This document shows, in pieces, positions 1 through 64,000 of a stretch of 64,000 nucleotides of DNA. The stretch covers positions 56,725 to 120,724 of the IMG/VR virus record IMGVR_UViG_3300035695_000002; one strand, given 5' to 3'. The position numbers and the translations under genes are program-made. Below the pieces are notes generated by a model. That model saw only the letters and a program-made list of their open reading frames with translations. It did no database searches and was not told the origin of the DNA. The DNA is from a virus. The stretch's first letter is position 1; each line of letters opens with the position of its first letter.

Positions 1-1169
1 GCTATAATAGCAGGATTAATATCTAAATATGTGATAGATCCATTTGATCCACCTGTTTGATTTATTGCGGTTGTTATTGATACAGCAGTAAATGCTGCAG
101 TACCAGAAGCAGGGCTAAAAAATCCAGCGAAAGATGAACCTGTGATTGCTCCAGAAGTTGGAGTTACTGTATTTCCTGGGTTAATAGTAATACCGATCCC
201 ACTAGTAGCATTCCATGTACTGGGTTGATTAATAATAAACCCTGTATTTACTTGTATTTGATTTGCTACAGCGCTAGATCCGTTTAGAGTTATACCCCCA
301 ACATTACCTAATCCGGCAGCATCATTTATTTTTAATCCGTGAGCTTGAGTTAGTAATATTGCTCCATCTGATGCCAGTGTCAATCCTCCATTTGTAGAAC
401 TACCAGCAACCTTAGATTGAAATATTAAATTAGTAGTAGGGTTTGCAGATCCTTGAACCGGAAGATTATAAATTTGCCATAATGTTTGAACACTTGCTGT
501 TCCTGTTGTTTTCCACCCCTGACCCTCAAATGTTATTATAGGAGAAATCTGTTGAGCACCTGCTGCTGCTGCTGTGGAATTTGAAAACCATAAGCCAGCA
601 CCATCTACTACAGTAGTTCCTAAAGAAGCAAAGGAATATTTTATAATATTAGTTGTTGTACCTACTATTGTATTTGGTCCAGATAATGTTCCTCCAGAAG
701 CTAAAAGCCAAGAAAGTCCTGTAGATTGTTTACCATTAAATGTATTCCAATCGGCAGAGGATAAATATCCATTAGTTGATGTAGTAGCTTGAATAACTTG
801 AATAGTAGTATTTGCTAATAAAGTACTAGATCCTGTTATAGTAAGAACTGCTGAAGTAGCCTCTGTCAAATTACCAGCAGCAGTGTATGAAGGAGCAGCA
901 GATCCTCCTGTATTATTACCAAACCATGTGTGTGCTCCAGCATTAGACAATGAGAAAGATAGAGATGGAGTAGTGGTGGGAGTGCCTACAGAAGTAGTAA
1001 ATAAAGGAGATAGATTTCCACTAGAAAAAGAAGAAACTGTACCTCCTCCACCACCACCTGATATATTAGAAGCTACTTGTGTCAACCTTTCCATCTGTTT
1101 AGAGATGAAAGATAACCAATATTCTTCTGGTGCTGATTCTGCTCCTATTTGTCTATTAGGTACGGACAT
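1..1169 (-). CDS. Tail/head fibre-like protein, 5' part (runs off the left edge)
   Basis: Read by hand: ATG at 1169, MSVPNRQIGAESAPEEYWLSFISKQMERL...GGGGGTVSS...GYLSSADWNTFNGKQ. Gly/Ser/Thr-rich fibre composition. Absent from the ORF track because it has no stop in the window. Confidence 0.75.
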   Translation of the reverse strand, partial: MSVPNRQIGAESAPEEYWLSFISKQMERLTQVASNISGGGGGGTVSSFSSGNLSPLFTTSVGTPTTTPSLSFSLSNAGAHTWFGNNTGGSAAPSYTAAGNLTEATSAVLTITGSSTLLANTTIQVIQATTSTNGYLSSADWNTFNGKQSTGLSWLLASGGTLSGPNTIVGTTTNIIKYSFASLGTTVVDGAGLWFSNSTAAAAGAQQISPIITFEGQGWKTTGTASVQTLWQIYNLPVQGSANPTTNLIFQSKVAGSSTNGGLTLASDGAILLTQAHGLKINDAAGLGNVGGITLNGSSAVANQIQVNTGFIINQPSTWNATSGIGITINPGNTVTPTSGAITGSSFAGFFSPASGTAAFTAVSITTAINQTGGSNGSITYLDINPAII

Positions 1170-1191
1170 TATATTTTTTATTTAAATTTTC

Positions 1192-3711
1192 TTAAACATT
1201 TTCTATTGTTGCTATCGGTAATCTGGAACTGTTAGTTATACCTGACTGTGTAATCCTCCACTTATAAACTGTAGGATTGCCTATGAAATCGGTATTATAA
1301 ATAATATCCCCCTTTTTATAACCAATTGAGTTTGCATTACTCGCCACAAATACCCCTTGTTCTATTCCTTGCCAATCTACCCCAGTAACCTCAACAAGAC
1401 CATTATCTATTGCATTATTGCTTACAGTTATTGTTGTACTTGTCACAGATATAATATGAGTGCCTTCTGGAAAATAAGGACTGAATATCGTCATTCTTGG
1501 AGCAGCAGAACTAATAGGAGCTTCTCCTACACAATTTGTTATTACATTACTACCACTTATAGCATCTCCTATTACAAAAAATGGATAAACATTTGGTATT
1601 CTACCTATATAAAAATTGTAATTAGTTACAGCATCAATCCCCTTCCCTATATAGGAGAGGGTTATAGTGGATGTTGCGTCGTTTTTAGCTGTAACTACAC
1701 CACAACACAAGTACCTATTCGCAATTCCGTATTCATCAAGAATATTAGTTGTTCCATTAAGGAAGATAGTGTCCTGAATATATACTTTGTTGTAATCATC
1801 CCCTGCACTCATCACTATATCTGCTGTAAGATTTATAGCATCTATATTGCTAAAACTTAATGTCCCTGACTTTAAAGGGAAAAAATACCATTCTTCAGGA
1901 GTTCTTGTTGTAGAAGTGGGATTTGTTATATTTGTATTTCTTTTCCTTTTGCGTATCAAAGAACTTGTATTACCAAGTGGAGTAGATCCATTTCTCCTAT
2001 TATAACTAATAATCATATCTGATAGTAATAGATATGGAGTATTTTCTGATAATTCTTGTGGTTTAGATACTGTTATAATATCAGAACTTCCAAACGGTAA
2101 AGTACTTTGAGCACTTGAACAATTAACAAATTCTAATTGTCCTTGTAAATAATAATTAATTGGAAGTTGATTGAAATAACATTTATCGAAATAAGCACTT
2201 TGACAATCAACTGCTAAAGGTGTATAATAAATAGCTCCGTAAGTAAAGAACATCGAATCAACAACTTTGAGGTAGCCCCCTTTAAATATTGTATATGCAT
2301 TATGTATTGCCGGACTTCCGTATACAGGAGCTTGAAAATTGATTCTACAACCCTCTAATGTCATATGACCAAAAACAGTAGAACCATTGAGCATATAAAA
2401 GCTCTCCAAATGTCCTCTTTTTATAATTATTCCTTTATTTGCAAAAGATGTTAGTTTAGCTATATATCTAACACTCCCTGCCACATTAAGCCCATCTACT
2501 TCAGGATGATCCCCCGTACCGTTACCATAATCAAAAGAATTAAAGATGGTTTCGGTGTGCCCCCAACACTTAAAATTATTTATCTGGCATGACCTATTCT
2601 GTGATTGTCCAATAGATACTGCACTTCTACAACTATCTCCCCAACAATTATTGATACAGATAGCATCTCCGTTTTGAGGAGTGATGTGGGGACTTAAGCA
2701 ATATCCAACAACTAAATTAGCTACTCTACAACTATCGAAAATAATATCTGTAGAGCCTCCATTACCGTCTGCTGAATTATAATATGAAGCAAAATCAGGA
2801 TATATATCAGTTGCTGAAGAATCATTAATAAAAGGATCAACTACAAATCCTGCATGAGGAGAATAAGGAGTATCTCTACATCCTCCTGAAAAATTAGTTG
2901 CTGGATTTTCTAAAACATCATAAACCGATAAGTTAGCAATAGCTGAATTAGCACCATTTAAAAAAATACCATAAACCCTCACCCCTTTACATTTATGTAA
3001 TCCTACCATAAAAGTATTTTTATTGGTTGTAGTTAATTTTGTTTGTCCGGCAGTCCCATCATATACATTCGTCTCTCCTTCTAATCTAAAACTATTACAG
3101 AATTGATTCAGTCCTTGTCTAACCAGTATGCCAATCCCTATTTTATAATTACCAAATGGTAAATAAACATATTTTAACTTAGAAACAATAGCACTATCTA
3201 TTGTCTTTTGAATTGCGGGTTGGTCATCTTGAATACCGTCCCCTAATGCTCCAAACCATCTTACTGACCATTTTCCTAAAGATAACGCCTCTGGAACAAT
3301 TGTTAAAGTGGTGTCGAATATTTTACTTCTAAAAGGACCATCAATAATACCACCATTAATAGTTCCTATTCCTGTTAAATATGTTCCATTTTCAAAAATT
3401 AAATATTTTCCAGAAGGAACTGTCACTGTACCACTTATTGTTATTGCTCCTCCTCCTTTTATATCAAATTTAACCCCTTTTACATTTGAACTTGATAAAA
3501 TTGTATTTAATTTAGTGGTCATATCAGAGCCATTAGCATAAATACCGGCATTTCTACATGGCACTATACCATTTAATTCTAATGCAATCCATTTATTAGT
3601 ACCGTCATCATAACCAAATACTCCATCATTAGAGTATCCGGCAGGAAATGCAGCCACTTGCATCATTATATTTCCTCTATCTTGAATAAATGCTCCAGAA
3701 GCTACTGACAT
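1192..3711 (-). CDS. Tailspike / pectate-lyase-like beta-helix receptor-binding protein (839 aa)
   Basis: SVRWFGALGDGIQDDQPAIQKTID...VYLPFGNYKI is the Pectate_lyase_3-type N-terminal motif. Confidence 0.8.
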   Translation of the reverse strand: MSVASGAFIQDRGNIMMQVAAFPAGYSNDGVFGYDDGTNKWIALELNGIVPCRNAGIYANGSDMTTKLNTILSSSNVKGVKFDIKGGGAITISGTVTVPSGKYLIFENGTYLTGIGTINGGIIDGPFRSKIFDTTLTIVPEALSLGKWSVRWFGALGDGIQDDQPAIQKTIDSAIVSKLKYVYLPFGNYKIGIGILVRQGLNQFCNSFRLEGETNVYDGTAGQTKLTTTNKNTFMVGLHKCKGVRVYGIFLNGANSAIANLSVYDVLENPATNFSGGCRDTPYSPHAGFVVDPFINDSSATDIYPDFASYYNSADGNGGSTDIIFDSCRVANLVVGYCLSPHITPQNGDAICINNCWGDSCRSAVSIGQSQNRSCQINNFKCWGHTETIFNSFDYGNGTGDHPEVDGLNVAGSVRYIAKLTSFANKGIIIKRGHLESFYMLNGSTVFGHMTLEGCRINFQAPVYGSPAIHNAYTIFKGGYLKVVDSMFFTYGAIYYTPLAVDCQSAYFDKCYFNQLPINYYLQGQLEFVNCSSAQSTLPFGSSDIITVSKPQELSENTPYLLLSDMIISYNRRNGSTPLGNTSSLIRKRKRNTNITNPTSTTRTPEEWYFFPLKSGTLSFSNIDAINLTADIVMSAGDDYNKVYIQDTIFLNGTTNILDEYGIANRYLCCGVVTAKNDATSTITLSYIGKGIDAVTNYNFYIGRIPNVYPFFVIGDAISGSNVITNCVGEAPISSAAPRMTIFSPYFPEGTHIISVTSTTITVSNNAIDNGLVEVTGVDWQGIEQGVFVASNANSIGYKKGDIIYNTDFIGNPTVYKWRITQSGITNSSRLPIATIENV

Positions 3712-3714
3712 AGA

Positions 3715-3930
3715 TTAATTTAAATTAAATACTGTGAAAGCACTTCCTCCTGAAAATCCTACAACATTTATAGTGAGATCAGGATAAATCCCTGTGATAG
3801 ATATATTTGCTCCAGGAAGAATATTAGGAAGAGGACCTATAGTAGATGTAATAAGCCTATCTAAATCAAGATAATCATTATATTTCTTCGCAGAAGTTAT
3901 CCAAAAACCCGTTTTTATATAATGAGGCAT
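3715..3930 (-). CDS. Small hypothetical virion-associated protein (71 aa)
   Basis: Tightly packed in the operon. Contains the PGANISITGIYPDLTI motif, also seen in 43910..45310 (QGANITITGSYPNFTI). Confidence 0.65.
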   Translation of the reverse strand: MPHYIKTGFWITSAKKYNDYLDLDRLITSTIGPLPNILPGANISITGIYPDLTINVVGFSGGSAFTVFNLN

Positions 3931-3933
3931 ATT

Positions 3934-4566
3934 TTATTTTTTACCCACTTTTAACTCTAATATTTGAGGAATATGTACATGAGGATTAGAAGAGGTCATT
4001 TCTGAGAAATATTTCTTCTTTCCTAAAAACCATTTCCTTTTCCAATATAATACTCCATCTATAGGAGCATCTACTTCGTACTTTAGTACTGCACTGTCTG
4101 GAGAAACTTGTTTATAATCGAATTTTGACCATTTGTCTTGTTTTTTCCAATCTTTAGCTACAAATTTGATAGTGTCTCCTTTTTTATCTATATATGTGAT
4201 AGTTGTGTCTTTTGGATGGATACGTAAACTATCTATAGATTGAGATTGGACTTGGAAAGCATACTCTAGATTTTTATAACTTTTCTTTAATCCTTGGAAT
4301 TCCTTTAGAAAGGAGAGATTTCCATCTTTTACAAGTTGTTTGATTGTGTTATTTTCAAGAACAACAGCTTGGTTTTTAGCTACTTCTTCCCCTGACTTAT
4401 TTTTATAATATTGAGTTTTCATTTGCTCTTTACTAAAAAGCTGTTCTACACCCTGTTTTTGAGCCTTTTCTTCTCTATATTTGTTGTAAAATGTATAAAG
4501 TAGAACACCAGTTATGATTAGCAATAATACTAACCCTGCTTCTATTTTAAGTCTTAAAGATAACAT
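3934..4566 (-). CDS. Putative spanin-like lysis protein (N-terminal TM helix plus coiled coil)
   Basis: N-terminal hydrophobic helix, coiled-coil region, position in the lysis cassette. Confidence 0.5.
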   Translation of the reverse strand: MLSLRLKIEAGLVLLLIITGVLLYTFYNKYREEKAQKQGVEQLFSKEQMKTQYYKNKSGEEVAKNQAVVLENNTIKQLVKDGNLSFLKEFQGLKKSYKNLEYAFQVQSQSIDSLRIHPKDTTITYIDKKGDTIKFVAKDWKKQDKWSKFDYKQVSPDSAVLKYEVDAPIDGVLYWKRKWFLGKKKYFSEMTSSNPHVHIPQILELKVGKK

Positions 4567-4568
4567 AA

Positions 4569-4766
4569 TTACTCGTCTATTTTTTCTCCTGATTGTAATT
4601 TGAAATATAGAGCTGTTTCATGCCCCACCCATGTAAGAAATAATGATAGAAATACCCACCATTTGTTATCTTGGAATAGTAATACAGCACTCATAGCTGA
4701 TCCCAGTCTACTAACACTGGCTCCTAGGAAAGAATATTCTTTAGGTGTATCAGGAAGATATTTCAT
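4569..4766 (-). CDS. Putative holin (65 aa, two hydrophobic segments)
   Basis: Small membrane protein near the endolysin. Confidence 0.5.
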   Translation of the reverse strand: MKYLPDTPKEYSFLGASVSRLGSAMSAVLLFQDNKWWVFLSLFLTWVGHETALYFKLQSGEKIDE

Positions 4767-5095
4767 TACTTTACTATAAACTTATCTATTATATATATAA
4801 TAAGTCCCAATGTCATTACAATACCTTGCCAATTACCTTTTAAAGTGTTCATGAAGGATTTATTTTCTTCTACTTTTGGAGAAATGTCGTCCAAATCTCT
4901 ATCCAATACTCTAATTTTCTCTCCTACAGTGGCTCTAAGGACAGCTAAGTCTGTTTTTAGGTCATTGTGACTGGTTTCCAACCCTGTAACTCTACCATTG
5001 GTTTTTCTACATTCTGTTAGAGTGTTTTCTCCTGTAATTTTTATTACAGCCAACTGTTCTCTTATTGTTGATAATTCTTCAGCAATATCTGCCAT
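4766..5095 (-). CDS. Coiled-coil protein with C-terminal TM helix (holin/antiholin-like)
   Basis: Coiled coil followed by GIVMTLGLIIYII. Lies directly downstream of the endolysin. Confidence 0.5.
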   Translation of the reverse strand: MADIAEELSTIREQLAVIKITGENTLTECRKTNGRVTGLETSHNDLKTDLAVLRATVGEKIRVLDRDLDDISPKVEENKSFMNTLKGNWQGIVMTLGLIIYIIDKFIVK

Positions 5096-5120
5096 TATTA
5101 TAATAATTAAGGGATTTATA

Positions 5121-5151
5121 CAAAAGTATGACTAAAAAAGCAAATTTCCAA
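5121..5151 (-). promoter_or_regulatory. Bacteroidota housekeeping-sigma-type promoter
   Basis: Minus-strand TACTTTTG (-7 element TAnnTTTG) with TTGG about 19 nt upstream. Confidence 0.55.
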
Positions 5152-5198
5152 GGATTTACTTGGAAATTAATGCTATAGAGAAATTGAATTATATGGAA

Positions 5199-5705
5199 TT
5201 AAACTAATCCATCCCAAGTGGGATCTGTGGATTTAACTATTGAAAATTTATCTAAATTTGGGAGATATTGCCAATGCCATCTCTCTGATAGTACTGTTCT
5301 TACAAAACCGTAAGTTTTAGCATTATGAAACATCCATTTATAGACATCTGGAGGAACATTGAAATCATAAGCATCTCCGTTTTGATGATTGGAATATCCA
5401 GGTTTAGCTGTTCTAGGACTAAATAGTCCATTATCTGCATTTATTAGATATGTCCTATCGTTTATTTTAGTCTTATCTATTACATTCCTTTGACGAAATC
5501 CATATTGCTCTTCCCAAGTTCTGAATCCTTCATTTAAATGGAGAGTGATATTGTCCTTTTTAGCACCGTTAATGATTGATTGTACAAAAGAAAGATAAGA
5601 ATTAACGACCTTTTTACCATCAATTAAGGAAATCCCCTCATATCTTAGGAGTTTTCCATTGTCATATAAGGCATATTCTCCTTTTCCGTTTTGAGATTCT
5701 ATCAT
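5199..5705 (-). CDS. Endolysin, M15 (VanY / D,D-carboxypeptidase-like) peptidase
   Basis: GFRTWEEQ...PGYSNHQNGDAYD...SERWHWQY zinc-peptidase motifs. Confidence 0.85.
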   Translation of the reverse strand: MIESQNGKGEYALYDNGKLLRYEGISLIDGKKVVNSYLSFVQSIINGAKKDNITLHLNEGFRTWEEQYGFRQRNVIDKTKINDRTYLINADNGLFSPRTAKPGYSNHQNGDAYDFNVPPDVYKWMFHNAKTYGFVRTVLSERWHWQYLPNLDKFSIVKSTDPTWDGLV

Positions 5706-6154
5706 TAATAATTTAAAAATAATCGTTCAAATAGATAGATATAATTATAACTTAAGTTTTGTTTGGTTTCTTCTAATCTTTTATTCATTATTTCCCAATC
5801 TGGGAGTTCTTCAAAAACAATAGTCACTTCACTATCTAACAATTCTTTAGTTTTAGATTGCTTTAAAATACCTAATTTTAGATTGTCTTCATCATTTTCC
5901 TTATAATCTTCAGGAAGAGTTCCATTATATAATTCAGCAAACCCCAGAAGATTAATAGCTTGAAATTGTTCCCTAGACACATTCTCTCCAACTTTCTTAA
6001 GGGTTTTATTGGCTATTCTCCTCACTCCTTCACTTATAGATTTTTCATTACAAAACCCTAAAATCTTAACATCTTCCTTACCATTATTGAAAGATACTCC
6101 AGCTAGGAGATTTAAGCATTCATATAATTCTTCTACCTTTAACTTTTTTTCCAT
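5705..6154 (-). CDS. Hypothetical protein (probable start MEKKLK at 6154)
   Basis: ORF track gives 5705..6178, but a promoter overlaps the longer start. Confidence 0.7.
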   Translation of the reverse strand: MEKKLKVEELYECLNLLAGVSFNNGKEDVKILGFCNEKSISEGVRRIANKTLKKVGENVSREQFQAINLLGFAELYNGTLPEDYKENDEDNLKLGILKQSKTKELLDSEVTIVFEELPDWEIMNKRLEETKQNLSYNYIYLFERLFLNY

Positions 6155-6175
6155 ATTTAATTGGTTTAATTTTCG

Positions 6176-6206
6176 CAAATATAGTAAAATAATTCAATAA
6201 TACAAA
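6176..6206 (-). promoter_or_regulatory. Bacteroidota-type promoter
   Basis: TTTG-N19-TATATTTG on the minus strand, a full match to the -33/-7 consensus. Confidence 0.75.
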
Positions 6207-6209
6207 TAG

Positions 6210-7574
6210 TTAGCTCCAATTTCCCACATTTGTTACAGAATTAGTACCTACAGGCCAAATTCTGAAATAAGAATTCACTCCCACTATGGCTGCTGAGGCT
6301 ACACCTAAGCTAACTTGAGGAATTAGTGTTCCTCCTGCATTGATTCTCACAATTCCCCATATTCTAGCATGACCTGTAGTAGTGGTATTAGCTGCACTTA
6401 TAGCAACATTGGCTGCCGTATTAAATGATATTAAAGGAGCACTAGCTGTAGCTAAAGTACTTTTAGTAGCTGAAGATTGCCAAGTTTGTGAGGTAAATGT
6501 AGCCGTTCCTCCAAAAGAAAAACCAAAAGCCCCTGACGTAGAGGACATGGAAGTTAAGGAGAAAAAACACTCAAAATAGTAAGATTTTGAACTTGATACT
6601 GTTAAAGCCCCATTAGTGGAAGAATTAAACAGTTTTTGTGCTGCTGTTTGAGATGTAAGAGTATATGCTCCTGTTAAGGATATGAATTGTTCACTGTCTA
6701 CTACAGATCTTTCACTGGTAGCATGAGTCCAATATCGGATACCGTTAGCATCCACTTCTCCTACACCTGCTATTGCTGATGTTAATAAAGCAGCACTTGT
6801 TAATATAAAAGTTTCTGCTCCAAAAGAAGCAGTTCCAGCAGCATGTATTAATACACCAGGATTAAATGTCTTATTTCCTGTAACTGTTTGTACAGAGGCT
6901 AATACCATATCTCCACTACCACTAGGAGACCCCCAACTTACATTAGATCCATCTGTAGTGAGATATTTTCCTGTATTTCCTATTTGAGAAGGTAGAAGAT
7001 TGGTTATAGCTCCTGCACCGAAAGATGTAAGAGAAGAAGCAGTGACTCCTGATGCTAATGTGATTCCTGTTAATGTTCCTGCTGCTGCTGCGATAGTAAT
7101 ATTTCCACTACCATCAAAACTTACACCATTAATAGTTCTTGCAGTCTGTAACACTGTAGCACTACCAGCGTTTCCTGTAATTGTAGTGATTGTTATATTT
7201 GATGATAGAGCACTTCCATTAATAGTCCTGGAAGAAGGAACAGCATCTGTAATACCATATCCTCCTAATGTAGTTGGAATAGAAGTTAAACTACCAAAAG
7301 CTAGTGAACTTATAGTTGCGAAAGTTCCAAGTCCTAAATTGCTTCTAGCTGTTGTATAATTACTGAGTCCTGATAAATTATCAGTTTTCATCATATCTCC
7401 ATATGTAGGAGTTGATACAAAAACTGACCCATTCCAATATCTTACAGCATTTAAATCTGTATTATATATCACTACATCATGAGAATCTAGAAGCAATTGT
7501 TGGGCAAAAGCATCCTCTTGAGATTGTGTATAATCTGTTATTAATTGTAACGCTTTTGTTAATCTTACAGACAT
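6210..7574 (-). CDS. Tail fibre protein (probable start MSVRLTK at 7574)
   Basis: Fibre repeats ARSNLGLG, PTTLGGYGITDA and TARTINGVSFDGSGNITI. The upstream part of the track ORF overlaps the neighbouring gene. Confidence 0.8.
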   Translation of the reverse strand: MSVRLTKALQLITDYTQSQEDAFAQQLLLDSHDVVIYNTDLNAVRYWNGSVFVSTPTYGDMMKTDNLSGLSNYTTARSNLGLGTFATISSLAFGSLTSIPTTLGGYGITDAVPSSRTINGSALSSNITITTITGNAGSATVLQTARTINGVSFDGSGNITIAAAAGTLTGITLASGVTASSLTSFGAGAITNLLPSQIGNTGKYLTTDGSNVSWGSPSGSGDMVLASVQTVTGNKTFNPGVLIHAAGTASFGAETFILTSAALLTSAIAGVGEVDANGIRYWTHATSERSVVDSEQFISLTGAYTLTSQTAAQKLFNSSTNGALTVSSSKSYYFECFFSLTSMSSTSGAFGFSFGGTATFTSQTWQSSATKSTLATASAPLISFNTAANVAISAANTTTTGHARIWGIVRINAGGTLIPQVSLGVASAAIVGVNSYFRIWPVGTNSVTNVGNWS

Positions 7575-7576
7575 TG

Positions 7577-7888
7577 TTATGGATGTGTCGTAGTAGTGGT
7601 AGTTGTGGAAATAATATCTACAATTCCCCAATCTGGAGAGGTAATAGAAAGTCCTACATAAAGTATAGGAATACAAGTATCTAGGTAGAATTCCCCTACA
7701 TAGGTTGGTACAAATGTGGGAGCACCGCAACCCGTATCTGGGGGGATAGCATTATTAATCTTCCCCAAAATTACATCTAAGGCATCTAAAGGAGCTACTC
7801 CTAAGTTAGTCAGGTAGTCTCCATCATATATAATGCATTTAGCATTAATATATGTAGCACATGTGTCACAAATAGCAGCAGTTCTCAT
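7577..7888 (-). CDS. Small Cys-rich fibre-adaptor-like protein with a poly-Thr C terminus
   Basis: CDTC...KCIIYDG module shared with 43910..45310 and 45314..46432. Ends STTTTTTTHP. Confidence 0.7.
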   Translation of the reverse strand: MRTAAICDTCATYINAKCIIYDGDYLTNLGVAPLDALDVILGKINNAIPPDTGCGAPTFVPTYVGEFYLDTCIPILYVGLSITSPDWGIVDIISTTTTTTTHP

Positions 7889-7894
7889 AATGTA

Positions 7895-7924
7895 CAAAAA
7901 TAGGTTAAATTAATGAAATTTCAA
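7895..7924 (-). promoter_or_regulatory. Bacteroidota-type promoter
   Basis: Minus-strand TATTTTTG with TTG about 19 nt upstream, just before the ATG at 7888. Confidence 0.55.
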
Positions 7925-7964
7925 GGATTATTTTTACTTTTTGGTTATAATATAGCAATTGTTC

Positions 7965-10900
7965 TTACTTTCTACTACTACTCTTACTTACAGTCACATC
8001 GAAATCCTTAGCAAATTGAGAATTTAGTATTGAGGCATAAGTTAAAGCTGACTTAGTAATCGGAAACATTTTCATTCCATATTTAATAGGTTGAGCCTTC
8101 TTTCTAACATCTTCATAGGAAGTATTAGGATCAAAATCCAATCCTGTAGTTTCTTTGAAGAAATGAACAACAAATTTCTGCATATCTTCAATTATACCTA
8201 CAGCAGGGAATATTCCTCCAGATAAGAGAGATTCCCAATCAGCAGGATTATAGAAGAACGAAAGTTCATTTACGAACTTATCTAGCACTTTTTGACTATA
8301 TCTGAAGAAATTCTTTGTAGCCTTATCTTCATCATCATCTGGAGCCATATATCCTAAGCTTATAGCTGATGCTATTAATCCTACAAAAATGGCTAATTCT
8401 CGCATTTGATTGGATAGATTAGTTCTTATAAGGTCTATGAAGTCTTCCCTAGTCATATTTAAGGTTTCTCCTGTCTCAGATTCATATTTTTGCTTGAAAT
8501 GCTCAAAAGCTTCATCTAGTCTAGCAATTCCTTGCTGATTCAAATAAAGAATATTTTTGAGGTTTGCTACCCCCTTAAATATACCATCTGATAGAATATA
8601 AGCTAAAAGCCTAATTCTACCAATATCATACTTTTGACCTTCAGCAATACCATCTTCGTTCACTCGTACAGAGAAATCATCGCTCACTTTTCTGAATTCA
8701 GAGAACCTAGTATCTGCCAGTTTAGGTATCCATCCCTTGAATATCATCATAGATTTAGTCCAAATAGACATAGACATTCTATTAATATCTCCATCTGTCA
8801 TACCTCCAGTGGCATTTCTAGATAGTCTTCTGGATAGGTTTGTTAGCCTTTGGAGTTCGTTTCTATCCTGTAAGTTTAATCCAGGTATGACCAATTTACC
8901 ATCTTCTAGCTTTTTAGTAGTGTCTATAGAGGAGGATTTCTTCAATTGTTCTGTTTCTGCATCAATTTTAGCCTTTATATCTCTATATGAGGAAGCATCG
9001 TTATATCTATCTTTATACTTGTTTTTAACGAATTCTTTAATATTCACTATCTTTCCATCCACCACCATTGTATTCTGTAATAGGGATAAGAATACGGATT
9101 TTTCAATGAGTTGTTCAGGCTTACGCATAAACACCATTAAATCATCTCCTATGTTTCTCCTTGTAAGAGATGTCATTCCTGCTTCCTTATACAATTCATA
9201 AGAAGGATCATCCTTTAAAGGCATGAAAGTGTTTATAAGCTGAATGAATATTTCCTTATCTTCTTGATTAGCGAAGTTATGGAGCATCAATTTATTCTCA
9301 TTCTTCCAGAATTCTCCAGCATTGAAGTAATTTCCTGCTTGTGTAATAGCCTGTAGATTTCCACCAAACATGTTTACAGCCCCAGATATAAACTCAAGTC
9401 CAAGGGTTTTCAATTGAAACCCTCTATTAGCTGCATCTATGGTCTTTATTAGAGATGTAGCTGTAGGATTTTCATTCTCTTTCCATATTTCCCTTCCAGC
9501 TACAGAATTAACTCCTTTTTTAACAAAATTCAATACTTTACCTACATTAAGAGGAGTGTCACTATCGGAAAGAACATATCTCTGATCATAAAGCAACACC
9601 CTAAGAAAATCATCAAACATTTTAGTGTTTTCTGCATTACCTGGAAGCTCTTCAGGTTTACCATCTTTTACTATTACATCCCCTGTTCTACCTGTATTTA
9701 AGTGGTTTTTGAACTCTTCTATAGTTTTAACAAGTTTTAATTGTCCTTCTATTTCGGACATATACTTGTATTTCTCCACTTGTTGGATGTATAAAATGAG
9801 GTTTTTAAACAAATCTTCACTCACTTGAGAATAGTCATTTACACCATCAGTTTTAGTAAAATCATGGGTGTAGTATTTAGGAATGCTATTTTCAAGCTCT
9901 CCTGTCACCTCATTTATATTACCATATCCTACATCATCTATGTTGATTTGTACACTCTTCTGGAAATTGGCTATGGGAGAGAATTCTCCATCAAAAGAGA
10001 GTTGTTCAGCCATAGATTTCCTTACAAAAGGAAGGAAGCTACTAGCCACTTTATTATCCAGATAACCTATATCTTTGGCCTTTTCATTGAAATTTACAAC
10101 AAAGTTGTATAATTCCAATAAATCATTGTCTTTTAAAATGTTCTTATATTCATCAGAATACCACTTTTCAAGAGGATGTCTTTTAAGAATATAGTTGTTC
10201 CAACCATTAAAATCTTCTCTATCTATATCATAGAGTTTCTTCACCCTAGCTTTTTCAGCATCTCTTATAAGCTCTTCTTCCTCTTCAGATCCATTATATC
10301 TGGTTTTATTGATATTTTCTATCTGCCTGTCTATGGCTTTTTGAGCTTCTTTCTTGTATTCTTCTACATTAATATTCTCTTTGAGCCATTGTAAATCCCC
10401 CCCTTCATTGGCTTTTTTGTCTATTTCTTTAAAGAATTCAGGACTGTATTTGAATATTAAATTATTTACTATTTTTCCTTCTTTGTCTTTTTGGTAGATT
10501 TGAGAAACAAGTGCTCTTAAATCCCCCCCTTTAACAGAGAGTTTCTTTCTAATGTCTGTAAGAGTGGTTATTTCTTTTAAAGCATCTGTAGAGGCTTTTC
10601 CTTGAGCTGCTCTAGTGAGTTTGTGTAATATCTCCAGAGAGCGTAGGGGTAATTCACTCACTCCTCTGAATAAGCTTCCTAGTCCTTTTACTATTTTCTC
10701 TGGTTTTAATAGCCCAGTTACAAGATTACGTTCTCCTATATGTTTATCTGCAAAAGCTAAAGCAGCTTTTTTTATCTCTTTTTGAGACTTTCTAATAAGT
10801 CTAGATTCTGTCTCTAAAAGATCTAAATATTGTTTTCTAATAAGCACCTCTTCAGAAGGAGCTTCTTCTTTCATCTCCTCTGTATATATCAAACTACCTA

Positions 10901-13559
10901 AATCATCCCCTATATCAGTGAATATTTCTGATAATTTGATGTAATCTCTCATCTCCTCTGCAAAATCTGAAAGTTCCTCATTAGTACTATCAGCTAATGT
11001 AGCAGGTCTATTCTTGTAAGAAAGAGAATAATCATCCAATATTCTATCTCCTTCTTTCCTCATCACCTCAATTACACTAATAAGAGGAACTACATTATGT
11101 GTAATGTGAGCTTGTCTAATGGCTTTATTAAGGGTATTTAACCTTTCTAATTTGAATTGTCTATCTTCTTCTGTAGTGGTTTTTTCTTTCCCTACTTGTC
11201 TTAAATGAGCATTCAGTTTCTTTATAATGTTGTCCAAAGCCTCATATCCTGTAGATTCTGATTCTTCTGCTATAGGAAGCAATGTAAGAGGTTCTAATGC
11301 TGAGGGACTAACACTCCCTATACCAATAGACTTTAGAATTAAAGGGGATTTTCTATCCTTTACATTCTTATTCTCAAAGTTCATTGTAATAGGAATAGCC
11401 CTCAACATACCAAATTCCTTGATATTATATTGTTTTTGGAGGATTTCTTTATATCTCCCTATTTGGACATTATAAGCTCCTTGTTTATACCATGCTACAT
11501 CATCTTGATTTTTACCAAAATTCATGAATTTCCAATCAAAAATAGAGGTTTTACCAGAAGGTTCTACAGCTAAAAAGTCTATAGTGCCAGCTTCTTTTTG
11601 TTTATCATCATAAATAATCACCTCTGAAAATATAAGAGTGTCCTTAGGAAAACTATCTACAAGTCCTACATAATACTTCTCTAGTTTGTTATACATCTCC
11701 TGAGAAGGGAGATTAAATTTAGATGGTCTTTCTTTGGGGGTTTCTCTTTTTGTTCCATCCTCATTGTAGTATCTGGAGTGAATTTCTTCAAAATCCTTAT
11801 GTCCCTCCACTCCATATTTCCTCTTAAGTTCATTGAATTCCTTTTCTTGTTCTGTAAATACCTTATTGCCAAATCTTTCTTTATACCAACGTTTCACTCT
11901 ATCTGTCACTCTTTTGGTGATTTTTTCCCATGTGCCATCTTCTTTCTGAATTCTGTAGAAATTATTGGCTTCTTCACTATCTAATAATAAAGGATCAGTT
12001 TTTCCTTCCTCCACTACCTTTTCCACTTTATTCCTTGTTTCAGCCAGCTTATCCTGTATACTCTTCTGTTTATCAGATAGTTGGAAGAAGGTTCCTTCTG
12101 TCTTAATATCTCCCACTGTTCCAATATCTTTGTTAAGAATATCAGAAGCAGCTTCTTTAAATATATCAATATTAGCCTTTTTATACAGTCCTCTTATCCA
12201 ATCAAGGATAGAATTCCACCATCCTTTTACTAAGGATTGATTGATCTCTTCTCTCAATTCAGGATTTTGCTCTAAATTCTCATTGTTATTTACAATGATT
12301 TCTGCTATAAGCTTATCTACAGCTTCTTTCTTAATCTTACGTATATCAGGCTTACCACTAGGAAGCTGATAATTCCTATCAGTTTTATAAGCATCAAATG
12401 TTTGTTTATAGATTTTGAACCTATCTATTTTGGCAATCATTTCTGTCACCATTTTAGGATTGGTTTGCTCTAAAATGGCTGTAGCCATGTGTACAGTTTC
12501 CTCTGTAATAGCTTCAGATTCCTTTCCTTCAGCAATAGATATAATACCAGCTAATAAATCAGCCTTCCCATTTACTCCTTCTGCTCCCTCAAGTGATTGA
12601 ATATCTATTCCCATCCTTTTAGCTGCTTCCTTCACCTTTTTAACAGTGTCTTCTGTAGCTAATGATTTAGGAGTTTTTTGTTTAGAAAGAATGATGTTAG
12701 CTGTCTCAAGTGTTCTAGGAAGAGGGGAGGGGATAAGTTTACTTATCTTAATAGAAGAGAGGTCATTAGCTAAGTCTTCTGCTTGTTTTCTGCCTTTTTC
12801 TGTTAATTCTGTGTTCTTTCCTCTAAACTTCTTATCTACATTGTCTTGAGTTTCCCCATGTCTAGCAATGATAATATCACCATTATCTCCTTTTATGACA
12901 AAGTGTTCCCCTGTATCAAATGTGTTATCTTGTTCTGTATACTTAATTCTCTGCTCCCTATCAAATTCATTAGGTCTACCTTCCTTATCCCAAAGCTTTA
13001 TAACTCCAAATACGGAGTTATGGGTCACCACTACAGTGTTATTTGGGGTTGTTTTTACTATTTCTTTGATTTCATTAATAACACGTTTTTCAGCTTGTTG
13101 AAAGGTTTCTCCTTCTTCTGACATTAACTCATCAGGAGTGTTAATAATGTTATTATGAATAGCTTTGTTTTTAGCTTCTGTTTGTGGTTGTCCTTCTAAG
13201 GAACCAAAATCAAATGTTCTAAATGCTGGTGTAGGAATTATAGGAGCATTAGATTTCTGAAATAACACTTCTTGTTTTATGTTTGCCAACGGTAACACGT
13301 TCACAGATAAGTAGTGCTGACCAGGAGACTTAGTGTTAATTCTTGCTATAGGGAGAGAATGTTCTTTATTTATACTAGCTACAAATTGTACACCTTTATT
13401 ATACTCGTTTTTTAGAGTGTAGAGCTTTCCTTCAAATTGTCTGAAATCTCCACTTTCCTTAGCTTTAGTGAAAACTTGGACATGAATATTTTCCAACCTA
13501 GATTTCTCAGAGTCTGATAATTGTGCTTGTTGAATGTAAGAAATTTTACAAATAGACAT
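7965..13559 (-). CDS. Large virion cargo (ejected) protein with histidine-phosphatase and PD-(D/E)XK nuclease domains (1864 aa)
   Basis: IARHGET...SPLPRTLETA (histidine phosphatase) and AGTIDFL...IFDWKF...YNVQIGRY (PD-(D/E)XK). Lies downstream of the virion RNAP, as cargo genes do in crAss-like phages. Confidence 0.75.
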   Translation of the reverse strand: MSICKISYIQQAQLSDSEKSRLENIHVQVFTKAKESGDFRQFEGKLYTLKNEYNKGVQFVASINKEHSLPIARINTKSPGQHYLSVNVLPLANIKQEVLFQKSNAPIIPTPAFRTFDFGSLEGQPQTEAKNKAIHNNIINTPDELMSEEGETFQQAEKRVINEIKEIVKTTPNNTVVVTHNSVFGVIKLWDKEGRPNEFDREQRIKYTEQDNTFDTGEHFVIKGDNGDIIIARHGETQDNVDKKFRGKNTELTEKGRKQAEDLANDLSSIKISKLIPSPLPRTLETANIILSKQKTPKSLATEDTVKKVKEAAKRMGIDIQSLEGAEGVNGKADLLAGIISIAEGKESEAITEETVHMATAILEQTNPKMVTEMIAKIDRFKIYKQTFDAYKTDRNYQLPSGKPDIRKIKKEAVDKLIAEIIVNNNENLEQNPELREEINQSLVKGWWNSILDWIRGLYKKANIDIFKEAASDILNKDIGTVGDIKTEGTFFQLSDKQKSIQDKLAETRNKVEKVVEEGKTDPLLLDSEEANNFYRIQKEDGTWEKITKRVTDRVKRWYKERFGNKVFTEQEKEFNELKRKYGVEGHKDFEEIHSRYYNEDGTKRETPKERPSKFNLPSQEMYNKLEKYYVGLVDSFPKDTLIFSEVIIYDDKQKEAGTIDFLAVEPSGKTSIFDWKFMNFGKNQDDVAWYKQGAYNVQIGRYKEILQKQYNIKEFGMLRAIPITMNFENKNVKDRKSPLILKSIGIGSVSPSALEPLTLLPIAEESESTGYEALDNIIKKLNAHLRQVGKEKTTTEEDRQFKLERLNTLNKAIRQAHITHNVVPLISVIEVMRKEGDRILDDYSLSYKNRPATLADSTNEELSDFAEEMRDYIKLSEIFTDIGDDLGSLIYTEEMKEEAPSEEVLIRKQYLDLLETESRLIRKSQKEIKKAALAFADKHIGERNLVTGLLKPEKIVKGLGSLFRGVSELPLRSLEILHKLTRAAQGKASTDALKEITTLTDIRKKLSVKGGDLRALVSQIYQKDKEGKIVNNLIFKYSPEFFKEIDKKANEGGDLQWLKENINVEEYKKEAQKAIDRQIENINKTRYNGSEEEEELIRDAEKARVKKLYDIDREDFNGWNNYILKRHPLEKWYSDEYKNILKDNDLLELYNFVVNFNEKAKDIGYLDNKVASSFLPFVRKSMAEQLSFDGEFSPIANFQKSVQINIDDVGYGNINEVTGELENSIPKYYTHDFTKTDGVNDYSQVSEDLFKNLILYIQQVEKYKYMSEIEGQLKLVKTIEEFKNHLNTGRTGDVIVKDGKPEELPGNAENTKMFDDFLRVLLYDQRYVLSDSDTPLNVGKVLNFVKKGVNSVAGREIWKENENPTATSLIKTIDAANRGFQLKTLGLEFISGAVNMFGGNLQAITQAGNYFNAGEFWKNENKLMLHNFANQEDKEIFIQLINTFMPLKDDPSYELYKEAGMTSLTRRNIGDDLMVFMRKPEQLIEKSVFLSLLQNTMVVDGKIVNIKEFVKNKYKDRYNDASSYRDIKAKIDAETEQLKKSSSIDTTKKLEDGKLVIPGLNLQDRNELQRLTNLSRRLSRNATGGMTDGDINRMSMSIWTKSMMIFKGWIPKLADTRFSEFRKVSDDFSVRVNEDGIAEGQKYDIGRIRLLAYILSDGIFKGVANLKNILYLNQQGIARLDEAFEHFKQKYESETGETLNMTREDFIDLIRTNLSNQMRELAIFVGLIASAISLGYMAPDDDEDKATKNFFRYSQKVLDKFVNELSFFYNPADWESLLSGGIFPAVGIIEDMQKFVVHFFKETTGLDFDPNTSYEDVRKKAQPIKYGMKMFPITKSALTYASILNSQFAKDFDVTVSKSSSRK

Positions 13560-13562
13560 TTA

Positions 13563-14018
13563 TTAATTGGTTACAACTGGAAAAATAATATAAATCATGA
13601 AATTATAGAGAAAATGAGCACTTACAGCAGACCAATAGGACATACCATTCTTAACATACACCCAACCAAAAGCAAAACCTGCCACTCCTTGTATGAGAAT
13701 ATTGTAAAATCCTCCATGTATTGCTCCAAATAATATGGCTAATATGGCTACAAAATACATGGATTTTTCTTTAAACAATTGTGTATCTTTCAATAGTGTT
13801 AGAGGGATAAATCGGAATACTAATTCTTCAAAAATCGGAGCTACAGTAAGCCCCCTAAGAATTTGATACCAAGGAATTGTTTTAAGCCCTAGTTTCATAT
13901 CATACCCTGGAATTAATGTATTTAATATAGATGAGTTTATAATTATGATAAGTAATGATAACCCTACGGCTACTAGAATATTAAGTCCTTTTGATGTTAA
14001 TGATTGGTTTGTTTCCAT
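13563..14018 (-). CDS. CPBP/Abi (CAAX protease-like) intramembrane glutamic protease
   Basis: APIFEELVFR, FGAIH and AHFLYN motifs, with several TM helices. Confidence 0.85.
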   Translation of the reverse strand: METNQSLTSKGLNILVAVGLSLLIIIINSSILNTLIPGYDMKLGLKTIPWYQILRGLTVAPIFEELVFRFIPLTLLKDTQLFKEKSMYFVAILAILFGAIHGGFYNILIQGVAGFAFGWVYVKNGMSYWSAVSAHFLYNFMIYIIFPVVTN

Positions 14019-14021
14019 GTT

Positions 14022-17000
14022 TTAACTGCAATTTGGCAGGTTTGAATTTGAGTCATCTTCATCCTCTACTACTTCCTTTGTGGGACTTTCAAAATATGAA
14101 AGAATAGACTCATCAGAAGCCTCTTTTTCCACCTTTATAAATCCATTATCAATTATAGAAGGTTTTGCTACATTGTAGAACTCATTAGCAGAGAAATATA
14201 CACCATCAGAAGAATGAGAGTCCCCCCATGCATTTATGGCCTTGTATACATAATCACTTATAAGTGTGTCTCCTATAGAGAAATCTATTGTGTAAGGGGT
14301 TCCATATTGTTTAACTTTTTTAAACAATCCTCTCTTAATATAAGAATAATCCCCTTGTTTTTTAAGTTTATCTTTTTCTGCTTTAGTACCAGTTTCCCAT
14401 GTATAGACAATAACATCATTTTCAGCTTCCCTAGACTTAGTGTTAATTTTCACTAATTGAGGAATTTCCTTTTTAGCTATGGCTGCACTCACTCTCTTAT
14501 ATCCAATAAACTTCATGTTATTGTTGTATTTCCATTCACCATTCTTATTTTGCTTCCATTTAGCCTTTCTTTGTGGCACTAAATCATCATTATTCCAGTT
14601 GTTTCTCTGGAATACATCTAGAACTTTAAAGTCTGCTAAGTTAGGATATTCTTCTAATATAGACAAGGTTTTATTGTAAATATTTTTGAAATCCTCATAA
14701 GGCAGTAAGGAAGTGAAAGAAATAGGGGAATTTGACAGTCCTGATTGTAATACTGCCAATCTAACTAATGATCCATATAAAGGACTATCTTGAACTTTAA
14801 GATATTGTCTCAGCTCAGAGAATGCATATATCATCTGATTTTGATCATACACCTTATTATCCTTATTCTTGATTTTAAGATTATTCACACCTTCATTCTT
14901 TTCAGAGAAATGAGGGGTTACTAGTTTTACAATCTGATTGTTATACAAAGGATGATTTTCATCTTTTCTTACCTTAGTAACAAAATCTGACACTTCTTTA
15001 GCTGTATTATCGTCAGAAAGTAATATTTTCTGTATCTGGTTGTTCAGTTTTCTATCATTTTGCACAGCCCAATCAAACAAATCATTTACTGCTTTTTGAG
15101 CTAATTTCACAAAATCCCTATCATTCATGTCCACATAAGGACGTAGAACATCTTCTATCACCTCTCTTACATTAGGTTTATCAGAGGTAAGAATAGTGGA
15201 GAAAGCATCTCTTACATCATATATTTTCTCACTTAATTTCCCTATAAACGATCCTTTAACTAAATCGTTCACTGAGGAAATAATAGTAGATTGAGCTTTT
15301 TTAAATTGCTCATTCTTTTTAAATACTAGATAAGGATCATTAAAATTGGCAGTATCCCAGTTAGCTCCTTGGGTTACAAGGAATTGGTGGTTGGCCATTT
15401 TAGCATATTTCAAGAATTCATTAAGTATGAACTGTTGTTGAGCTTTCTCTTGAGGAGATAGTTTTTCCTTTCCTACAGTTTCTCCAAGATTTGAAGGAAT
15501 TTCTTTGATTTTATTGAATTCTGAAGGAGCCACTTTATATTTAGGAGAATCTTTTATATCTTCTACAAAATCCTCTATGAAAAGCCATACATATCCTGCA
15601 TTCTCAATACTATCTAGATAATCCCTAATAATAGGTTGATTCATGAAATAGGCTACATCTTTAATAGGTACACCTAATTTAACTAAAAATAACCATGTAG
15701 AGGCTACATTAGGAGAAGCTCCAAGTTCCATAATCCAAGGACCTTTGGAAATATCTACATATCCATCAATAAACTGTCCTATAATATCAGATATATTTTC
15801 TCCTTTAGCATTCTTTATCATGGAAAGCGTAGGGACAGATTTATCATTTACATCTATCTTGTTGTAGTTTTTGAACTTTATAGCTACATCTTCTTTCTTG
15901 AAAGTTCCTCCAGATAGCCAGAACTTATCCTCCTCTGATACCAATCCCCATCTTTCTTGATCTATGTATATAGGTTGTCTTTGGTTTAAAGAGTGATTTG
16001 TTTGATTAACAGCAGCTATACCAATGGCATATTTACCAGACACAAACGCCTGTCTAAGCCTAGACATAAAATGCCTGTTAAGCATGTTTTTAGGATCATC
16101 ATATGTAAATTCTGCAAACCCAAGCTTTTTAGTAATATCCTTAGCTAGAGCTTTTAATTGATCAGCAGAGTTAGGTTTTACAAGATTCTCAAAATTATCA
16201 GGATGTGATATAAGATTCTGTAGAGATTGAATATATTCATTCTCCAGGGACTTCTTATATATCTGATTGACAATTCTCTCTTTAAGATTTTCATCTGAAT
16301 TTGCTTCTAAAAAGTCATCTATCACCTCTTGATCAAAAGCTCCTTGTCCGAATATAGCTGTAGCTAGTTTATTTACTACATCCTGTCTTTCATCTAAAGC
16401 TCTTGTTTTTATCCAATTATTAACCCTGTTTCTATCTTCTTTCTTTAAGAATTCTCCTTGGTCATATAATTCACCAAGTTTAGCTTTAGCTGCTTCCCCA
16501 TATCCATAGAATGGAATTTGTTTAATATTGCCTTTTAAGCTAGTGTATGTGTTTTTGAAATAGATGAAGAGTTTATCAATATCAAAGTCAGACCCCACCT
16601 TTCTTACAAGTTCTGAAGGAATGACTACAGAATCTCCAAATTCTTTAGGAAGGAACTGCTTTATTACAAAACTATCAATAGAGTTCTGTTTCTGTGTAGG
16701 AATTCTATACGCTACACCAGATAATAAAGATTGCCCTTCTTTGGTTTTATTCAAATAGTTCAATAATTCACTGTCAGAAAGAGGGCTATTAAACCATCTT
16801 CCCACCATTATTTCACATGTTCTCTTACCATCTTCATCTTTATAAAATCTGAGAAAATCAGAAGTATAAGCCCCTTTTTCTTTCTTAGCTTTTACAGATT
16901 CCAATAATGTAGAAGGAATTTGTACCTTTTGTCCTCCTGAAATCTTAGGAGAAATAACATTCCTATCAGCTATAGAATATAGGATATTTCTTATTTGTTG

Positions 17001-20000
17001 ATAAGCAGGGGTAGCTTCTAATACAACATCACCGTTCTTAAATCCTTCAAAAGCATCTACGATATTGTCATTCACCTCTCTTTTCAACACCTCATCCCTA
17101 AGAGTATCACTCACTTTATCAAAATCCTTAATAATGAAATCACCATCTTTGGTTTGTTCAATACCCATCTTTGTTAATAGGGAATTATATCCATTATCAA
17201 TAATGGCTTCCAATAAATGCTGATTGTTCTTTATTTCCTTATATAGCTCAGATTTGGCTAATTTCTGGGTTTCTGAAAGTTTATTCCATTCATTGAGCCT
17301 TTGTGTGAAATTAGCTCCTTTACTGAAGTCTACAGGAACTCCAGCCTCCATATAGTCCATTGTAACTAATTTGGTGATTTGAGATCCTCTAGTAACCAAA
17401 GGTTCATCCTTGGAAGGAACCTCTGATTGTATGGAAATAATACCATGAGAGACGTTTACAAGAGCCTCATAAGGAGATTCATTGAATGTTCCATCTTCAT
17501 TATAAATAGGATTAAGTCCTTCAGAACCCACTTTTCTACCGGAAGCAAATACTGTATAATCAATGTTCTCTTTCTGCATTTTATTATAATGCTTAATAGC
17601 ATTACTCTCAGGATTGAGAGAATGAACTATTCTAAAGGAAAGAGGATAGAGAGCAAACTTATCTAATACAACATCATTATAAGGTTTCCCGTTGAGTTTA
17701 TTTCCAAACACAATAGGTTTAATAGGAGTGTATGCACTCTTTACTTCAGGATTGATTCCGTCTAAAAGTGTTCTTTCTTCTTTAGATAGATCAATTCCTT
17801 TAATATCTTTCTCATAAGCAATGTCATATCTGTATTGCTTTTCTTCATCATCATTCCATTCTCCAGCTTTGATTCTAAACCACCTGTAGGCTTTATGTGA
17901 GATTATACCTCCACCGTCAGTTTCTTCAAAGTTCCCATAATCCTTTAAATCGGAGGTAGAAACAACATCTTCAGATGTAACTGTTCTGAAATAATCCCTA
18001 GTCATATCTGTATATCCCACATCCCCTTTATCATACCCCTTATTCCATATCTTATTAAGAGCTTTGTTGAAATTAGGAGAATTGTTAATTATAGCCTGTC
18101 TAGGAGAAAGAGCATTCTTAATACGCTTTAATTCATCAGAATATTGATAGGGGTCAGAATATAAGAGCTTATGAAACTCTATGTTATTGACAATATAATT
18201 GATTGTAATAGCACTTAATTGTCTATTTAATACAGGTTCTGTAATAACTTCTCCATCAGAGAAAGACAGATTTTGCACTTTGATTCCCTCACTATCCTTT
18301 TTAATAATGTCATATTTGGAGAGAAGTTCTCTTAAATTAACAGTTTCCTGCTTAATAAAAGCGTCAACTGCCTTATTTATCTGGGACTGATATTTTGCAT
18401 ACACTTCCTCAGTAGACAATTTTTCCTTTAATATAGACTTCTGTAACTCTTCTCCAAGTATGGACTTTAAGAACCTTAGATCTTCACTATCCCTCTTTTT
18501 AGCTACAGGTCTATCCTCCCTAGAAAGCTCTAATTCTGACAGAAAATACCCTTTGAATATATCATGTACTTTAGACATTCCTGATAATAGACTATCTGAA
18601 GATATATGATTTCCCATATAGGTCATCCATTCCATAGAAGCATCTCCAGGTACAAGATTGTAATAATATCCTTTAGAATTAAGATTGATTTCCTGTACAA
18701 GTCTTTCTTTGTATGTCAATTTGGCAGATTGTTTCTTCTTACCATTAGACGTATTGACAGTACCATCAGCATACCCAGGATGCATTAATTGCTCTCCTCC
18801 TTTGATTCTGTTTCCTGTAACAGGATTAAATATCTTATCCAAAATCACACTTCCTTGTGCAAAACTATCCGTAAGAAGATATTCGTAAGGAGTGTTGACT
18901 AGTTCGTTTTTATTGTTTATCTGGGAAAGAACATCAAATAAATCACTTGTAGGATTGGTTCCTATGAAAGTTTGTGTACGTTCTCCTTTTACATTAAAGA
19001 ATGTACTATCGAACTCTGGATTGTCAATAGAAGCCCTAATCAATGAAAGCTGCATAAGCCTTCCTTTGATGTTAAGCACTTTTCTACTCACTGTGGCTAT
19101 TTTCTCAGCTTCTTGAATACTCTTCTTTATACCAGCAACTGCTTCTATAAAGGATTGTTTTTTATCAGCAGAAAGTTTAGAAAGCTCTGAAGTCTTAAAC
19201 TCTATACCTAGGGATTTAAGGAAATTTATCCTATTTTGATCAGTAGATAGGGACACAGATTTTACACCAGAAGGTTTCCCTATATAAGCTTTCTCCTTGT
19301 TAGAATACTCAAAATAAGGATTTTTACTCTTTACTGTCTTTATAATAGAATTACCATAATCTGCACTCACTTGTCTAGCAGCACTAGATAGATTGCTATC
19401 TCCTACTTCTACATCTCCATTATCAAATATGTAAACATTCTTTACATCAGGAGACTGTTTTTTGAATGTTCTCCAGAAAGCAGCTAGAAGCTGTCCATCA
19501 TGTACTTCTGATATTTCCGATAGGTCAGAGGTGTTTTTTGTAAGTCTATTATATAGAGTTTTATAGTTATTATCATCCTCTGACATTTCCTTAATTCTAT
19601 CCATCATCTCATCGATGCTTCTGGAAGTATGGACATTATTCATAATAGCCATAAACACTTGACTAGAAGGAAGGAGTCTCACTCCTCCTATAGAAGACCT
19701 AACTAAATGATTTTTACTATCAACTATCGGAATAGTGGAAAGAAGAAGTTTTACAGCACTATTGGCTTTCTTGAATACATCTATTTTAGTAGCCTCCTGA
19801 TAATCCCCTTTCTTGGAAGCATCTTCGTCCTTAAGTACTAAATCATCATTTTCATCAAATTCAATAGAATAGGTTTTAAGGTATTCTTGGTGTTTTTTCA
19901 CCAATTCATCCCATTCACCAGATTGTTCAGCTATCTTTGTAAACCTAGTTTTAAGTCTATCGTACAGTTCTTTCTTATGTATATCAGGAATAGAGAATAA

Positions 20001-23000
20001 GCTCTTATTATCCTTAATAAGATCTGTAAGTGTTAAATAGGTCATATGCTGCATAATGTCATTCACCTTATCAGCAGGAATGTTTTTTATGCGAAATTCA
20101 CTGAAATTATCAGTGTATGCTTGTTCTACATCAATAAACCCTTCTTTAGCAAAGGAGAGCTGTTGTTCATGAGGAATGAATTGTTTATAGTATCCTCTAC
20201 CTATTTTATCAAATAACTTGTCTGTATTAGAAACAGCAGTATTTCCAGTGAAAAATGACTTTATAAAGTCTACTAAGTCACGGAATAGTTTTATAATAAA
20301 ATGTGTATTTTTAGCTTTTGGAGGAGATTTCTTATTAAGAACATAGTCTCTAAATTCTTCAGCCAATTGTTCTTTTATTTGAAAATCTGTAGCTTCAGAA
20401 TAATTAACAGTTTTGCCTGTAGGTCTGTCTACAAAACTACCTTCCCTGTCTTTGAATTCTTTTATTACATTAGCTTGTTCCTGAGGATCGGAGAACATTT
20501 TCCACACAGCTTCAAATACTTCATGGTAGATGGTTCCTAATTCTGCATCCTTAGATATGTAAATAGCTCCATTTTTTAACATACCCCAAGCTTGCTGGCC
20601 ATTAGTAGCCTGAATTACATTCTTCACTCTATATACAGGAAGGTTAGGGAAGTTAGCTTTTAACCACTTCTGCATCTCTTCCCAATTCTCAGGTTCAAAA
20701 TACTTAAGAGGTTCTTCAAGTTTAACTCTTAAGGCTACTTCCTCCCCATCTAAATCATCTATAGACCATTCCATTTTCTCCTCTATAGGAGATGTTGTTA
20801 TAATGGCTGGTTTCCTTTCAGGAGAAGGTGTTTCTGTTGATTTGTTAAATATAGACTTCTTAGGAGCCTTTTCCTCTGTTATTTGTGGAGCTATTGCTTG
20901 TTTAATTTTGCCTTCTATAGATGCTTTAGCTACATCTTTGTCATATTTCTCTGTAAGAGATTTGCGTATTTCTTCTACATCCCCTCCTGTTAATATGGTG
21001 ATTTTACCTTCAGAGGTGGCTTTGAAGTTTATATTTTTCCCTTCTGGGGAGGTATAAGTGTTAACTGTTTTACCATCCAGAATATAACCTTTCTGAGAAA
21101 CCTCCTTTTTAGCACTAGGAGCAACAACAGCTTTCTTGGGAGCATTTTCATAATTATCAGCACTATCTGTTAATGTGAAATATATACCATGTCTATTAAC
21201 GGCTCCTTCACCCACAGGTTTCATATTGGTGGAAAGAGGGAGTTCTGAAGATTTTCTTCCTTCCTTGGACAATAGATAGGTTTGATAATTAGGCCATGAT
21301 TTAGCCTCTATAACTCCTTCTCTGGAAATAGAGGTTATTTCCTCATAAGGAGTATTCCATAACTCAGGCTTATCAGTAAGCCCTGAATTAATATTATTAT
21401 ACATCCCTTCTAATAAGGAGATGATTTCCTCTTTACTCCCTTCTATAGAAGAAGGTGTGAAAGGATAAGTTTTATCTTTTCCTGATATAGATAGAGAGAA
21501 TTCCCCATTAATAGTACTAAACCATACACTGTTAAATCCTGCTGCATTCTTAGGAGATCCCCAATAAATGATGGATTTAAGCCAATTCATCAATCTTTTA
21601 GATTGTTCTGATTGAGCATCTTGGTTATTAAATATATCAATAGCTAATTGATGAATAGCTTCATATATTGTATTTACTTCATTCTTAGTAAGTTTTCTAT
21701 TGTCAAGCTTTACATATCCATTAGGAAGATTAAGGAAAGGACGTCCTAGAGGACTAGTGAAAGATACACTTCCTTTCTCTACAGTGGTGTCTGTGGTAGG
21801 AATGAATATTACAGGTTTTTCAGATAGGTCAGAAGACTTTATTAGTCCAGCTTCCTCTACACTAGTTTTAGCTGTATAGTCTCTTTTATTATTCCCTTTC
21901 TCATCTAAATTGGTAACATATTCAGGTATGCCGAAAGAAGCAGAAACAGGATGTTCATTTAAAGAAGGTTTCTCTAAAGCATTCTTTACCCATTCTGCGT
22001 AACGCATTTTGTAGTATTCTATCTGTTCAGGAGTAGTGTCCTTTCTAAACATAGTACCACCACCAAATTCCTTACTCCATTCTAATTTAGGATCAGGCAT
22101 CACTTGAACAATAATATTATCGAATGATGGGAATTCTAACTTTTTACCATCTTCTCCTACAGGAACACCATTCTCCACCATTACCAAAGCAATGATTTTA
22201 GAAGCATCTGCATCAGAATCTCCTTTTAAGAAATTAGTGAGTCCTTTAAGTCCTAATTCCTCTTCATTTTTAGATGTCAATAAAACACCTTTGATTTTCT
22301 GTCTATTAGGAAAACTATCTAAATTAGCTCCAAACTTATTACTTCTTATATGATGAGGAAGTGTAGAACTACCAGCAGGTTTTGTAGAAGTTACTACAGC
22401 CACATCAGTTTTCTTTGGTTTTGGTTCATAGGAAGATTCAGAATTCACTGTCTGAACTCCAGGATCTGCACTTCCTAATATCTCTTTTTGAAGCTTTTTA
22501 CTATTCTTTATTTTCTCTTCTTCTTCCTTTTGTCTAATAAATTTATCTGCTACTTCTTGAAATTTAGCAAGAATTAAATCTTTTGCTTTCAGTTCTTTTT
22601 CAGCATCACTTAGTTTAGTTTGAAGTCCTTTTAATTCTGTAACAAGTTCGTTTAATGTACGCTCATTAGGAGTAATGTCCAAGTCCTCTACTTGAGATAC
22701 AAGTTCTTCCACCTTAGAAAGCATATCCTTATAATCAGGATTTTTCTTAAGGAAGTTAGGATTTGACTTTAAAAAGTCCACCCACTCTTGTCCAATAGCT
22801 AAAGGAGCTTTAGGATAGAGAGTTTTGAAATCACTAATTATATCTCTTAAATATGCTACAGCAGAATCTAATGCTCCTTTTACCCCATCTACAAGTTTGG
22901 AAAGAGTATTTATTTCCTTACCTGTTTCCAAAATAAGAGATTCTAAGTTGTTTCTCTGTTCCTTTAATTCTTCTAAAAAGTCTTTAGTGTTAGTAGGAAG

Positions 23001-26000
23001 TTCATCTATATTCTGAGCCAAATCTGCTATATAGGCAGAGTTTAATTCAGTCTCATCTCTCTCTGCTTCTAATGCTGATATTTCTTCTTTTATTTGATCT
23101 TGAAGTCTAGAAAGCTTCATAGCAGCTTCTAAAGCTCTTCTACTAGAAGCTTTAAATCTGTTCTTTTTAGTAAATTGACTATCTTTTATTTTATCTTGTA
23201 AAGCAGATAAATCTTTTGTAATATTCTCTAATTGAGCCTGTTTCTCAGAAATAAGCTCTTTTGTTTTTTCATGTCTCTTGCTTACTTCATCAAATAGTTC
23301 TGTAAGAATCTTAAGTCTGCCTGTTCTTTTTTCAGTAATTCTATTATCTTGTTCTGTAGAAAATTCATCTAAAGATTTTTGTTGAGCAGGAGAAAGCTCC
23401 CCCACCTTACTTATCATAGGAAGAGAATATCCTTTTTTAGGGACAAATTGATCACCTGTTACTTCAATGGACTTTATTCTACCTTTAGCATCTTTATATA
23501 CAAAATTAAGGGTTTTATCTTTAGAGGAGTATTCCAGTCTACCCTTCTGTTTCTTCCCCTTACCAAAGTTGAATTCAAATATGGAGTTTATATTATCCAT
23601 ATAGAACTTAGCCTTCTTGTTATTTACAGTATCACTTACCTTACCAAGTTTATAGTCTTCTAATACAGCCTTGGATACATTTTTAACATTACCTTTCCCA
23701 TCACTAACTTTTATAGTACCGTCTTCATTTTCTCCAAGTATAGTAATACGAGGGAACCTATATACCTCTTTCCCAGATTTATCATATTCTACAGTTTTAC
23801 CCAAGAAATATTCTTCTCCAACAATTACCTCTTCCTCACCATCTTTGGTTTTAACTAATATTTTCTCTGGTTCTACCCCTGGAGTTGCAGTAGGAATCTG
23901 AACATCTTTATATGATTCTGGAGTTTTCTTAATATCATTATAGTCTTTAAGAAAAGACTGTCTCCTTAAAGCTAATTCTGATATATCATCTAAATCTCTT
24001 ACAAGTTCTTCTTTCTCATCATCGTTTATATCAAAAGATTCTATTTGAGAAAGGGCTTCATTGTATTTTTCAGACCTACCTTTTGCTACATCATTAATAA
24101 CATCAGAGGTTACAACACCTTTTAAAGCTAAAGAATTAGCTATTTGAGGAATACGCTTATCATAATCAGCCACTTTAGAGGCAGCATACACCATCTTATC
24201 TATCACCTCTGGAGAATAGACAGGTTTTCCATCCTTTACAAGATTACCATATCTTATTTGAAGAGATTCATAAAGCCCTTTTACATGTTTAGCTACTTCT
24301 TCTAAATTAGAAAGTCTTTGTAAATATGCCAATCTGGAGTCCCCCTGTAGCACTTTACCATCTGCTTGTAATTGAGAAAATCCTTCATTTGTAGAAGCTA
24401 GATGTTTATATTCATTTATATCACTTTGAACTAAATCAAATCTACCATACTTTATCCTAGGAGATAGATAGTTGATAATATAGTCTTGTTCCTTGTCTTT
24501 AGCTTCAAGAACATCACCTCTTCTTAAAGAAGCTTCTCTTTCTTCTTGAAGAACAGTACCTCTATTAACAGCATCTACTGTAGCTTTGGTAAAATCAGAA
24601 AGGTTATATCCATTGAATTTAGCAATAGCGTCTGCTGTATTTGCTTTTATTTGTCTATTCTCTTGGAACTTCCCTCTACCTAACATAAGAGCACCAGAGA
24701 GTCCTCCTATAAGAACATTCTCCATTCCCTCATTAGTACCAATAGTTTGTTTAGCTCCTTGAAATAAGGATTCTAACCAATCAGTGGACTTATTATCATA
24801 CTTCTTATTGTAATAATCGTTAGTTCCTTGGGAAATAGCATATTGAGCACCTTCTTCAAATCCTTCAGATGTGGAGAAAGTGTATGGTCTGATACCATTT
24901 ATAGAGGATAGTATTCTACCTGTTCTAGTGGAAGCTTCTTGTTTAATGAACTTACCTGTAGCATCTTTAGTAATATCTCCTATTTCCTTAGTGGTGGTGG
25001 AAGCAATTAAGCTTCTCTCTGCTTTATCAGAAGATCCTAGGATTTTAGGGAATTGTATATAATTTGTAGCTGTTAAAAGAGCTGTGTTTAATAAAAAAGA
25101 ACTGTTTCCTACACCATCAGAAGCAGCGTTTATAGCATCTAAATCTGAACCTATAGGTCCCCATCCATCATGGGAGTCTTTATATTCTTGAATTTTTGTA
25201 TTCCTGAAATCATTAAGATTGTAATAGGCTTCAAATCCGGCTTCCCCTGTTGTAGCCAATCCAGCTACTAATACTCTTTGTCCTTTGTTAAGAGTATTAT
25301 ATGTACCAAGGAACTTGTTGGACAAACTCTCTACTTTTCCATAAGTTTCAGCGGCCTTATCAGCAGCCATTAAGGCTTCTTCTGTAGCAGCTAATGTTTC
25401 ACCAGCCTTTCCTACAGAGAACAATTTAGCCATTCCTGGGAGAGCTGATAGAGATTTTAATCCAGAAGCATATACACCTCCTGAAAGGTAGGCTCCTGCT
25501 GCAAATCCCATATTCTTAATAATACCATCCCATAAGAAATTAGCTGTTAAAAGCTTTTTAGGAGAATACCAATTAGCATTCTTTTCTCCGTCTGTATAGT
25601 AATTAGGAAGAGTGTTTTCTAAGTTTTTATTGAATTCGTCTAAGGCTCTATTGAACTCATTATCATAAAATGAGGCTGCTCTACCATCCGTTAGAGCTTT
25701 TCCTAGCCCTATAACAGTACCTGCTGTAGATTGAAGGAATGTAGTTCCTGTTAAAGAAAGACCTTTCCCTACAGCATTTACCATTTTAGAAGGCCATCCC
25801 TGACCTAAAGCATAAGCATCTTCATTATTATAGTCTCCAGGTACATATTGATCGAATCTATTAGAGGATACTTCTTTAAGACTTCTAGGAATAGAACCAC
25901 CTGTAATCTTTCCATCTCCACCACTAGAAATAGAAAATAACTTATTCTCCAATGCACTTAGTGCAGAGGGTGTAGGATTTCCTCCTTCACTTGGAAGCAA

Positions 26001-26114
26001 AGAAGTATCAAATCCTTTATAAGGAAGATTTGGGAGATTTACGTCTGTAGGAGGAGAATATGTCTGAGAAGCATCTTGTAATGCTTGTTCATTCAATAAT
26101 GGTGTATCAGTCAT
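14022..26114 (-). CDS. Virion-packaged DNA-dependent RNA polymerase polyprotein (4030 aa), crAss/phi14:2 type
   Basis: RIPTQKQNSI...GSDFDIDKLF catalytic loop at about 16571-16595. Zincin-like YHEVFE at about 20515. Size and position fit the family. Confidence 0.88.
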   Translation of the reverse strand: MTDTPLLNEQALQDASQTYSPPTDVNLPNLPYKGFDTSLLPSEGGNPTPSALSALENKLFSISSGGDGKITGGSIPRSLKEVSSNRFDQYVPGDYNNEDAYALGQGWPSKMVNAVGKGLSLTGTTFLQSTAGTVIGLGKALTDGRAASFYDNEFNRALDEFNKNLENTLPNYYTDGEKNANWYSPKKLLTANFLWDGIIKNMGFAAGAYLSGGVYASGLKSLSALPGMAKLFSVGKAGETLAATEEALMAADKAAETYGKVESLSNKFLGTYNTLNKGQRVLVAGLATTGEAGFEAYYNLNDFRNTKIQEYKDSHDGWGPIGSDLDAINAASDGVGNSSFLLNTALLTATNYIQFPKILGSSDKAERSLIASTTTKEIGDITKDATGKFIKQEASTRTGRILSSINGIRPYTFSTSEGFEEGAQYAISQGTNDYYNKKYDNKSTDWLESLFQGAKQTIGTNEGMENVLIGGLSGALMLGRGKFQENRQIKANTADAIAKFNGYNLSDFTKATVDAVNRGTVLQEEREASLRRGDVLEAKDKEQDYIINYLSPRIKYGRFDLVQSDINEYKHLASTNEGFSQLQADGKVLQGDSRLAYLQRLSNLEEVAKHVKGLYESLQIRYGNLVKDGKPVYSPEVIDKMVYAASKVADYDKRIPQIANSLALKGVVTSDVINDVAKGRSEKYNEALSQIESFDINDDEKEELVRDLDDISELALRRQSFLKDYNDIKKTPESYKDVQIPTATPGVEPEKILVKTKDGEEEVIVGEEYFLGKTVEYDKSGKEVYRFPRITILGENEDGTIKVSDGKGNVKNVSKAVLEDYKLGKVSDTVNNKKAKFYMDNINSIFEFNFGKGKKQKGRLEYSSKDKTLNFVYKDAKGRIKSIEVTGDQFVPKKGYSLPMISKVGELSPAQQKSLDEFSTEQDNRITEKRTGRLKILTELFDEVSKRHEKTKELISEKQAQLENITKDLSALQDKIKDSQFTKKNRFKASSRRALEAAMKLSRLQDQIKEEISALEAERDETELNSAYIADLAQNIDELPTNTKDFLEELKEQRNNLESLILETGKEINTLSKLVDGVKGALDSAVAYLRDIISDFKTLYPKAPLAIGQEWVDFLKSNPNFLKKNPDYKDMLSKVEELVSQVEDLDITPNERTLNELVTELKGLQTKLSDAEKELKAKDLILAKFQEVADKFIRQKEEEEKIKNSKKLQKEILGSADPGVQTVNSESSYEPKPKKTDVAVVTSTKPAGSSTLPHHIRSNKFGANLDSFPNRQKIKGVLLTSKNEEELGLKGLTNFLKGDSDADASKIIALVMVENGVPVGEDGKKLEFPSFDNIIVQVMPDPKLEWSKEFGGGTMFRKDTTPEQIEYYKMRYAEWVKNALEKPSLNEHPVSASFGIPEYVTNLDEKGNNKRDYTAKTSVEEAGLIKSSDLSEKPVIFIPTTDTTVEKGSVSFTSPLGRPFLNLPNGYVKLDNRKLTKNEVNTIYEAIHQLAIDIFNNQDAQSEQSKRLMNWLKSIIYWGSPKNAAGFNSVWFSTINGEFSLSISGKDKTYPFTPSSIEGSKEEIISLLEGMYNNINSGLTDKPELWNTPYEEITSISREGVIEAKSWPNYQTYLLSKEGRKSSELPLSTNMKPVGEGAVNRHGIYFTLTDSADNYENAPKKAVVAPSAKKEVSQKGYILDGKTVNTYTSPEGKNINFKATSEGKITILTGGDVEEIRKSLTEKYDKDVAKASIEGKIKQAIAPQITEEKAPKKSIFNKSTETPSPERKPAIITTSPIEEKMEWSIDDLDGEEVALRVKLEEPLKYFEPENWEEMQKWLKANFPNLPVYRVKNVIQATNGQQAWGMLKNGAIYISKDAELGTIYHEVFEAVWKMFSDPQEQANVIKEFKDREGSFVDRPTGKTVNYSEATDFQIKEQLAEEFRDYVLNKKSPPKAKNTHFIIKLFRDLVDFIKSFFTGNTAVSNTDKLFDKIGRGYYKQFIPHEQQLSFAKEGFIDVEQAYTDNFSEFRIKNIPADKVNDIMQHMTYLTLTDLIKDNKSLFSIPDIHKKELYDRLKTRFTKIAEQSGEWDELVKKHQEYLKTYSIEFDENDDLVLKDEDASKKGDYQEATKIDVFKKANSAVKLLLSTIPIVDSKNHLVRSSIGGVRLLPSSQVFMAIMNNVHTSRSIDEMMDRIKEMSEDDNNYKTLYNRLTKNTSDLSEISEVHDGQLLAAFWRTFKKQSPDVKNVYIFDNGDVEVGDSNLSSAARQVSADYGNSIIKTVKSKNPYFEYSNKEKAYIGKPSGVKSVSLSTDQNRINFLKSLGIEFKTSELSKLSADKKQSFIEAVAGIKKSIQEAEKIATVSRKVLNIKGRLMQLSLIRASIDNPEFDSTFFNVKGERTQTFIGTNPTSDLFDVLSQINNKNELVNTPYEYLLTDSFAQGSVILDKIFNPVTGNRIKGGEQLMHPGYADGTVNTSNGKKKQSAKLTYKERLVQEINLNSKGYYYNLVPGDASMEWMTYMGNHISSDSLLSGMSKVHDIFKGYFLSELELSREDRPVAKKRDSEDLRFLKSILGEELQKSILKEKLSTEEVYAKYQSQINKAVDAFIKQETVNLRELLSKYDIIKKDSEGIKVQNLSFSDGEVITEPVLNRQLSAITINYIVNNIEFHKLLYSDPYQYSDELKRIKNALSPRQAIINNSPNFNKALNKIWNKGYDKGDVGYTDMTRDYFRTVTSEDVVSTSDLKDYGNFEETDGGGIISHKAYRWFRIKAGEWNDDEEKQYRYDIAYEKDIKGIDLSKEERTLLDGINPEVKSAYTPIKPIVFGNKLNGKPYNDVVLDKFALYPLSFRIVHSLNPESNAIKHYNKMQKENIDYTVFASGRKVGSEGLNPIYNEDGTFNESPYEALVNVSHGIISIQSEVPSKDEPLVTRGSQITKLVTMDYMEAGVPVDFSKGANFTQRLNEWNKLSETQKLAKSELYKEIKNNQHLLEAIIDNGYNSLLTKMGIEQTKDGDFIIKDFDKVSDTLRDEVLKREVNDNIVDAFEGFKNGDVVLEATPAYQQIRNILYSIADRNVISPKISGGQKVQIPSTLLESVKAKKEKGAYTSDFLRFYKDEDGKRTCEIMVGRWFNSPLSDSELLNYLNKTKEGQSLLSGVAYRIPTQKQNSIDSFVIKQFLPKEFGDSVVIPSELVRKVGSDFDIDKLFIYFKNTYTSLKGNIKQIPFYGYGEAAKAKLGELYDQGEFLKKEDRNRVNNWIKTRALDERQDVVNKLATAIFGQGAFDQEVIDDFLEANSDENLKERIVNQIYKKSLENEYIQSLQNLISHPDNFENLVKPNSADQLKALAKDITKKLGFAEFTYDDPKNMLNRHFMSRLRQAFVSGKYAIGIAAVNQTNHSLNQRQPIYIDQERWGLVSEEDKFWLSGGTFKKEDVAIKFKNYNKIDVNDKSVPTLSMIKNAKGENISDIIGQFIDGYVDISKGPWIMELGASPNVASTWLFLVKLGVPIKDVAYFMNQPIIRDYLDSIENAGYVWLFIEDFVEDIKDSPKYKVAPSEFNKIKEIPSNLGETVGKEKLSPQEKAQQQFILNEFLKYAKMANHQFLVTQGANWDTANFNDPYLVFKKNEQFKKAQSTIISSVNDLVKGSFIGKLSEKIYDVRDAFSTILTSDKPNVREVIEDVLRPYVDMNDRDFVKLAQKAVNDLFDWAVQNDRKLNNQIQKILLSDDNTAKEVSDFVTKVRKDENHPLYNNQIVKLVTPHFSEKNEGVNNLKIKNKDNKVYDQNQMIYAFSELRQYLKVQDSPLYGSLVRLAVLQSGLSNSPISFTSLLPYEDFKNIYNKTLSILEEYPNLADFKVLDVFQRNNWNNDDLVPQRKAKWKQNKNGEWKYNNNMKFIGYKRVSAAIAKKEIPQLVKINTKSREAENDVIVYTWETGTKAEKDKLKKQGDYSYIKRGLFKKVKQYGTPYTIDFSIGDTLISDYVYKAINAWGDSHSSDGVYFSANEFYNVAKPSIIDNGFIKVEKEASDESILSYFESPTKEVVEDEDDSNSNLPNCS

Positions 26115-28663
26115 TAAAAAGGTTTTTTGGAAGCAAGTTTAACTTGTTTTAAATCATTCTCTGTAGAAGGAGTTTCATTCAATAGTTCATATATTGCACT
26201 GTCATTAAGTCCTATTAGGGCATCATATAGTGCTTTTTCACTTATCATCTTTGAAGGATAGGATATATTTTCATGCCATACTTTCTGTGTAGGATCAAAT
26301 ATACTAAGTTTAATTTGATATAAATCTCCAGCAGGTTGTATGATGTTGGCTTTTACGCCATAAGTTCCTACATTAGGAAAATCTACACTTGATAGAAAAC
26401 TGTTATTGTGAGTTGATTCTCCAGGTGATAGAGCTGTACTATATCCTCCCATCTTTCTTATTTGCTCTTGATAAGGTCTAATAGCTTGTACTCTAGGATC
26501 AGCTTCAAATCTTTGACCAAACATTGATAGTTTGTGTTCTGGAGTGATAAGAGCTTTAGTTACCAAATCTTTATCCCCCACCTTTCCACTAGCTGTTAAT
26601 TCATACATTGCTGGTTGAAATTCACTACCTTCTACAACATTCAATCTGTATTGTGTGTTAGGAGAAGAGGATAATTTTCTAGCAACATCAACATCAAAAT
26701 CAGGAGATCCTGGAAGTTTACCATTTGTCTTTTCTGCTAAATTAGCCAATCCTGCAAGATTACCCCCCATTGATCTAATTTGAGCTTCGTTCTCTGTAGG
26801 AACTGTATATTCCATCCCTTGAGGAGATGTTATTCTATTCTTTAATTCTTCTTGAGAGAGGTCATTTATTTTTCCTATCATCTCTCTATTTGGATTATTT
26901 ACTATTTGATTATAATGTTGAACATTATTTAATAATATTTTATTAGCTTCATTTAAAGGTTTTTTACTAGCTTGTACTTCTAATAAATGATATTCTTTAG
27001 GGGAAAGTTCTTGTTTAGCTTTGTTAAAATCAAAAGCTACTCCTCCAGTATTTAAAGAAGATATATATTTAGACAAATTATTATTATAATTAACAAAATC
27101 TTTAGGAGAATAAATATACTGATTCACACCATCATTATACTGTATATCTGGAGCATTCTTAGGAATAAGTTTATTAATATATTCTGAAGGATCTCCTATT
27201 CCTAAAGCCTTTCCTGCTTCTTTTTGAGTACTTATTAACATGGCTTTATTAGCCTCTGTTATTCTTCTAAGAGGTTCTGTGGAAGCTAAATGATAAGCTA
27301 CTTCACTTTCCACACCATTAGGACTTCTAGTCCAAGCTTCTCTTTGCTGATTAAGCCATTCTTCATTTTTACCCTTTTTACCAAGGAAACCATTATCTAA
27401 GGAAGATAAGGAATTTGCATATTCCTGTGTTTTATCTACTACAGAAGCTATATTTACTTTTGGAAGATTTTCCTGATTTGAAGGTTGAGGAAGCCCTCCA
27501 TATCCACTATCTAATTTTAGTTTAGATGCTTGAATATCTACTTCTCTCTTTCTTAATTCATATGTTTTTTGAAATTTATCCCAGTCTCTTGCTTGTTCTT
27601 CTCTCCATTGTTGAGCTTTAGCAAAAGGATTGGTTTCATATGTATTAGAGGTTTCTGTGTAAGAGAAGGCTTTTGAGAAGTTATTAAGGAAATTGCTTGT
27701 ATGTAATTGAGCTTTAACACCTTCTATATTTCCATGAGCTAAAGCATCGTCCATTTGCTTCTGTTCTCCTGATATACCTCCTAATACTTTCTCCAAAGAA
27801 GCAATCTGTTCATCCAGCTTGCTCTTTTGTAACACAGAAGTTGTGGAGCTTTTAGCATTCTCCAGTATTCTCTTTTGTTCATTATAGAAATCCACCTTTG
27901 TTCTATAGGAAGATTTGAGATTTTGAGAGAATTGTTCTGGTGAAACATTAGAATAAGTATATCTACCATCTATCTCCATTTGCTTAAAATCAGCAGGGGA
28001 AAGGGTAGCCATTAGAGCTTGTTGTATTTTCCCTGGATCTATACCAGCTAGTTTCTTCCTTACAATAGCATCAGCTATTACAAGATTCCCTTTAGAGTCT
28101 AATGTGAAAGCGTCATCTGTAATAGATTCATCCTTTGTAAGAGCTTTAATGGTATCTAAAGCATTTTTTTTATAATTGGTATATGGGTTATATCCCCCAG
28201 AGAAGCCCGATTTTATATCCTTGTTATTAAGCCAATTTGAGGCTTGAGTTTGAAAATCCCATTCATTAGAAGGAGAAGACTTCCCTTCCTTTTTAGCAGA
28301 TTCCATGTCTGCTAACCCTTTCCTATACTTCATTGTAGAGGCTACAGCATTCTGTATATTAGGATCTTTAACTATTTGCTTAGTCATTCCTCCTACAGAA
28401 TTTACTAATTGAAAATTAGAGAAATCTCCAGCAGCCACCTTTTTAAGATTGCTTCCTAGCTCATTTAACCTAGATTGAAGATATTGTTTATCCACATCCC
28501 TCACTACATCCAATCCAGCAATATCGTCAACTTGGGATTGGATTTTCTGTACACCCTCATTGTATTGTTGCTGCTTGTACATACCCACCTCCTTCATTGC
28601 ATTTACAGGCAATTGAGCTACATAAGGAGTATATGGTAATAATTGATCGGTGAACGAAGCCAT
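26114..28663 (-). CDS. Virion cargo protein (849 aa)
   Basis: Helical protein between the Gly-rich cargo gene and the RNAP, as in crAss-like synteny. Confidence 0.65.
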   Translation of the reverse strand: MASFTDQLLPYTPYVAQLPVNAMKEVGMYKQQQYNEGVQKIQSQVDDIAGLDVVRDVDKQYLQSRLNELGSNLKKVAAGDFSNFQLVNSVGGMTKQIVKDPNIQNAVASTMKYRKGLADMESAKKEGKSSPSNEWDFQTQASNWLNNKDIKSGFSGGYNPYTNYKKNALDTIKALTKDESITDDAFTLDSKGNLVIADAIVRKKLAGIDPGKIQQALMATLSPADFKQMEIDGRYTYSNVSPEQFSQNLKSSYRTKVDFYNEQKRILENAKSSTTSVLQKSKLDEQIASLEKVLGGISGEQKQMDDALAHGNIEGVKAQLHTSNFLNNFSKAFSYTETSNTYETNPFAKAQQWREEQARDWDKFQKTYELRKREVDIQASKLKLDSGYGGLPQPSNQENLPKVNIASVVDKTQEYANSLSSLDNGFLGKKGKNEEWLNQQREAWTRSPNGVESEVAYHLASTEPLRRITEANKAMLISTQKEAGKALGIGDPSEYINKLIPKNAPDIQYNDGVNQYIYSPKDFVNYNNNLSKYISSLNTGGVAFDFNKAKQELSPKEYHLLEVQASKKPLNEANKILLNNVQHYNQIVNNPNREMIGKINDLSQEELKNRITSPQGMEYTVPTENEAQIRSMGGNLAGLANLAEKTNGKLPGSPDFDVDVARKLSSSPNTQYRLNVVEGSEFQPAMYELTASGKVGDKDLVTKALITPEHKLSMFGQRFEADPRVQAIRPYQEQIRKMGGYSTALSPGESTHNNSFLSSVDFPNVGTYGVKANIIQPAGDLYQIKLSIFDPTQKVWHENISYPSKMISEKALYDALIGLNDSAIYELLNETPSTENDLKQVKLASKKPF

Positions 28664-28668
28664 GAGTG

Positions 28669-28700
28669 CAAATTTAACTTAAGAAATTATTATATCCAAA
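28669..28700 (-). promoter_or_regulatory. Bacteroidota-type promoter, probably giving a leaderless mRNA
   Basis: TTTG-N20-TAAATTTG, then CACTC and the ATG at 28663. Confidence 0.7.
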
Positions 28701-28740
28701 TTGGATAACGAATATTATTAATCTTGTATAACTAGAATGA

Positions 28741-31700
28741 TTATTTAAGAGCCTTTACTAGATAGCCATTTTTAGCCTTATTTTTCTTCTTTTGATCTAT
28801 AAGGCTTTGTAATTGGTCAACAGATAAGTCCTTTCCTACCTCAGGAATATTGAATTGTGCCAATCCATTGAGATTATAAGCTCTTCCTTGATCGTCATAT
28901 CTATATCCATAAAGGTTCTCGTATACACCTAATGTTCTATTTTCAAGCTTATTTTGCTGTATTTTAGAAGCAATAGAAGAAAGAGCCATTTGAGCAGTTG
29001 CTTTAGTATTACTCTTAGCTTGAGCTTGTCTTACATATTGTTGGTCTAATAAAGCCAAGTTCTTCAAACTAGCATCATTTACAGTATCTCTGTTCTTAGA
29101 GTATATTCCAGCCTTGTTAGCCTGATTAGCCCTAAATTGTGCTCCTAGGACATTTGAATTTGCAGCATATTTCTGACCAGCTAATATTGATTGAGCTGCT
29201 GGATTGTAAGCTGTTTGTCTCTGGAGGGCATTAAAGTCACTTTGATTAGCATTCAATTGGTCCTGAAAGGATATATCATAAGGTTGATCTAATAGAGGGC
29301 TGTATTTTTGAGCATTTACAGGATCTAATGTATTATTACTTAAAGCATAGTATTCCCCTGCTAATTGATTAGGATCTAAACCTATTTGATTTGTGGGTCT
29401 GAAATAAGGCCACAATGAGTTAAAAGCATCTCCTGCATTAAATCCTTTAAATTTGAAATCTTTTGCAGTTTTTGAAGATGGGTTATTTTCTAATTGTACT
29501 TTTGAGGAACCAGAAGGACCGATTTCATCCATAGTAAATGGGTGATATGCTGGAGCAGAATCCATATTAGGAGCTACTTCTCCACCTTTTATTCCTACAT
29601 ATTTTTCTGAACCAGATGGTTTAGCTAATTCCATTAGCTGCTTTCCCCAAGGAGAGTCTATTACCTTACCTTTATTTTTAGAATATTTTTCTTTAAACCA
29701 CTCATTATAATTTTTACTTCCTTTAGTAGAAACTTGATTATAAAAAGCTTTCTTTAGAACATTAGGATTTTCTGTAGGTATATGTCCTGTTTTTATATAT
29801 TCATCTTTTTGTTCAGGTGTAATATATTCTGATATTTTATTCTTATAGTCACCAAATATATTAAGTAAATTCAAGTCTGCTGCCGCAGAATTAGATTTAC
29901 CAGTATCTCCACTTTGCGCATACCTCATATTTGCACCATTTTTGGCCTTTTTAATCTTTCCTTTAGCTAAAGCATCACTATCTAAGTTATGCTCATGGGC
30001 TGTTTCTAGAATGGCATTTTGAACATTCCCTGCTGCTTGTTTTTGTTCTGCTAATAATTTCAGTTTCATATTTCCTCCTTCTAAAAGAGCTTTCCCAGAG
30101 GCTATTTTAAGTTGATCGAAGGCATCCCTATCATCGGTGTCATTGATAAGTTTAAGTCCTTTATTCACCACCTTATTTTGCTTTTCTTCTCTTTCGCTCA
30201 ATTTAGCTATATAATTCTTGAATTTCATACCTTTAGCATCTTTATCTCCTATTTCATTCACCCCATAAGAAGGAATTTTCATATTCCCAAATACCACCAA
30301 ATTGTCTTCCCCTGTACCACCATCTTGTAATTTGACAGCAGGTTCCCCTCCTTCTACCTCCACAGGTTGTTTACCAAAAGAAATAGGCATACCTCCATCA
30401 GCATGAGATTTCCCCCTGAACATTACAGTTTCCCCATTATCTGGTAGATAGGGATTTGAAGATATAGATTCAGCATGACCTCCTCCATGTACCTTCAATT
30501 CTCCTCCCATAGCCATTGTATTCTGTCTGATATTTCCCCCTGTTCTTAGGGAATGAAGACCTTCATGAGCTACATCATACACTTCTTTGGCTGTATAGTC
30601 ACCAAATTTAGTAATCACCTGAGGATTCCAATTATGAGATAGGAAACCACCATTTTCCATAAATGAAGAATTCTGAGTTTGCATATTTCTAACCCCTTGC
30701 TGTAGTCCTATTTTATTAAGATTTACATTACTTAAATCATTAAATCTATTGATTCTCTTCCCATTCTTATCTATTGCTCCTCCAGCTATAGCTCCTACAG
30801 CAGTACCTACAAGTCCTCCTACAGGTCCAAAGAAGGAACCAACAGCCCCTCCTAATGTAGATCCTATTTGACTTCCTGCATTACCTGCTGCTTGAAGACG
30901 ACCGCTTCCTATAGAAGCTCCTATAGCTTGTCCATATTGATTAACTTGTCCTTGTACATAAGAATTAGCAGCAGATTGAGCTATTCCACTAGCAATAGCC
31001 CCCCATTGAGCTTTTTTACCACCATTTTTGAACTGTTTCTTTTTACCACTTTCATTCAATGGTTCATATCCCAAATCATCATAGAGTGTATGAGGAGCAT
31101 ATGTATTCTGGATTTCTCCTATTACAGATACTCCATTTTTTCCAGATAGATAGTTTGTTCCTACACCTGTAGAAGGGAACATTTGATCTGGTTGTATAAC
31201 CATATCTTCTGGTCTCACATATTTACGTTTAACTGCTTCCGGTCTAGTTTCTGAAGCTTTAGCAGCTAAACTAGAAAGTTGGAAATTTTGCTCTGCTGCT
31301 TGCTTTTGTTTCTTTTCAGCTTTCAACATCTTCAATCCTCTCACTACACCTCCTATAACACTGACCCCATTAATTATATTTCCAGCAACAGTTTTCTTAG
31401 GTAGAGAATAATCTGTTTGATCTAAGTTAAGTTGAGGAGCTTGATAATTTCCATAGCTACCTTGAGATTGAGGTTGTTGTCCTAGATTTAAAGGTTGATA
31501 AGCCATTCCTTGAGGAGGGCCAAAATTAGGAGCTGTTGTATTATATTGAGAAAGATCAAGAGTTTGATAACCGTTTTGACCATAAGGGACTGTTCCTCCG
31601 TCTTTGTGAAAACCATGATGTTTTTTCATGGTTTTAGCAAATGCTTTTCTTCTTGGAGTGCAAGTAGATTTTGTCATAGGAGTACAATATCCTTTATGTT

Positions 31701-32835
31701 TTGGATTTACAGCCCCCTGTATCCAGTTACCCCCATTCTTGGCTTGTTCCATATTGTTATTATTTGAAAAATCTGTCAACTGCTTCAGTTTCTTCAACTG
31801 TCCTTTATCTTGTTTTCCCATAGGATATTCTGTTACATTACTACCTTGAAATTTATATTGTCCTTCTGGTTGCATTAATTGAGTATGACCAGTGTTACTT
31901 ACTCCTAATACAGGGTAGGGCACATTACTCATTGTTATATCAGGGGAGTTGATTTTTGTTACTTTCCCAGGATGTGCCCATTGACCTCTATTATCATTAA
32001 TTGGTTGTTCTTGTTGAAAATAATCCAACATTCCATTGTTAACCTTCTGATAATCATGAGGATATTTATCATAAAGTGTTTGTCTAACACTATCTCTTTT
32101 CTGATTTCTTTTCTTTAATGCTTTTACATCAAACATTCCACCATCCTGCATCCCCTTAGTTTTGAAATCCTGCCCATGTTGATAATAAACCATTCCTCCA
32201 TCTTGTAATTCCATTCCATTTATATGAGAGGTCTTCTTTACTCCACTATATGTGGTGTCAGAAGAGAAGGATTGAGGAAGAGAAAAACGTCTTCTAAGTA
32301 AATCATTAGGACTTTCTTGTCCTAATTTAGTAGTCATATACCCTATATCATTAGGATTTACCCCTTTAGGGATAGGAGTATTATATAATTTTTGTTGATC
32401 TATATAAGGCATTCTATACATAGTTCCTCTTTGTAGGGTGTCTGCTGTATTATATCCTTGTTTTCTCCATGATTCTACAGGAAATATAGAAGCTCCTTTT
32501 TGAGCAGAAGCTTTAGTTTTCTTAGAATATTTACCATTAGAAGGTGTACTACCTGTTCTAGCATATGTAAAACCTACAGATCCAGGCATACTTCCTCCCA
32601 TTTGAAACTGTCCTCCCCAAGCTGGAGATTTCCAGTTTTTACTATTGTATCCGCTTCCTACAAATCCACTAGGTAAATGAGTGAAATTGTTATTCTCATT
32701 CTGCATTGTTATACCTAAATTAGCATTAGCCACATAACCAAAATAACGTCTCTGTTTATCTGTTATAGGTTTTCCATGAGCAGTGCCATCGTGTAATATT
32801 TCTGCTGCCTTAGCTTTGGAGAGTTTCTTTGCCAT
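28741..32835 (-). CDS. Virion cargo/ejection protein with Gly-rich TM segments (1364 aa)
   Basis: GSTLGGAVGSFFGPVGGLVGTAVGAIAGG segment, GKSHADGG...VEVEGGE motif, repeated xxGG motifs. Confidence 0.7.
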   Translation of the reverse strand: MAKKLSKAKAAEILHDGTAHGKPITDKQRRYFGYVANANLGITMQNENNNFTHLPSGFVGSGYNSKNWKSPAWGGQFQMGGSMPGSVGFTYARTGSTPSNGKYSKKTKASAQKGASIFPVESWRKQGYNTADTLQRGTMYRMPYIDQQKLYNTPIPKGVNPNDIGYMTTKLGQESPNDLLRRRFSLPQSFSSDTTYSGVKKTSHINGMELQDGGMVYYQHGQDFKTKGMQDGGMFDVKALKKRNQKRDSVRQTLYDKYPHDYQKVNNGMLDYFQQEQPINDNRGQWAHPGKVTKINSPDITMSNVPYPVLGVSNTGHTQLMQPEGQYKFQGSNVTEYPMGKQDKGQLKKLKQLTDFSNNNNMEQAKNGGNWIQGAVNPKHKGYCTPMTKSTCTPRRKAFAKTMKKHHGFHKDGGTVPYGQNGYQTLDLSQYNTTAPNFGPPQGMAYQPLNLGQQPQSQGSYGNYQAPQLNLDQTDYSLPKKTVAGNIINGVSVIGGVVRGLKMLKAEKKQKQAAEQNFQLSSLAAKASETRPEAVKRKYVRPEDMVIQPDQMFPSTGVGTNYLSGKNGVSVIGEIQNTYAPHTLYDDLGYEPLNESGKKKQFKNGGKKAQWGAIASGIAQSAANSYVQGQVNQYGQAIGASIGSGRLQAAGNAGSQIGSTLGGAVGSFFGPVGGLVGTAVGAIAGGAIDKNGKRINRFNDLSNVNLNKIGLQQGVRNMQTQNSSFMENGGFLSHNWNPQVITKFGDYTAKEVYDVAHEGLHSLRTGGNIRQNTMAMGGELKVHGGGHAESISSNPYLPDNGETVMFRGKSHADGGMPISFGKQPVEVEGGEPAVKLQDGGTGEDNLVVFGNMKIPSYGVNEIGDKDAKGMKFKNYIAKLSEREEKQNKVVNKGLKLINDTDDRDAFDQLKIASGKALLEGGNMKLKLLAEQKQAAGNVQNAILETAHEHNLDSDALAKGKIKKAKNGANMRYAQSGDTGKSNSAAADLNLLNIFGDYKNKISEYITPEQKDEYIKTGHIPTENPNVLKKAFYNQVSTKGSKNYNEWFKEKYSKNKGKVIDSPWGKQLMELAKPSGSEKYVGIKGGEVAPNMDSAPAYHPFTMDEIGPSGSSKVQLENNPSSKTAKDFKFKGFNAGDAFNSLWPYFRPTNQIGLDPNQLAGEYYALSNNTLDPVNAQKYSPLLDQPYDISFQDQLNANQSDFNALQRQTAYNPAAQSILAGQKYAANSNVLGAQFRANQANKAGIYSKNRDTVNDASLKNLALLDQQYVRQAQAKSNTKATAQMALSSIASKIQQNKLENRTLGVYENLYGYRYDDQGRAYNLNGLAQFNIPEVGKDLSVDQLQSLIDQKKKNKAKNGYLVKALK

Positions 32836-32836
32836 A

Positions 32837-33715
32837 TTATAAATAACTTATTTGTGCAGGTGCTACAAGGAATTGACTAACTACGTGAATGTCACTACGA
32901 TTATCCAAAATTTGTCTAACTTTCAAATCTTTAGCTCTAATTGTAAATTTCTTAAATGATTGAGATGTATATATCATATTACTCTGATTCAGTTCTTTAT
33001 CTATAGAAAGAGACTGACAAGAATTTATAAATAAAGGAATAGTTTTATCTTTTACAACATCCCAAAATGTATTATATTGATAGAAGTTGTCTCTTTTAGA
33101 GAACAGGATGGTTTTACTATCTGTGTTATATTTGGGATAGGAAAGATAAGCTTTCAGGTTATTTTGAGGTTTATCAACTAATTGTAATACACCTGAAGAC
33201 TGTTGATCGTTGTAAATGATGCTTTTGTTAAAGTAATCACTATCAGTTTCTATCTTTCTATTGTAATTAAATACTCCATCGTCTGTAGAAAGGTATTTAT
33301 ACACCTTGGTGTAATCCTTTACATTTTGTACAATTTCATCATGATATTGATAAGCAAAAGGATATTCTATTATATAAGGAGCAATACATCCATAGAAGTT
33401 GTTATACAACACAGGATTGGTAAGATGTCTCCATAATGAAGAAGTATTAGCTTCCTGAAACTTCATGGCTGCTAAGTCTATCTGTGTTATTGTAGATACC
33501 GGAATATTCCATGTTTTAGAACAGCAATTTATTCCTGTAGAACTAAGAATTATTACATTAACGGAAGCATCTATTATAAACGCTACTCCTGAAATAAGGT
33601 CAGCTTTGGACACATTGGTGGCTAGTACATTCCCCAAATCATCAGAGATGGAGAATGTAGATAGCCTGTTTCCAGCTTTTTTTAGCTTTATAATAATTCT
33701 ATTAGTCATTAGCAA
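32837..33715 (-). CDS. C-terminal part of the muzzle/stabilisation protein as a separate gene, with an N-terminal Ig-like module
   Basis: SLWRH...NNFYG...YIIEY...FNKSIIYNDQQSSGVL resembles the distal part of crAss-like muzzle proteins (recalled, not searched). Confidence 0.55.
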   Translation of the reverse strand: MLMTNRIIIKLKKAGNRLSTFSISDDLGNVLATNVSKADLISGVAFIIDASVNVIILSSTGINCCSKTWNIPVSTITQIDLAAMKFQEANTSSLWRHLTNPVLYNNFYGCIAPYIIEYPFAYQYHDEIVQNVKDYTKVYKYLSTDDGVFNYNRKIETDSDYFNKSIIYNDQQSSGVLQLVDKPQNNLKAYLSYPKYNTDSKTILFSKRDNFYQYNTFWDVVKDKTIPLFINSCQSLSIDKELNQSNMIYTSQSFKKFTIRAKDLKVRQILDNRSDIHVVSQFLVAPAQISYL

Positions 33716-34371
33716 GCATATGGGTTAACACAAGCAGTAGAAAGCACAATCGTTACCGTTGTACCGCCTATTACAATTGTATCCCCGTTATGTTTAGTAG
33801 AACCATTTACTACAATTGAATTAAATCTTCTATATGAAAGAGTTCCGCAAGTCATAGGACTAGAACCACTACCCATTCCTGAAGTAGAACCAGCAGGTAT
33901 TGTTAATGTTCCAACTAACGCATCGCTCTCATTAAAAGGAGAACAAGCTCCTAAATCAGATCCATTAACCGTAGCAGAGGTTATATTTACCGCAGTAGAA
34001 GGAATGGCTGCTGACAAATCAAAGAAGAAATTGCCACTTTGATAACTAGTAAATGTCAAATTAGCAGTTCCTGGATCAGGAGGAATTGTTGTAGTAGTTG
34101 TAGTAGTGCTTGTACTAGAAGTAGATGTTGTGGTGGTAGTAGTCAAAGAAATTGGTAAATCTACATAATTAGTACATAATGCACTAGTCGATTTAACCCT
34201 TATTGTAGTAGCTGCATCAGGAACTAATACAGAAGTATATCCTGCTAAAAGAGAAGCTTTTGAAACTCCTGCTTCAAAAGCAGACAAATATCCGTCCACA
34301 TTTGAATATAGATCAAAGGGACCTGTATCAGTTCCTGCTACTGTTAATGTTATTAATACTGTTTGTGCCAT
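33709..34371 (-). CDS. Two-domain virion protein with a long Thr/Ser linker (220 aa)
   Basis: Beta-rich domains joined by TTTTTTSTSSTSTTTTTTT. Confidence 0.65.
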   Translation of the reverse strand: MAQTVLITLTVAGTDTGPFDLYSNVDGYLSAFEAGVSKASLLAGYTSVLVPDAATTIRVKSTSALCTNYVDLPISLTTTTTTSTSSTSTTTTTTTIPPDPGTANLTFTSYQSGNFFFDLSAAIPSTAVNITSATVNGSDLGACSPFNESDALVGTLTIPAGSTSGMGSGSSPMTCGTLSYRRFNSIVVNGSTKHNGDTIVIGGTTVTIVLSTACVNPYAC

Positions 34372-34383
34372 ATTTTTATATTT

Positions 34384-37300
34384 TTATAAACAAGCCATTG
34401 ATGCACATGAATCGTGCGGTGTATAATTAAAGATGTTATTATCAGCAGGAGCATTTGTAATTGCTACTATTGAACATACATTCCCATCATCCAGATAATA
34501 GAATTTTCCAATAACCACAGGGTTGACTGCTGTTATAACTCCTGCCCCCAAAGGATTGCAAATAGAACAAGCAAATATATTCACTGAATATTTTGCTTCT
34601 TGTAAAGCTGTTCCCTCTAACCCACAATCTGGAGCTATTGTAGTAGTGGTAGACGTTGTTGTTGTAGTTCCTAATGCAAATCCTTCTACATCACAATTGG
34701 GTGTATAAGCAGATCCAGCTAATCCACAATTGTATACAACTGTGGTTGTAGTGGTTGTAGTAGGAGATTGTACTTCTATAGCAGCTATTGCTTCTAAATC
34801 ACATCCTTCATTTAATCCAGAATAGAAGAAATTATTCTCTGCTATATAGAAATTAGGAATATAACTATGGAAACTTGTCCAACTTTGTGTATTTACATTA
34901 TATGAAAGAGTCCATGATTTATTACAGAAATACGTAATATCCGTTAAATCTACTTTTTTCCTGATTATAATAGGAGATAAGGTGGTAGTAGAAGTAGTGG
35001 TAGCAGGATGAATTAATGTTGTTGTAGTGGATGTGGTTGGAGATTCTTGAGGATAGATTAAATCTATATAAAACTCCTGTAATACACTATCATACTTTAT
35101 ATCCTTACTTAATGGAATATAGTCTAATTTTGATATTATTACTCTATCAAACTTACTATCATATACCCCATGTAACCCTATTCCATTGAAATGATTATCT
35201 GTATTTACATTAGGGAAATATCTTAATATTTCAAATGCTAGATGGTCTGTGAAAAATCTATTCATTCCACTACCAAAAGCAGACAAATCACTAACTCCAT
35301 TTCCTGATACAAGAAATACTTGTCCTCTTTTGGCATCTATGGTTATCTGTCCTTGGGGGATTTTTAACAAAAGTTTATTCTGACTCCCCACATATCCTAA
35401 GTCTGTCTCTGCAAAATCTATAGGAGGACTACTTCTAAATAATGTACTATTTCCCAGATAAGCAGCTTGGGGGTTGCTTGTATCAATTGTGAGTAAAGTA
35501 TTGTATAACAAGCTCTTGTTCTCAAATCTAGCTAAAATGGCCTTATTTTGTATACCATCTAAAGATGTTAATTTTCCATAATTCTGAGGAAAATCAAAAT
35601 AAGAAGATGCTCTATATATTAACCAACTATTTATCCTATTATCTGTAAAAGACTGTTGAGGATCTGAATATACTGTTCTAAATGGAAAATGTGTAAAACA
35701 CAATTGTTGTGTCCAATTTAAAGGAAGATGTGTAAACAAATTTTCCTTATTCTGCTTGGAATAAGACACATTGTAGTAATATGTATTATCGAATATAATA
35801 GGAACAAAGCTCTCTTGTACCCAATCATCAGGAATATCAGTACTTACATGAGGAAAGAAATCTCCTTCTCTATTATTAAACGCTTGTCTTAAATCCACAT
35901 TCACACTGGATTCGCAATAAAATGTAGGAATTCCATAAGCAAACATGTACATTTTACCATCGTAATAAGTTCTTCCAGGGTTTACCACTGGAGGAGTAAT
36001 GGTAGGATTTGGTGCAGGAAGTTGATTATTTGGACAATCTAAATAATGAGCTTTTATAGATATTAGATTTTTACCATAAATACCTGCAAACTTGTAATCA
36101 TATAGAACAGACCTAGCAGAATGCCAATATTGAGGATAGGCCACATTCCCTATTTCATCATAGAAAATATCACTATCATCAGGAGCACCCACTCTATTAT
36201 CTATAAAGAATGGAAGCTTTGTTTTGAATGAAAATCTATTAATAAAGGTATCTCCTCCAAATATAGTAACATCTGTAGGAGCACCGTTCAATATATCTTG
36301 TGTATTTACAAGAGTTTGAAATCCTGTATCAATAGTATCATAAGAGTACATTTGACCCCATTGATTGAGAATAATATCCTTAAGTGATCCATAGTAAGAA
36401 ACTACACTTATATCAAACTGTTTTTGAGGATTTGAACAGTCTTGTTGAGAGTTTACATATCTAGACTTATCTTCTATAGCACTTGTACTGTCTGGAAGGG
36501 TTAAAGAAGGAGTTTGGCTAGCAAATGGTAATGGAGTAGTAGTTCCTTTAGTTTTTAGATATAAAGAGGATTCTCTATTGTAATTATTGATAATATGAGT
36601 ATCTCCAAGAGACTCTACAACAGGAATAAGATATTGGCATATATCTAGTTCTCTTTGCTTAATTCCCAGATTATTGTCTATTTCAGCATTATAATTATAA
36701 CTTGCTATTGAATTATAACTCCATCCATAATTTCTTCTAGTTATTCCATTTACATAAATGGTAAGGTATGCCTGATAAGCAGTGAACATTGCTGTAGCAT
36801 TGAAAGGAGCTGTTATATTTGCTATGTTATAACTAGAATTTAAAGCATCTTCTTGAGCCTCCTTTGTAAGAAGTTTATACAATGCATTTTTCTTCACTTC
36901 TACAAAATGTCCTTTTCCTGCTCCAAATACAACATCTTCTAATTTTAAGACTGTTCCTAGAAAAGGTTGTCCAAATGATGTTTCTGGAGAATTTAATACA
37001 TATCTATATTTACTATCATCAGTGGTAAAAGCTGAAAGATTATTAGGATAGCAAAGAATATTCTTAAATGTGTTTACTTGTTGTATTGTTCCAAAACTAA
37101 ACGGCCATAATGTAGGAACTGTTCCTTCTTTTACTAATATAGTGGCAGGAGAATTTAGATACACAAGTATAGTTTGTGGATTATTGTCTACATCAATATA
37201 AGCAAATGTAGAATAACCTATACTAGATGTAAGAAGATATGTATCTGAGCTTATTACAACTATTGGAGCTGTATAAGTTCCTGTCAATATTACAGGAAGA

Positions 37301-39267
37301 GTTAAAGAACATACTGTTATAGTAGTACCAGCAGTCATTGTTGCTACAGTAGTAGTATTGGTAAAACAGTCAGTGTATTGATATGTTCCATCTCCTGTAA
37401 CTGCAAACTTATAAGTATAACATAATGCATTAAAAGCATTAGGTTTTTCTAATAAGAAAGGATCTTCTCTTAAGTCATTATAAGGATAGTTAGCGAAAAA
37501 ATAATCTGTTCCTTCTCTTGTGTATTTTCCTACATTCCTTAATATACCTTTTGCTATTATGGATTTGTTAGTACTTCTATCTCCTCTTACTATCTTAAAT
37601 CCTGCAATACTATCCTTTTGGTCTTGTGTTAGATTGGAAGCAATTATAAATTGCCATACTTGCTCTATATTAAGTTTTACCCCTATAGGGAAAATAGCAG
37701 ATTTCTCCATCACTGGAGTAATAGGAGATCCTGAAGTGTATAAAGAGCTTTCGAATATAGGACTAACTAAAACATCTGGAAACTTGTGATGTCTTATAGG
37801 TTGACCAGCCAATTCTCCCCATACATCACTGTTACATGGGTAGGTCTCTGTGGATTCCCAGTATGAGAATTTTCCATACTGATATGGACCTTTATAAGAA
37901 GGATCAGAAGTAAAACCTCCATCAGTAGCTATAACACTTCCTGTATTATATATCTGCCAATATGGCAAACTATTAGTTAATGGATTAGGAGTCCCTATAA
38001 AATCAGGATTGGTAGAAGGAACGTCTAATAAATCAAGAGCTTCTGCCACTCTACCTGGAATATGAAAACCATCTGTTTGCTTACCGTTCTTTAAAAGGAA
38101 AACAATCTCAAATGGATAGATTTCGTCTCTTAAGTATCCTCTTAAATTAGTAGCATTTAACTCATCTGCATAGTTTTCCGTAGAAGGAATTCTATAAGTT
38201 TCCCAGAATAGTGTAATTTTACTAGCAATTTGTTGGTAATTTATCCTATCTATAGATGTAAGTTGATCCCACACTAATATATCTTGTACATTAGTCACAT
38301 CTTGAGCAACATCATAAAAAGGAAACTTCTCAAATATATCTGCTATAGTTAACTGTACTTGTGTCTGATTCTGACCACTATATATGATTTGTTTTCTTAT
38401 ATTATCTATAGTGTAAGTTCCTATAAGTTGAACAGATGGTACACCATTAATAGTCTTTATTACAGCTACATTGAAATATTGAAAGTATCCTGTAGCATCT
38501 ATATTCGAAATATCCAGCACAATAGACTTGTTTACATTATAATTGAAATTTAATGTATCTATTTGAGGATTTGCTAAAGGAACAGGATTTGTAACAGAAT
38601 AATAGGATGTATAAGCATCTCCTGCTACATCACAGTATTGAATAGCAAACTGATAAGTTCCTGCCAAATTGTCACCTCCATTTATAACATCTACTACTTG
38701 TAGATTAGGAATAGCAAAATTAGGCTGTATTTTAAGCTTATTACAATCTATTTGTTTAAAAGTCTTTACATCACAAATAGTACTTTCTATTAACGTTCTA
38801 TAAGGAATCTTGTTTAGATCAAGAAATCTTCTAGGATTTATACCATCTGTCCAATATATCTCTGTAGAACAGTTAGTTATTTTATGTACTATTTTATGAA
38901 TAGGATGATTGATGTCAAAATTTAAACAATTATCCTCTATATAAGTATGATAGAGACAATCATTGTTATCCATGTATCCTATCTGAGAATCTCCTGTATT
39001 AGGATTTACTAAGAAGAATATGTGTTTATTTTGTTCCTGAATGAAATGATTACCTATAAGTTTGAAATCTTCAGGAAATTGTAAACATAAGTTATTTCCT
39101 TGTTCATTTTGATAGGATATACTATTAGCATCAAAGTTTTCAACTGCTCCATTTAAAGAGTACGTAGTTTGTCCTTTAGGGATTTGATTCATAGAACTAT
39201 CCATGTTCATTCCTGTTCTAAGAGCATTGTTCTCTTGTCTTATATTAGATTCTTGTTGATCAGCCAC
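34384..39267 (-). CDS. Tail muzzle / stabilisation protein (P22 gp10-like), 1627 aa
   Basis: GMNMD...NEQGN start, WTDGINPRR, IRHHKFPD, SWTLSY...SFHSYIP. Follows the ring-protein genes. Confidence 0.75.
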   Translation of the reverse strand: MADQQESNIRQENNALRTGMNMDSSMNQIPKGQTTYSLNGAVENFDANSISYQNEQGNNLCLQFPEDFKLIGNHFIQEQNKHIFFLVNPNTGDSQIGYMDNNDCLYHTYIEDNCLNFDINHPIHKIVHKITNCSTEIYWTDGINPRRFLDLNKIPYRTLIESTICDVKTFKQIDCNKLKIQPNFAIPNLQVVDVINGGDNLAGTYQFAIQYCDVAGDAYTSYYSVTNPVPLANPQIDTLNFNYNVNKSIVLDISNIDATGYFQYFNVAVIKTINGVPSVQLIGTYTIDNIRKQIIYSGQNQTQVQLTIADIFEKFPFYDVAQDVTNVQDILVWDQLTSIDRINYQQIASKITLFWETYRIPSTENYADELNATNLRGYLRDEIYPFEIVFLLKNGKQTDGFHIPGRVAEALDLLDVPSTNPDFIGTPNPLTNSLPYWQIYNTGSVIATDGGFTSDPSYKGPYQYGKFSYWESTETYPCNSDVWGELAGQPIRHHKFPDVLVSPIFESSLYTSGSPITPVMEKSAIFPIGVKLNIEQVWQFIIASNLTQDQKDSIAGFKIVRGDRSTNKSIIAKGILRNVGKYTREGTDYFFANYPYNDLREDPFLLEKPNAFNALCYTYKFAVTGDGTYQYTDCFTNTTTVATMTAGTTITVCSLTLPVILTGTYTAPIVVISSDTYLLTSSIGYSTFAYIDVDNNPQTILVYLNSPATILVKEGTVPTLWPFSFGTIQQVNTFKNILCYPNNLSAFTTDDSKYRYVLNSPETSFGQPFLGTVLKLEDVVFGAGKGHFVEVKKNALYKLLTKEAQEDALNSSYNIANITAPFNATAMFTAYQAYLTIYVNGITRRNYGWSYNSIASYNYNAEIDNNLGIKQRELDICQYLIPVVESLGDTHIINNYNRESSLYLKTKGTTTPLPFASQTPSLTLPDSTSAIEDKSRYVNSQQDCSNPQKQFDISVVSYYGSLKDIILNQWGQMYSYDTIDTGFQTLVNTQDILNGAPTDVTIFGGDTFINRFSFKTKLPFFIDNRVGAPDDSDIFYDEIGNVAYPQYWHSARSVLYDYKFAGIYGKNLISIKAHYLDCPNNQLPAPNPTITPPVVNPGRTYYDGKMYMFAYGIPTFYCESSVNVDLRQAFNNREGDFFPHVSTDIPDDWVQESFVPIIFDNTYYYNVSYSKQNKENLFTHLPLNWTQQLCFTHFPFRTVYSDPQQSFTDNRINSWLIYRASSYFDFPQNYGKLTSLDGIQNKAILARFENKSLLYNTLLTIDTSNPQAAYLGNSTLFRSSPPIDFAETDLGYVGSQNKLLLKIPQGQITIDAKRGQVFLVSGNGVSDLSAFGSGMNRFFTDHLAFEILRYFPNVNTDNHFNGIGLHGVYDSKFDRVIISKLDYIPLSKDIKYDSVLQEFYIDLIYPQESPTTSTTTTLIHPATTTSTTTLSPIIIRKKVDLTDITYFCNKSWTLSYNVNTQSWTSFHSYIPNFYIAENNFFYSGLNEGCDLEAIAAIEVQSPTTTTTTTVVYNCGLAGSAYTPNCDVEGFALGTTTTTSTTTTIAPDCGLEGTALQEAKYSVNIFACSICNPLGAGVITAVNPVVIGKFYYLDDGNVCSIVAITNAPADNNIFNYTPHDSCASMACL

Positions 39268-39270
39268 TTG

Positions 39271-40020
39271 TTATGCCTCTAGATATGTTAAATGAGTTAA
39301 CTTTCTTCTATTATTTTTATGAGCAATTCTGAGAGATCTGGTTAATATTCCGTAATTTATATTTAACTTTTCAGATGCATCTTTAGCAGACAAATAAATT
39401 TCCTTTGTTAAACTATTAATGACTTTTTTAGCAAAAGGACTATTTCCCTTAGTTTTACCAAACATTGGATGTTTATTTCCTGTTCTACCAAAACAGGGAG
39501 ATAATTCTCCTACCTTTCCTAAATTAGGATGTTTTAATCCTTTCTCTTTCCAATTCTTCCAATACCCTTCGTTTCCAAAAGCTCCATGATCTTTTCCAAA
39601 TTTACTATACATTACATTCTTTTCGCCAGATCTAGACATGCTCATTTTTTTCTTACTTTCTTCAGAATGTTTTCCATTAGATCCAGGGAACTTAATATTC
39701 AACATTTCAAACCCTAAATCTTTATAATATTGCCAAAAATAAACTTCATAAAAATCTAAAATATTTTGAGATATAGAAAGTGGTAAATGTAATAATATTT
39801 CTATTTTATGATTATCTATTCCGTATTTCTTTAAAGATCTGTATAAATATATTTGACTTTCGCATTCTAATTTCTTATATTTACTCTTTCTACTTATCCA
39901 ATCCCAACTTTGTCCAATATAAATTTTTCCAGCAGGGGAAGTTATCTTATAAATTAGAGGTAAATTAAAATCTCCCATTCCTACGCCAGAGACCTCTGAT
40001 TGTTCCACTCGGTAATTCAT
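39271..40020 (-). mobile_element. GIY-YIG homing endonuclease with NUMOD3/NUMOD1 repeats
   Basis: LIYKITSPAGKIYIGQS, HSEESKKKMS, GEKNVMY/HPMFGK repeats. The exact start is uncertain because it overlaps the upstream gene. Confidence 0.85.
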
Positions 40021-40897
40021 ATTTGTTAAAACTATTAAGTTGACTCTTTATTGCTCTAAACTTTTGATAACTTGTATTTTTTTGTATTTCTAGTTGTGCC
40101 ATTATATAGGCTTCATCAGCTAATTGTTTAGCTTCTTGCTTCTTCTGAGAAAGCTGATTGAAGGTTTCATCGTTCACTTGATTACACAAGGTTTCAAACA
40201 TCTTGTACTTAATGAATAGTTCAATAAACTCCTTAATCCTGTAATTATCAGGAATAAGTTGATTATCACAACTATCGTATTCTGTAGCATAGAATATCAG
40301 ATGAACATGTCCGTTCCTAAAATTAGTAAAAAATTTATTGTCTCTAATGTCAAAACTATCTGGTCCAGAAGCACCGAAGTTAGCACAATGTAAAGAACAG
40401 TGCTTTTTAGTTGATATATTTCCAGGCTTTAAAAGATATTCTCTTTTAAATGTGTGATTGAATGTATTGTTAGTTTTATATACAGCTTGTATGAATTCAG
40501 GCATACATCCAGGACAATTACTATCCTGACACTCTACATTAGTACAGGCTTTTCCTCCTGATATAACAGGGGAAACTTGGATGGTTTGTAAGGAAGCAGC
40601 TTGAGAATAAAAAGAATTTGCTGATTGTACAGGGAATCCGTTCACTACTGTACATAACCACGCTTCTCTTACAGCATAGAAATTATCGGGCAGTCTAGCT
40701 TCAAAATCCTCCATATGAAGAATTTCTTCTTCTATTACATAAGATGACTTTCCAAGCTTATTTAAGCATTTGTTTGTATAAATTGGAAACAATAAATCAT
40801 CTATAGCCCCCGTATCATAATACGACTTCATTTCCTCTTTTATTATGGCATAAATTGGCTCTGGAGACACAAAGTTATATTTGTAAAAATAGCTCAT
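39965..40897 (-). CDS. Tail ring/tubular protein (310 aa)
   Basis: Position upstream of the muzzle gene; FFTNFRNGHVHLIFYA...LIPD motif typical of crAss-like tubular proteins. Confidence 0.6.
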   Translation of the reverse strand: MSYFYKYNFVSPEPIYAIIKEEMKSYYDTGAIDDLLFPIYTNKCLNKLGKSSYVIEEEILHMEDFEARLPDNFYAVREAWLCTVVNGFPVQSANSFYSQAASLQTIQVSPVISGGKACTNVECQDSNCPGCMPEFIQAVYKTNNTFNHTFKREYLLKPGNISTKKHCSLHCANFGASGPDSFDIRDNKFFTNFRNGHVHLIFYATEYDSCDNQLIPDNYRIKEFIELFIKYKMFETLCNQVNDETFNQLSQKKQEAKQLADEAYIMAQLEIQKNTSYQKFRAIKSQLNSFNKYELPSGTIRGLWRRNGRF

Positions 40898-41331
40898 TAT
40901 ATTTTCTTTTTATTGTATTTATATTCCATAGTTAGTGCCTTCTCTATAGGAATTCCTTTCGATAATCTTTCTTTCAATGTCTGATAGTGCAAATCAAATT
41001 TATTTGCTAAATCTTTTAATATAAATTTTTCACCATTATATTCTATATAGATATTAGTTCTCTTGTTTCTATCTTGAGTGTATCTATTTGACCACTTACA
41101 ATTTTCCTTACAATAATTTCCATTAACCTCTATTCTATCTATAGATGCTTTCTCGAATGGTTTAAATCCCATGTCTTCAAAGAAACCTTCAAACTTCAAC
41201 CATTTTTCACATATTGTTATCCCTCTAGCTCCGTAATTCTTATAGTGCTTATTATTAGGATTTAAACATCTTTGTTTCATTGATTCCCAAGAACTATATT
41301 CTGAGGAATTATGCATATTATGAATTGTCAT
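40897..41331 (-). mobile_element. HNH-type homing endonuclease (144 aa)
   Basis: SWESMKQRCLNPN...YGARGITICEKW...SIDRIEVNGNYCKENCKW. Confidence 0.8.
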
Positions 41332-41334
41332 ATG

Positions 41335-41814
41335 TTAAGGCTTCCAACATTGGTAGAGATGTTGATATTTAGGGTCTGCTTTAATATAGTGGTTTATAAG
41401 TCTTGATGTAATTCTGGATGGTTTAAACCACCATAAGTCTACATTCTTTATTCTTGTTGATTTCTTGAACCACATCCATCCAAAGAAATATCCTTCTGTA
41501 TGAAAGTTGAAATTATAGATTTTCTTACCTTTTTCTTTAGACTTCTTCCAATCTACAGGAAGATTGATATGTTCTTTACCATCTGGATCTATGGTTATTC
41601 TTTTTCTCTTCTTTTTTGTTATTGAAAATTCTCCAAATCCAGAAGGAATTCTTGCTTTAAGTCCTGTTTCCAGAATATAAGTCTTGAAAGACTCATTAAA
41701 TCCATATATAATATTTCTCCATTGGTCAAATGATACCTTTATATTAGGATGCTTTTTACAAAAAGCTATGTAATTATCTCTACTTCCAGATCTATAATCT
41801 ACACTTACGCGCAT
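41335..41814 (-). CDS. IHF/HU-like DNA-binding protein
   Basis: IPSGFGEFSITKKK; crAss-like conserved position among the tail genes. Confidence 0.6.
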   Translation of the reverse strand: MRVSVDYRSGSRDNYIAFCKKHPNIKVSFDQWRNIIYGFNESFKTYILETGLKARIPSGFGEFSITKKKRKRITIDPDGKEHINLPVDWKKSKEKGKKIYNFNFHTEGYFFGWMWFKKSTRIKNVDLWWFKPSRITSRLINHYIKADPKYQHLYQCWKP

Positions 41815-42539
41815 TAATTTGCATTTGTTGAGTTAGGAGCTTGACCATCTACGTTATCTGATGTCTTATCTGTCTTCAAGCGATAGTACGTATTAAGAAG
41901 CTTTTGAGATGTTAACTCTAAAACAGGTTTTTCTAAATATCCAGGAAGGTGAAATTCTTTATCTAGGGGATTTTTACATAAATCATCTAGTGTATATTCT
42001 ATTCCACAATCACAATCTGGGAAAGCTATTTCGTTAGGAATATCTTCTTCAAAGAAAGCTGCCATTCTGACAGTTTGTAAAAGAGGATTGGTTGCATATA
42101 AATAATCATTCACTATAAAGTAATATACGTCTTTCTTTATAATTTGTAACTTTAAAAGATTAATATAACGATTTACTGTTATTTCTTTAAGTTTCTTTCC
42201 TCTACCTCCTAGAGCATTTATACTCCATACTCCCTGTATGGTGTATTGATAATTTCCTTCTGATATTCTAGGAAGTTTATGTTTACTTCTAGCTATTGTA
42301 TGTTCATCTACATAATCACAACATTCTGAAACAGGAACTTCTATCATCTCTAAACAAGGAATATTATCAAAAAGAGTATCTGTCGCCCACAATTTCCTAA
42401 GATTTGTTTCTCTCTTTACCAAAAATATAGTATTATTTCTAATTTCTGACAAAATGGCACGGTCTGTAATATTATTATCTATTGATAATAGCTTGTGCAT
42501 ACTACGAACGTCTGAAACTATTTTCCTTGCTGTTGCCAT
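41814..42539 (-). CDS. Tail ring protein (241 aa)
   Basis: Synteny, plus IPCLEMIEV...C and C-terminal DKTSD motifs. Confidence 0.55.
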   Translation of the reverse strand: MATARKIVSDVRSMHKLLSIDNNITDRAILSEIRNNTIFLVKRETNLRKLWATDTLFDNIPCLEMIEVPVSECCDYVDEHTIARSKHKLPRISEGNYQYTIQGVWSINALGGRGKKLKEITVNRYINLLKLQIIKKDVYYFIVNDYLYATNPLLQTVRMAAFFEEDIPNEIAFPDCDCGIEYTLDDLCKNPLDKEFHLPGYLEKPVLELTSQKLLNTYYRLKTDKTSDNVDGQAPNSTNAN

Positions 42540-42543
42540 ATTA

Positions 42544-43737
42544 TTATAATCTTACTTCAAATTCTGCTATTTTCCCTTGCTCTGGATGATATACAAGAGC
42601 TAAAGCAGCGTGTATTTTATTCTCAAAATTATTGTCTCTATGCCATCTATCTGTCTTTGATAGAGAAGGCATCTGTTGAATTCTTACTCCCTGTACTTCT
42701 TTAGCCATATAGTGGTGTTTATCCCCTGTATGAATTTCTCTATATTTGGCATTACCAAAATTAGAGGCATCCTTTCCTGTAGCAAAGACTAATGGGAGGT
42801 TTTCTAATTTAACTGAATTACCATGATGGTAACCAATAAAGGTATTTCCTAAGACCACAGATTTTGTAACAGAATGCTCTCTCTGGAACTTCACTTTCTT
42901 ATATCCTTTGAAGAATATCTCTAAAGCATGAGCTACGTAGAAACCCTTAGTTCTATCATGATTTCCTTGCACCAGAACTACCTCCACCTCCTCTGCTTGT
43001 GTCACTAGATAATTAATACTATTGGCTAATATATCAAATCCTTTCTCATATTCCTCATCATACCAAGCAGTTACATCTTGAGGAGTACCATTTGTAGTTG
43101 TATTCTGAATATTGTCAGTATGAAAGAAGTCGTTACTTATAGGAAATACAAGTTTTCTTATATTATAATTAGCTCTTATTTTAGAAATCAAATCGTTCAC
43201 AACTGAGTAATAATCAAACTCTTTTGAATATAAATCATCTCCTTCAAATGTTCTTTTAGCTAAGTGAAAATCTGCTATATTTAACTCTACATCTACCTTA
43301 TCTAAGGTATTATTAGTTACTTTAACATAACTTTCTAGTTTTGGTTTCCAATTACTAAGAAACTTAACAAAATCCTCTGGAGTGTAATCTACTGGCCTTT
43401 TAAGAGTGGCAAATACTGAAGATGTGAATTTACCATTGGATTTAAGCTTTGACCAATAAGAGCTTATTTTATACTTGGTTTTATCTATCTTGTGTAGTTT
43501 ATAAAGATCTTCATCTGATTTAGGCTCAAAATCAAGTTCTATTGAGCTTTCTAAGGTTCCTTTATCATTATTGATCTTTTTAGAGGTTTCTGAGGGTTCT
43601 TCTTCTTTATTTAGTTGTTTTATCAATTCTTCTAATTCGTCTTCTGTTACTCCTAGTTTACCTGCCACAAAAGCCTTGGATTTCTTCCACCCTAAGAGTT
43701 TCTGTAGCTGTTCTAATATCTCTGGATTTTCAGCCAT
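42544..43737 (-). CDS. Calcineurin-like metallophosphoesterase with N-terminal HTH-like region
   Basis: IADFH, NDFFH, GNHD, HHG and HTGDKHH motifs. Confidence 0.8.
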   Translation of the reverse strand: MAENPEILEQLQKLLGWKKSKAFVAGKLGVTEDELEELIKQLNKEEEPSETSKKINNDKGTLESSIELDFEPKSDEDLYKLHKIDKTKYKISSYWSKLKSNGKFTSSVFATLKRPVDYTPEDFVKFLSNWKPKLESYVKVTNNTLDKVDVELNIADFHLAKRTFEGDDLYSKEFDYYSVVNDLISKIRANYNIRKLVFPISNDFFHTDNIQNTTTNGTPQDVTAWYDEEYEKGFDILANSINYLVTQAEEVEVVLVQGNHDRTKGFYVAHALEIFFKGYKKVKFQREHSVTKSVVLGNTFIGYHHGNSVKLENLPLVFATGKDASNFGNAKYREIHTGDKHHYMAKEVQGVRIQQMPSLSKTDRWHRDNNFENKIHAALALVYHPEQGKIAEFEVRL

Positions 43738-43845
43738 TTTATGATTGTTTAGTTAAATCAAAGGTAAAGGTACATAAATAGTTTTATATTTCCCAAACTT
43801 ATTTAACTATTTTAATTAGAAAGAATAACGAAACTAATTAGAATT

Positions 43846-43874
43846 AAAAAGCCCTCTCCTTTTGAGAGAAGGCT
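43846..43874 (-). terminator. Intrinsic terminator
   Basis: Minus strand AGCCTTCTCTC-AAAA-GGAGAGGGCT-TTTT, downstream of 43910..45310. Confidence 0.75.
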
Positions 43875-43909
43875 ATAAATTAGTCACTAAACCAATAAAA
43901 GTGCTAATT

Positions 43910-45310
43910 TTAAGTCAAAGCTACTTTTTTCCAAGATCCATTATATATATAAAAATTGTTATTAGTTTTATCATAATACATAGGGACCACATTAGATCCT
44001 CCTGTAGGAACTCCTGTTGGAATCCCTGCTGCTGATGGAATATATATAAATCCATCTGTCATACCTGTTGTTCCTGAGCTAGGATAAATATTTAATAATC
44101 TATCAATAGATAGAGCTGCTACATGGTTTATGGATAATATCACTGCACCAGGAGTTCCTCCTCCTATTCCTGCTCCTGATGTTATACTTATATTTCCTCC
44201 ATTCGCTACTCCTACACTTGCGTCTCCTCCATCAATAATAACATCTCCTCCAGCTACTCCTGTTACAGAGCTTTGTCCTCCTATGATAACTGCTCTTCCT
44301 GCTGCAAGAGCTGCTCCTGTAGCATTATTTCCTTTAAAATTATTATCCAGAGGAGTACCAGAGGTAACACTTACTCCTCCCACATTAGTTTGTACTACTC
44401 CAGAAAAACTTGCTGTACCTGAAGTTGCAAAATTTAACGTACCTGTACCTTTTGCGAAAATATTTATTCCTACATTAGATGCACTTCCATCTGCTTGAAT
44501 AGTTCTTGATGCACCAGCAAAGGTTGGCCCTCCTAATGTCATAGTTCCTGATGGACCATCAAACTTAAAAAGTACTGTATTTGTAGGGTATTCGAAGGTA
44601 AAAGTAGTTGGGGTGAGTCTAGCTGTAAAAGTATTTGTATCAGCATTAGAGTTTTGACTCCAGAAAGACTGTGTAGAACTTACCTGAAAATATCCTCCGT
44701 GATTTGTGGCATCATTCATTCTGATACCAAGTATATTATCCTGAATACTAGATATAGTTGTTAATGTGCCTCCCGTTAATGTGCCTCCTAGTTGAACATC
44801 TGTTCCAACTGCTGTCAATCCTTGGGATGCTGTAATTAATCCTCCTCCTCCCCCACCACTAGCAGCAATTGTAAAATTAGGATAGGAACCTGTAATAGTA
44901 ATATTGGCTCCCTGTGTAAGTGTTACTGTTTGATCTGGGGCACTATTAGTAATTACTCCTGTAACATTATTATAATTAATACCTGTTCCTCCAGATAAGC
45001 TGGCTAGGGTTATGGTATTCCAAGTCCTGTTTGCTGATAAATCTTGTGTAACTCCATTAATTGTAATAGTTCGTGTATTAGGAACTGCTCCGCTAACTGT
45101 TATAATAGCAGCATCTAATTTAGCTAAAGCTAATGTTAGATTGTCATTAGTGTTTATTTCAGAATTAACTAAGTCTACACCAGTATATATTACATCTGCA
45201 CTATTGATTTTCACAGGAGAACATCCACATGGGAACCATGTAAAAGTTAATCCTTTATTACAATCTAAAGGGGAAGGAGCTTCCCATCCTGGCATTCCTG
45301 GTATATTCAT
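43910..45310 (-). CDS. Fibre protein (466 aa)
   Basis: Gly-rich; TRTITINGVTQDLSANRTW; C-terminal MYYDKTNNNFYIYNGSWK. Confidence 0.75.
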   Translation of the reverse strand: MNIPGMPGWEAPSPLDCNKGLTFTWFPCGCSPVKINSADVIYTGVDLVNSEINTNDNLTLALAKLDAAIITVSGAVPNTRTITINGVTQDLSANRTWNTITLASLSGGTGINYNNVTGVITNSAPDQTVTLTQGANITITGSYPNFTIAASGGGGGGLITASQGLTAVGTDVQLGGTLTGGTLTTISSIQDNILGIRMNDATNHGGYFQVSSTQSFWSQNSNADTNTFTARLTPTTFTFEYPTNTVLFKFDGPSGTMTLGGPTFAGASRTIQADGSASNVGINIFAKGTGTLNFATSGTASFSGVVQTNVGGVSVTSGTPLDNNFKGNNATGAALAAGRAVIIGGQSSVTGVAGGDVIIDGGDASVGVANGGNISITSGAGIGGGTPGAVILSINHVAALSIDRLLNIYPSSGTTGMTDGFIYIPSAAGIPTGVPTGGSNVVPMYYDKTNNNFYIYNGSWKKVALT

Positions 45311-45313
45311 TAA

Positions 45314-46432
45314 CTAGGGTAAATAAATGATGTAGTAACAAGCCAAAGAAGGTTGTTTATTATCATGAGCTAATCCTCCTCCTGTATTTTGAGCACTTAC
45401 TCCTGATACAACAGTGGATGTTTGCATTGTATTATCGGGAGTGGTCTGTCCTCCAAAAGCATCTGCTCCACCACCGGCATCAAATCTAGTACCATACGTT
45501 CCTCCGCTTCTAGAGAGATATAAAGCAGCAGGACCTCCTGTTATAGTACCAGCAGCATGCATTGTATGTACGTGACCAGGATCTGTAATAGAGTGAGTGT
45601 GGGAAGGTATTTCTGTAGCATCTAGAGTTATCTTATTAACCCCATATATAATGTCTCCTAGGGCATAATTAGGATTGAATGTAGGATCTGAGGCAGGATT
45701 AACTGTTGCAGCCAAAGCTCCTCCAGGAACTCCTTGAATAGCTCCTACAGGCACTCTACCCCTTTTATCAGGGGTTCCATTTAATCCGTTACATAAATAG
45801 ATATTTTCCCAATCTCCAAGTCCAGCTCCTGTAGCATCAAAATTGGCTAATGTGCCGTAATACTCCACTGCTGTATAAGGAACCATTTTGGTAGAAAACT
45901 TAGTACTTGTACCAATATTATCTAAATAAGCCTGAATAAGGGTATTTAAATCAGAAAGTTTTACATAATTAGTAAGAACATTTAATGCTAGTGCTGATAA
46001 TGTTGTATCTAAGGCACATAGTTTAGTTATAACTGCCTGTAAAACATCATGAGTATCAGAACTGTTTGTTACTCCTGATAAGCAATCTATATCATAGTCT
46101 GCATTCAATGTGGTTAGTGTAGCGTTTATTACATCTATTTGCTCTTGTAAATCACAAGTTGCTTTAATTAATGCTTCAAATAGATTTAAGGCTGTCAAAT
46201 CCTCACATGTAGGAATATATTTCTTAACTACATCACATATGATAGAAGAATCAATAGTGAGTTTTATACCTGTTCCGTCTAATGTAGATGTTAAAAAGGT
46301 AATGAGAGCCTGTTCTATATAAGAAAGACTATCTCCTGTTTTTATACCTAATACAGGAACATCTATTCCTGTATATCTAACACATTTATCTGAGGTGATG
46401 TCCGTACATCCGTTATAACAATTAGAGCACAT
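45314..46432 (-). CDS. Fibre/baseplate protein with a tail-collar domain (372 aa)
   Basis: LCNGLNGTPDKRGRVPVG...TEIPSHTHS...GGGLAHDNKQP collar motifs. Confidence 0.75.
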   Translation of the reverse strand: MCSNCYNGCTDITSDKCVRYTGIDVPVLGIKTGDSLSYIEQALITFLTSTLDGTGIKLTIDSSIICDVVKKYIPTCEDLTALNLFEALIKATCDLQEQIDVINATLTTLNADYDIDCLSGVTNSSDTHDVLQAVITKLCALDTTLSALALNVLTNYVKLSDLNTLIQAYLDNIGTSTKFSTKMVPYTAVEYYGTLANFDATGAGLGDWENIYLCNGLNGTPDKRGRVPVGAIQGVPGGALAATVNPASDPTFNPNYALGDIIYGVNKITLDATEIPSHTHSITDPGHVHTMHAAGTITGGPAALYLSRSGGTYGTRFDAGGGADAFGGQTTPDNTMQTSTVVSGVSAQNTGGGLAHDNKQPSLACYYIIYLP

Positions 46433-46445
46433 TCTTTATATTGAT

Positions 46446-46712
46446 TTATTTGTTGATTAATATTTTTATCCTCGATGCTATTTTCTTCACTGTATATTTA
46501 CAAGCATAGTTGGGATTGTAAAGTTTATATGTAAGAATCCTTTTATAGTTTAATAGGTCCCAAAAAGCACCTCTATCTATACATTTATTTAAGTCAAATA
46601 TAGTGTTATTATATTCACTTTTAGCTAATGAGAATATCTTACAGTTAATCTCTGATAAGAGAATAGGGATTGTTGTACAATCTACACAATTATTTAGTCT
46701 GTGGTGAAGCAT
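46446..46712 (-). CDS. Small Cys-containing structural protein (tail-hub-like, 88 aa)
   Basis: ORF track and operon packing. Confidence 0.6.
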   Translation of the reverse strand: MLHHRLNNCVDCTTIPILLSEINCKIFSLAKSEYNNTIFDLNKCIDRGAFWDLLNYKRILTYKLYNPNYACKYTVKKIASRIKILINK

Positions 46713-46839
46713 TTACTTGAGGTGGTTGAGTATTTGGATTGGTAGCCTGTAAGGAAGCTGAATAACATCCTGGACAAAGTCCATTAGTTAATTGACAGGA
46801 ACATCCTTGCTCTGCACCACATTTAGCGCATTTTGCCAT
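46690..46839 (-). CDS. 49-aa Cys-rich (zinc-finger-like) protein missed by the ORF track
   Basis: MAKCAKCGAEQGCSCQLTNGLCPGC...TK*. Fills the gap between two genes and has an AT-rich initiation context. Confidence 0.7.
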   Translation of the reverse strand: MAKCAKCGAEQGCSCQLTNGLCPGCYSASLQATNPNTQPPQVNASPQTK

Positions 46840-46845
46840 ATTATA

Positions 46846-47415
46846 TTATACGAAATTGGTTATAAAATTATTAGCTCTGGAGCATCCACAATTATTAGCA
46901 ATGAAATTACAAAGTTGTTTATCTGCTTGTCTATAAAGAGTATTGGCTGTATCTATAGCACATTCGTTAGCAGCAGCTTTAGATCCTTGTATAAAGAAGT
47001 AAATTGTGGTTAAATCTACTTTAGATTGAGTTTTGATAGCTAAATCACATTGCATCATATCTAGTTTCATGAAAGCATTATCAAACTTCTCTTGTATCAC
47101 TTCTGTTCTTTGGAATGTTTTTGTAACAAAGTTCTCAAAAGACGGTGTTACAGAATAAGTGAGTGTATAAGTTCCATCAGGAAGAGGAGTTAAATCATCT
47201 CCTGGAGCACTAAGTCCTAAAGAGAGAGAATTAAATACATTAAAGTCACTAGGAGTAAAAGGAAGAGACACTGTACCAAAGCCATTAGGAATCTCTATAG
47301 TAATAGTAGGAGAAGAAACAGGAGGACTATCTGGATATGTAGAAATATCAGCTATACCAAGAGTGTTCTTATCGTAGGTTTCTATTACTAATATGTCTAG
47401 TTTTAAATCTGCCAT
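46846..47415 (-). CDS. Structural protein (tail-hub-like, 189 aa)
   Basis: LPDGTYTLTYSV motif; crAss-like synteny. Confidence 0.55.
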   Translation of the reverse strand: MADLKLDILVIETYDKNTLGIADISTYPDSPPVSSPTITIEIPNGFGTVSLPFTPSDFNVFNSLSLGLSAPGDDLTPLPDGTYTLTYSVTPSFENFVTKTFQRTEVIQEKFDNAFMKLDMMQCDLAIKTQSKVDLTTIYFFIQGSKAAANECAIDTANTLYRQADKQLCNFIANNCGCSRANNFITNFV

Positions 47416-47432
47416 TATTTATTAGTTTAAAT

Positions 47433-47470
47433 AAAAAAAGGAGGAAAGCTTTTTACTTTCTCTCCTTTTT
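47433..47470 (-). terminator. Intrinsic terminator, possibly bidirectional
   Basis: AAAAAGGAGAGAAAG...CTTTCCTCCTTTTTTT after the 385-aa gene. Confidence 0.7.
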
Positions 47471-47494
47471 CAAGTTTATTATTGAGTTATCCTA

Positions 47495-48652
47495 TTAAGG
47501 AGTCAATGTAGACGTTGTGCTAGTAGTAGGCCATACAGTTGTCGTAGTAGACGTTGTAGTGATACAAGAGTTGTCATTTGCAACAGTTCCAAGAGCAGCT
47601 TCAAGAACAGCTTGAATACCTGCTGTAAGAGCTGTAGGAACAGCTACAATCACCAAACTATCTTCTTCAATATAATCACCCCACTGGTAAGCTGATTTGC
47701 TGAATTCATTGAATCTGATATAGAAGGTATCATATGTTGTGCCTGTAGTTACCCAAGACTCAAAGTTCTCGTTATAACCATTCATTCTATAAAGACTCTT
47801 CAAATATCCAGCTTGGTAGCTATAAAAGTTCTTTTCAAGTTGAGCAATCTCATCAGAAGTACCTGTAGCATAAGACGCACGTTGAGTTATAAGTGCTGTA
47901 GCTACAATATTACAACTGTCTGGTACAATAAAGTCAGCAGTGGTAGCAGGGCCTGAATATACGAATGTTCTAAACCACATTCTATCATATTCAAAAGGAA
48001 AAGCTGCAATATCGCAAGGTTGACCGTATTTAGTAAGAGGCTTACCAGAAATACGAAGAATTGCATTTGCGTCATTTCCTATACGTTGGAACTGATAGAA
48101 CTGAATTAGTTCAATATTATCAGAGTTAATTCCTGGAGCATGTTGACTAAGAGCTATAATTAGCTTGTCAATCAATGCTGGAACATCTGTGTTAGTACAA
48201 GGATCAGCACCGCAATTACAGCAAGGAGCTTGTACAGTTACACTACGAGTGAAACCATTGAAATAGAGAGTTGAAAGATAAGAAGATTGGGCACGTAAAG
48301 TAAGAGTGATAATATCACCGCATTTTACATTCCATCCACTTACATCTGTCACTTGTGTTGCAGGAGTAGGACATCCTATCACCTTACGCCATTCTGTAAC
48401 ATTGGAAGTACAATTTGCTGTTGCACAACCTTTGATTTTATCAGAACGTTTACTACCTTGTAAGTAGGTATTTGTTCTACCTTGGGCAAGATAGAAATAA
48501 TTAGAAGCAGCAATATTACCAGCGTTAGCCACTGTATAATCGCTTCTAAAAATACCAAACTGACCAGCAGTTAAGTCTTGTGTACTACCAGAGCTAGGGA
48601 GTGTATTCCCTACTGGAACCACGAAGACGGTGGTTAATGAGAAATCTGACAT
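47495..48652 (-). CDS. Abundant structural protein (auxiliary capsid protein-like, 385 aa)
   Basis: Codon bias typical of highly expressed genes, a terminator downstream, crAss-like synteny, Thr-rich C terminus. Confidence 0.6.
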   Translation of the reverse strand: MSDFSLTTVFVVPVGNTLPSSGSTQDLTAGQFGIFRSDYTVANAGNIAASNYFYLAQGRTNTYLQGSKRSDKIKGCATANCTSNVTEWRKVIGCPTPATQVTDVSGWNVKCGDIITLTLRAQSSYLSTLYFNGFTRSVTVQAPCCNCGADPCTNTDVPALIDKLIIALSQHAPGINSDNIELIQFYQFQRIGNDANAILRISGKPLTKYGQPCDIAAFPFEYDRMWFRTFVYSGPATTADFIVPDSCNIVATALITQRASYATGTSDEIAQLEKNFYSYQAGYLKSLYRMNGYNENFESWVTTGTTYDTFYIRFNEFSKSAYQWGDYIEEDSLVIVAVPTALTAGIQAVLEAALGTVANDNSCITTTSTTTTVWPTTSTTSTLTP

Positions 48653-48678
48653 TGTTTATTTAATTTAAATTGTTTAAG

Positions 48679-49410
48679 TTATTCGTCCGTTTTTATCCTA
48701 AATTCAGAGTTTTGAGCAGCAGCAGTATTTTCTGTATACATTGCTAAGTTCTCCACTGTTAAATCTATTAATTCATCCTCTAGATAGTTCTTTAGTTCAC
48801 AATCTACATCTGTAGAATTAGTACCATCAAACTTTACATATCCTGTTTTATCTATATACTTAGGATAGCGTATATATGAAAGATAGAGTTTAGAGGGGGT
48901 AAAAGTACCATCTGTAAATATTGATATTTCATCAGATGATATAATATTGAAAGTCTCCTGATATTCAAAAGAAGGCTTTGTATGATCGTTAGCTAGGAGA
49001 ATTTGTATATCTCCATGTCTTGCTAAATCTGGGTTTATTTTTACCCTTCTATCCTTACATTTCCCTTTACTTGCTAAAATGTAGCTATCTACATAGAACA
49101 TATAAGCAGGACTTACTTCAGATAGGGAGGCTGTCCATTTATTTAAAACAGTGTTGGTTTCTTCTAAATCAAGCGGATGATCTTCATAAGACTCTATGAG
49201 CTTTTCTAAATCCTCATATCTCTTCTTAAAAGCATCAAGTCCTAAACCACTAACTGTATTTTGACCATCAAGCTTTTGCTTTATCAGCTTTATTTGAGCC
49301 TCATTTAAAGCTAAAATCTTGTCTTCTAATTGAATTCTCTGATGTTCGTTACTTGATAGTTTATTTAGTTTTTGGTCTATTTTGTATAATAAACTATCTA
49401 CTGGGATCAT
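48679..49410 (-). CDS. Head-tail ring protein (243 aa)
   Basis: LNEAQIKLIK...YLSYIRYP...DCEL...LIDLTV pattern; synteny. Confidence 0.6.
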   Translation of the reverse strand: MIPVDSLLYKIDQKLNKLSSNEHQRIQLEDKILALNEAQIKLIKQKLDGQNTVSGLGLDAFKKRYEDLEKLIESYEDHPLDLEETNTVLNKWTASLSEVSPAYMFYVDSYILASKGKCKDRRVKINPDLARHGDIQILLANDHTKPSFEYQETFNIISSDEISIFTDGTFTPSKLYLSYIRYPKYIDKTGYVKFDGTNSTDVDCELKNYLEDELIDLTVENLAMYTENTAAAQNSEFRIKTDE

Positions 49411-50372
49411 ACAGACATTAATTTTTTAGATTGTAATTTTTGTTGTAACATTATCAAATCTTCTTGGTGATCTTCATTAAGAAGGAATTTAACCAAGTCA
49501 TCCTCATCTTTTGCTATTTCAGCCTCTCCTTCATAGATTTTACCATTAGGTTTCATTCTGTAAATGGAGTGTGTAATTGCTTGTTTTACCAAGTCTTTAG
49601 CATGAAGAATATCTTCTTTCATATCAGCAAACCTAGTGAATACCTCTATAGGATTGAGTCCTTGGAAACTACCAGATTTAAATTCACTCTTTTTAAAGAC
49701 ATCATCTATTAAGTTATAAACAATCTCTTCTTTTGTATCTTCTGTTACAGGAAGTCCTAATTGTCTTGCCACCTTTCTCTTAGTCTCAGGAGACATCTTA
49801 TCAAGGGTTATAATTGCCTTGTTAACAGCTTTTTTCTTGTTATATGCTATTGTATTTTCAATTTCATCATCCACTACATACCATTGTGTATCTGCTGCAT
49901 ATTCTCCTCTTTCCCATGCTTGAAAAGAAGAAGCAATAGTTGGATGTACTCTAAGCCATGCAAATGCTAGTTCCTGATAGGGGATTCCTAAATCGAAGTA
50001 ATTGTCTCCATCTACCAATTTTACAGGTTGAACATGAGATTGATCTTCTGCTGAAAGAGATTTACTATGATCCCAGAAAGATGACTTAGGACCTAAGTCC
50101 ACACCTAATTCTTCTTCTAATTTCTTTCGAAGTTTTGAAACCCTTTCGATTTCTACATCTTTTGCCACCTTATCTTGGATTCTCCCGATATAGGAAGCTT
50201 GTGGATCTAAGCCTGTTCTGTACTTACCTGTTAATTCCTTATAAGGAAACTTTGTAGCACTTGTTCCAGGAACTCTTGTCATTCCATGTTTTGCAAGTTC
50301 ACTTTGCATTGTTTGCAATTGTGAACCAGAATAATTCCTTTTAATAGAGGAAATTTTAGCAGATCTGCCCAT
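49407..50372 (-). CDS. Conserved crAss-like capsid-region protein (321 aa)
   Basis: Long ORF directly downstream of the major capsid gene region. Confidence 0.65.
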   Translation of the reverse strand: MGRSAKISSIKRNYSGSQLQTMQSELAKHGMTRVPGTSATKFPYKELTGKYRTGLDPQASYIGRIQDKVAKDVEIERVSKLRKKLEEELGVDLGPKSSFWDHSKSLSAEDQSHVQPVKLVDGDNYFDLGIPYQELAFAWLRVHPTIASSFQAWERGEYAADTQWYVVDDEIENTIAYNKKKAVNKAIITLDKMSPETKRKVARQLGLPVTEDTKEEIVYNLIDDVFKKSEFKSGSFQGLNPIEVFTRFADMKEDILHAKDLVKQAITHSIYRMKPNGKIYEGEAEIAKDEDDLVKFLLNEDHQEDLIMLQQKLQSKKLMSV

Positions 50373-50406
50373 ATGTAGTTAATTTGTTGTTTGGTTTATT
50401 TTATTG

Positions 50407-50481
50407 TAGCGTTGTCTTGGATTCGAACCAAGGATTTCAAGCTTATGAGGCTTGCGAGATAGTCCACTTCTCTAACCCGCT
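50407..50481 (-). tRNA. tRNA-Met (CAT), isolated
   Basis: AGCGGGTTAGAGAAGTGG...CAAGC-CTCATAA-GCTTG...GGTTCGAATCC cloverleaf. Confidence 0.85.
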
Positions 50482-50608
50482 ATTTGTAACTACTCTCGCC
50501 CAGTCACCAAGCGCTTATTCATGTTTTATACTAGTAAATAAGAACTAGTTTTTATTTTTGAAGACCCTCTTCGTACTCAGCACTACGAAGAGGTTGGGTC
50601 TTCTGTAA

Positions 50609-51109
50609 TTATTGTAAATTTTTAATACTTCCTTTTTTCAAATATTCTAATTCTAGTACTCTCTTTACATGTGATTTATCTAAATAAGGATTATGAAGTT
50701 CTCTATGACAATTTGAACATAACAGTATACATTTCAAGGCTTCATTTAAAATTTCATCATCTGTCTTTGATTTTATATTTTGAACCTTTACTTCAAAACT
50801 TTTATCATATGGATTTTTGTGATGAAAGTCAAATGCTGATATATTTTTGTCATATCCACATTTTTCACATTTACCTCCAAAAAGCTCAATTAATTCTAGT
50901 TTCTTTTGAATTCCTCGTAAGGTGTACTTATTTAAACCATATTCATCTTTAAACTTTTTATGTTGTTTAGATGAGTTTATATATTTCGCCTTATCGTGAC
51001 ACTTCTGATTACAAAACCTTTTATCTCTTTTGAACTTTCTCTTTCCTATTTTACTTTTAAGTTCCTTACCACAATATTCACAATTCTTTATTTCGTTGTC
51101 AATATCCAC
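50609..51109 (-). mobile_element. HNH endonuclease with zinc ribbons
   Basis: CEKCGY...FDFHH...KCILLCSNCHRELH. Start overlaps the major capsid stop codon. Confidence 0.85.
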
Positions 51110-52662
51110 TAAAATTGCGGAATTTCCTCTATGAGAACTGTACGAGATAGATCTTCGATGAAGACATCACAACGATCTTGCATCCAAAGTTCGTATCCTG
51201 GGAACTTGTTAGCAGAACTCATACCTTGTGATTTTGCAAATCCTAAGTGGTGACGTCTACCATCAATATATCCCCAAGTCATAGAAGGTTCACCTTCCAT
51301 ACGCACTTCACGAATATTGTTTACAAGAGAACCATCTGACATAGGAGATACATCAAATACAAAGAATACTGGTGTAGACTTCTTATTTTGACCGAATTCC
51401 AAGTTAGATTGAGGAAGATCAAGTTCTTTTAAGTGAACTAATTCCACCCTACCTGTTTCCCTTGTAACCATGCTGTCGAAGGCAAAGTTATAAGTGATGT
51501 GTTGACCTTCTCCTTGCATATAACGATTACCGCTATCTGCCATGAATGTCAATCCAGAGTTCAAAGCATCTGTTTTCAAAGCTTGCTGGAAGGTATCAAA
51601 TCCAGCTTCATTAGTGTACATTTTAACCCTACGGTCTTTAACATCCACCCTACGATAGAACAAGTCTCCAAATACACTACGGATTAAGTTAGCAGAGAAT
51701 TCTCCACGATTGTATTGTACAAGGTTTCCGTTATTACGCATTCTGTGATAAACACCAGCAGTAGTACGCTTAAGCTCTTGTTTAGAACCTTTGCTCTTCA
51801 CTGTTCCAGGCTTACCCCAAATCATCTTTTTCACCTTCAATTCCAGCATTGCTTTACGCATCCAGAATTCAATGAAAGGTTCCCATTTAATATCATTACG
51901 TGTAAGAGGGAGTTGGTTTCTACGTTGTGGAAGATATACAAGAATATCCAAAGGTTTTCCTGAGCTATCTTTCAACATTTTAGTATCTGCCCATGCTGTG
52001 ATTTTGTGTTCGAAACCATATCCTGAACCCAAAGATTCAAACATTGTGATTTTTTCACCCAAACGAGGAAGTCCTAGTAAATCTTGGTCAAATTCACCAA
52101 TTGATGCATCTACCAATTCTAGTTCCAAACCAATCTCCAAGAATACAGGAGCCACAAAATCCACTGTAGGATTGTCCGTTACTAATGTAAACGAATAAAG
52201 GTATCCCATGTTCCAAGGTTGAGGATCTCTAATTACATAGAAACGAGGACCGTATTGACGGCTACCTACAGAAACTATTGAATTTGCAGAAAATTCATTA
52301 GTATCAAGTACTAATGAAAATTCTTGTCCATCAATTCCTGGCTTACTAAGAGCCTGTGTTGTAACAGGAACATCTATAATTTTAGGGAATTTGTAAGGAA
52401 CGTTAACATCCCATTTCCATGCATCACTGTTTGTATCAATGTAGAATGGAGTGGATTTGTTAATCATGTCCAAAAAGTCATTGCTATACAACGAACTTTG
52501 GGTATACAAACTTATGATTTTTTTGTCATAGTTTGCAGGATCTGTAGAGTGAAAACTCTCCAAGTGATTAGCGTCTGTAAGCTTACCTACAGCACGTTTG
52601 TCCATAGAAGCTACCCTAGCATAGGTAAAACCAGTTAGTCCTGGGATTGTTTGAATTGCCAT
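51109..52662 (-). CDS. Major capsid protein (517 aa)
   Basis: Follows portal and scaffold; size and strong codon bias fit a crAss-like MCP. Confidence 0.8.
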   Translation of the reverse strand: MAIQTIPGLTGFTYARVASMDKRAVGKLTDANHLESFHSTDPANYDKKIISLYTQSSLYSNDFLDMINKSTPFYIDTNSDAWKWDVNVPYKFPKIIDVPVTTQALSKPGIDGQEFSLVLDTNEFSANSIVSVGSRQYGPRFYVIRDPQPWNMGYLYSFTLVTDNPTVDFVAPVFLEIGLELELVDASIGEFDQDLLGLPRLGEKITMFESLGSGYGFEHKITAWADTKMLKDSSGKPLDILVYLPQRRNQLPLTRNDIKWEPFIEFWMRKAMLELKVKKMIWGKPGTVKSKGSKQELKRTTAGVYHRMRNNGNLVQYNRGEFSANLIRSVFGDLFYRRVDVKDRRVKMYTNEAGFDTFQQALKTDALNSGLTFMADSGNRYMQGEGQHITYNFAFDSMVTRETGRVELVHLKELDLPQSNLEFGQNKKSTPVFFVFDVSPMSDGSLVNNIREVRMEGEPSMTWGYIDGRRHHLGFAKSQGMSSANKFPGYELWMQDRCDVFIEDLSRTVLIEEIPQF

Positions 52663-52686
52663 TTGTTATTTAGATTTTAAATTTAT

Positions 52687-54012
52687 TTATAAGTATTCAG
52701 AAAACAATGATTTTGAGTCTCCTGACTGCTTACTAGATTTCACCGAAGTTTTGCTGGATTGCTTCACCAGTTCACCAAATAAAGTGTTAGACTTTTTAGT
52801 GACACCTGATTTCTGAATTGTGGAGAGAGTAGGATCTTTTTCTAAGATTTTTAGAAGAAGGGCTATTTTCACCTTTGTTTCATGATTTTCAGGTCTTTTT
52901 AGTTCAAGTATTGTTCTATCGAAATCTGTTAAGGTTTCTCCAGAAGGAGTTTTCCACTTGTCTACTAAAAGGAAATCTTGTAGTTCGCCAGCCAACTTAG
53001 GATTGATGGGAATACCATCAAATTCTTTGTCTTTTAATTTATTTTGAAGAACTGTATTGACGTTCTTAACATACTGATTCTTTACTTCAGCTTGTTGTCT
53101 TAATTTAAGTTCACTTTCTTGTTCTAACTGAGAGAGTTTTTCTGCTTCCTTTTTAACTAGGATTTTCTGATATTTCTGAGACATATCCTCCAAATCCCCA
53201 TAATCTTTCAATTTTTGAATTTGACCTTCTACATCTGCTGGTTCAAAACCTTGTGTGACTAACCCTGCTCTGACAACCACTACTTGATTCTCTTCTTTAG
53301 TTAAATCTATTTCTGATAGATTTTCAATTTTATTGTATGTAGAGAAATATTCTTTTGGGTCTACTCCTTTTTCAAATATAGCTGAAAACGCATGTCTCCT
53401 ATCCTCTCCAAATTGGCTGATGAAATTGTTAACCATCTCCCTAGCTCCTTTTTCCTTTTCAAAATTGAACCTTTCAAGGAACTGTTCTGGGGTTTTAGCG
53501 ATTACATCATCCTCTTCGTCTTCTTTGGAAAATACTCCTAGGTTAAGCAATTCCTGGGATAGGACTTCAAACTGGTTCTTTTCACCACCCTCTTCTTGAC
53601 TATCCTCCTCCTTAGGAGCTTCTTCTGAAGTTTTGCTTTTGGTGGGTTTTTGTTTCTCTTCCTCATCACCTTCTTCAGAAGGTTCTTCCTCCTCTTCTTC
53701 TGTCTCTTTTCCTTCAAGAAGATTATTAAGTTTCCTGTCAGCTTCTTGTTTAGCCTTTACTCTTGCTTCCTCAGCAAGTTCTTTAGAAGACTTTTTATCA
53801 TCTGTTTTAGGAACTTCCTTTGTTTTTGAGATGGGTTTAGTCTTTTCTCCTTCTTCAATCTTCTCCAGTTCATCAGGAGAACCTGTTGCAGAGTCTGAAG
53901 CATAGAGTTCTTCAAGAAGTTCTTGATTTCCTGCCATCTCTATAGTATCGGAAATATTGAAATTTCCAAATAAGTCCTTAGAGGACTCAAGATTAGGTGC
54001 TTTCTCAGCCAT
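52687..54012 (-). CDS. Acidic scaffolding-like protein (441 aa)
   Basis: Highly acidic, coiled-coil, immediately upstream of the MCP. Confidence 0.65.
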   Translation of the reverse strand: MAEKAPNLESSKDLFGNFNISDTIEMAGNQELLEELYASDSATGSPDELEKIEEGEKTKPISKTKEVPKTDDKKSSKELAEEARVKAKQEADRKLNNLLEGKETEEEEEEPSEEGDEEEKQKPTKSKTSEEAPKEEDSQEEGGEKNQFEVLSQELLNLGVFSKEDEEDDVIAKTPEQFLERFNFEKEKGAREMVNNFISQFGEDRRHAFSAIFEKGVDPKEYFSTYNKIENLSEIDLTKEENQVVVVRAGLVTQGFEPADVEGQIQKLKDYGDLEDMSQKYQKILVKKEAEKLSQLEQESELKLRQQAEVKNQYVKNVNTVLQNKLKDKEFDGIPINPKLAGELQDFLLVDKWKTPSGETLTDFDRTILELKRPENHETKVKIALLLKILEKDPTLSTIQKSGVTKKSNTLFGELVKQSSKTSVKSSKQSGDSKSLFSEYL

Positions 54013-54137
54013 AAAATTTAGTTGTTTTCTGTTGGTTTTATATGTAAAAGTATGATAGATTTATGAAATAACAAAGAGAATATCCTCAGAATCAATGAAT
54101 TTACAAGATAATATAGCATTAAGGAAATTTACTCTAA

Positions 54138-54542
54138 TCAAATTTGTTTAGTTTTTCTATATAGTTTTTTATACCTAGCTATTGTAGAATGAACTTTGTT
54201 AACCACATCCTCTAAATAATAACATTCCATTTCATCATTCGTTATAGAAAGCTTATATCCATGCCAATTAAATAGAATATTTATAAGATGTTTCACTTCA
54301 TGGGCTATTTCCCCAGGTTTAGCCGAATATTTAAAGAAAAGCATATATTTCTTCTTTCCATCTTCTGCTTCATAAGCATAAGTGTATGCCTTAATGTTCT
54401 TCTTTTCTTCTTCTACAGCTATTTTTTCCGAAGTTTTATCTTCAGCATAGTCTATTGCTTGCCTTACAGTATTTCCTATTAACACCCATATAGTGACCTT
54501 GAACACAGGAAGCTTGAACTTGTGTAATAGGATTGGTTTCAT
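54138..54542 (-). CDS. Small zincin-like metallopeptidase (134 aa)
   Basis: IAHEVKH...NDEMECY (HExxH...E). Confidence 0.65.
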   Translation of the reverse strand: MKPILLHKFKLPVFKVTIWVLIGNTVRQAIDYAEDKTSEKIAVEEEKKNIKAYTYAYEAEDGKKKYMLFFKYSAKPGEIAHEVKHLINILFNWHGYKLSITNDEMECYYLEDVVNKVHSTIARYKKLYRKTKQI

Positions 54543-54551
54543 GTATTTATA

Positions 54552-57155
54552 TTACTTCTTAGGTTTCTTGGAAGCTGCTTGTTTTTTAGCTTTTAAGTTT
54601 AATTTCGCTATTGTTAAGTCATTTTCCATCTTCTTAGTCTCTACACCAAGCTTCTTCTCCTCTAAGGCTTTCTGGTCAGCAGCCTGTTTATTCTTGGAAG
54701 CCATATCAGAAAGCTTTAAATTATAGTCTTTTAAAGCACTTTCTTGGTCATGTATAAGTCTGGAAGCTTCTAAAACATCAGGAATATTATTTTGGTTCAA
54801 GTCTTCAGACTCTACCTTTCCAAACCCTGTAGCTTGAATAATAGCAATTTTCTCTTTAGACTCTCTATCCAGTTGTTTTTGATAGTCATCATGAGCAACT
54901 TGCTTATCATGTTGCTCTGCTGCCTGTTGTAATTGAGCTTGAGAAATACCAGCTTGTTGCTCAATTTCCTGTTGTTTCTGTTGTAATTGTTGATTTTGGA
55001 ATTCTTCTTGTCTTTCTTTAAGAACCTTGAAAGATTTTTGCATCTGTCTAATACTGTCTGTAGAATACAATTCTACAATATCGTATAAAGAAGCCCCATT
55101 CTGCATAGCAGGTTGAGCCAACATTCTGATTTCTTTAAATAACTCTCTGTCTTCAGCTCTGTTAGTAGGGAACACTTTTAAGTCCCTAAGTTTCAAATCT
55201 GTACCATTTACCTGTACAAAGGCAGATTCTCCTTTATTGGTAATATAGGACAATGTAGATTGTGGTTTCTGAGACTCCACATACAGGGAAGCGTCCATTA
55301 TGGCCTGATATACTTGTCTTATTACATACTCATGGGCTACAAATACAGGCTCTGTTTGAGAATAAGACTGTGTGATGGCAGCATTAGTGCCTGTAGCAGA
55401 TTCTGAAGCTGATACTGTACCAAGTCTTTGTTTAGACATACCTATGAGTTCCCAACACTCGTTCTTCATTTGTACAGCTAAATTGTATCTAGCTTGTATT
55501 TCATTAGTTCTTGTTAGATCTATATTTCCAGCTACAGATTGATTGGTGACAGGACCTTTGGTATTTTCTGGACTATCGTCATCAAACATTATACCTCTAC
55601 GTCTAGCCTCTAATTCCCACATATCAATATCATCTTGAGCATCTCCATCCTTCACCCTAGGAACTCTTCTTAAACTAACCCTGGCTACATTACCAATTTC
55701 CTTCTTTAAAAGCTCAAACATCTGATTCATACAGACGTTATATATTACTTGGAAAGGTTTCATCATATCCACTAAGGACTTAGCCTCAGTATTCTTCACC
55801 TCATAGTTTATCCCTATAATAGGACAATAATCTAAGAGTTTGTAAGGCTTAATATGATAGATGTCTGGACCAATTTTAACACCTTGATACCATTGATTCA
55901 CCCATCCCCATTCTAGTGATATTTGTGTGGGAATTGTCTTGTTTTTATAGTTTTCGTCTACGAGAATAGATTGTTCGTTCCCTAATTCATCCTCATATAT
56001 AACCTTTCCTATCTTTCTTTTACTAATCCAATAAGCCCTAACTACTACATATTTATATCCGAATGAAGAAACATTAGATGTAAGTCCTAGGAAATCCTTT
56101 AAACTATCATTATTTTCCTTCATATCACTTTCTATCATCATTCTTTCTTCAAGAATAAGAGGATCAAAAGTGTCATATTTTATGGAATCTATACCTGGAG
56201 CCACACTAGAATTACCCAAATTAGACTCTCTTACATTAATAAGACCATAATCTTGAAGAGAAGATCTAAGGTGATCTATTTCATCTTTGGTAATATCTGG
56301 GAAGGTTTCTATGATTTCAGAGATTTCCATTACATGAACACCTCCAGCAGCATAAGCTCCTCTTGCTCTACCACTAGGATCTGATGTATATTTCCTATCA
56401 GGAGTGGAAAGAAACCATGTATTCTTGGGATTGAACACTTCTATATTAAACCCTGTTTTTGAGTTATCCTCATATATATGGAAATATTCCCTAGCAGAAA
56501 TACACATATCCCTATATCCATCTTCACTTAATTCCTTTATATTGAAGTCTGCTTTAGAACATGTTAATATATGATTTCCCCACTTTTCAGCAGTGGAGGT
56601 GTAACTGTCTAGTTCATCTTTTACATCATCTAAGGTCATTTGTTGAAGTTGATCATCATCAACTTCCTGTCCTTCCATAGCCAGTTTTTCTTCTATTCTT
56701 TGTTTGGCTTGTGCCACCACAAATTGCTGCAATATCTGGGTTTTAAACTCTAATTCTTCAGCTTTACTATCATCATCGAAAGCTTTTACTTTATATCCAT
56801 CTGGTCTTTTAGAGAGTTCTCCAACTAGTTCATTAATAGGAGTAGTGAGAATGGAATAGTGTTTTACGTAAGCAGGGAGGTCTAAATCTCTAGTAAGAGT
56901 TTCTGTGAAACTGCTCACTTCTGGAGTTTCATAGAAATCCTCATGTCTAAGTATACCTTTTACTAAATCGTAGTTTTTAACAAAGGTGTCCCTGTTTTTC
57001 TTATATTCTACATATGCCTTATTAGCAAAGTAGTCCATAGTGTTCTTTATCCAACTATCGTCCTTCTTCTCCTCTTCAGTTTTAAACTGATCAGGGAAGA
57101 TGTTCAGATAGGCATATCTGATTGTAGCATCCTTTGTATATCTAATAATCGCCAT
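54552..57155 (-). CDS. Portal protein (867 aa)
   Basis: Follows TerL; SLVDMMKPFQVIYN and IGMSKQRLG motifs; Gln-rich coiled-coil C terminus. Confidence 0.85.
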   Translation of the reverse strand: MAIIRYTKDATIRYAYLNIFPDQFKTEEEKKDDSWIKNTMDYFANKAYVEYKKNRDTFVKNYDLVKGILRHEDFYETPEVSSFTETLTRDLDLPAYVKHYSILTTPINELVGELSKRPDGYKVKAFDDDSKAEELEFKTQILQQFVVAQAKQRIEEKLAMEGQEVDDDQLQQMTLDDVKDELDSYTSTAEKWGNHILTCSKADFNIKELSEDGYRDMCISAREYFHIYEDNSKTGFNIEVFNPKNTWFLSTPDRKYTSDPSGRARGAYAAGGVHVMEISEIIETFPDITKDEIDHLRSSLQDYGLINVRESNLGNSSVAPGIDSIKYDTFDPLILEERMMIESDMKENNDSLKDFLGLTSNVSSFGYKYVVVRAYWISKRKIGKVIYEDELGNEQSILVDENYKNKTIPTQISLEWGWVNQWYQGVKIGPDIYHIKPYKLLDYCPIIGINYEVKNTEAKSLVDMMKPFQVIYNVCMNQMFELLKKEIGNVARVSLRRVPRVKDGDAQDDIDMWELEARRRGIMFDDDSPENTKGPVTNQSVAGNIDLTRTNEIQARYNLAVQMKNECWELIGMSKQRLGTVSASESATGTNAAITQSYSQTEPVFVAHEYVIRQVYQAIMDASLYVESQKPQSTLSYITNKGESAFVQVNGTDLKLRDLKVFPTNRAEDRELFKEIRMLAQPAMQNGASLYDIVELYSTDSIRQMQKSFKVLKERQEEFQNQQLQQKQQEIEQQAGISQAQLQQAAEQHDKQVAHDDYQKQLDRESKEKIAIIQATGFGKVESEDLNQNNIPDVLEASRLIHDQESALKDYNLKLSDMASKNKQAADQKALEEKKLGVETKKMENDLTIAKLNLKAKKQAASKKPKK

Positions 57156-59185
57156 TATCCAAATAATTTAATTTTTCTTCTTTGTGTAAATAAGCTTGGA
57201 GTTTCTCCAAATAGTGTGGGTGCTTGTTTCCTTTCCTTTGAATACAGTTGTTTCACCATATCGTTACTCTGGGTAGCTTTCCCATATATAGGGTCCATTT
57301 TCATAGCTTGTGCTATAGCCAATTCTGCTGCTACAATCCTGTCAAAGTTCCCCTCATCATTATATTGTATCATTTCTTCAAGAAGCATAGGATCTAATAT
57401 CTTATGCATTCCTGTTACTTGTTTTATAATGTTTCCTTCTTTATCCTTTTCCTCATATATCACTTCTTCTGTATACTTCTTAAGACATCCATGTAGGAAG
57501 TCTATGAACTTGTCTGAGGATCTGGAAACTCCAAAATCCCTACTTTGAGTGGTATTAGGTATGATTTCTTTTATCCATTCAGGTTGCTTCTCCAGATAAT
57601 GAGCATCCCCTTTGGCTTTCATATATTCTATAAACGATATATCATCATTCTCACATAACGTTCTAGCATTATAATACTTTATAAGAAGTCTAGCTTGTTC
57701 TTCCCATGTTTCTTTTTTATCAGGTCTAGCTACATAAGAAGCTACAAACATATCCTGGTACTTTTCTCCAGTGATGTCATGCATCCTTTTGTATATATAA
57801 ATGGCCCCTAGAGACGTACTATAAGCTGCTTTCCCTTGTCTATAAGGGTCAGCTCCTGCTGTACAAAGTCCATAGATAGCTCCTAATACAGGGAACTCAT
57901 ATATAACTATAGGAGCATCTTTATCGTCTGAAGGTTTTAAAGGGAAGTTAGTGATAGGTTGCTTGTCTGTAAAACTGTGCTCTATACCGTTCTCCCCTGC
58001 AAATAATATAACAGGAGTGCCTGTTCTTTCCTGTTGTAACAGTCTGGCTTTCTGCCTTTTAGCTGCCTCTATATCAAATATATTGGTATTTTCATTTAAG
58101 AAAATGTCATCCACTGTTTTAGGATAGTACATTTTCTCCTTAAGATAGGCTATTCTATCTCCAGCTTTCTTAGCTCTTTTTAGATTGTCATCTGTAATTT
58201 TTTCAGCTATTTCCTCATCACTTACCAACATCTCCATTTTCTTTAGTTCTGGAGAATCTATCTGTAAGTAGTCTGCTAGCGTGGAAGGTCTTTTAGCTTC
58301 CATTCTATATTTGTGTCCAAGGAACAATCCGTGAACCCTTTTATCATCTTCTTTATTATTGTAGGATAGGAAATTGAAAGCTTCTACATCAAACATTAAA
58401 AGTTTAGCATCTGCAAACTTTGTCATATCCCCTCCTGTGAAGGTGACTATTGGCGAGCATCCCCATCCATAAGGGGTGGTAAATCCAGGAATAGCAGCCT
58501 GAAGACCTCTTAAGAAAGAGCCTTTTCCTCCTTCATCTATAATTAGTTTTCTGGGTTTTGTACCAGCAATAGCTTCCTCATTATTACCTTCATCTAAGTT
58601 CCTTATAAGGATGGCTGAGAAAGGTATCCGTTCTCCTGCTTTAGTTTTAACTCCTAGAGTTACTTGATTCTTCCAATTATCCTCAATTCTTTGCCATCTC
58701 CAAGCCTCAGGAATGAAATTAAGTCCTTTGTCTATCTTATCTGTAACTAGCTTTATATCTGGGGAATTTAATCCTGATATAACATTCTGAGAGTTTTCAT
58801 CAAATGTGGCTCCCCATCCTATGTAAGAGGCTTCTATTACAGACTTAGCTAAACGTCTAATACCTCCTATAGCAAGTCCTTTCTTTTCTACATGAGCTTT
58901 CTCAATAGCCTCTGTAACTATCCATTCATTGTCCCTAAGATAGGGGTTGGCATACTTCTGGGATATTTTTCCTTTCTCGTCTATAATATCTACCTCTGTA
59001 TGCCATATGTTCAAGTGCCAATACAAAAAGGGGTTGAAATAAACCCCTCCCACTATACATCCATTTAAACATAGTTCCTTATGAAAATTAAAGAACTCTT
59101 TATACTCCATAGATCCCTTATCAGGAATGCGTTTCTGGTTAATAAACCAGTCTTTGTAGTCTATGGATTTTACGTCATTGTTCAT
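57155..59185 (-). CDS. terL: Terminase large subunit
   Basis: RRLAKS (Walker A-like), LIIDEGGK (Walker B), TGG, GADPY and NFDRI nuclease motifs. Confidence 0.9.
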   Translation of the reverse strand: MNNDVKSIDYKDWFINQKRIPDKGSMEYKEFFNFHKELCLNGCIVGGVYFNPFLYWHLNIWHTEVDIIDEKGKISQKYANPYLRDNEWIVTEAIEKAHVEKKGLAIGGIRRLAKSVIEASYIGWGATFDENSQNVISGLNSPDIKLVTDKIDKGLNFIPEAWRWQRIEDNWKNQVTLGVKTKAGERIPFSAILIRNLDEGNNEEAIAGTKPRKLIIDEGGKGSFLRGLQAAIPGFTTPYGWGCSPIVTFTGGDMTKFADAKLLMFDVEAFNFLSYNNKEDDKRVHGLFLGHKYRMEAKRPSTLADYLQIDSPELKKMEMLVSDEEIAEKITDDNLKRAKKAGDRIAYLKEKMYYPKTVDDIFLNENTNIFDIEAAKRQKARLLQQERTGTPVILFAGENGIEHSFTDKQPITNFPLKPSDDKDAPIVIYEFPVLGAIYGLCTAGADPYRQGKAAYSTSLGAIYIYKRMHDITGEKYQDMFVASYVARPDKKETWEEQARLLIKYYNARTLCENDDISFIEYMKAKGDAHYLEKQPEWIKEIIPNTTQSRDFGVSRSSDKFIDFLHGCLKKYTEEVIYEEKDKEGNIIKQVTGMHKILDPMLLEEMIQYNDEGNFDRIVAAELAIAQAMKMDPIYGKATQSNDMVKQLYSKERKQAPTLFGETPSLFTQRRKIKLFG

Positions 59186-59514
59186 CCTCTTCCTTTAAGA
59201 AACTCACTAGCTTGTGTAGAAAGCTCTCCTTTTCCTCTAATTTCAATCTTTTGTTCTTCCTTCTCCCTCATACTGTCTACTGTACGTAAGATTTCAGCAT
59301 AGTCTTTTAAAGCTTGGGAAAGATCTTTCCTTTGAGCTTCTTTGTTAGCTACACAAATAGGAATAACTCCTCCTCCTTTAGTTTCCTTGTAAGCCATCCT
59401 ATCCTTAAGTTCTGAGAGAGGATTGGCTTCTATATACTTCTTTAATTCCTTTAGTTGAGTTTCAAGGAATTCAAGTTCATATTCAATAAGTAGTTCAGCT
59501 TTCTTTTTAGCCAT
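59182..59514 (-). CDS. Terminase small subunit candidate (110 aa)
   Basis: Helical, directly upstream of terL, C-terminal IRGKGE. Confidence 0.5.
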   Translation of the reverse strand: MAKKKAELLIEYELEFLETQLKELKKYIEANPLSELKDRMAYKETKGGGVIPICVANKEAQRKDLSQALKDYAEILRTVDSMREKEEQKIEIRGKGELSTQASEFLKGRG

Positions 59515-59828
59515 TATTCGTATATATTCTGTTCTCTAATATCTTCATCCTCCTCGTCTTCTCCTAATACATTAGATAGGGATAGGTCCATACCGTCTTT
59601 TATTATCTTATCTAGTTCCTCAGGAGCAGCTAAAGGGGCTTCTAGTTCTAATTGCACTTTGTATTTTTCTAAGGCAAATAAGAACTCCTTATCTGTTATC
59701 CCCCAAAAATCCCTATAGTCTCCTAGAGCTGTAGCAATATGCATACCCATTGTGTATGTGGGATATTTAGTTTGTAGCTCCTGCAGAGTGTGAATTATGT
59801 GATTGTAGTGTTTTGGTTTCCTTCCCAT
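59514..59828 (-). CDS. Hypothetical protein (104 aa)
   Basis: ORF track and operon packing. Confidence 0.7.
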   Translation of the reverse strand: MGRKPKHYNHIIHTLQELQTKYPTYTMGMHIATALGDYRDFWGITDKEFLFALEKYKVQLELEAPLAAPEELDKIIKDGMDLSLSNVLGEDEEDEDIREQNIYE

Positions 59829-59830
59829 AC

Positions 59831-60118
59831 CTATAAAATTAAATCGTTTATATCTTTGTCTGTTAGTTTGAATGTCACTCTAGGAGCTGGTTTGGAAATA
59901 ATTTCTTCCTCTTCCTCTTGTACAAATCCTGTTTCAAATGTCTCCTTATATTCTTCATCCATATATGATTTACAGAAAGAGAAGCATATTTCATCCTGCT
60001 CATCTCCTTGTTTCCCAGAAATGTCAACATAATCCACACCCTTGTCATAAAGCATTGTTAATGTCTCTATCATAGACATCACATTTATCATTCTAAATTC
60101 ATGCTTTTGCTCTTCCAT
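59831..60118 (-). CDS. Hypothetical acidic protein (95 aa)
   Basis: ORF track and operon packing. Confidence 0.7.
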   Translation of the reverse strand: MEEQKHEFRMINVMSMIETLTMLYDKGVDYVDISGKQGDEQDEICFSFCKSYMDEEYKETFETGFVQEEEEEIISKPAPRVTFKLTDKDINDLIL

Positions 60119-60121
60119 ATA

Positions 60122-60445
60122 TCACTTGTTTAGTTTGTTATTTAATAGTTCTTCCTGTTGTGGTGTAGAAACTGCAAGCCATTTATTGGCTGGGCAACTA
60201 CAAGAAAGACATTTGGTTTTCTTTTGTAAAGGACATCCACACCCTTGAAATCCGTCTATTTTAACATGCTTATTACAGCACGGAGCTGTCAAAGGTAGAG
60301 CGCACCCTTCTCCTTTTTCATCATAAGCTATACAGGTTTTACATATAGCTAGTCTGTCTTCACTAGTTTGATTAATTAGTTCTCTTAGTTTTTCCGAAGG
60401 AAGAATGTCATTTTTCCACCCTTCAAATATCTCACTCCACTTCAT
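60122..60445 (-). CDS. Cys-rich zinc-binding protein (107 aa)
   Basis: RLAICKTC...CC...GCGCPLQKKTKCLSCSCPANKW. Confidence 0.7.
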   Translation of the reverse strand: MKWSEIFEGWKNDILPSEKLRELINQTSEDRLAICKTCIAYDEKGEGCALPLTAPCCNKHVKIDGFQGCGCPLQKKTKCLSCSCPANKWLAVSTPQQEELLNNKLNK

Positions 60446-60791
60446 TTAGTTTCAACTTGGTTTTTAATACTTCTATATCCTTTAACGTATTATTTAGTTT
60501 GTTTGTATAGGATTGCCTTTTCTGCTCTGTTAGAGACATGTCTTTAGACAGAGTTTCAAAGAATATCTTTTTAGAATATGCCTTTTCTAGCTTCCTTGTA
60601 GCTGCTTTGGTTTTAAATACAAACTTCCCAAACCCTGAAAGCTCCACACTATAGTTGTTTTTCAAAGCCTCATTGGCTTTCTCAAACTGATGAGACACAA
60701 TAGCATCTATTGTAGCTAAAGGTGTGTTGGTCTTTATACTCAACATCCTACATAAATAGTCCTTGTCGGACATCGAAATAGGCTTATCCAT
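60432..60791 (-). CDS. HU/IHF-like DNA-binding protein (probable start MDKPIS)
   Basis: ALKNNYSVELSGFGKF HU-like signature. Confidence 0.65.
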   Translation of the reverse strand: MDKPISMSDKDYLCRMLSIKTNTPLATIDAIVSHQFEKANEALKNNYSVELSGFGKFVFKTKAATRKLEKAYSKKIFFETLSKDMSLTEQKRQSYTNKLNNTLKDIEVLKTKLKLNEVE

Positions 60792-61143
60792 GTAGGATGG
60801 AGATTTGTAACACAACATCCTTATCAAAATCTAGGAGAAATTGAGGATTCACCTTTATCTTTCCACTTTCCTTTACAAGGATGTTCACCTTCTTAAGCTT
60901 AGAAATGATGTTATTAATTGTAGGGGAAGATGACTTATAGAGGGAACAAAACTCTTCTCTATTGGTAGAATATGATATATTCCCTTTAATAGCTGTAAAG
61001 GCTATTAATTGTATCTCCCTTTCTGTCAATTTTGTATTACTAATAGCCGACAATAAACTGTAATATCTCTGGGCTATTGATAAACTATCCTTCTCTGAAA
61101 GCTTAATTTTCTGTAAAAGTGTTTTTCTATCCTTGGTTTCCAT
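60784..61143 (-). CDS. Winged-helix-like DNA-binding protein (probable start METKDRK)
   Basis: LTEREIQL...SSPTINNIISKLKKVNILVK...KVNP. Confidence 0.6.
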   Translation of the reverse strand: METKDRKTLLQKIKLSEKDSLSIAQRYYSLLSAISNTKLTEREIQLIAFTAIKGNISYSTNREEFCSLYKSSSPTINNIISKLKKVNILVKESGKIKVNPQFLLDFDKDVVLQISILHG

Positions 61144-61157
61144 ACGTAATTCTAATA

Positions 61158-61188
61158 CAAATGTAGGAGGAATTATTCTAACTAACAA
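61158..61188 (-). promoter_or_regulatory. Bacteroidota-type promoter for the packaging/head operon
   Basis: TTG-N20-TACATTTG upstream of the ATG at 61143. Confidence 0.65.
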
Positions 61189-61227
61189 GAATAATTATAA
61201 ATAAATGCCATATTATGTCAAGAATTC

Positions 61228-61332
61228 CTATTTGAATAACTCAGCTATTGTATTTATTACCACTGCTGCTATAAGGAATACTATCCTATACATGACCAAT
61301 CCTATCATTATTACTATAATTGCTCCTACCAT
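61228..61332 (-). CDS. 34-aa hydrophobic membrane peptide missed by the ORF track
   Basis: MVGAIIVIMIGLVMYRIVFLIAAVVINTIAELFK*, directly downstream of tRNA-Cys. Confidence 0.5.
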   Translation of the reverse strand: MVGAIIVIMIGLVMYRIVFLIAAVVINTIAELFK

Positions 61333-61347
61333 ATTGTTTAAATTTAG

Positions 61348-61418
61348 AATCAGGAGTGAGGTTCGAACTCACGTAATAGGTTTTGCAGACCTATGTTTAA
61401 CCACTCAACCATCCTGAT
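61348..61418 (-). tRNA. tRNA-Cys (GCA)
   Basis: Anticodon arm TAGGT-CTGCAAA-ACCTA; T-loop TTCGAAC. Confidence 0.9.
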
Positions 61419-61579
61419 ATTGCTTATCTGGAATTTCAAAGCCCTATATATTCCCAAGACCCTGCCACCCATCCCCAAAGTTACTGCCTTTTATGGGAGG
61501 ATTGCAAATAACATTCTAAGTTATTTTCTAACTATTTGATAATGAGGAGGAATAATTTCAAGTGAACACTTGACAAAAG

Positions 61580-61651
61580 TGCAGTAAGTGAGACTTGAAC
61601 TCACAGCCCTTGGTTTGGAAGACCAATGCTCTACCTTGGAGCTATTACTGC
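61580..61651 (-). tRNA. tRNA-Gly (TCC)
   Basis: TTGGT-CTTCCAA-ACCAA. Confidence 0.9.
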
Positions 61652-61656
61652 ATATG

Positions 61657-61727
61657 TACCCAATGATGGAATCAAACCACCGCTACATGGATGTAAACCA
61701 AGTGCGCTATCATTACGCCAATTGGGC
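61657..61727 (-). tRNA. tRNA-Val (TAC)
   Basis: CTTGG-TTTACAT-CCATG. Confidence 0.85.
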
Positions 61728-61731
61728 ATTG

Positions 61732-61804
61732 TGGAACCATCTAGTAACGATCTAGAATTTCTCCCTCTTCAGGGGAGCACATATACCATATATGTTATAG
61801 TTCC
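61732..61804 (-). tRNA. tRNA-Phe (GAA), atypical T-loop
   Basis: CTCCC-CTGAAGA-GGGAG; T-loop ATCGTTA. Confidence 0.85.
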
Positions 61805-61863
61805 TGATATGGAGCCAAGGGGCAGTGCTCCCACTGTAAGTTCCCTTTCAACTTGGCATTTAG

Positions 61864-61934
61864 ATGCGAAGAGGGGAGTCGAACCCCTACGGTGAGGATA
61901 TGAGCCTCATGATCTACCATTAATCTACCTCGCA
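61864..61934 (-). tRNA. tRNA-Met (CAT), initiator-like
   Basis: TGCGAGG acceptor stem; TGAGG-CTCATAT-CCTCA. Confidence 0.85.
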
Positions 61935-61940
61935 ATATTG

Positions 61941-62013
61941 TTGTGATATTAGGAATCGAACCTAAAACCTCCACCTTATCAGAGTGTTGCGCTGCCAGTT
62001 GCGCCATATCACA
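61941..62013 (-). tRNA. tRNA-Ile (GAT)
   Basis: CACT-CTGATAA-GGTG. Confidence 0.9.
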
Positions 62014-62018
62014 ATAAG

Positions 62019-62089
62019 TTCTGCCACAGGGAATCGAACCCTGGTCTGAAAGTTAAAAGCTTCCAGCTCTACCATTGAGCTATGACAGA
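62019..62089 (-). tRNA. tRNA-Lys (TTT)
   Basis: GGAAG-CTTTTAA-CTTTC. Confidence 0.9.
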
Positions 62090-62166
62090 ATAAATCTTGT
62101 CATAGTCTTTCTTATCTGTTTCCATAATATTTTAACTGAGTGACATCAATGTCCTTCAGTTGATAG

Positions 62167-62238
62167 TTGACCCTAGCAGTACCGATCTGCTGACCATCTC
62201 ATTATGAGTGAGGTGCTCCACCATTGAGCTAAGGGTCG
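62167..62238 (-). tRNA. tRNA with CAT anticodon, probably Ile2 (lysidine, reads ATA); Met not excluded
   Basis: GACCCTTAGCTCAATGG...CTCA-CTCATAA-TGAG resembles bacterial Ile2; T-loop ATCGGTA. Confidence 0.75.
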
Positions 62239-62241
62239 ATG

Positions 62242-62313
62242 TAGTCCTACTGAGATTCGAACTCAGACCAAAAGATTAGAAGTCTCTTATTCTTCCAATT
62301 AAACTATAGAACC
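62242..62313 (-). tRNA. tRNA-Arg (TCT)
   Basis: AGAGA-CTTCTAA-TCTTT. Confidence 0.9.
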
Positions 62314-62350
62314 TTGTTCTACAGTTGTCTCCTTATGTTTACTTTCATAG

Positions 62351-62424
62351 ATCCCTAGGTCAGAGTTGAACTGACAGCCTCCAGTTTACAAAACTATTGC
62401 TCCACCAATTGAGCTACGTAGGGA
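62351..62424 (-). tRNA. tRNA-Thr (TGT)
   Basis: TAGT-TTTGTAA-ACTG; irregular acceptor stem. Confidence 0.85.
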
Positions 62425-62430
62425 ATATTG

Positions 62431-62499
62431 CACGCCCCCATAGAATCGAACTATGTCCTACGGTTTTGGAGACCGTCTGGCTACCTTAGCCTGAAGCAT
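62431..62499 (-). tRNA. tRNA-Trp (CCA)
   Basis: ACGGT-CTCCAAA-ACCGT. Confidence 0.85.
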
Positions 62500-62506
62500 G
62501 TGTATG

Positions 62507-62577
62507 AGGGAAGTGATAGAATCGAACTACCATATAGTGATTAACAGTCACTTGTTCTGCCATTGAACTAACAACCC
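62507..62577 (-). tRNA. tRNA-Asn (GTT)
   Basis: AGTGA-CTGTTAA-TCACT. Confidence 0.9.
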
Positions 62578-62583
62578 TTTAAG

Positions 62584-62656
62584 CAGTCTTGAAGGGATTT
62601 GAACCCTCTCCGTACCCATAGACAGTGGGACATCTTAACCATTTGACCTCAAGACT
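62584..62656 (-). tRNA. tRNA-Asp (GTC)
   Basis: CCCA-CTGTCTA-TGGG. Confidence 0.88.
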
Positions 62657-62659
62657 ATG

Positions 62660-62733
62660 TGGAAAGGTTGGGGCTTCGAACCCCAGACTCCTGAATGCAA
62701 ATCAGGTGTGATAGCCAGCTTCACCAAACCCCC
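62660..62733 (-). tRNA. tRNA-Ala (TGC)
   Basis: CCTGA-TTTGCAT-TCAGG. Confidence 0.88.
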
Positions 62734-62735
62734 AT

Positions 62736-62767
62736 AAAACAAAAAAGACTCCTTTTTGGGGAGCCTT
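62736..62767 (-). terminator. Attenuator-type intrinsic terminator directly upstream of tRNA block B
   Basis: AAGGCTCC-CCAAAAA-GGAGTCTT-TTTTGTTTT, ending 2-3 nt before tRNA-Ala. Confidence 0.85.
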
Positions 62768-62790
62768 ATTAACCTATTAGGTTATATCTT

Positions 62791-62877
62791 TTATTGGCTC
62801 CAACAATACACTCCCACCTTACCACAATCTCTTGTCGCAAACATGGTGAATATAATATTAAACCAATTCCTTTTCAT
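62791..62877 (-). CDS. Leader peptide B (28 aa, MKRNWFNIIFTMFATRDCGKVGVYCWSQ)
   Basis: Translated by hand. Codons match the 14 downstream tRNAs. The 3' end carries GGAGCC, complementary to the terminator 5' arm GGCTCC. Confidence 0.85.
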   Translation of the reverse strand: MKRNWFNIIFTMFATRDCGKVGVYCWSQ

Positions 62878-62898
62878 ATTATTCTATTTAAACTTCTG

Positions 62899-62971
62899 TA
62901 CTCCCAAGGGGCTATGATCCCCTGTTTTAACATTGAAAGTGTTATGTCCTAGCCAATTAGACGATGGGAGC
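62899..62971 (-). tRNA. tRNA-Glu (TTC), atypical T-loop
   Basis: TAACA-CTTTCAA-TGTTA; T-loop ATCATAG. Confidence 0.85.
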
Positions 62972-63019
62972 ATATTGCTCCTCACTCTCTATTTCACTAT
63001 TTTGGACTATGTCTTTCAT
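62957..63019 (-). CDS. Leader peptide E (20 aa, MKDIVQNSEIESEEQYAPIV), reading into tRNA-Glu
   Basis: Translated by hand. Four Glu codons in a six-codon stretch; the stop codon lies inside the tRNA-Glu D arm. Confidence 0.65.
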   Translation of the reverse strand: MKDIVQNSEIESEEQYAPIV

Positions 63020-63026
63020 GGGAATA

Positions 63027-63058
63027 CAAACCTAGTAAATAAAATACATAATTCCTAA
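63027..63058 (-). promoter_or_regulatory. Internal Bacteroidota-type promoter for leader E, tRNA-Glu and leader B
   Basis: TAGGTTTG (-7 element) 7 nt upstream of the ATG at 63019; TTAG at the -33 spacing. Confidence 0.6.
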
Positions 63059-63079
63059 TATTTATCAAGTTATTTTTAG

Positions 63080-63160
63080 TTGTATAGGCAGGAATCGAAC
63101 CTACATAGCCTAAGCGGTGGTTTTACAGACCCTTGATTTAGCCAATTTACCATCTATACA
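63080..63160 (-). tRNA. tRNA-Tyr (GTA)
   Basis: GGT-CTGTAAA-ACC; long variable arm. Confidence 0.88.
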
Positions 63161-63166
63161 ATATAG

Positions 63167-63251
63167 AAGAGAGTAGGAGATTTGAACTTCTGGAGCTGTT
63201 ACACCCTTTTGTTTAGCAAACAAACACAATAAGCCACTCTGTCAACTCTCT
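63167..63251 (-). tRNA. tRNA-Ser (GCT)
   Basis: TTTGT-TTGCTAA-ACAAA; long variable arm. Confidence 0.88.
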
Positions 63252-63255
63252 GTAG

Positions 63256-63342
63256 AAGAGGGTGTGGGATTCAAACCCACGGAACTTTTACATCCTCTGG
63301 TTTTCAAGACCAGTGCAATAAATCAGACTCTACCAACCCTCT
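63256..63342 (-). tRNA. tRNA-Ser (TGA)
   Basis: CTGGT-CTTGAAA-ACCAG; long variable arm. Confidence 0.9.
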
Positions 63343-63347
63343 TTATG

Positions 63348-63435
63348 TATCCCTAGAAGGCATCGAACCTTCACACTACTATTATTTCGCTTTAGATTTT
63401 AAGTCTAACGTGTCTGCCAATTTCACCATAGGGAC
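63348..63435 (-). tRNA. tRNA-Leu (TAA)
   Basis: TTAGA-CTTAAAA-TCTAA; long variable arm. Confidence 0.9.
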
Positions 63436-63438
63436 ATG

Positions 63439-63513
63439 TACTTCAGGTGGAATTCGAATCCACAAGCCCCTGATTCTAAATCAGAGAGGTTTACCATTTT
63501 CCTTCACTGAAGC
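63439..63513 (-). tRNA. tRNA-Leu (TAG), short variable loop
   Basis: TCTGA-TTTAGAA-TCAGG. Confidence 0.85.
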
Positions 63514-63519
63514 ATATAG

Positions 63520-63591
63520 TCTTTTCTTAAGGATTTGAACCTTAATTGCAGAGTTCGTAGCCCTGAGTCCTTCCATTTAAACGAAGAAAAG
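63520..63591 (-). tRNA. tRNA-Arg (ACG)
   Basis: CAGGG-CTACGAA-CTCTG. Confidence 0.9.
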
Positions 63592-63596
63592 AAATA

Positions 63597-63667
63597 GGTG
63601 TCTGATGGGAATTGACCCCACACATCTTTGATTCACAGTCAAAGGCTCTACATTAAGCTACAGACAC
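63597..63667 (-). tRNA. tRNA-His (GTG)
   Basis: TTTGA-CTGTGAA-TCAAA; C73 discriminator. Confidence 0.88.
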
Positions 63668-63669
63668 AG

Positions 63670-63741
63670 TTTTAATATTGGGATTCGAACCCAAACTACC
63701 AGATTCAAAATCCGAGGTGCTAACCGTTACACCATATTAAA
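63670..63741 (-). tRNA. tRNA-Gln (TTG)
   Basis: TCGGA-TTTTGAA-TCTGG. Confidence 0.9.
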
Positions 63742-63743
63742 AG

Positions 63744-63819
63744 TCTAGATGGCAGGATTTGAACCTGCGTAATCCTGCTTCCAAGGCAGGCTAGATAAAC
63801 CTAACTCCTATACATCTAG
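63744..63819 (-). tRNA. tRNA-Pro (TGG)
   Basis: CCTGC-CTTGGAA-GCAGG. Confidence 0.9.
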
Positions 63820-63852
63820 AAAATAAAAAACCCCTCTTTTTGGGAGGGGTCT
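63820..63852 (-). terminator. Attenuator-type intrinsic terminator directly upstream of tRNA block A
   Basis: GACCCCTC-CCAAAAA-GAGGGGTT-TTTTATTTT, abutting tRNA-Pro. Confidence 0.88.
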
Positions 63853-63875
63853 ATGCTTTAAAAAGTTGTTCTGAA

Positions 63876-63962
63876 TCAACTATAATCAAACACAAATATC
63901 CCCTCACCTCCTAGATAACTAGGGAGCGAATGCTGTTGTGAAGGGCGTAAGTATTGTTTCAT
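63876..63962 (-). CDS. Leader peptide A (28 aa, MKQYLRPSQQHSLPSYLGGEGIFVFDYS)
   Basis: Translated by hand. Codons 3-17 match the nine downstream tRNAs. Contains GAGGGG, complementary to the terminator arm CCCCTC. Confidence 0.85.
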   Translation of the reverse strand: MKQYLRPSQQHSLPSYLGGEGIFVFDYS

Positions 63963-63967
63963 AAAGG

Positions 63968-63999
63968 CAAATATATGTAAAAGGATTGACATTTCCAAA
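63968..63999 (-). promoter_or_regulatory. Bacteroidota-type promoter of the tRNA array (leaderless transcript predicted)
   Basis: TTTG-N20-TATATTTG, then CCTTT and the ATG of leader A. Confidence 0.8.
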
Positions 64000-64000
64000 T

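Follow-up and report, generated by a model that had tools for sequence, protein, structure and literature searches.

Leader ORF A and its tRNA block

The window analysed here (the whole 64,000-nt stretch of phage DNA) carries on its minus strand a tRNA array whose first block of nine genes, block A, is headed by a short open reading frame, leader ORF A (Table 1). The nine downstream tRNAs are real. ARAGORN found eight of them at default settings, and Tyr-GTA (63079-63160) only at a relaxed threshold, with 24.4 bits against the Rfam tRNA model, whose gathering score is 29. The relaxed search gave 26 calls, from which two plus-strand calls overlapping minus-strand tRNAs were dropped, and it was the only one to detect Trp-CCA of block B. 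The end of the window is also the end of the contig, which closes into a circular map through a 127-nt assembly overlap, and the upstream DNA continues in L002. The upstream neighbour gene is divergent and no co-directional gene lies upstream, so that a terminator at this place has nothing else to terminate.

Leader ORF A is co-directional with the tRNA block and ends 57 nt before tRNA-Pro. It encodes the 28-aa peptide MKQYLRPSQQHSLPSYLGGEGIFVFDYS, and its codons 3-17 read CAA TAC TTA CGC CCT TCA CAA CAG CAT TCG CTC CCT AGT TAT CTA. All 15 of these codons (15/15) fall within the boxes of the nine downstream tRNAs, each of which (together seven amino acids) is sampled once to three times. Both the 28-aa ORF and this list of codons had been reported by the initial annotation and were found where it had placed them, on the minus strand; its claim that all nine tRNAs are sampled was borne out by the codon count. 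The other two frames across the same span have 10/28 and 7/28 codons of this set (set A), with stops. The frame is open further upstream to an ATG and a TTG, which would give 38 and 40 aa; since this extension is out of frame in two of five relatives, the conserved start is that at 63962. Codons 18-26 are block-B codons, so a shortage of block-B tRNAs would stall the ribosome on segment 2 and favour termination ahead of block A.

Table 1. Features of the tRNA array and its leaders (positions within the window).
Feature	Position	Strand	Description
Upstream promoter hexamer TTGGAA	63993..63998	minus	TTGGAA-17-TATATT, 9/12; labelled as containing TTTG of the -33 element
TATATTTG box	63968..63975	minus	TAnnTTTG, Bacteroidota -7 element, 5 nt before the ATG; overlaps TATATT -10-like hexamer
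Leader ORF A	63876..63962	minus	ATG 63962 to TGA 63876; 28 codons + TGA, predicted leaderless
Matched run	63912..63956	minus	codons 3-17, all nine block-A tRNAs sampled
Segment 1 (GCCCTTCAC)	63938..63946	minus	codons 6-9; pairs with segment 2 (ribosome-at-stop fold)
Inner hairpin CCTAG-TTAT-CTAGG	63910..63923	minus
Segment 2, antiterminator 5' strand	63888..63908	minus	core GAGGGG at 63900-63905
Small hairpin containing TGA stop	63864..63881	minus
Segment 3, terminator 5' arm	63842..63858	minus	core CCCCTC at 63844-63849; common to antiterminator and terminator
Segment 4 (GAGGGG) + U tract	63820..63836	minus	tract ends at first base of tRNA-Pro
Block A	63079..63819	minus	Pro-TGG, Gln-TTG, His-GTG, Arg-ACG, Leu-TAG, Leu-TAA, Ser-TGA, Ser-GCT, Tyr-GTA
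Unit E	62957..63034	minus	TAGGTTTG box + Glu-rich 20-codon ORF, ATG 63019
Leader ORF B	62791..62877	minus	28 codons; codons 1-23 sample all 14 block-B tRNA classes
Terminator B	62745..62767	minus	adjoins tRNA-Ala; 5' arm GGCTCC complementary to GGAGCC at ORF B end
Block B	61347..62733	minus	Ala, Asp, Asn, Trp, Thr, Arg-TCT, CAT, Lys, Ile-GAT, CAT, Phe, Val, Gly, Cys

The leader was compared across six distinct orthologues, namely this phage (G000) and five relatives (L064, L066, L067, L070 and L071). L064 and L068 are identical and were counted once; L065, in which the array is absent, and L069, a 1,177-nt fragment that reaches only 1 nt past the match on its upstream side, were left out. A TAnnTTTG box precedes the ATG by 4-5 nt in 6/6 orthologues, and in Flavobacterium promoters 4-5 nt is the reported spacing from box to start site, according to the available part of that study (PMC6847099). 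With the start site predicted at or next to the ATG, as in the earlier claim, the mRNA would be leaderless. Leaderless mRNAs are a minority (5.5%) in one flavobacterium, as given in the portion of the source at hand. Enrichment of the box is weak: the window holds 97 matches to TAnnTTTG against 81 expected, and 97 was reached by 5/100 shuffles. The hexamer TTGGAA with its 17-nt spacer can also be read in L064, L066, L067 and L071; L070 has TTGGTT. Inspection of the stretch between the terminator and tRNA-Pro revealed no promoter box.

Two further units follow block A. The Glu-rich ORF of unit E extends 15 nt into tRNA-Glu (62898-62971), with no terminator, and Glu-rich ORFs occupy the equivalent place in L064, L067 and L071. 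Leader ORF B is a second 28-codon leader that may play the same role for the next 14 tRNAs. Its peptide is identical across 28 codons in L064; in L067 it is identical up to a divergent 3' end, and the earlier base changes are all synonymous.

Codon match and its conservation

The chance figure first put forward for the run in leader A, (26/61)^15 = 2.8e-6, is arithmetically correct. Calculated from the coding usage of this genome, p(set) is 0.294, and 15 set-A codons have a probability of 1e-8. We searched all six frames of the genome for comparable runs. There are three distinct set-A runs of at least 15 codons in the 120,597-bp unique genome, leader A among them. Seventy set-A runs of at least nine codons were listed (six frames, 120.6-kb genome), leader A appearing twice because of the circular wrap, and it is the only one to include all nine classes. 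Similarly, leader B alone covers all 14 classes among 73 set-B runs of at least 14 codons. The probability that 15 in-set codons span all nine classes is 0.024, and that 23 in-set codons span all 14 block-B classes, 0.0036. Block-B codons are absent from the 15-codon sensor run of leader A, as block-A codons are from the 23-codon run of leader B; the sensor sets of the two leaders are disjoint, each equal to its own block.

Leader ORF A is kept in 6/6 orthologues, with 23-30 codons and with stops in the other frames. The matched runs comprise 15, 14, 9 (+3 after one ATT), 16, 11 and 11 codons, and none of them misses any of the nine tRNAs; the ATT is the one out-of-set codon that interrupts the run of L066. 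In core columns 6-17 of the orthologue codon alignment, 26/27 distinct codon states belong to the set. Amino-acid changes in this core include P/S, S/L, Q/L and Q/H/Y, and indels are of whole codons. The C-terminal motif IFVF(D/N)YS is shared by three of the six leader A peptides. In L067 a 2-nt deletion shifts the 3' end of the ORF and the bases there are retained, so the 3' part is conserved as RNA and not as peptide. The relatives have their tRNAs in the same order over the part of the array that their contigs include, and the relative without the tRNA array also lacks the leader.

As a control, an automatic scan of the flanks of 14 unrelated tRNA-array loci found matched runs in 0/40, the best runs having 1-5 codons; one unrelated array, L059, was inspected by eye. 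Judging from the arrays examined, phage tRNA arrays therefore do not in general have a matched leader. The scan under-reports the family's own runs: its 70-nt gap rule splits block B of G000 into sub-blocks, and in L064 and L067 set A comes out too small because ARAGORN calls the Leu-TAG orthologue Ser(act).

Megablast of 62800-64000 against the phage collection gave no match, and probes for leader A and leader B each found just the one known relative. The exact terminator probe hit 10 loci, none with tRNAs, which were taken as chance. A leader 16-mer hit 36 loci, of which only L014 lies on the L064 contig; the other 35, uninspected, were taken as chance, as were three further loci hit by a degenerate Pro-Gln junction probe, with no tRNA at the match. 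A scan of genome contigs with the neighbour-protein alignment (A1, which took in 24 of 43 homologues) found no relative, hence no host or prophage lead.

Alternative pairings and folding models

The terminator hairpin of leader A spans 63852-63828, with a 9-bp stem followed by a U tract to 63820, and adjoins tRNA-Pro, as the terminator does in 5/6 orthologues. Segment 2 is a duplicate of the terminator's 3' arm, and its GAGGGG (63905-63900) pairs with CCCCTC (63849-63844) of segment 3; the 1:2 duplex was calculated at -12.3 kcal/mol. These elements agree in full with the architecture proposed earlier: segment 1 (63945-63938), inner hairpin (63923-63910), segment 2 (63907-63900), segment 3 (63849-63844) and a terminator formed by 3:4 pairing plus the U tract.

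Across the orthologues, the 2:3 core pairs in 36/36 cells, with one compensatory change (G-C in four sequences, A-U in two), and segment 1 varies in step with the core (CCCCTC or CCCTTC versus CCCCTT). This covariation is one event in six sequences, and 32/500 shuffles score equally high; the arms being runs of C and G, slid registers pair well too. Covariation of the terminator across clades was left uncounted because its stem register differs by one base between two clades. The terminator hairpin is missing from L070, which has GGAGCC in place of the GGGGGC of L071, and the switch is absent in this one of the six.

We modelled ribosome stalling thermodynamically, with a 30-nt mask for the ribosome. 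With this mask, 5/6 orthologues gave a terminator probability below 0.1 at some stall codon and of at least 0.8 with the ribosome at the stop. Dinucleotide shuffles showed a comparable switch in 3/150 cases for leader A and 4/150 for leader B. The masked-ribosome models agree with the earlier proposal that a stall in codons 3-17 masks segment 1 and, for the earlier codons, leaves segment 2 free. The range of permissive codons differs between models: in a model cut just past segment 3, leader A is permissive for stalls at codons 1-15, whereas in the full-length equilibrium model the terminator opens only for stalls at codons 8-12, covering three of the nine tRNAs. In the cut model, 2:3 pairing persists up to stall codons 15, 17, 16, 16, 12 and 12 in the six orthologues and is zero beyond, the matched run ending two codons after the last permissive stall in every one; the antiterminator is predicted to be allowed only for stalls inside the matched run.

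The cut model also favours the antiterminator in untranslated RNA, with P = 0.68 for this phage (G000) and a range of 0.68-1.0 across G000, L064, L066 and L067. The untranslated default may thus be read-through, unlike trp. For leader B the models are less uniform: no stall position in L064 brings the terminator down to 0.8 (30-nt mask model), and in G000 stalls at codons 7-17 leave segment 2 unfreed (cut model).

A putative attenuator and its alternatives

Every testable sequence-level prediction of the attenuator reading held. We consider it likely that leader A is a ribosome-mediated (leader-peptide) transcription attenuator that heads the nine-gene phage tRNA block and reports the supply of these tRNAs, since its regulatory codons are the very codons that they read. 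Transcription would begin at the ATG or right beside it, and a ribosome would trail the polymerase along the resulting leaderless mRNA. With all nine tRNAs plentiful, the ribosome would clear codons 3-17 and cover segment 2 as segment 3 emerges, so that 3:4 pairing would form and the polymerase would halt at the U tract, just ahead of tRNA-Pro. Were any of the nine scarce, the ribosome would stall in the matched run, covering segment 1 and leaving segment 2 free; 2:3 pairing would then block the terminator and block A would be transcribed. The new tRNAs would relieve the stall, closing a negative feedback loop. What the DNA itself shows is the ORF, its codon match, the alternative pairings and their conservation; where transcription starts, that the ORF is translated, which way the switch points and what physiological signal it answers to are inferred. 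The phage, on this evidence, probably makes the nine tRNAs only when ribosomes read their codons slowly.

The codons could report the block tRNAs and yet act on a different output, either processing or decay of the precursor, for instance through how accessible the leader-tRNA junction is to RNase P or RNase E, or Rho loading. This phage apparently has at least one further output, as the matched ORF of the Glu unit enters its tRNA without a terminator; L070 likewise retains the ORF without the hairpin, and the U tract of leader A ends at the RNase P site of tRNA-Pro. For leader A itself we regard such an output as unlikely, given the canonical hairpin and U tract in 5/6 orthologues, a segment 2 that copies the terminator's 3' arm exactly and shares in the compensatory change, and the rarity of the switch among shuffles. 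Less likely again is that the leader responds to the overall capacity for translation (ribosome availability, inhibitors, coupling) and not to particular tRNAs, the codon match being a by-product of a short ORF built of always-decodable codons. Any delay or absence of the ribosome gives read-through in the cut model, and a cellular tRNA operon is reportedly induced by translational stress, according to the accessible parts of two papers (PMC8421152, PMC10272220); a general sensor, however, needs no partition, and here the A and B runs are disjoint, equal to their own blocks and sample every class, coverage that chance gives with the low probabilities quoted above for 15 codons and nine classes and for 23 codons and 14 classes.

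A small functional peptide, with the hairpin an ordinary terminator or insulator and the tRNAs arising from unregulated leak-through, would account for the constancy of leader B (identical in L064, and differing in L067 only C-terminally, after synonymous changes) and for the C-terminus common to half of the leader A peptides. Leader A residues nevertheless change at most core positions with the codon class retained, the frame of L067 is shifted over conserved 3' bases, and a plain terminator set directly between the nine tRNA genes and their sole predicted promoter would just silence them; we find this reading improbable, lower in rank than a general sensor. Lastly, a C/T-rich stretch could read as set-A codons by chance beside an unrelated terminator. 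Set A is mostly CNN and TCN, which favours pyrimidine-rich segments, and the genome has two other set-A runs of at least 15 codons. Against this, the run exists in one frame only, is the sole one to cover all classes, is repeated with the complementary set at leader B, has been retained through codon-level turnover in five relatives and is absent from the 40 control flanks, making coincidence very unlikely.

A broader form of the attenuator reading, which we offer tentatively and would not yet favour, is a three-sensor tRNA homeostat. Units A (nine tRNAs), Glu and B (14 tRNAs) would each have a micro-ORF written in its own codons, the loss of any tRNA species would turn on the block that replaces it, and the 24 array tRNAs, for all 20 amino acids, would form a minimal complete decoding set; the trigger would serve counter-defence. 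tRNAs might be lost to host tRNA-cleaving defence nucleases or through phage-induced host shut-off, and the trigger would be tied directly to ribosome speed, with no protein sensor.

To our knowledge, the regulation of phage tRNA genes is largely unknown, and our literature search for codon-matched leader attenuators of such genes found no published case. If the attenuator reading is true, the phage gauges decoding speed per codon class and replenishes only what is short, leader-peptide attenuation extends from amino-acid supply to tRNA supply, and the locus provides a compact, naturally occurring sensor with several inputs for tRNA availability in SD-less Bacteroidota-type hosts. Such an arrangement would also explain the order of the array by codon class and its division into blocks. 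The purpose of phage tRNAs is itself debated, between codon compensation and replacement of tRNAs destroyed by host defences, as presented in the available sections of two sources (PMC10264068, PMC11555353).

Comparison with known systems

T-box RNAs bind one uncharged tRNA directly via a specifier codon and are untranslated. Leader A resembles them in being a leader RNA that would choose between terminator and antiterminator and report tRNA status; it differs in having an ORF with 15 matched codons, and a search of 62700-64000 gave no Rfam T-box match at E up to 10. Among Rfam families, Bacteroid-trp and Phe_leader are leader-peptide RNAs, the class proposed for leader A. Membership in either was ruled out, the scores being below the gathering thresholds: Phe_leader (RF01859) scored 22.1 and 19.2 bits against 55, matching only the two terminators, and Bacteroid-trp (RF01692) 23.1 bits against 49, on the opposite strand. 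Judging from the family name of RF01692, a leader-peptide mechanism has already been described for Bacteroidota.

Anabaena has a long trn operon that stays silent in standard culture and is induced by translational stress; it too is an accessory tRNA array expressed according to the state of translation, as far as the available text goes (PMC8421152, PMC10272220). It differs in being cellular and, to go by the paper's title, in its control by a transcriptional repressor protein, TrcR; that same portion of text makes no mention of a codon-matched leader ORF. In mycobacteria, leaderless polycysteine short ORFs are described, in the part of the source at hand, as cysteine-responsive attenuators (bioRxiv 10.1101/834739). 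Like leader A, such a leaderless short ORF heads a polycistronic transcript and its codon content tunes the downstream genes; these ORFs sense a single amino acid, precede cellular biosynthetic genes and belong to another phylum.

The closest architectural parallels are in the enterobacterial attenuators. Some, as trpL, hisL and pheL, respond to a single amino acid, and others are multivalent, as the leaders of thr (Thr, Ile) and ilvGMEDA (Ile, Leu, Val). As in this group, a short ORF lies between the (here predicted) promoter and the first gene, and its regulatory codons correspond to what the operon provides; an intrinsic terminator follows, whose 5' arm also belongs to the antiterminator, and the upstream strand that pairs with the antiterminator is inside the ORF. 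As with the thr and ilvGMEDA leaders, several species would be sensed at once. Unlike them, leader A would regulate tRNA genes and not enzymes, its product being the molecule that the sensor reads, and it samples nine tRNA species (seven amino acids) in place of runs of one to three amino acids. It is also predicted to be leaderless, lies in a phage, and its default state when untranslated may be read-through.

Codon content of leader A and its setting

We conclude that leader A, a 28-codon ORF followed by a terminator ahead of nine tRNA genes (block A), is probably a leader-peptide transcription attenuator that uses as regulatory codons the ones decoded by the tRNAs under its control. Block A is tightly packed, in the order Pro, Gln, His, Arg-ACG, Leu-TAG, Leu-TAA, Ser-TGA, Ser-GCT, Tyr, and is followed by tRNA-Glu and by 14 further genes, Ala to Cys (block B). 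ARAGORN predicted 22 array tRNAs with default settings; two relaxed calls bring the total to 24, enough for all 20 amino acids, and the array resembles a complete decoding set of minimal size.

Features of the tRNA array and its leaders (window positions)
Feature	Position	Strand	Remarks
Leader A ORF	ATG 63962 to TGA 63876	-	28 codons
Leader A terminator	63852-63828	-	9-bp hairpin; U tract reaches first base of tRNA-Pro (63819)
tRNA array	61347-63819	-	one tRNA per codon box, two with CAT anticodon
tRNA Tyr-GTA	63079-63160	-	ARAGORN, relaxed threshold only
Glu-rich ORF	62957-63034 (with box)	-	20 codons, four Glu; behind TAGGTTTG promoter box
Leader B ORF	62877-62791	-	exactly 28 codons; between tRNA-Glu and tRNA-Ala
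Leader B terminator	62767-62745	-	adjoins tRNA-Ala
tRNA Trp-CCA	62430-62499	-	ARAGORN, relaxed threshold only
18-codon ORF	62069-62125	-	three Lys and three Asp codons; ~21 nt into tRNA-Lys (62018-62089)
Lone third CAT-anticodon tRNA	50408-50480	-	Rfam match; missed by default ARAGORN

The initial annotation had spelled out codons 3-17 of leader A and claimed that all 15 fall in codon boxes read by the nine block A tRNAs (set A), with every one of the nine sampled. Codons and match (15/15) are exactly as claimed, and its coordinates for the pairing RNA segments are all correct. A scan of the unique genome (120,597 nt) in all six frames yields three separate stretches with 15 or more set A codons in a row, leader A among them. 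When the threshold is lowered to nine set A codons, 70 runs are listed, with leader A counted twice owing to the circular wrap, and no other run covers all nine tRNA classes. Given codon usage in the phage's genes, the probability that a codon belongs to set A is 0.294, and that of 15 such codons representing every one of the nine classes is 0.024. The remaining two frames of the stretch contain 10/28 and 7/28 set codons as well as stops; thus, the run is not explained by base composition alone. Pure chance is effectively excluded as its origin.

The virus record spans 120,724 nt, the window being its final 64 kb. Its first 127 nt are identical to its last 127 nt; we take this as an overlap left by assembling a circular genome, so that the sequence lying upstream of window position 64000 would resume at record base 128 (locus L002). 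The phage (G+C 31-38%) is a tailed virus, with terminase, portal and major head genes 3' of the tRNA array, also on the minus strand. Its late module has an uninterrupted ORF of 4,030 aa (14022-26114, minus strand), near ORFs of 1,864, 1,627 and 1,364 aa. Its genes are devoid of Shine-Dalgarno (SD) motifs: just 2/86 long ORFs have an SD core between -20 and -5 (genome background 0.14), and positions -5 to -3 are A-rich; this combination points to a Bacteroidota-type host.

Upstream of leader A there is a sigma-70-like TTGGAA-17-TATATT, and the box TATATTTG agrees with the -7 element of Bacteroidota promoters. A passage in PMC6847099 places this element at -12 to -5, accepting 4 or 5 nt to the start site. 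By this spacing rule, the first transcribed base would be the A of the ATG wherever the spacer is 4 nt (four leader A orthologues), and that A or the base before it where the spacer is 5 nt (two orthologues). A leaderless start is therefore plausible from the promoter signals; for Flavobacterium psychrophilum, a passage in PMC9723704 gives leaderless transcripts as 5.5% of mRNAs. Between the array end and the gene at 61143 lies a TTGACA-16-TATAAT (61194-61221, minus strand), whose 12/12 match is odd given the Bacteroidota-like look of the phage's other signals.

Leader and array in related phages

Relatives were found by scanning with the 131-aa product of the divergent neighbour gene, which has no family match and 43 homologues in the protein collection. 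Five distinct relatives bear the leader (L064, L066, L067, L070 and L071; L064 is identical to L068, shares a contig with L003 and was counted once), with neighbour proteins 56-80% identical. Block A order is the same in all five, as far as contigs extend; in L070 (minus strand), block A lacks Ser-GCT and only Gly and Cys tRNAs follow, tRNA-Glu and most of block B being missing. In 6/6 leaders, an ORF of 23-30 codons begins 4-5 nt after a TAnnTTTG box. The matched runs of consecutive in-set codons measure 15, 14, 9 (plus 3 after one ATT), 16, 11 and 11 codons, and each samples all nine tRNAs. The leader of the 131-aa gene (L002:215-336, plus strand) carries a GGGGAGT-GATGTCAACTCCCC hairpin and a AGGAGGGGTGG tract, located between the divergent promoters and kept in the phage and all five relatives.

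In L065, which is more distantly related, both the tRNA array and the leader are absent. At L065:4177-5390, an orthologue (54% identity) of the first gene 3' of the array (window 61143-60784) lies directly opposite the 131-aa gene. Since array and leaders are missing together, they move as one cassette, which occupies ~2.8 kb of the intergenic site between the 131-aa gene and the gene at 61143. None of 14 unrelated phage tRNA arrays examined had leaders of this type, so the device is lineage-specific, not universal.

Proposed RNA switch and alternative explanations

The leader RNA has four arms (segments 1-4) with alternative pairings 1:2, 2:3 (antiterminator) and 3:4 (terminator). Segment 2 (core GAGGGG) repeats the sequence of the terminator 3' arm and has two possible partners: CCCCTC in the 5' arm, and segment 1, located within codons 6-9. 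The 2:3 core is paired in 36/36 cells across six sequences. At one position four sequences have G-C and two have A-U, with segment 1 altered in step; however, this covariation is a single event, 32/500 shuffles score equally and slid registers pair too, so it is weak evidence, whereas the conservation is strong.

To mimic a stalled ribosome, 30 nt around the A site were kept unpaired; the models are equilibrium ones, with kinetics outside their scope. In the full-length model, a switch was scored when terminator probability fell below 0.1 at some stall codon and was at least 0.8 at the stop. Five of the six leader A orthologues and two of the three leader B copies (leader B precedes block B) switched; the terminator hairpin is gone from L070 leader A, and L064 leader B stayed closed at every stall position. 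Dinucleotide shuffles of the ORF region gave a comparable switch in 3/150 (A) and 4/150 (B).

A second model was cut just past segment 3, before segment 4 exists. In the six orthologues, the antiterminator formed for stalls no later than codon 15, 17, 16, 16, 12 and 12, and in each the matched run ends two codons past this limit; in leader B the last permissive stall is at codon 21, the final matched codon being 23. Matched codons thus occupy the stretch of the ORF in which a stall keeps segment 2 free. Unlike the trp paradigm, untranslated RNA favoured the antiterminator in four orthologues in this model.

In the full mechanism, which we consider probable, a ribosome stalled within the matched run would let the antiterminator form, block A would then be transcribed, and the newly made tRNAs would feed back on the stall. 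One main alternative is a functional peptide with a plain terminator. The leader A peptide is variable, with P/S, S/L, Q/L and Q/H/Y at core positions and three different two-codon insertions at one site. In core columns 6-17 of the six leaders, 26/27 distinct codon states are in-set, the chance that a random single-base change keeps a set codon in the set being 61%, and indels are whole codons. A 2-nt deletion in L067 shifts the frame across otherwise conserved 3' bases, so this part of leader A is conserved as RNA. The other main alternatives are a general sensor of translation capacity, and the same codon sensor with a different output, such as processing or decay.

Leader B, other micro-ORFs and known systems

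Leader B is, as far as its sequence tells, the same design repeated with a complementary codon set. Its codons 1-23 are all read by the 14 downstream tRNAs and sample all 14 classes, a coverage that no other of the genome's 73 set B runs with 14 or more codons attains. The terminator 5' arm GGCTCC is complementary to GGAGCC at the 3' end of the ORF. Leader B is almost base-identical in L064 and L067; an extra ORF of ~40 codons is inserted between tRNA-Glu and leader B (minus strand) in L064 alone. We found no promoter box belonging to leader B itself, so it would be translated within the array transcript. The Glu-rich ORF overlaps tRNA-Glu by 15 nt and has no terminator; Glu-rich ORFs occur at the equivalent site in L064, L067 and L071, the last with seven Glu codons. 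The 18-codon ORF may be a further micro-ORF of this type, inside block B.

The leader belongs to no Rfam family, the Rfam search gave no T-box match, and Phe_leader matched only below threshold, on the two terminators. A full-text literature search did not find an attenuator or leader peptide ahead of tRNA genes; the nearest regulated tRNA array among published ones encountered is the Anabaena trn operon (PMC8421152, PMC10272220), which, going by a paper title, is controlled by a repressor protein. Leader A itself shows the sequence-level hallmarks of leader-peptide attenuators. The thr and ilvGMEDA leaders are multivalent leader-peptide attenuators, and it is these that leader A resembles most closely.
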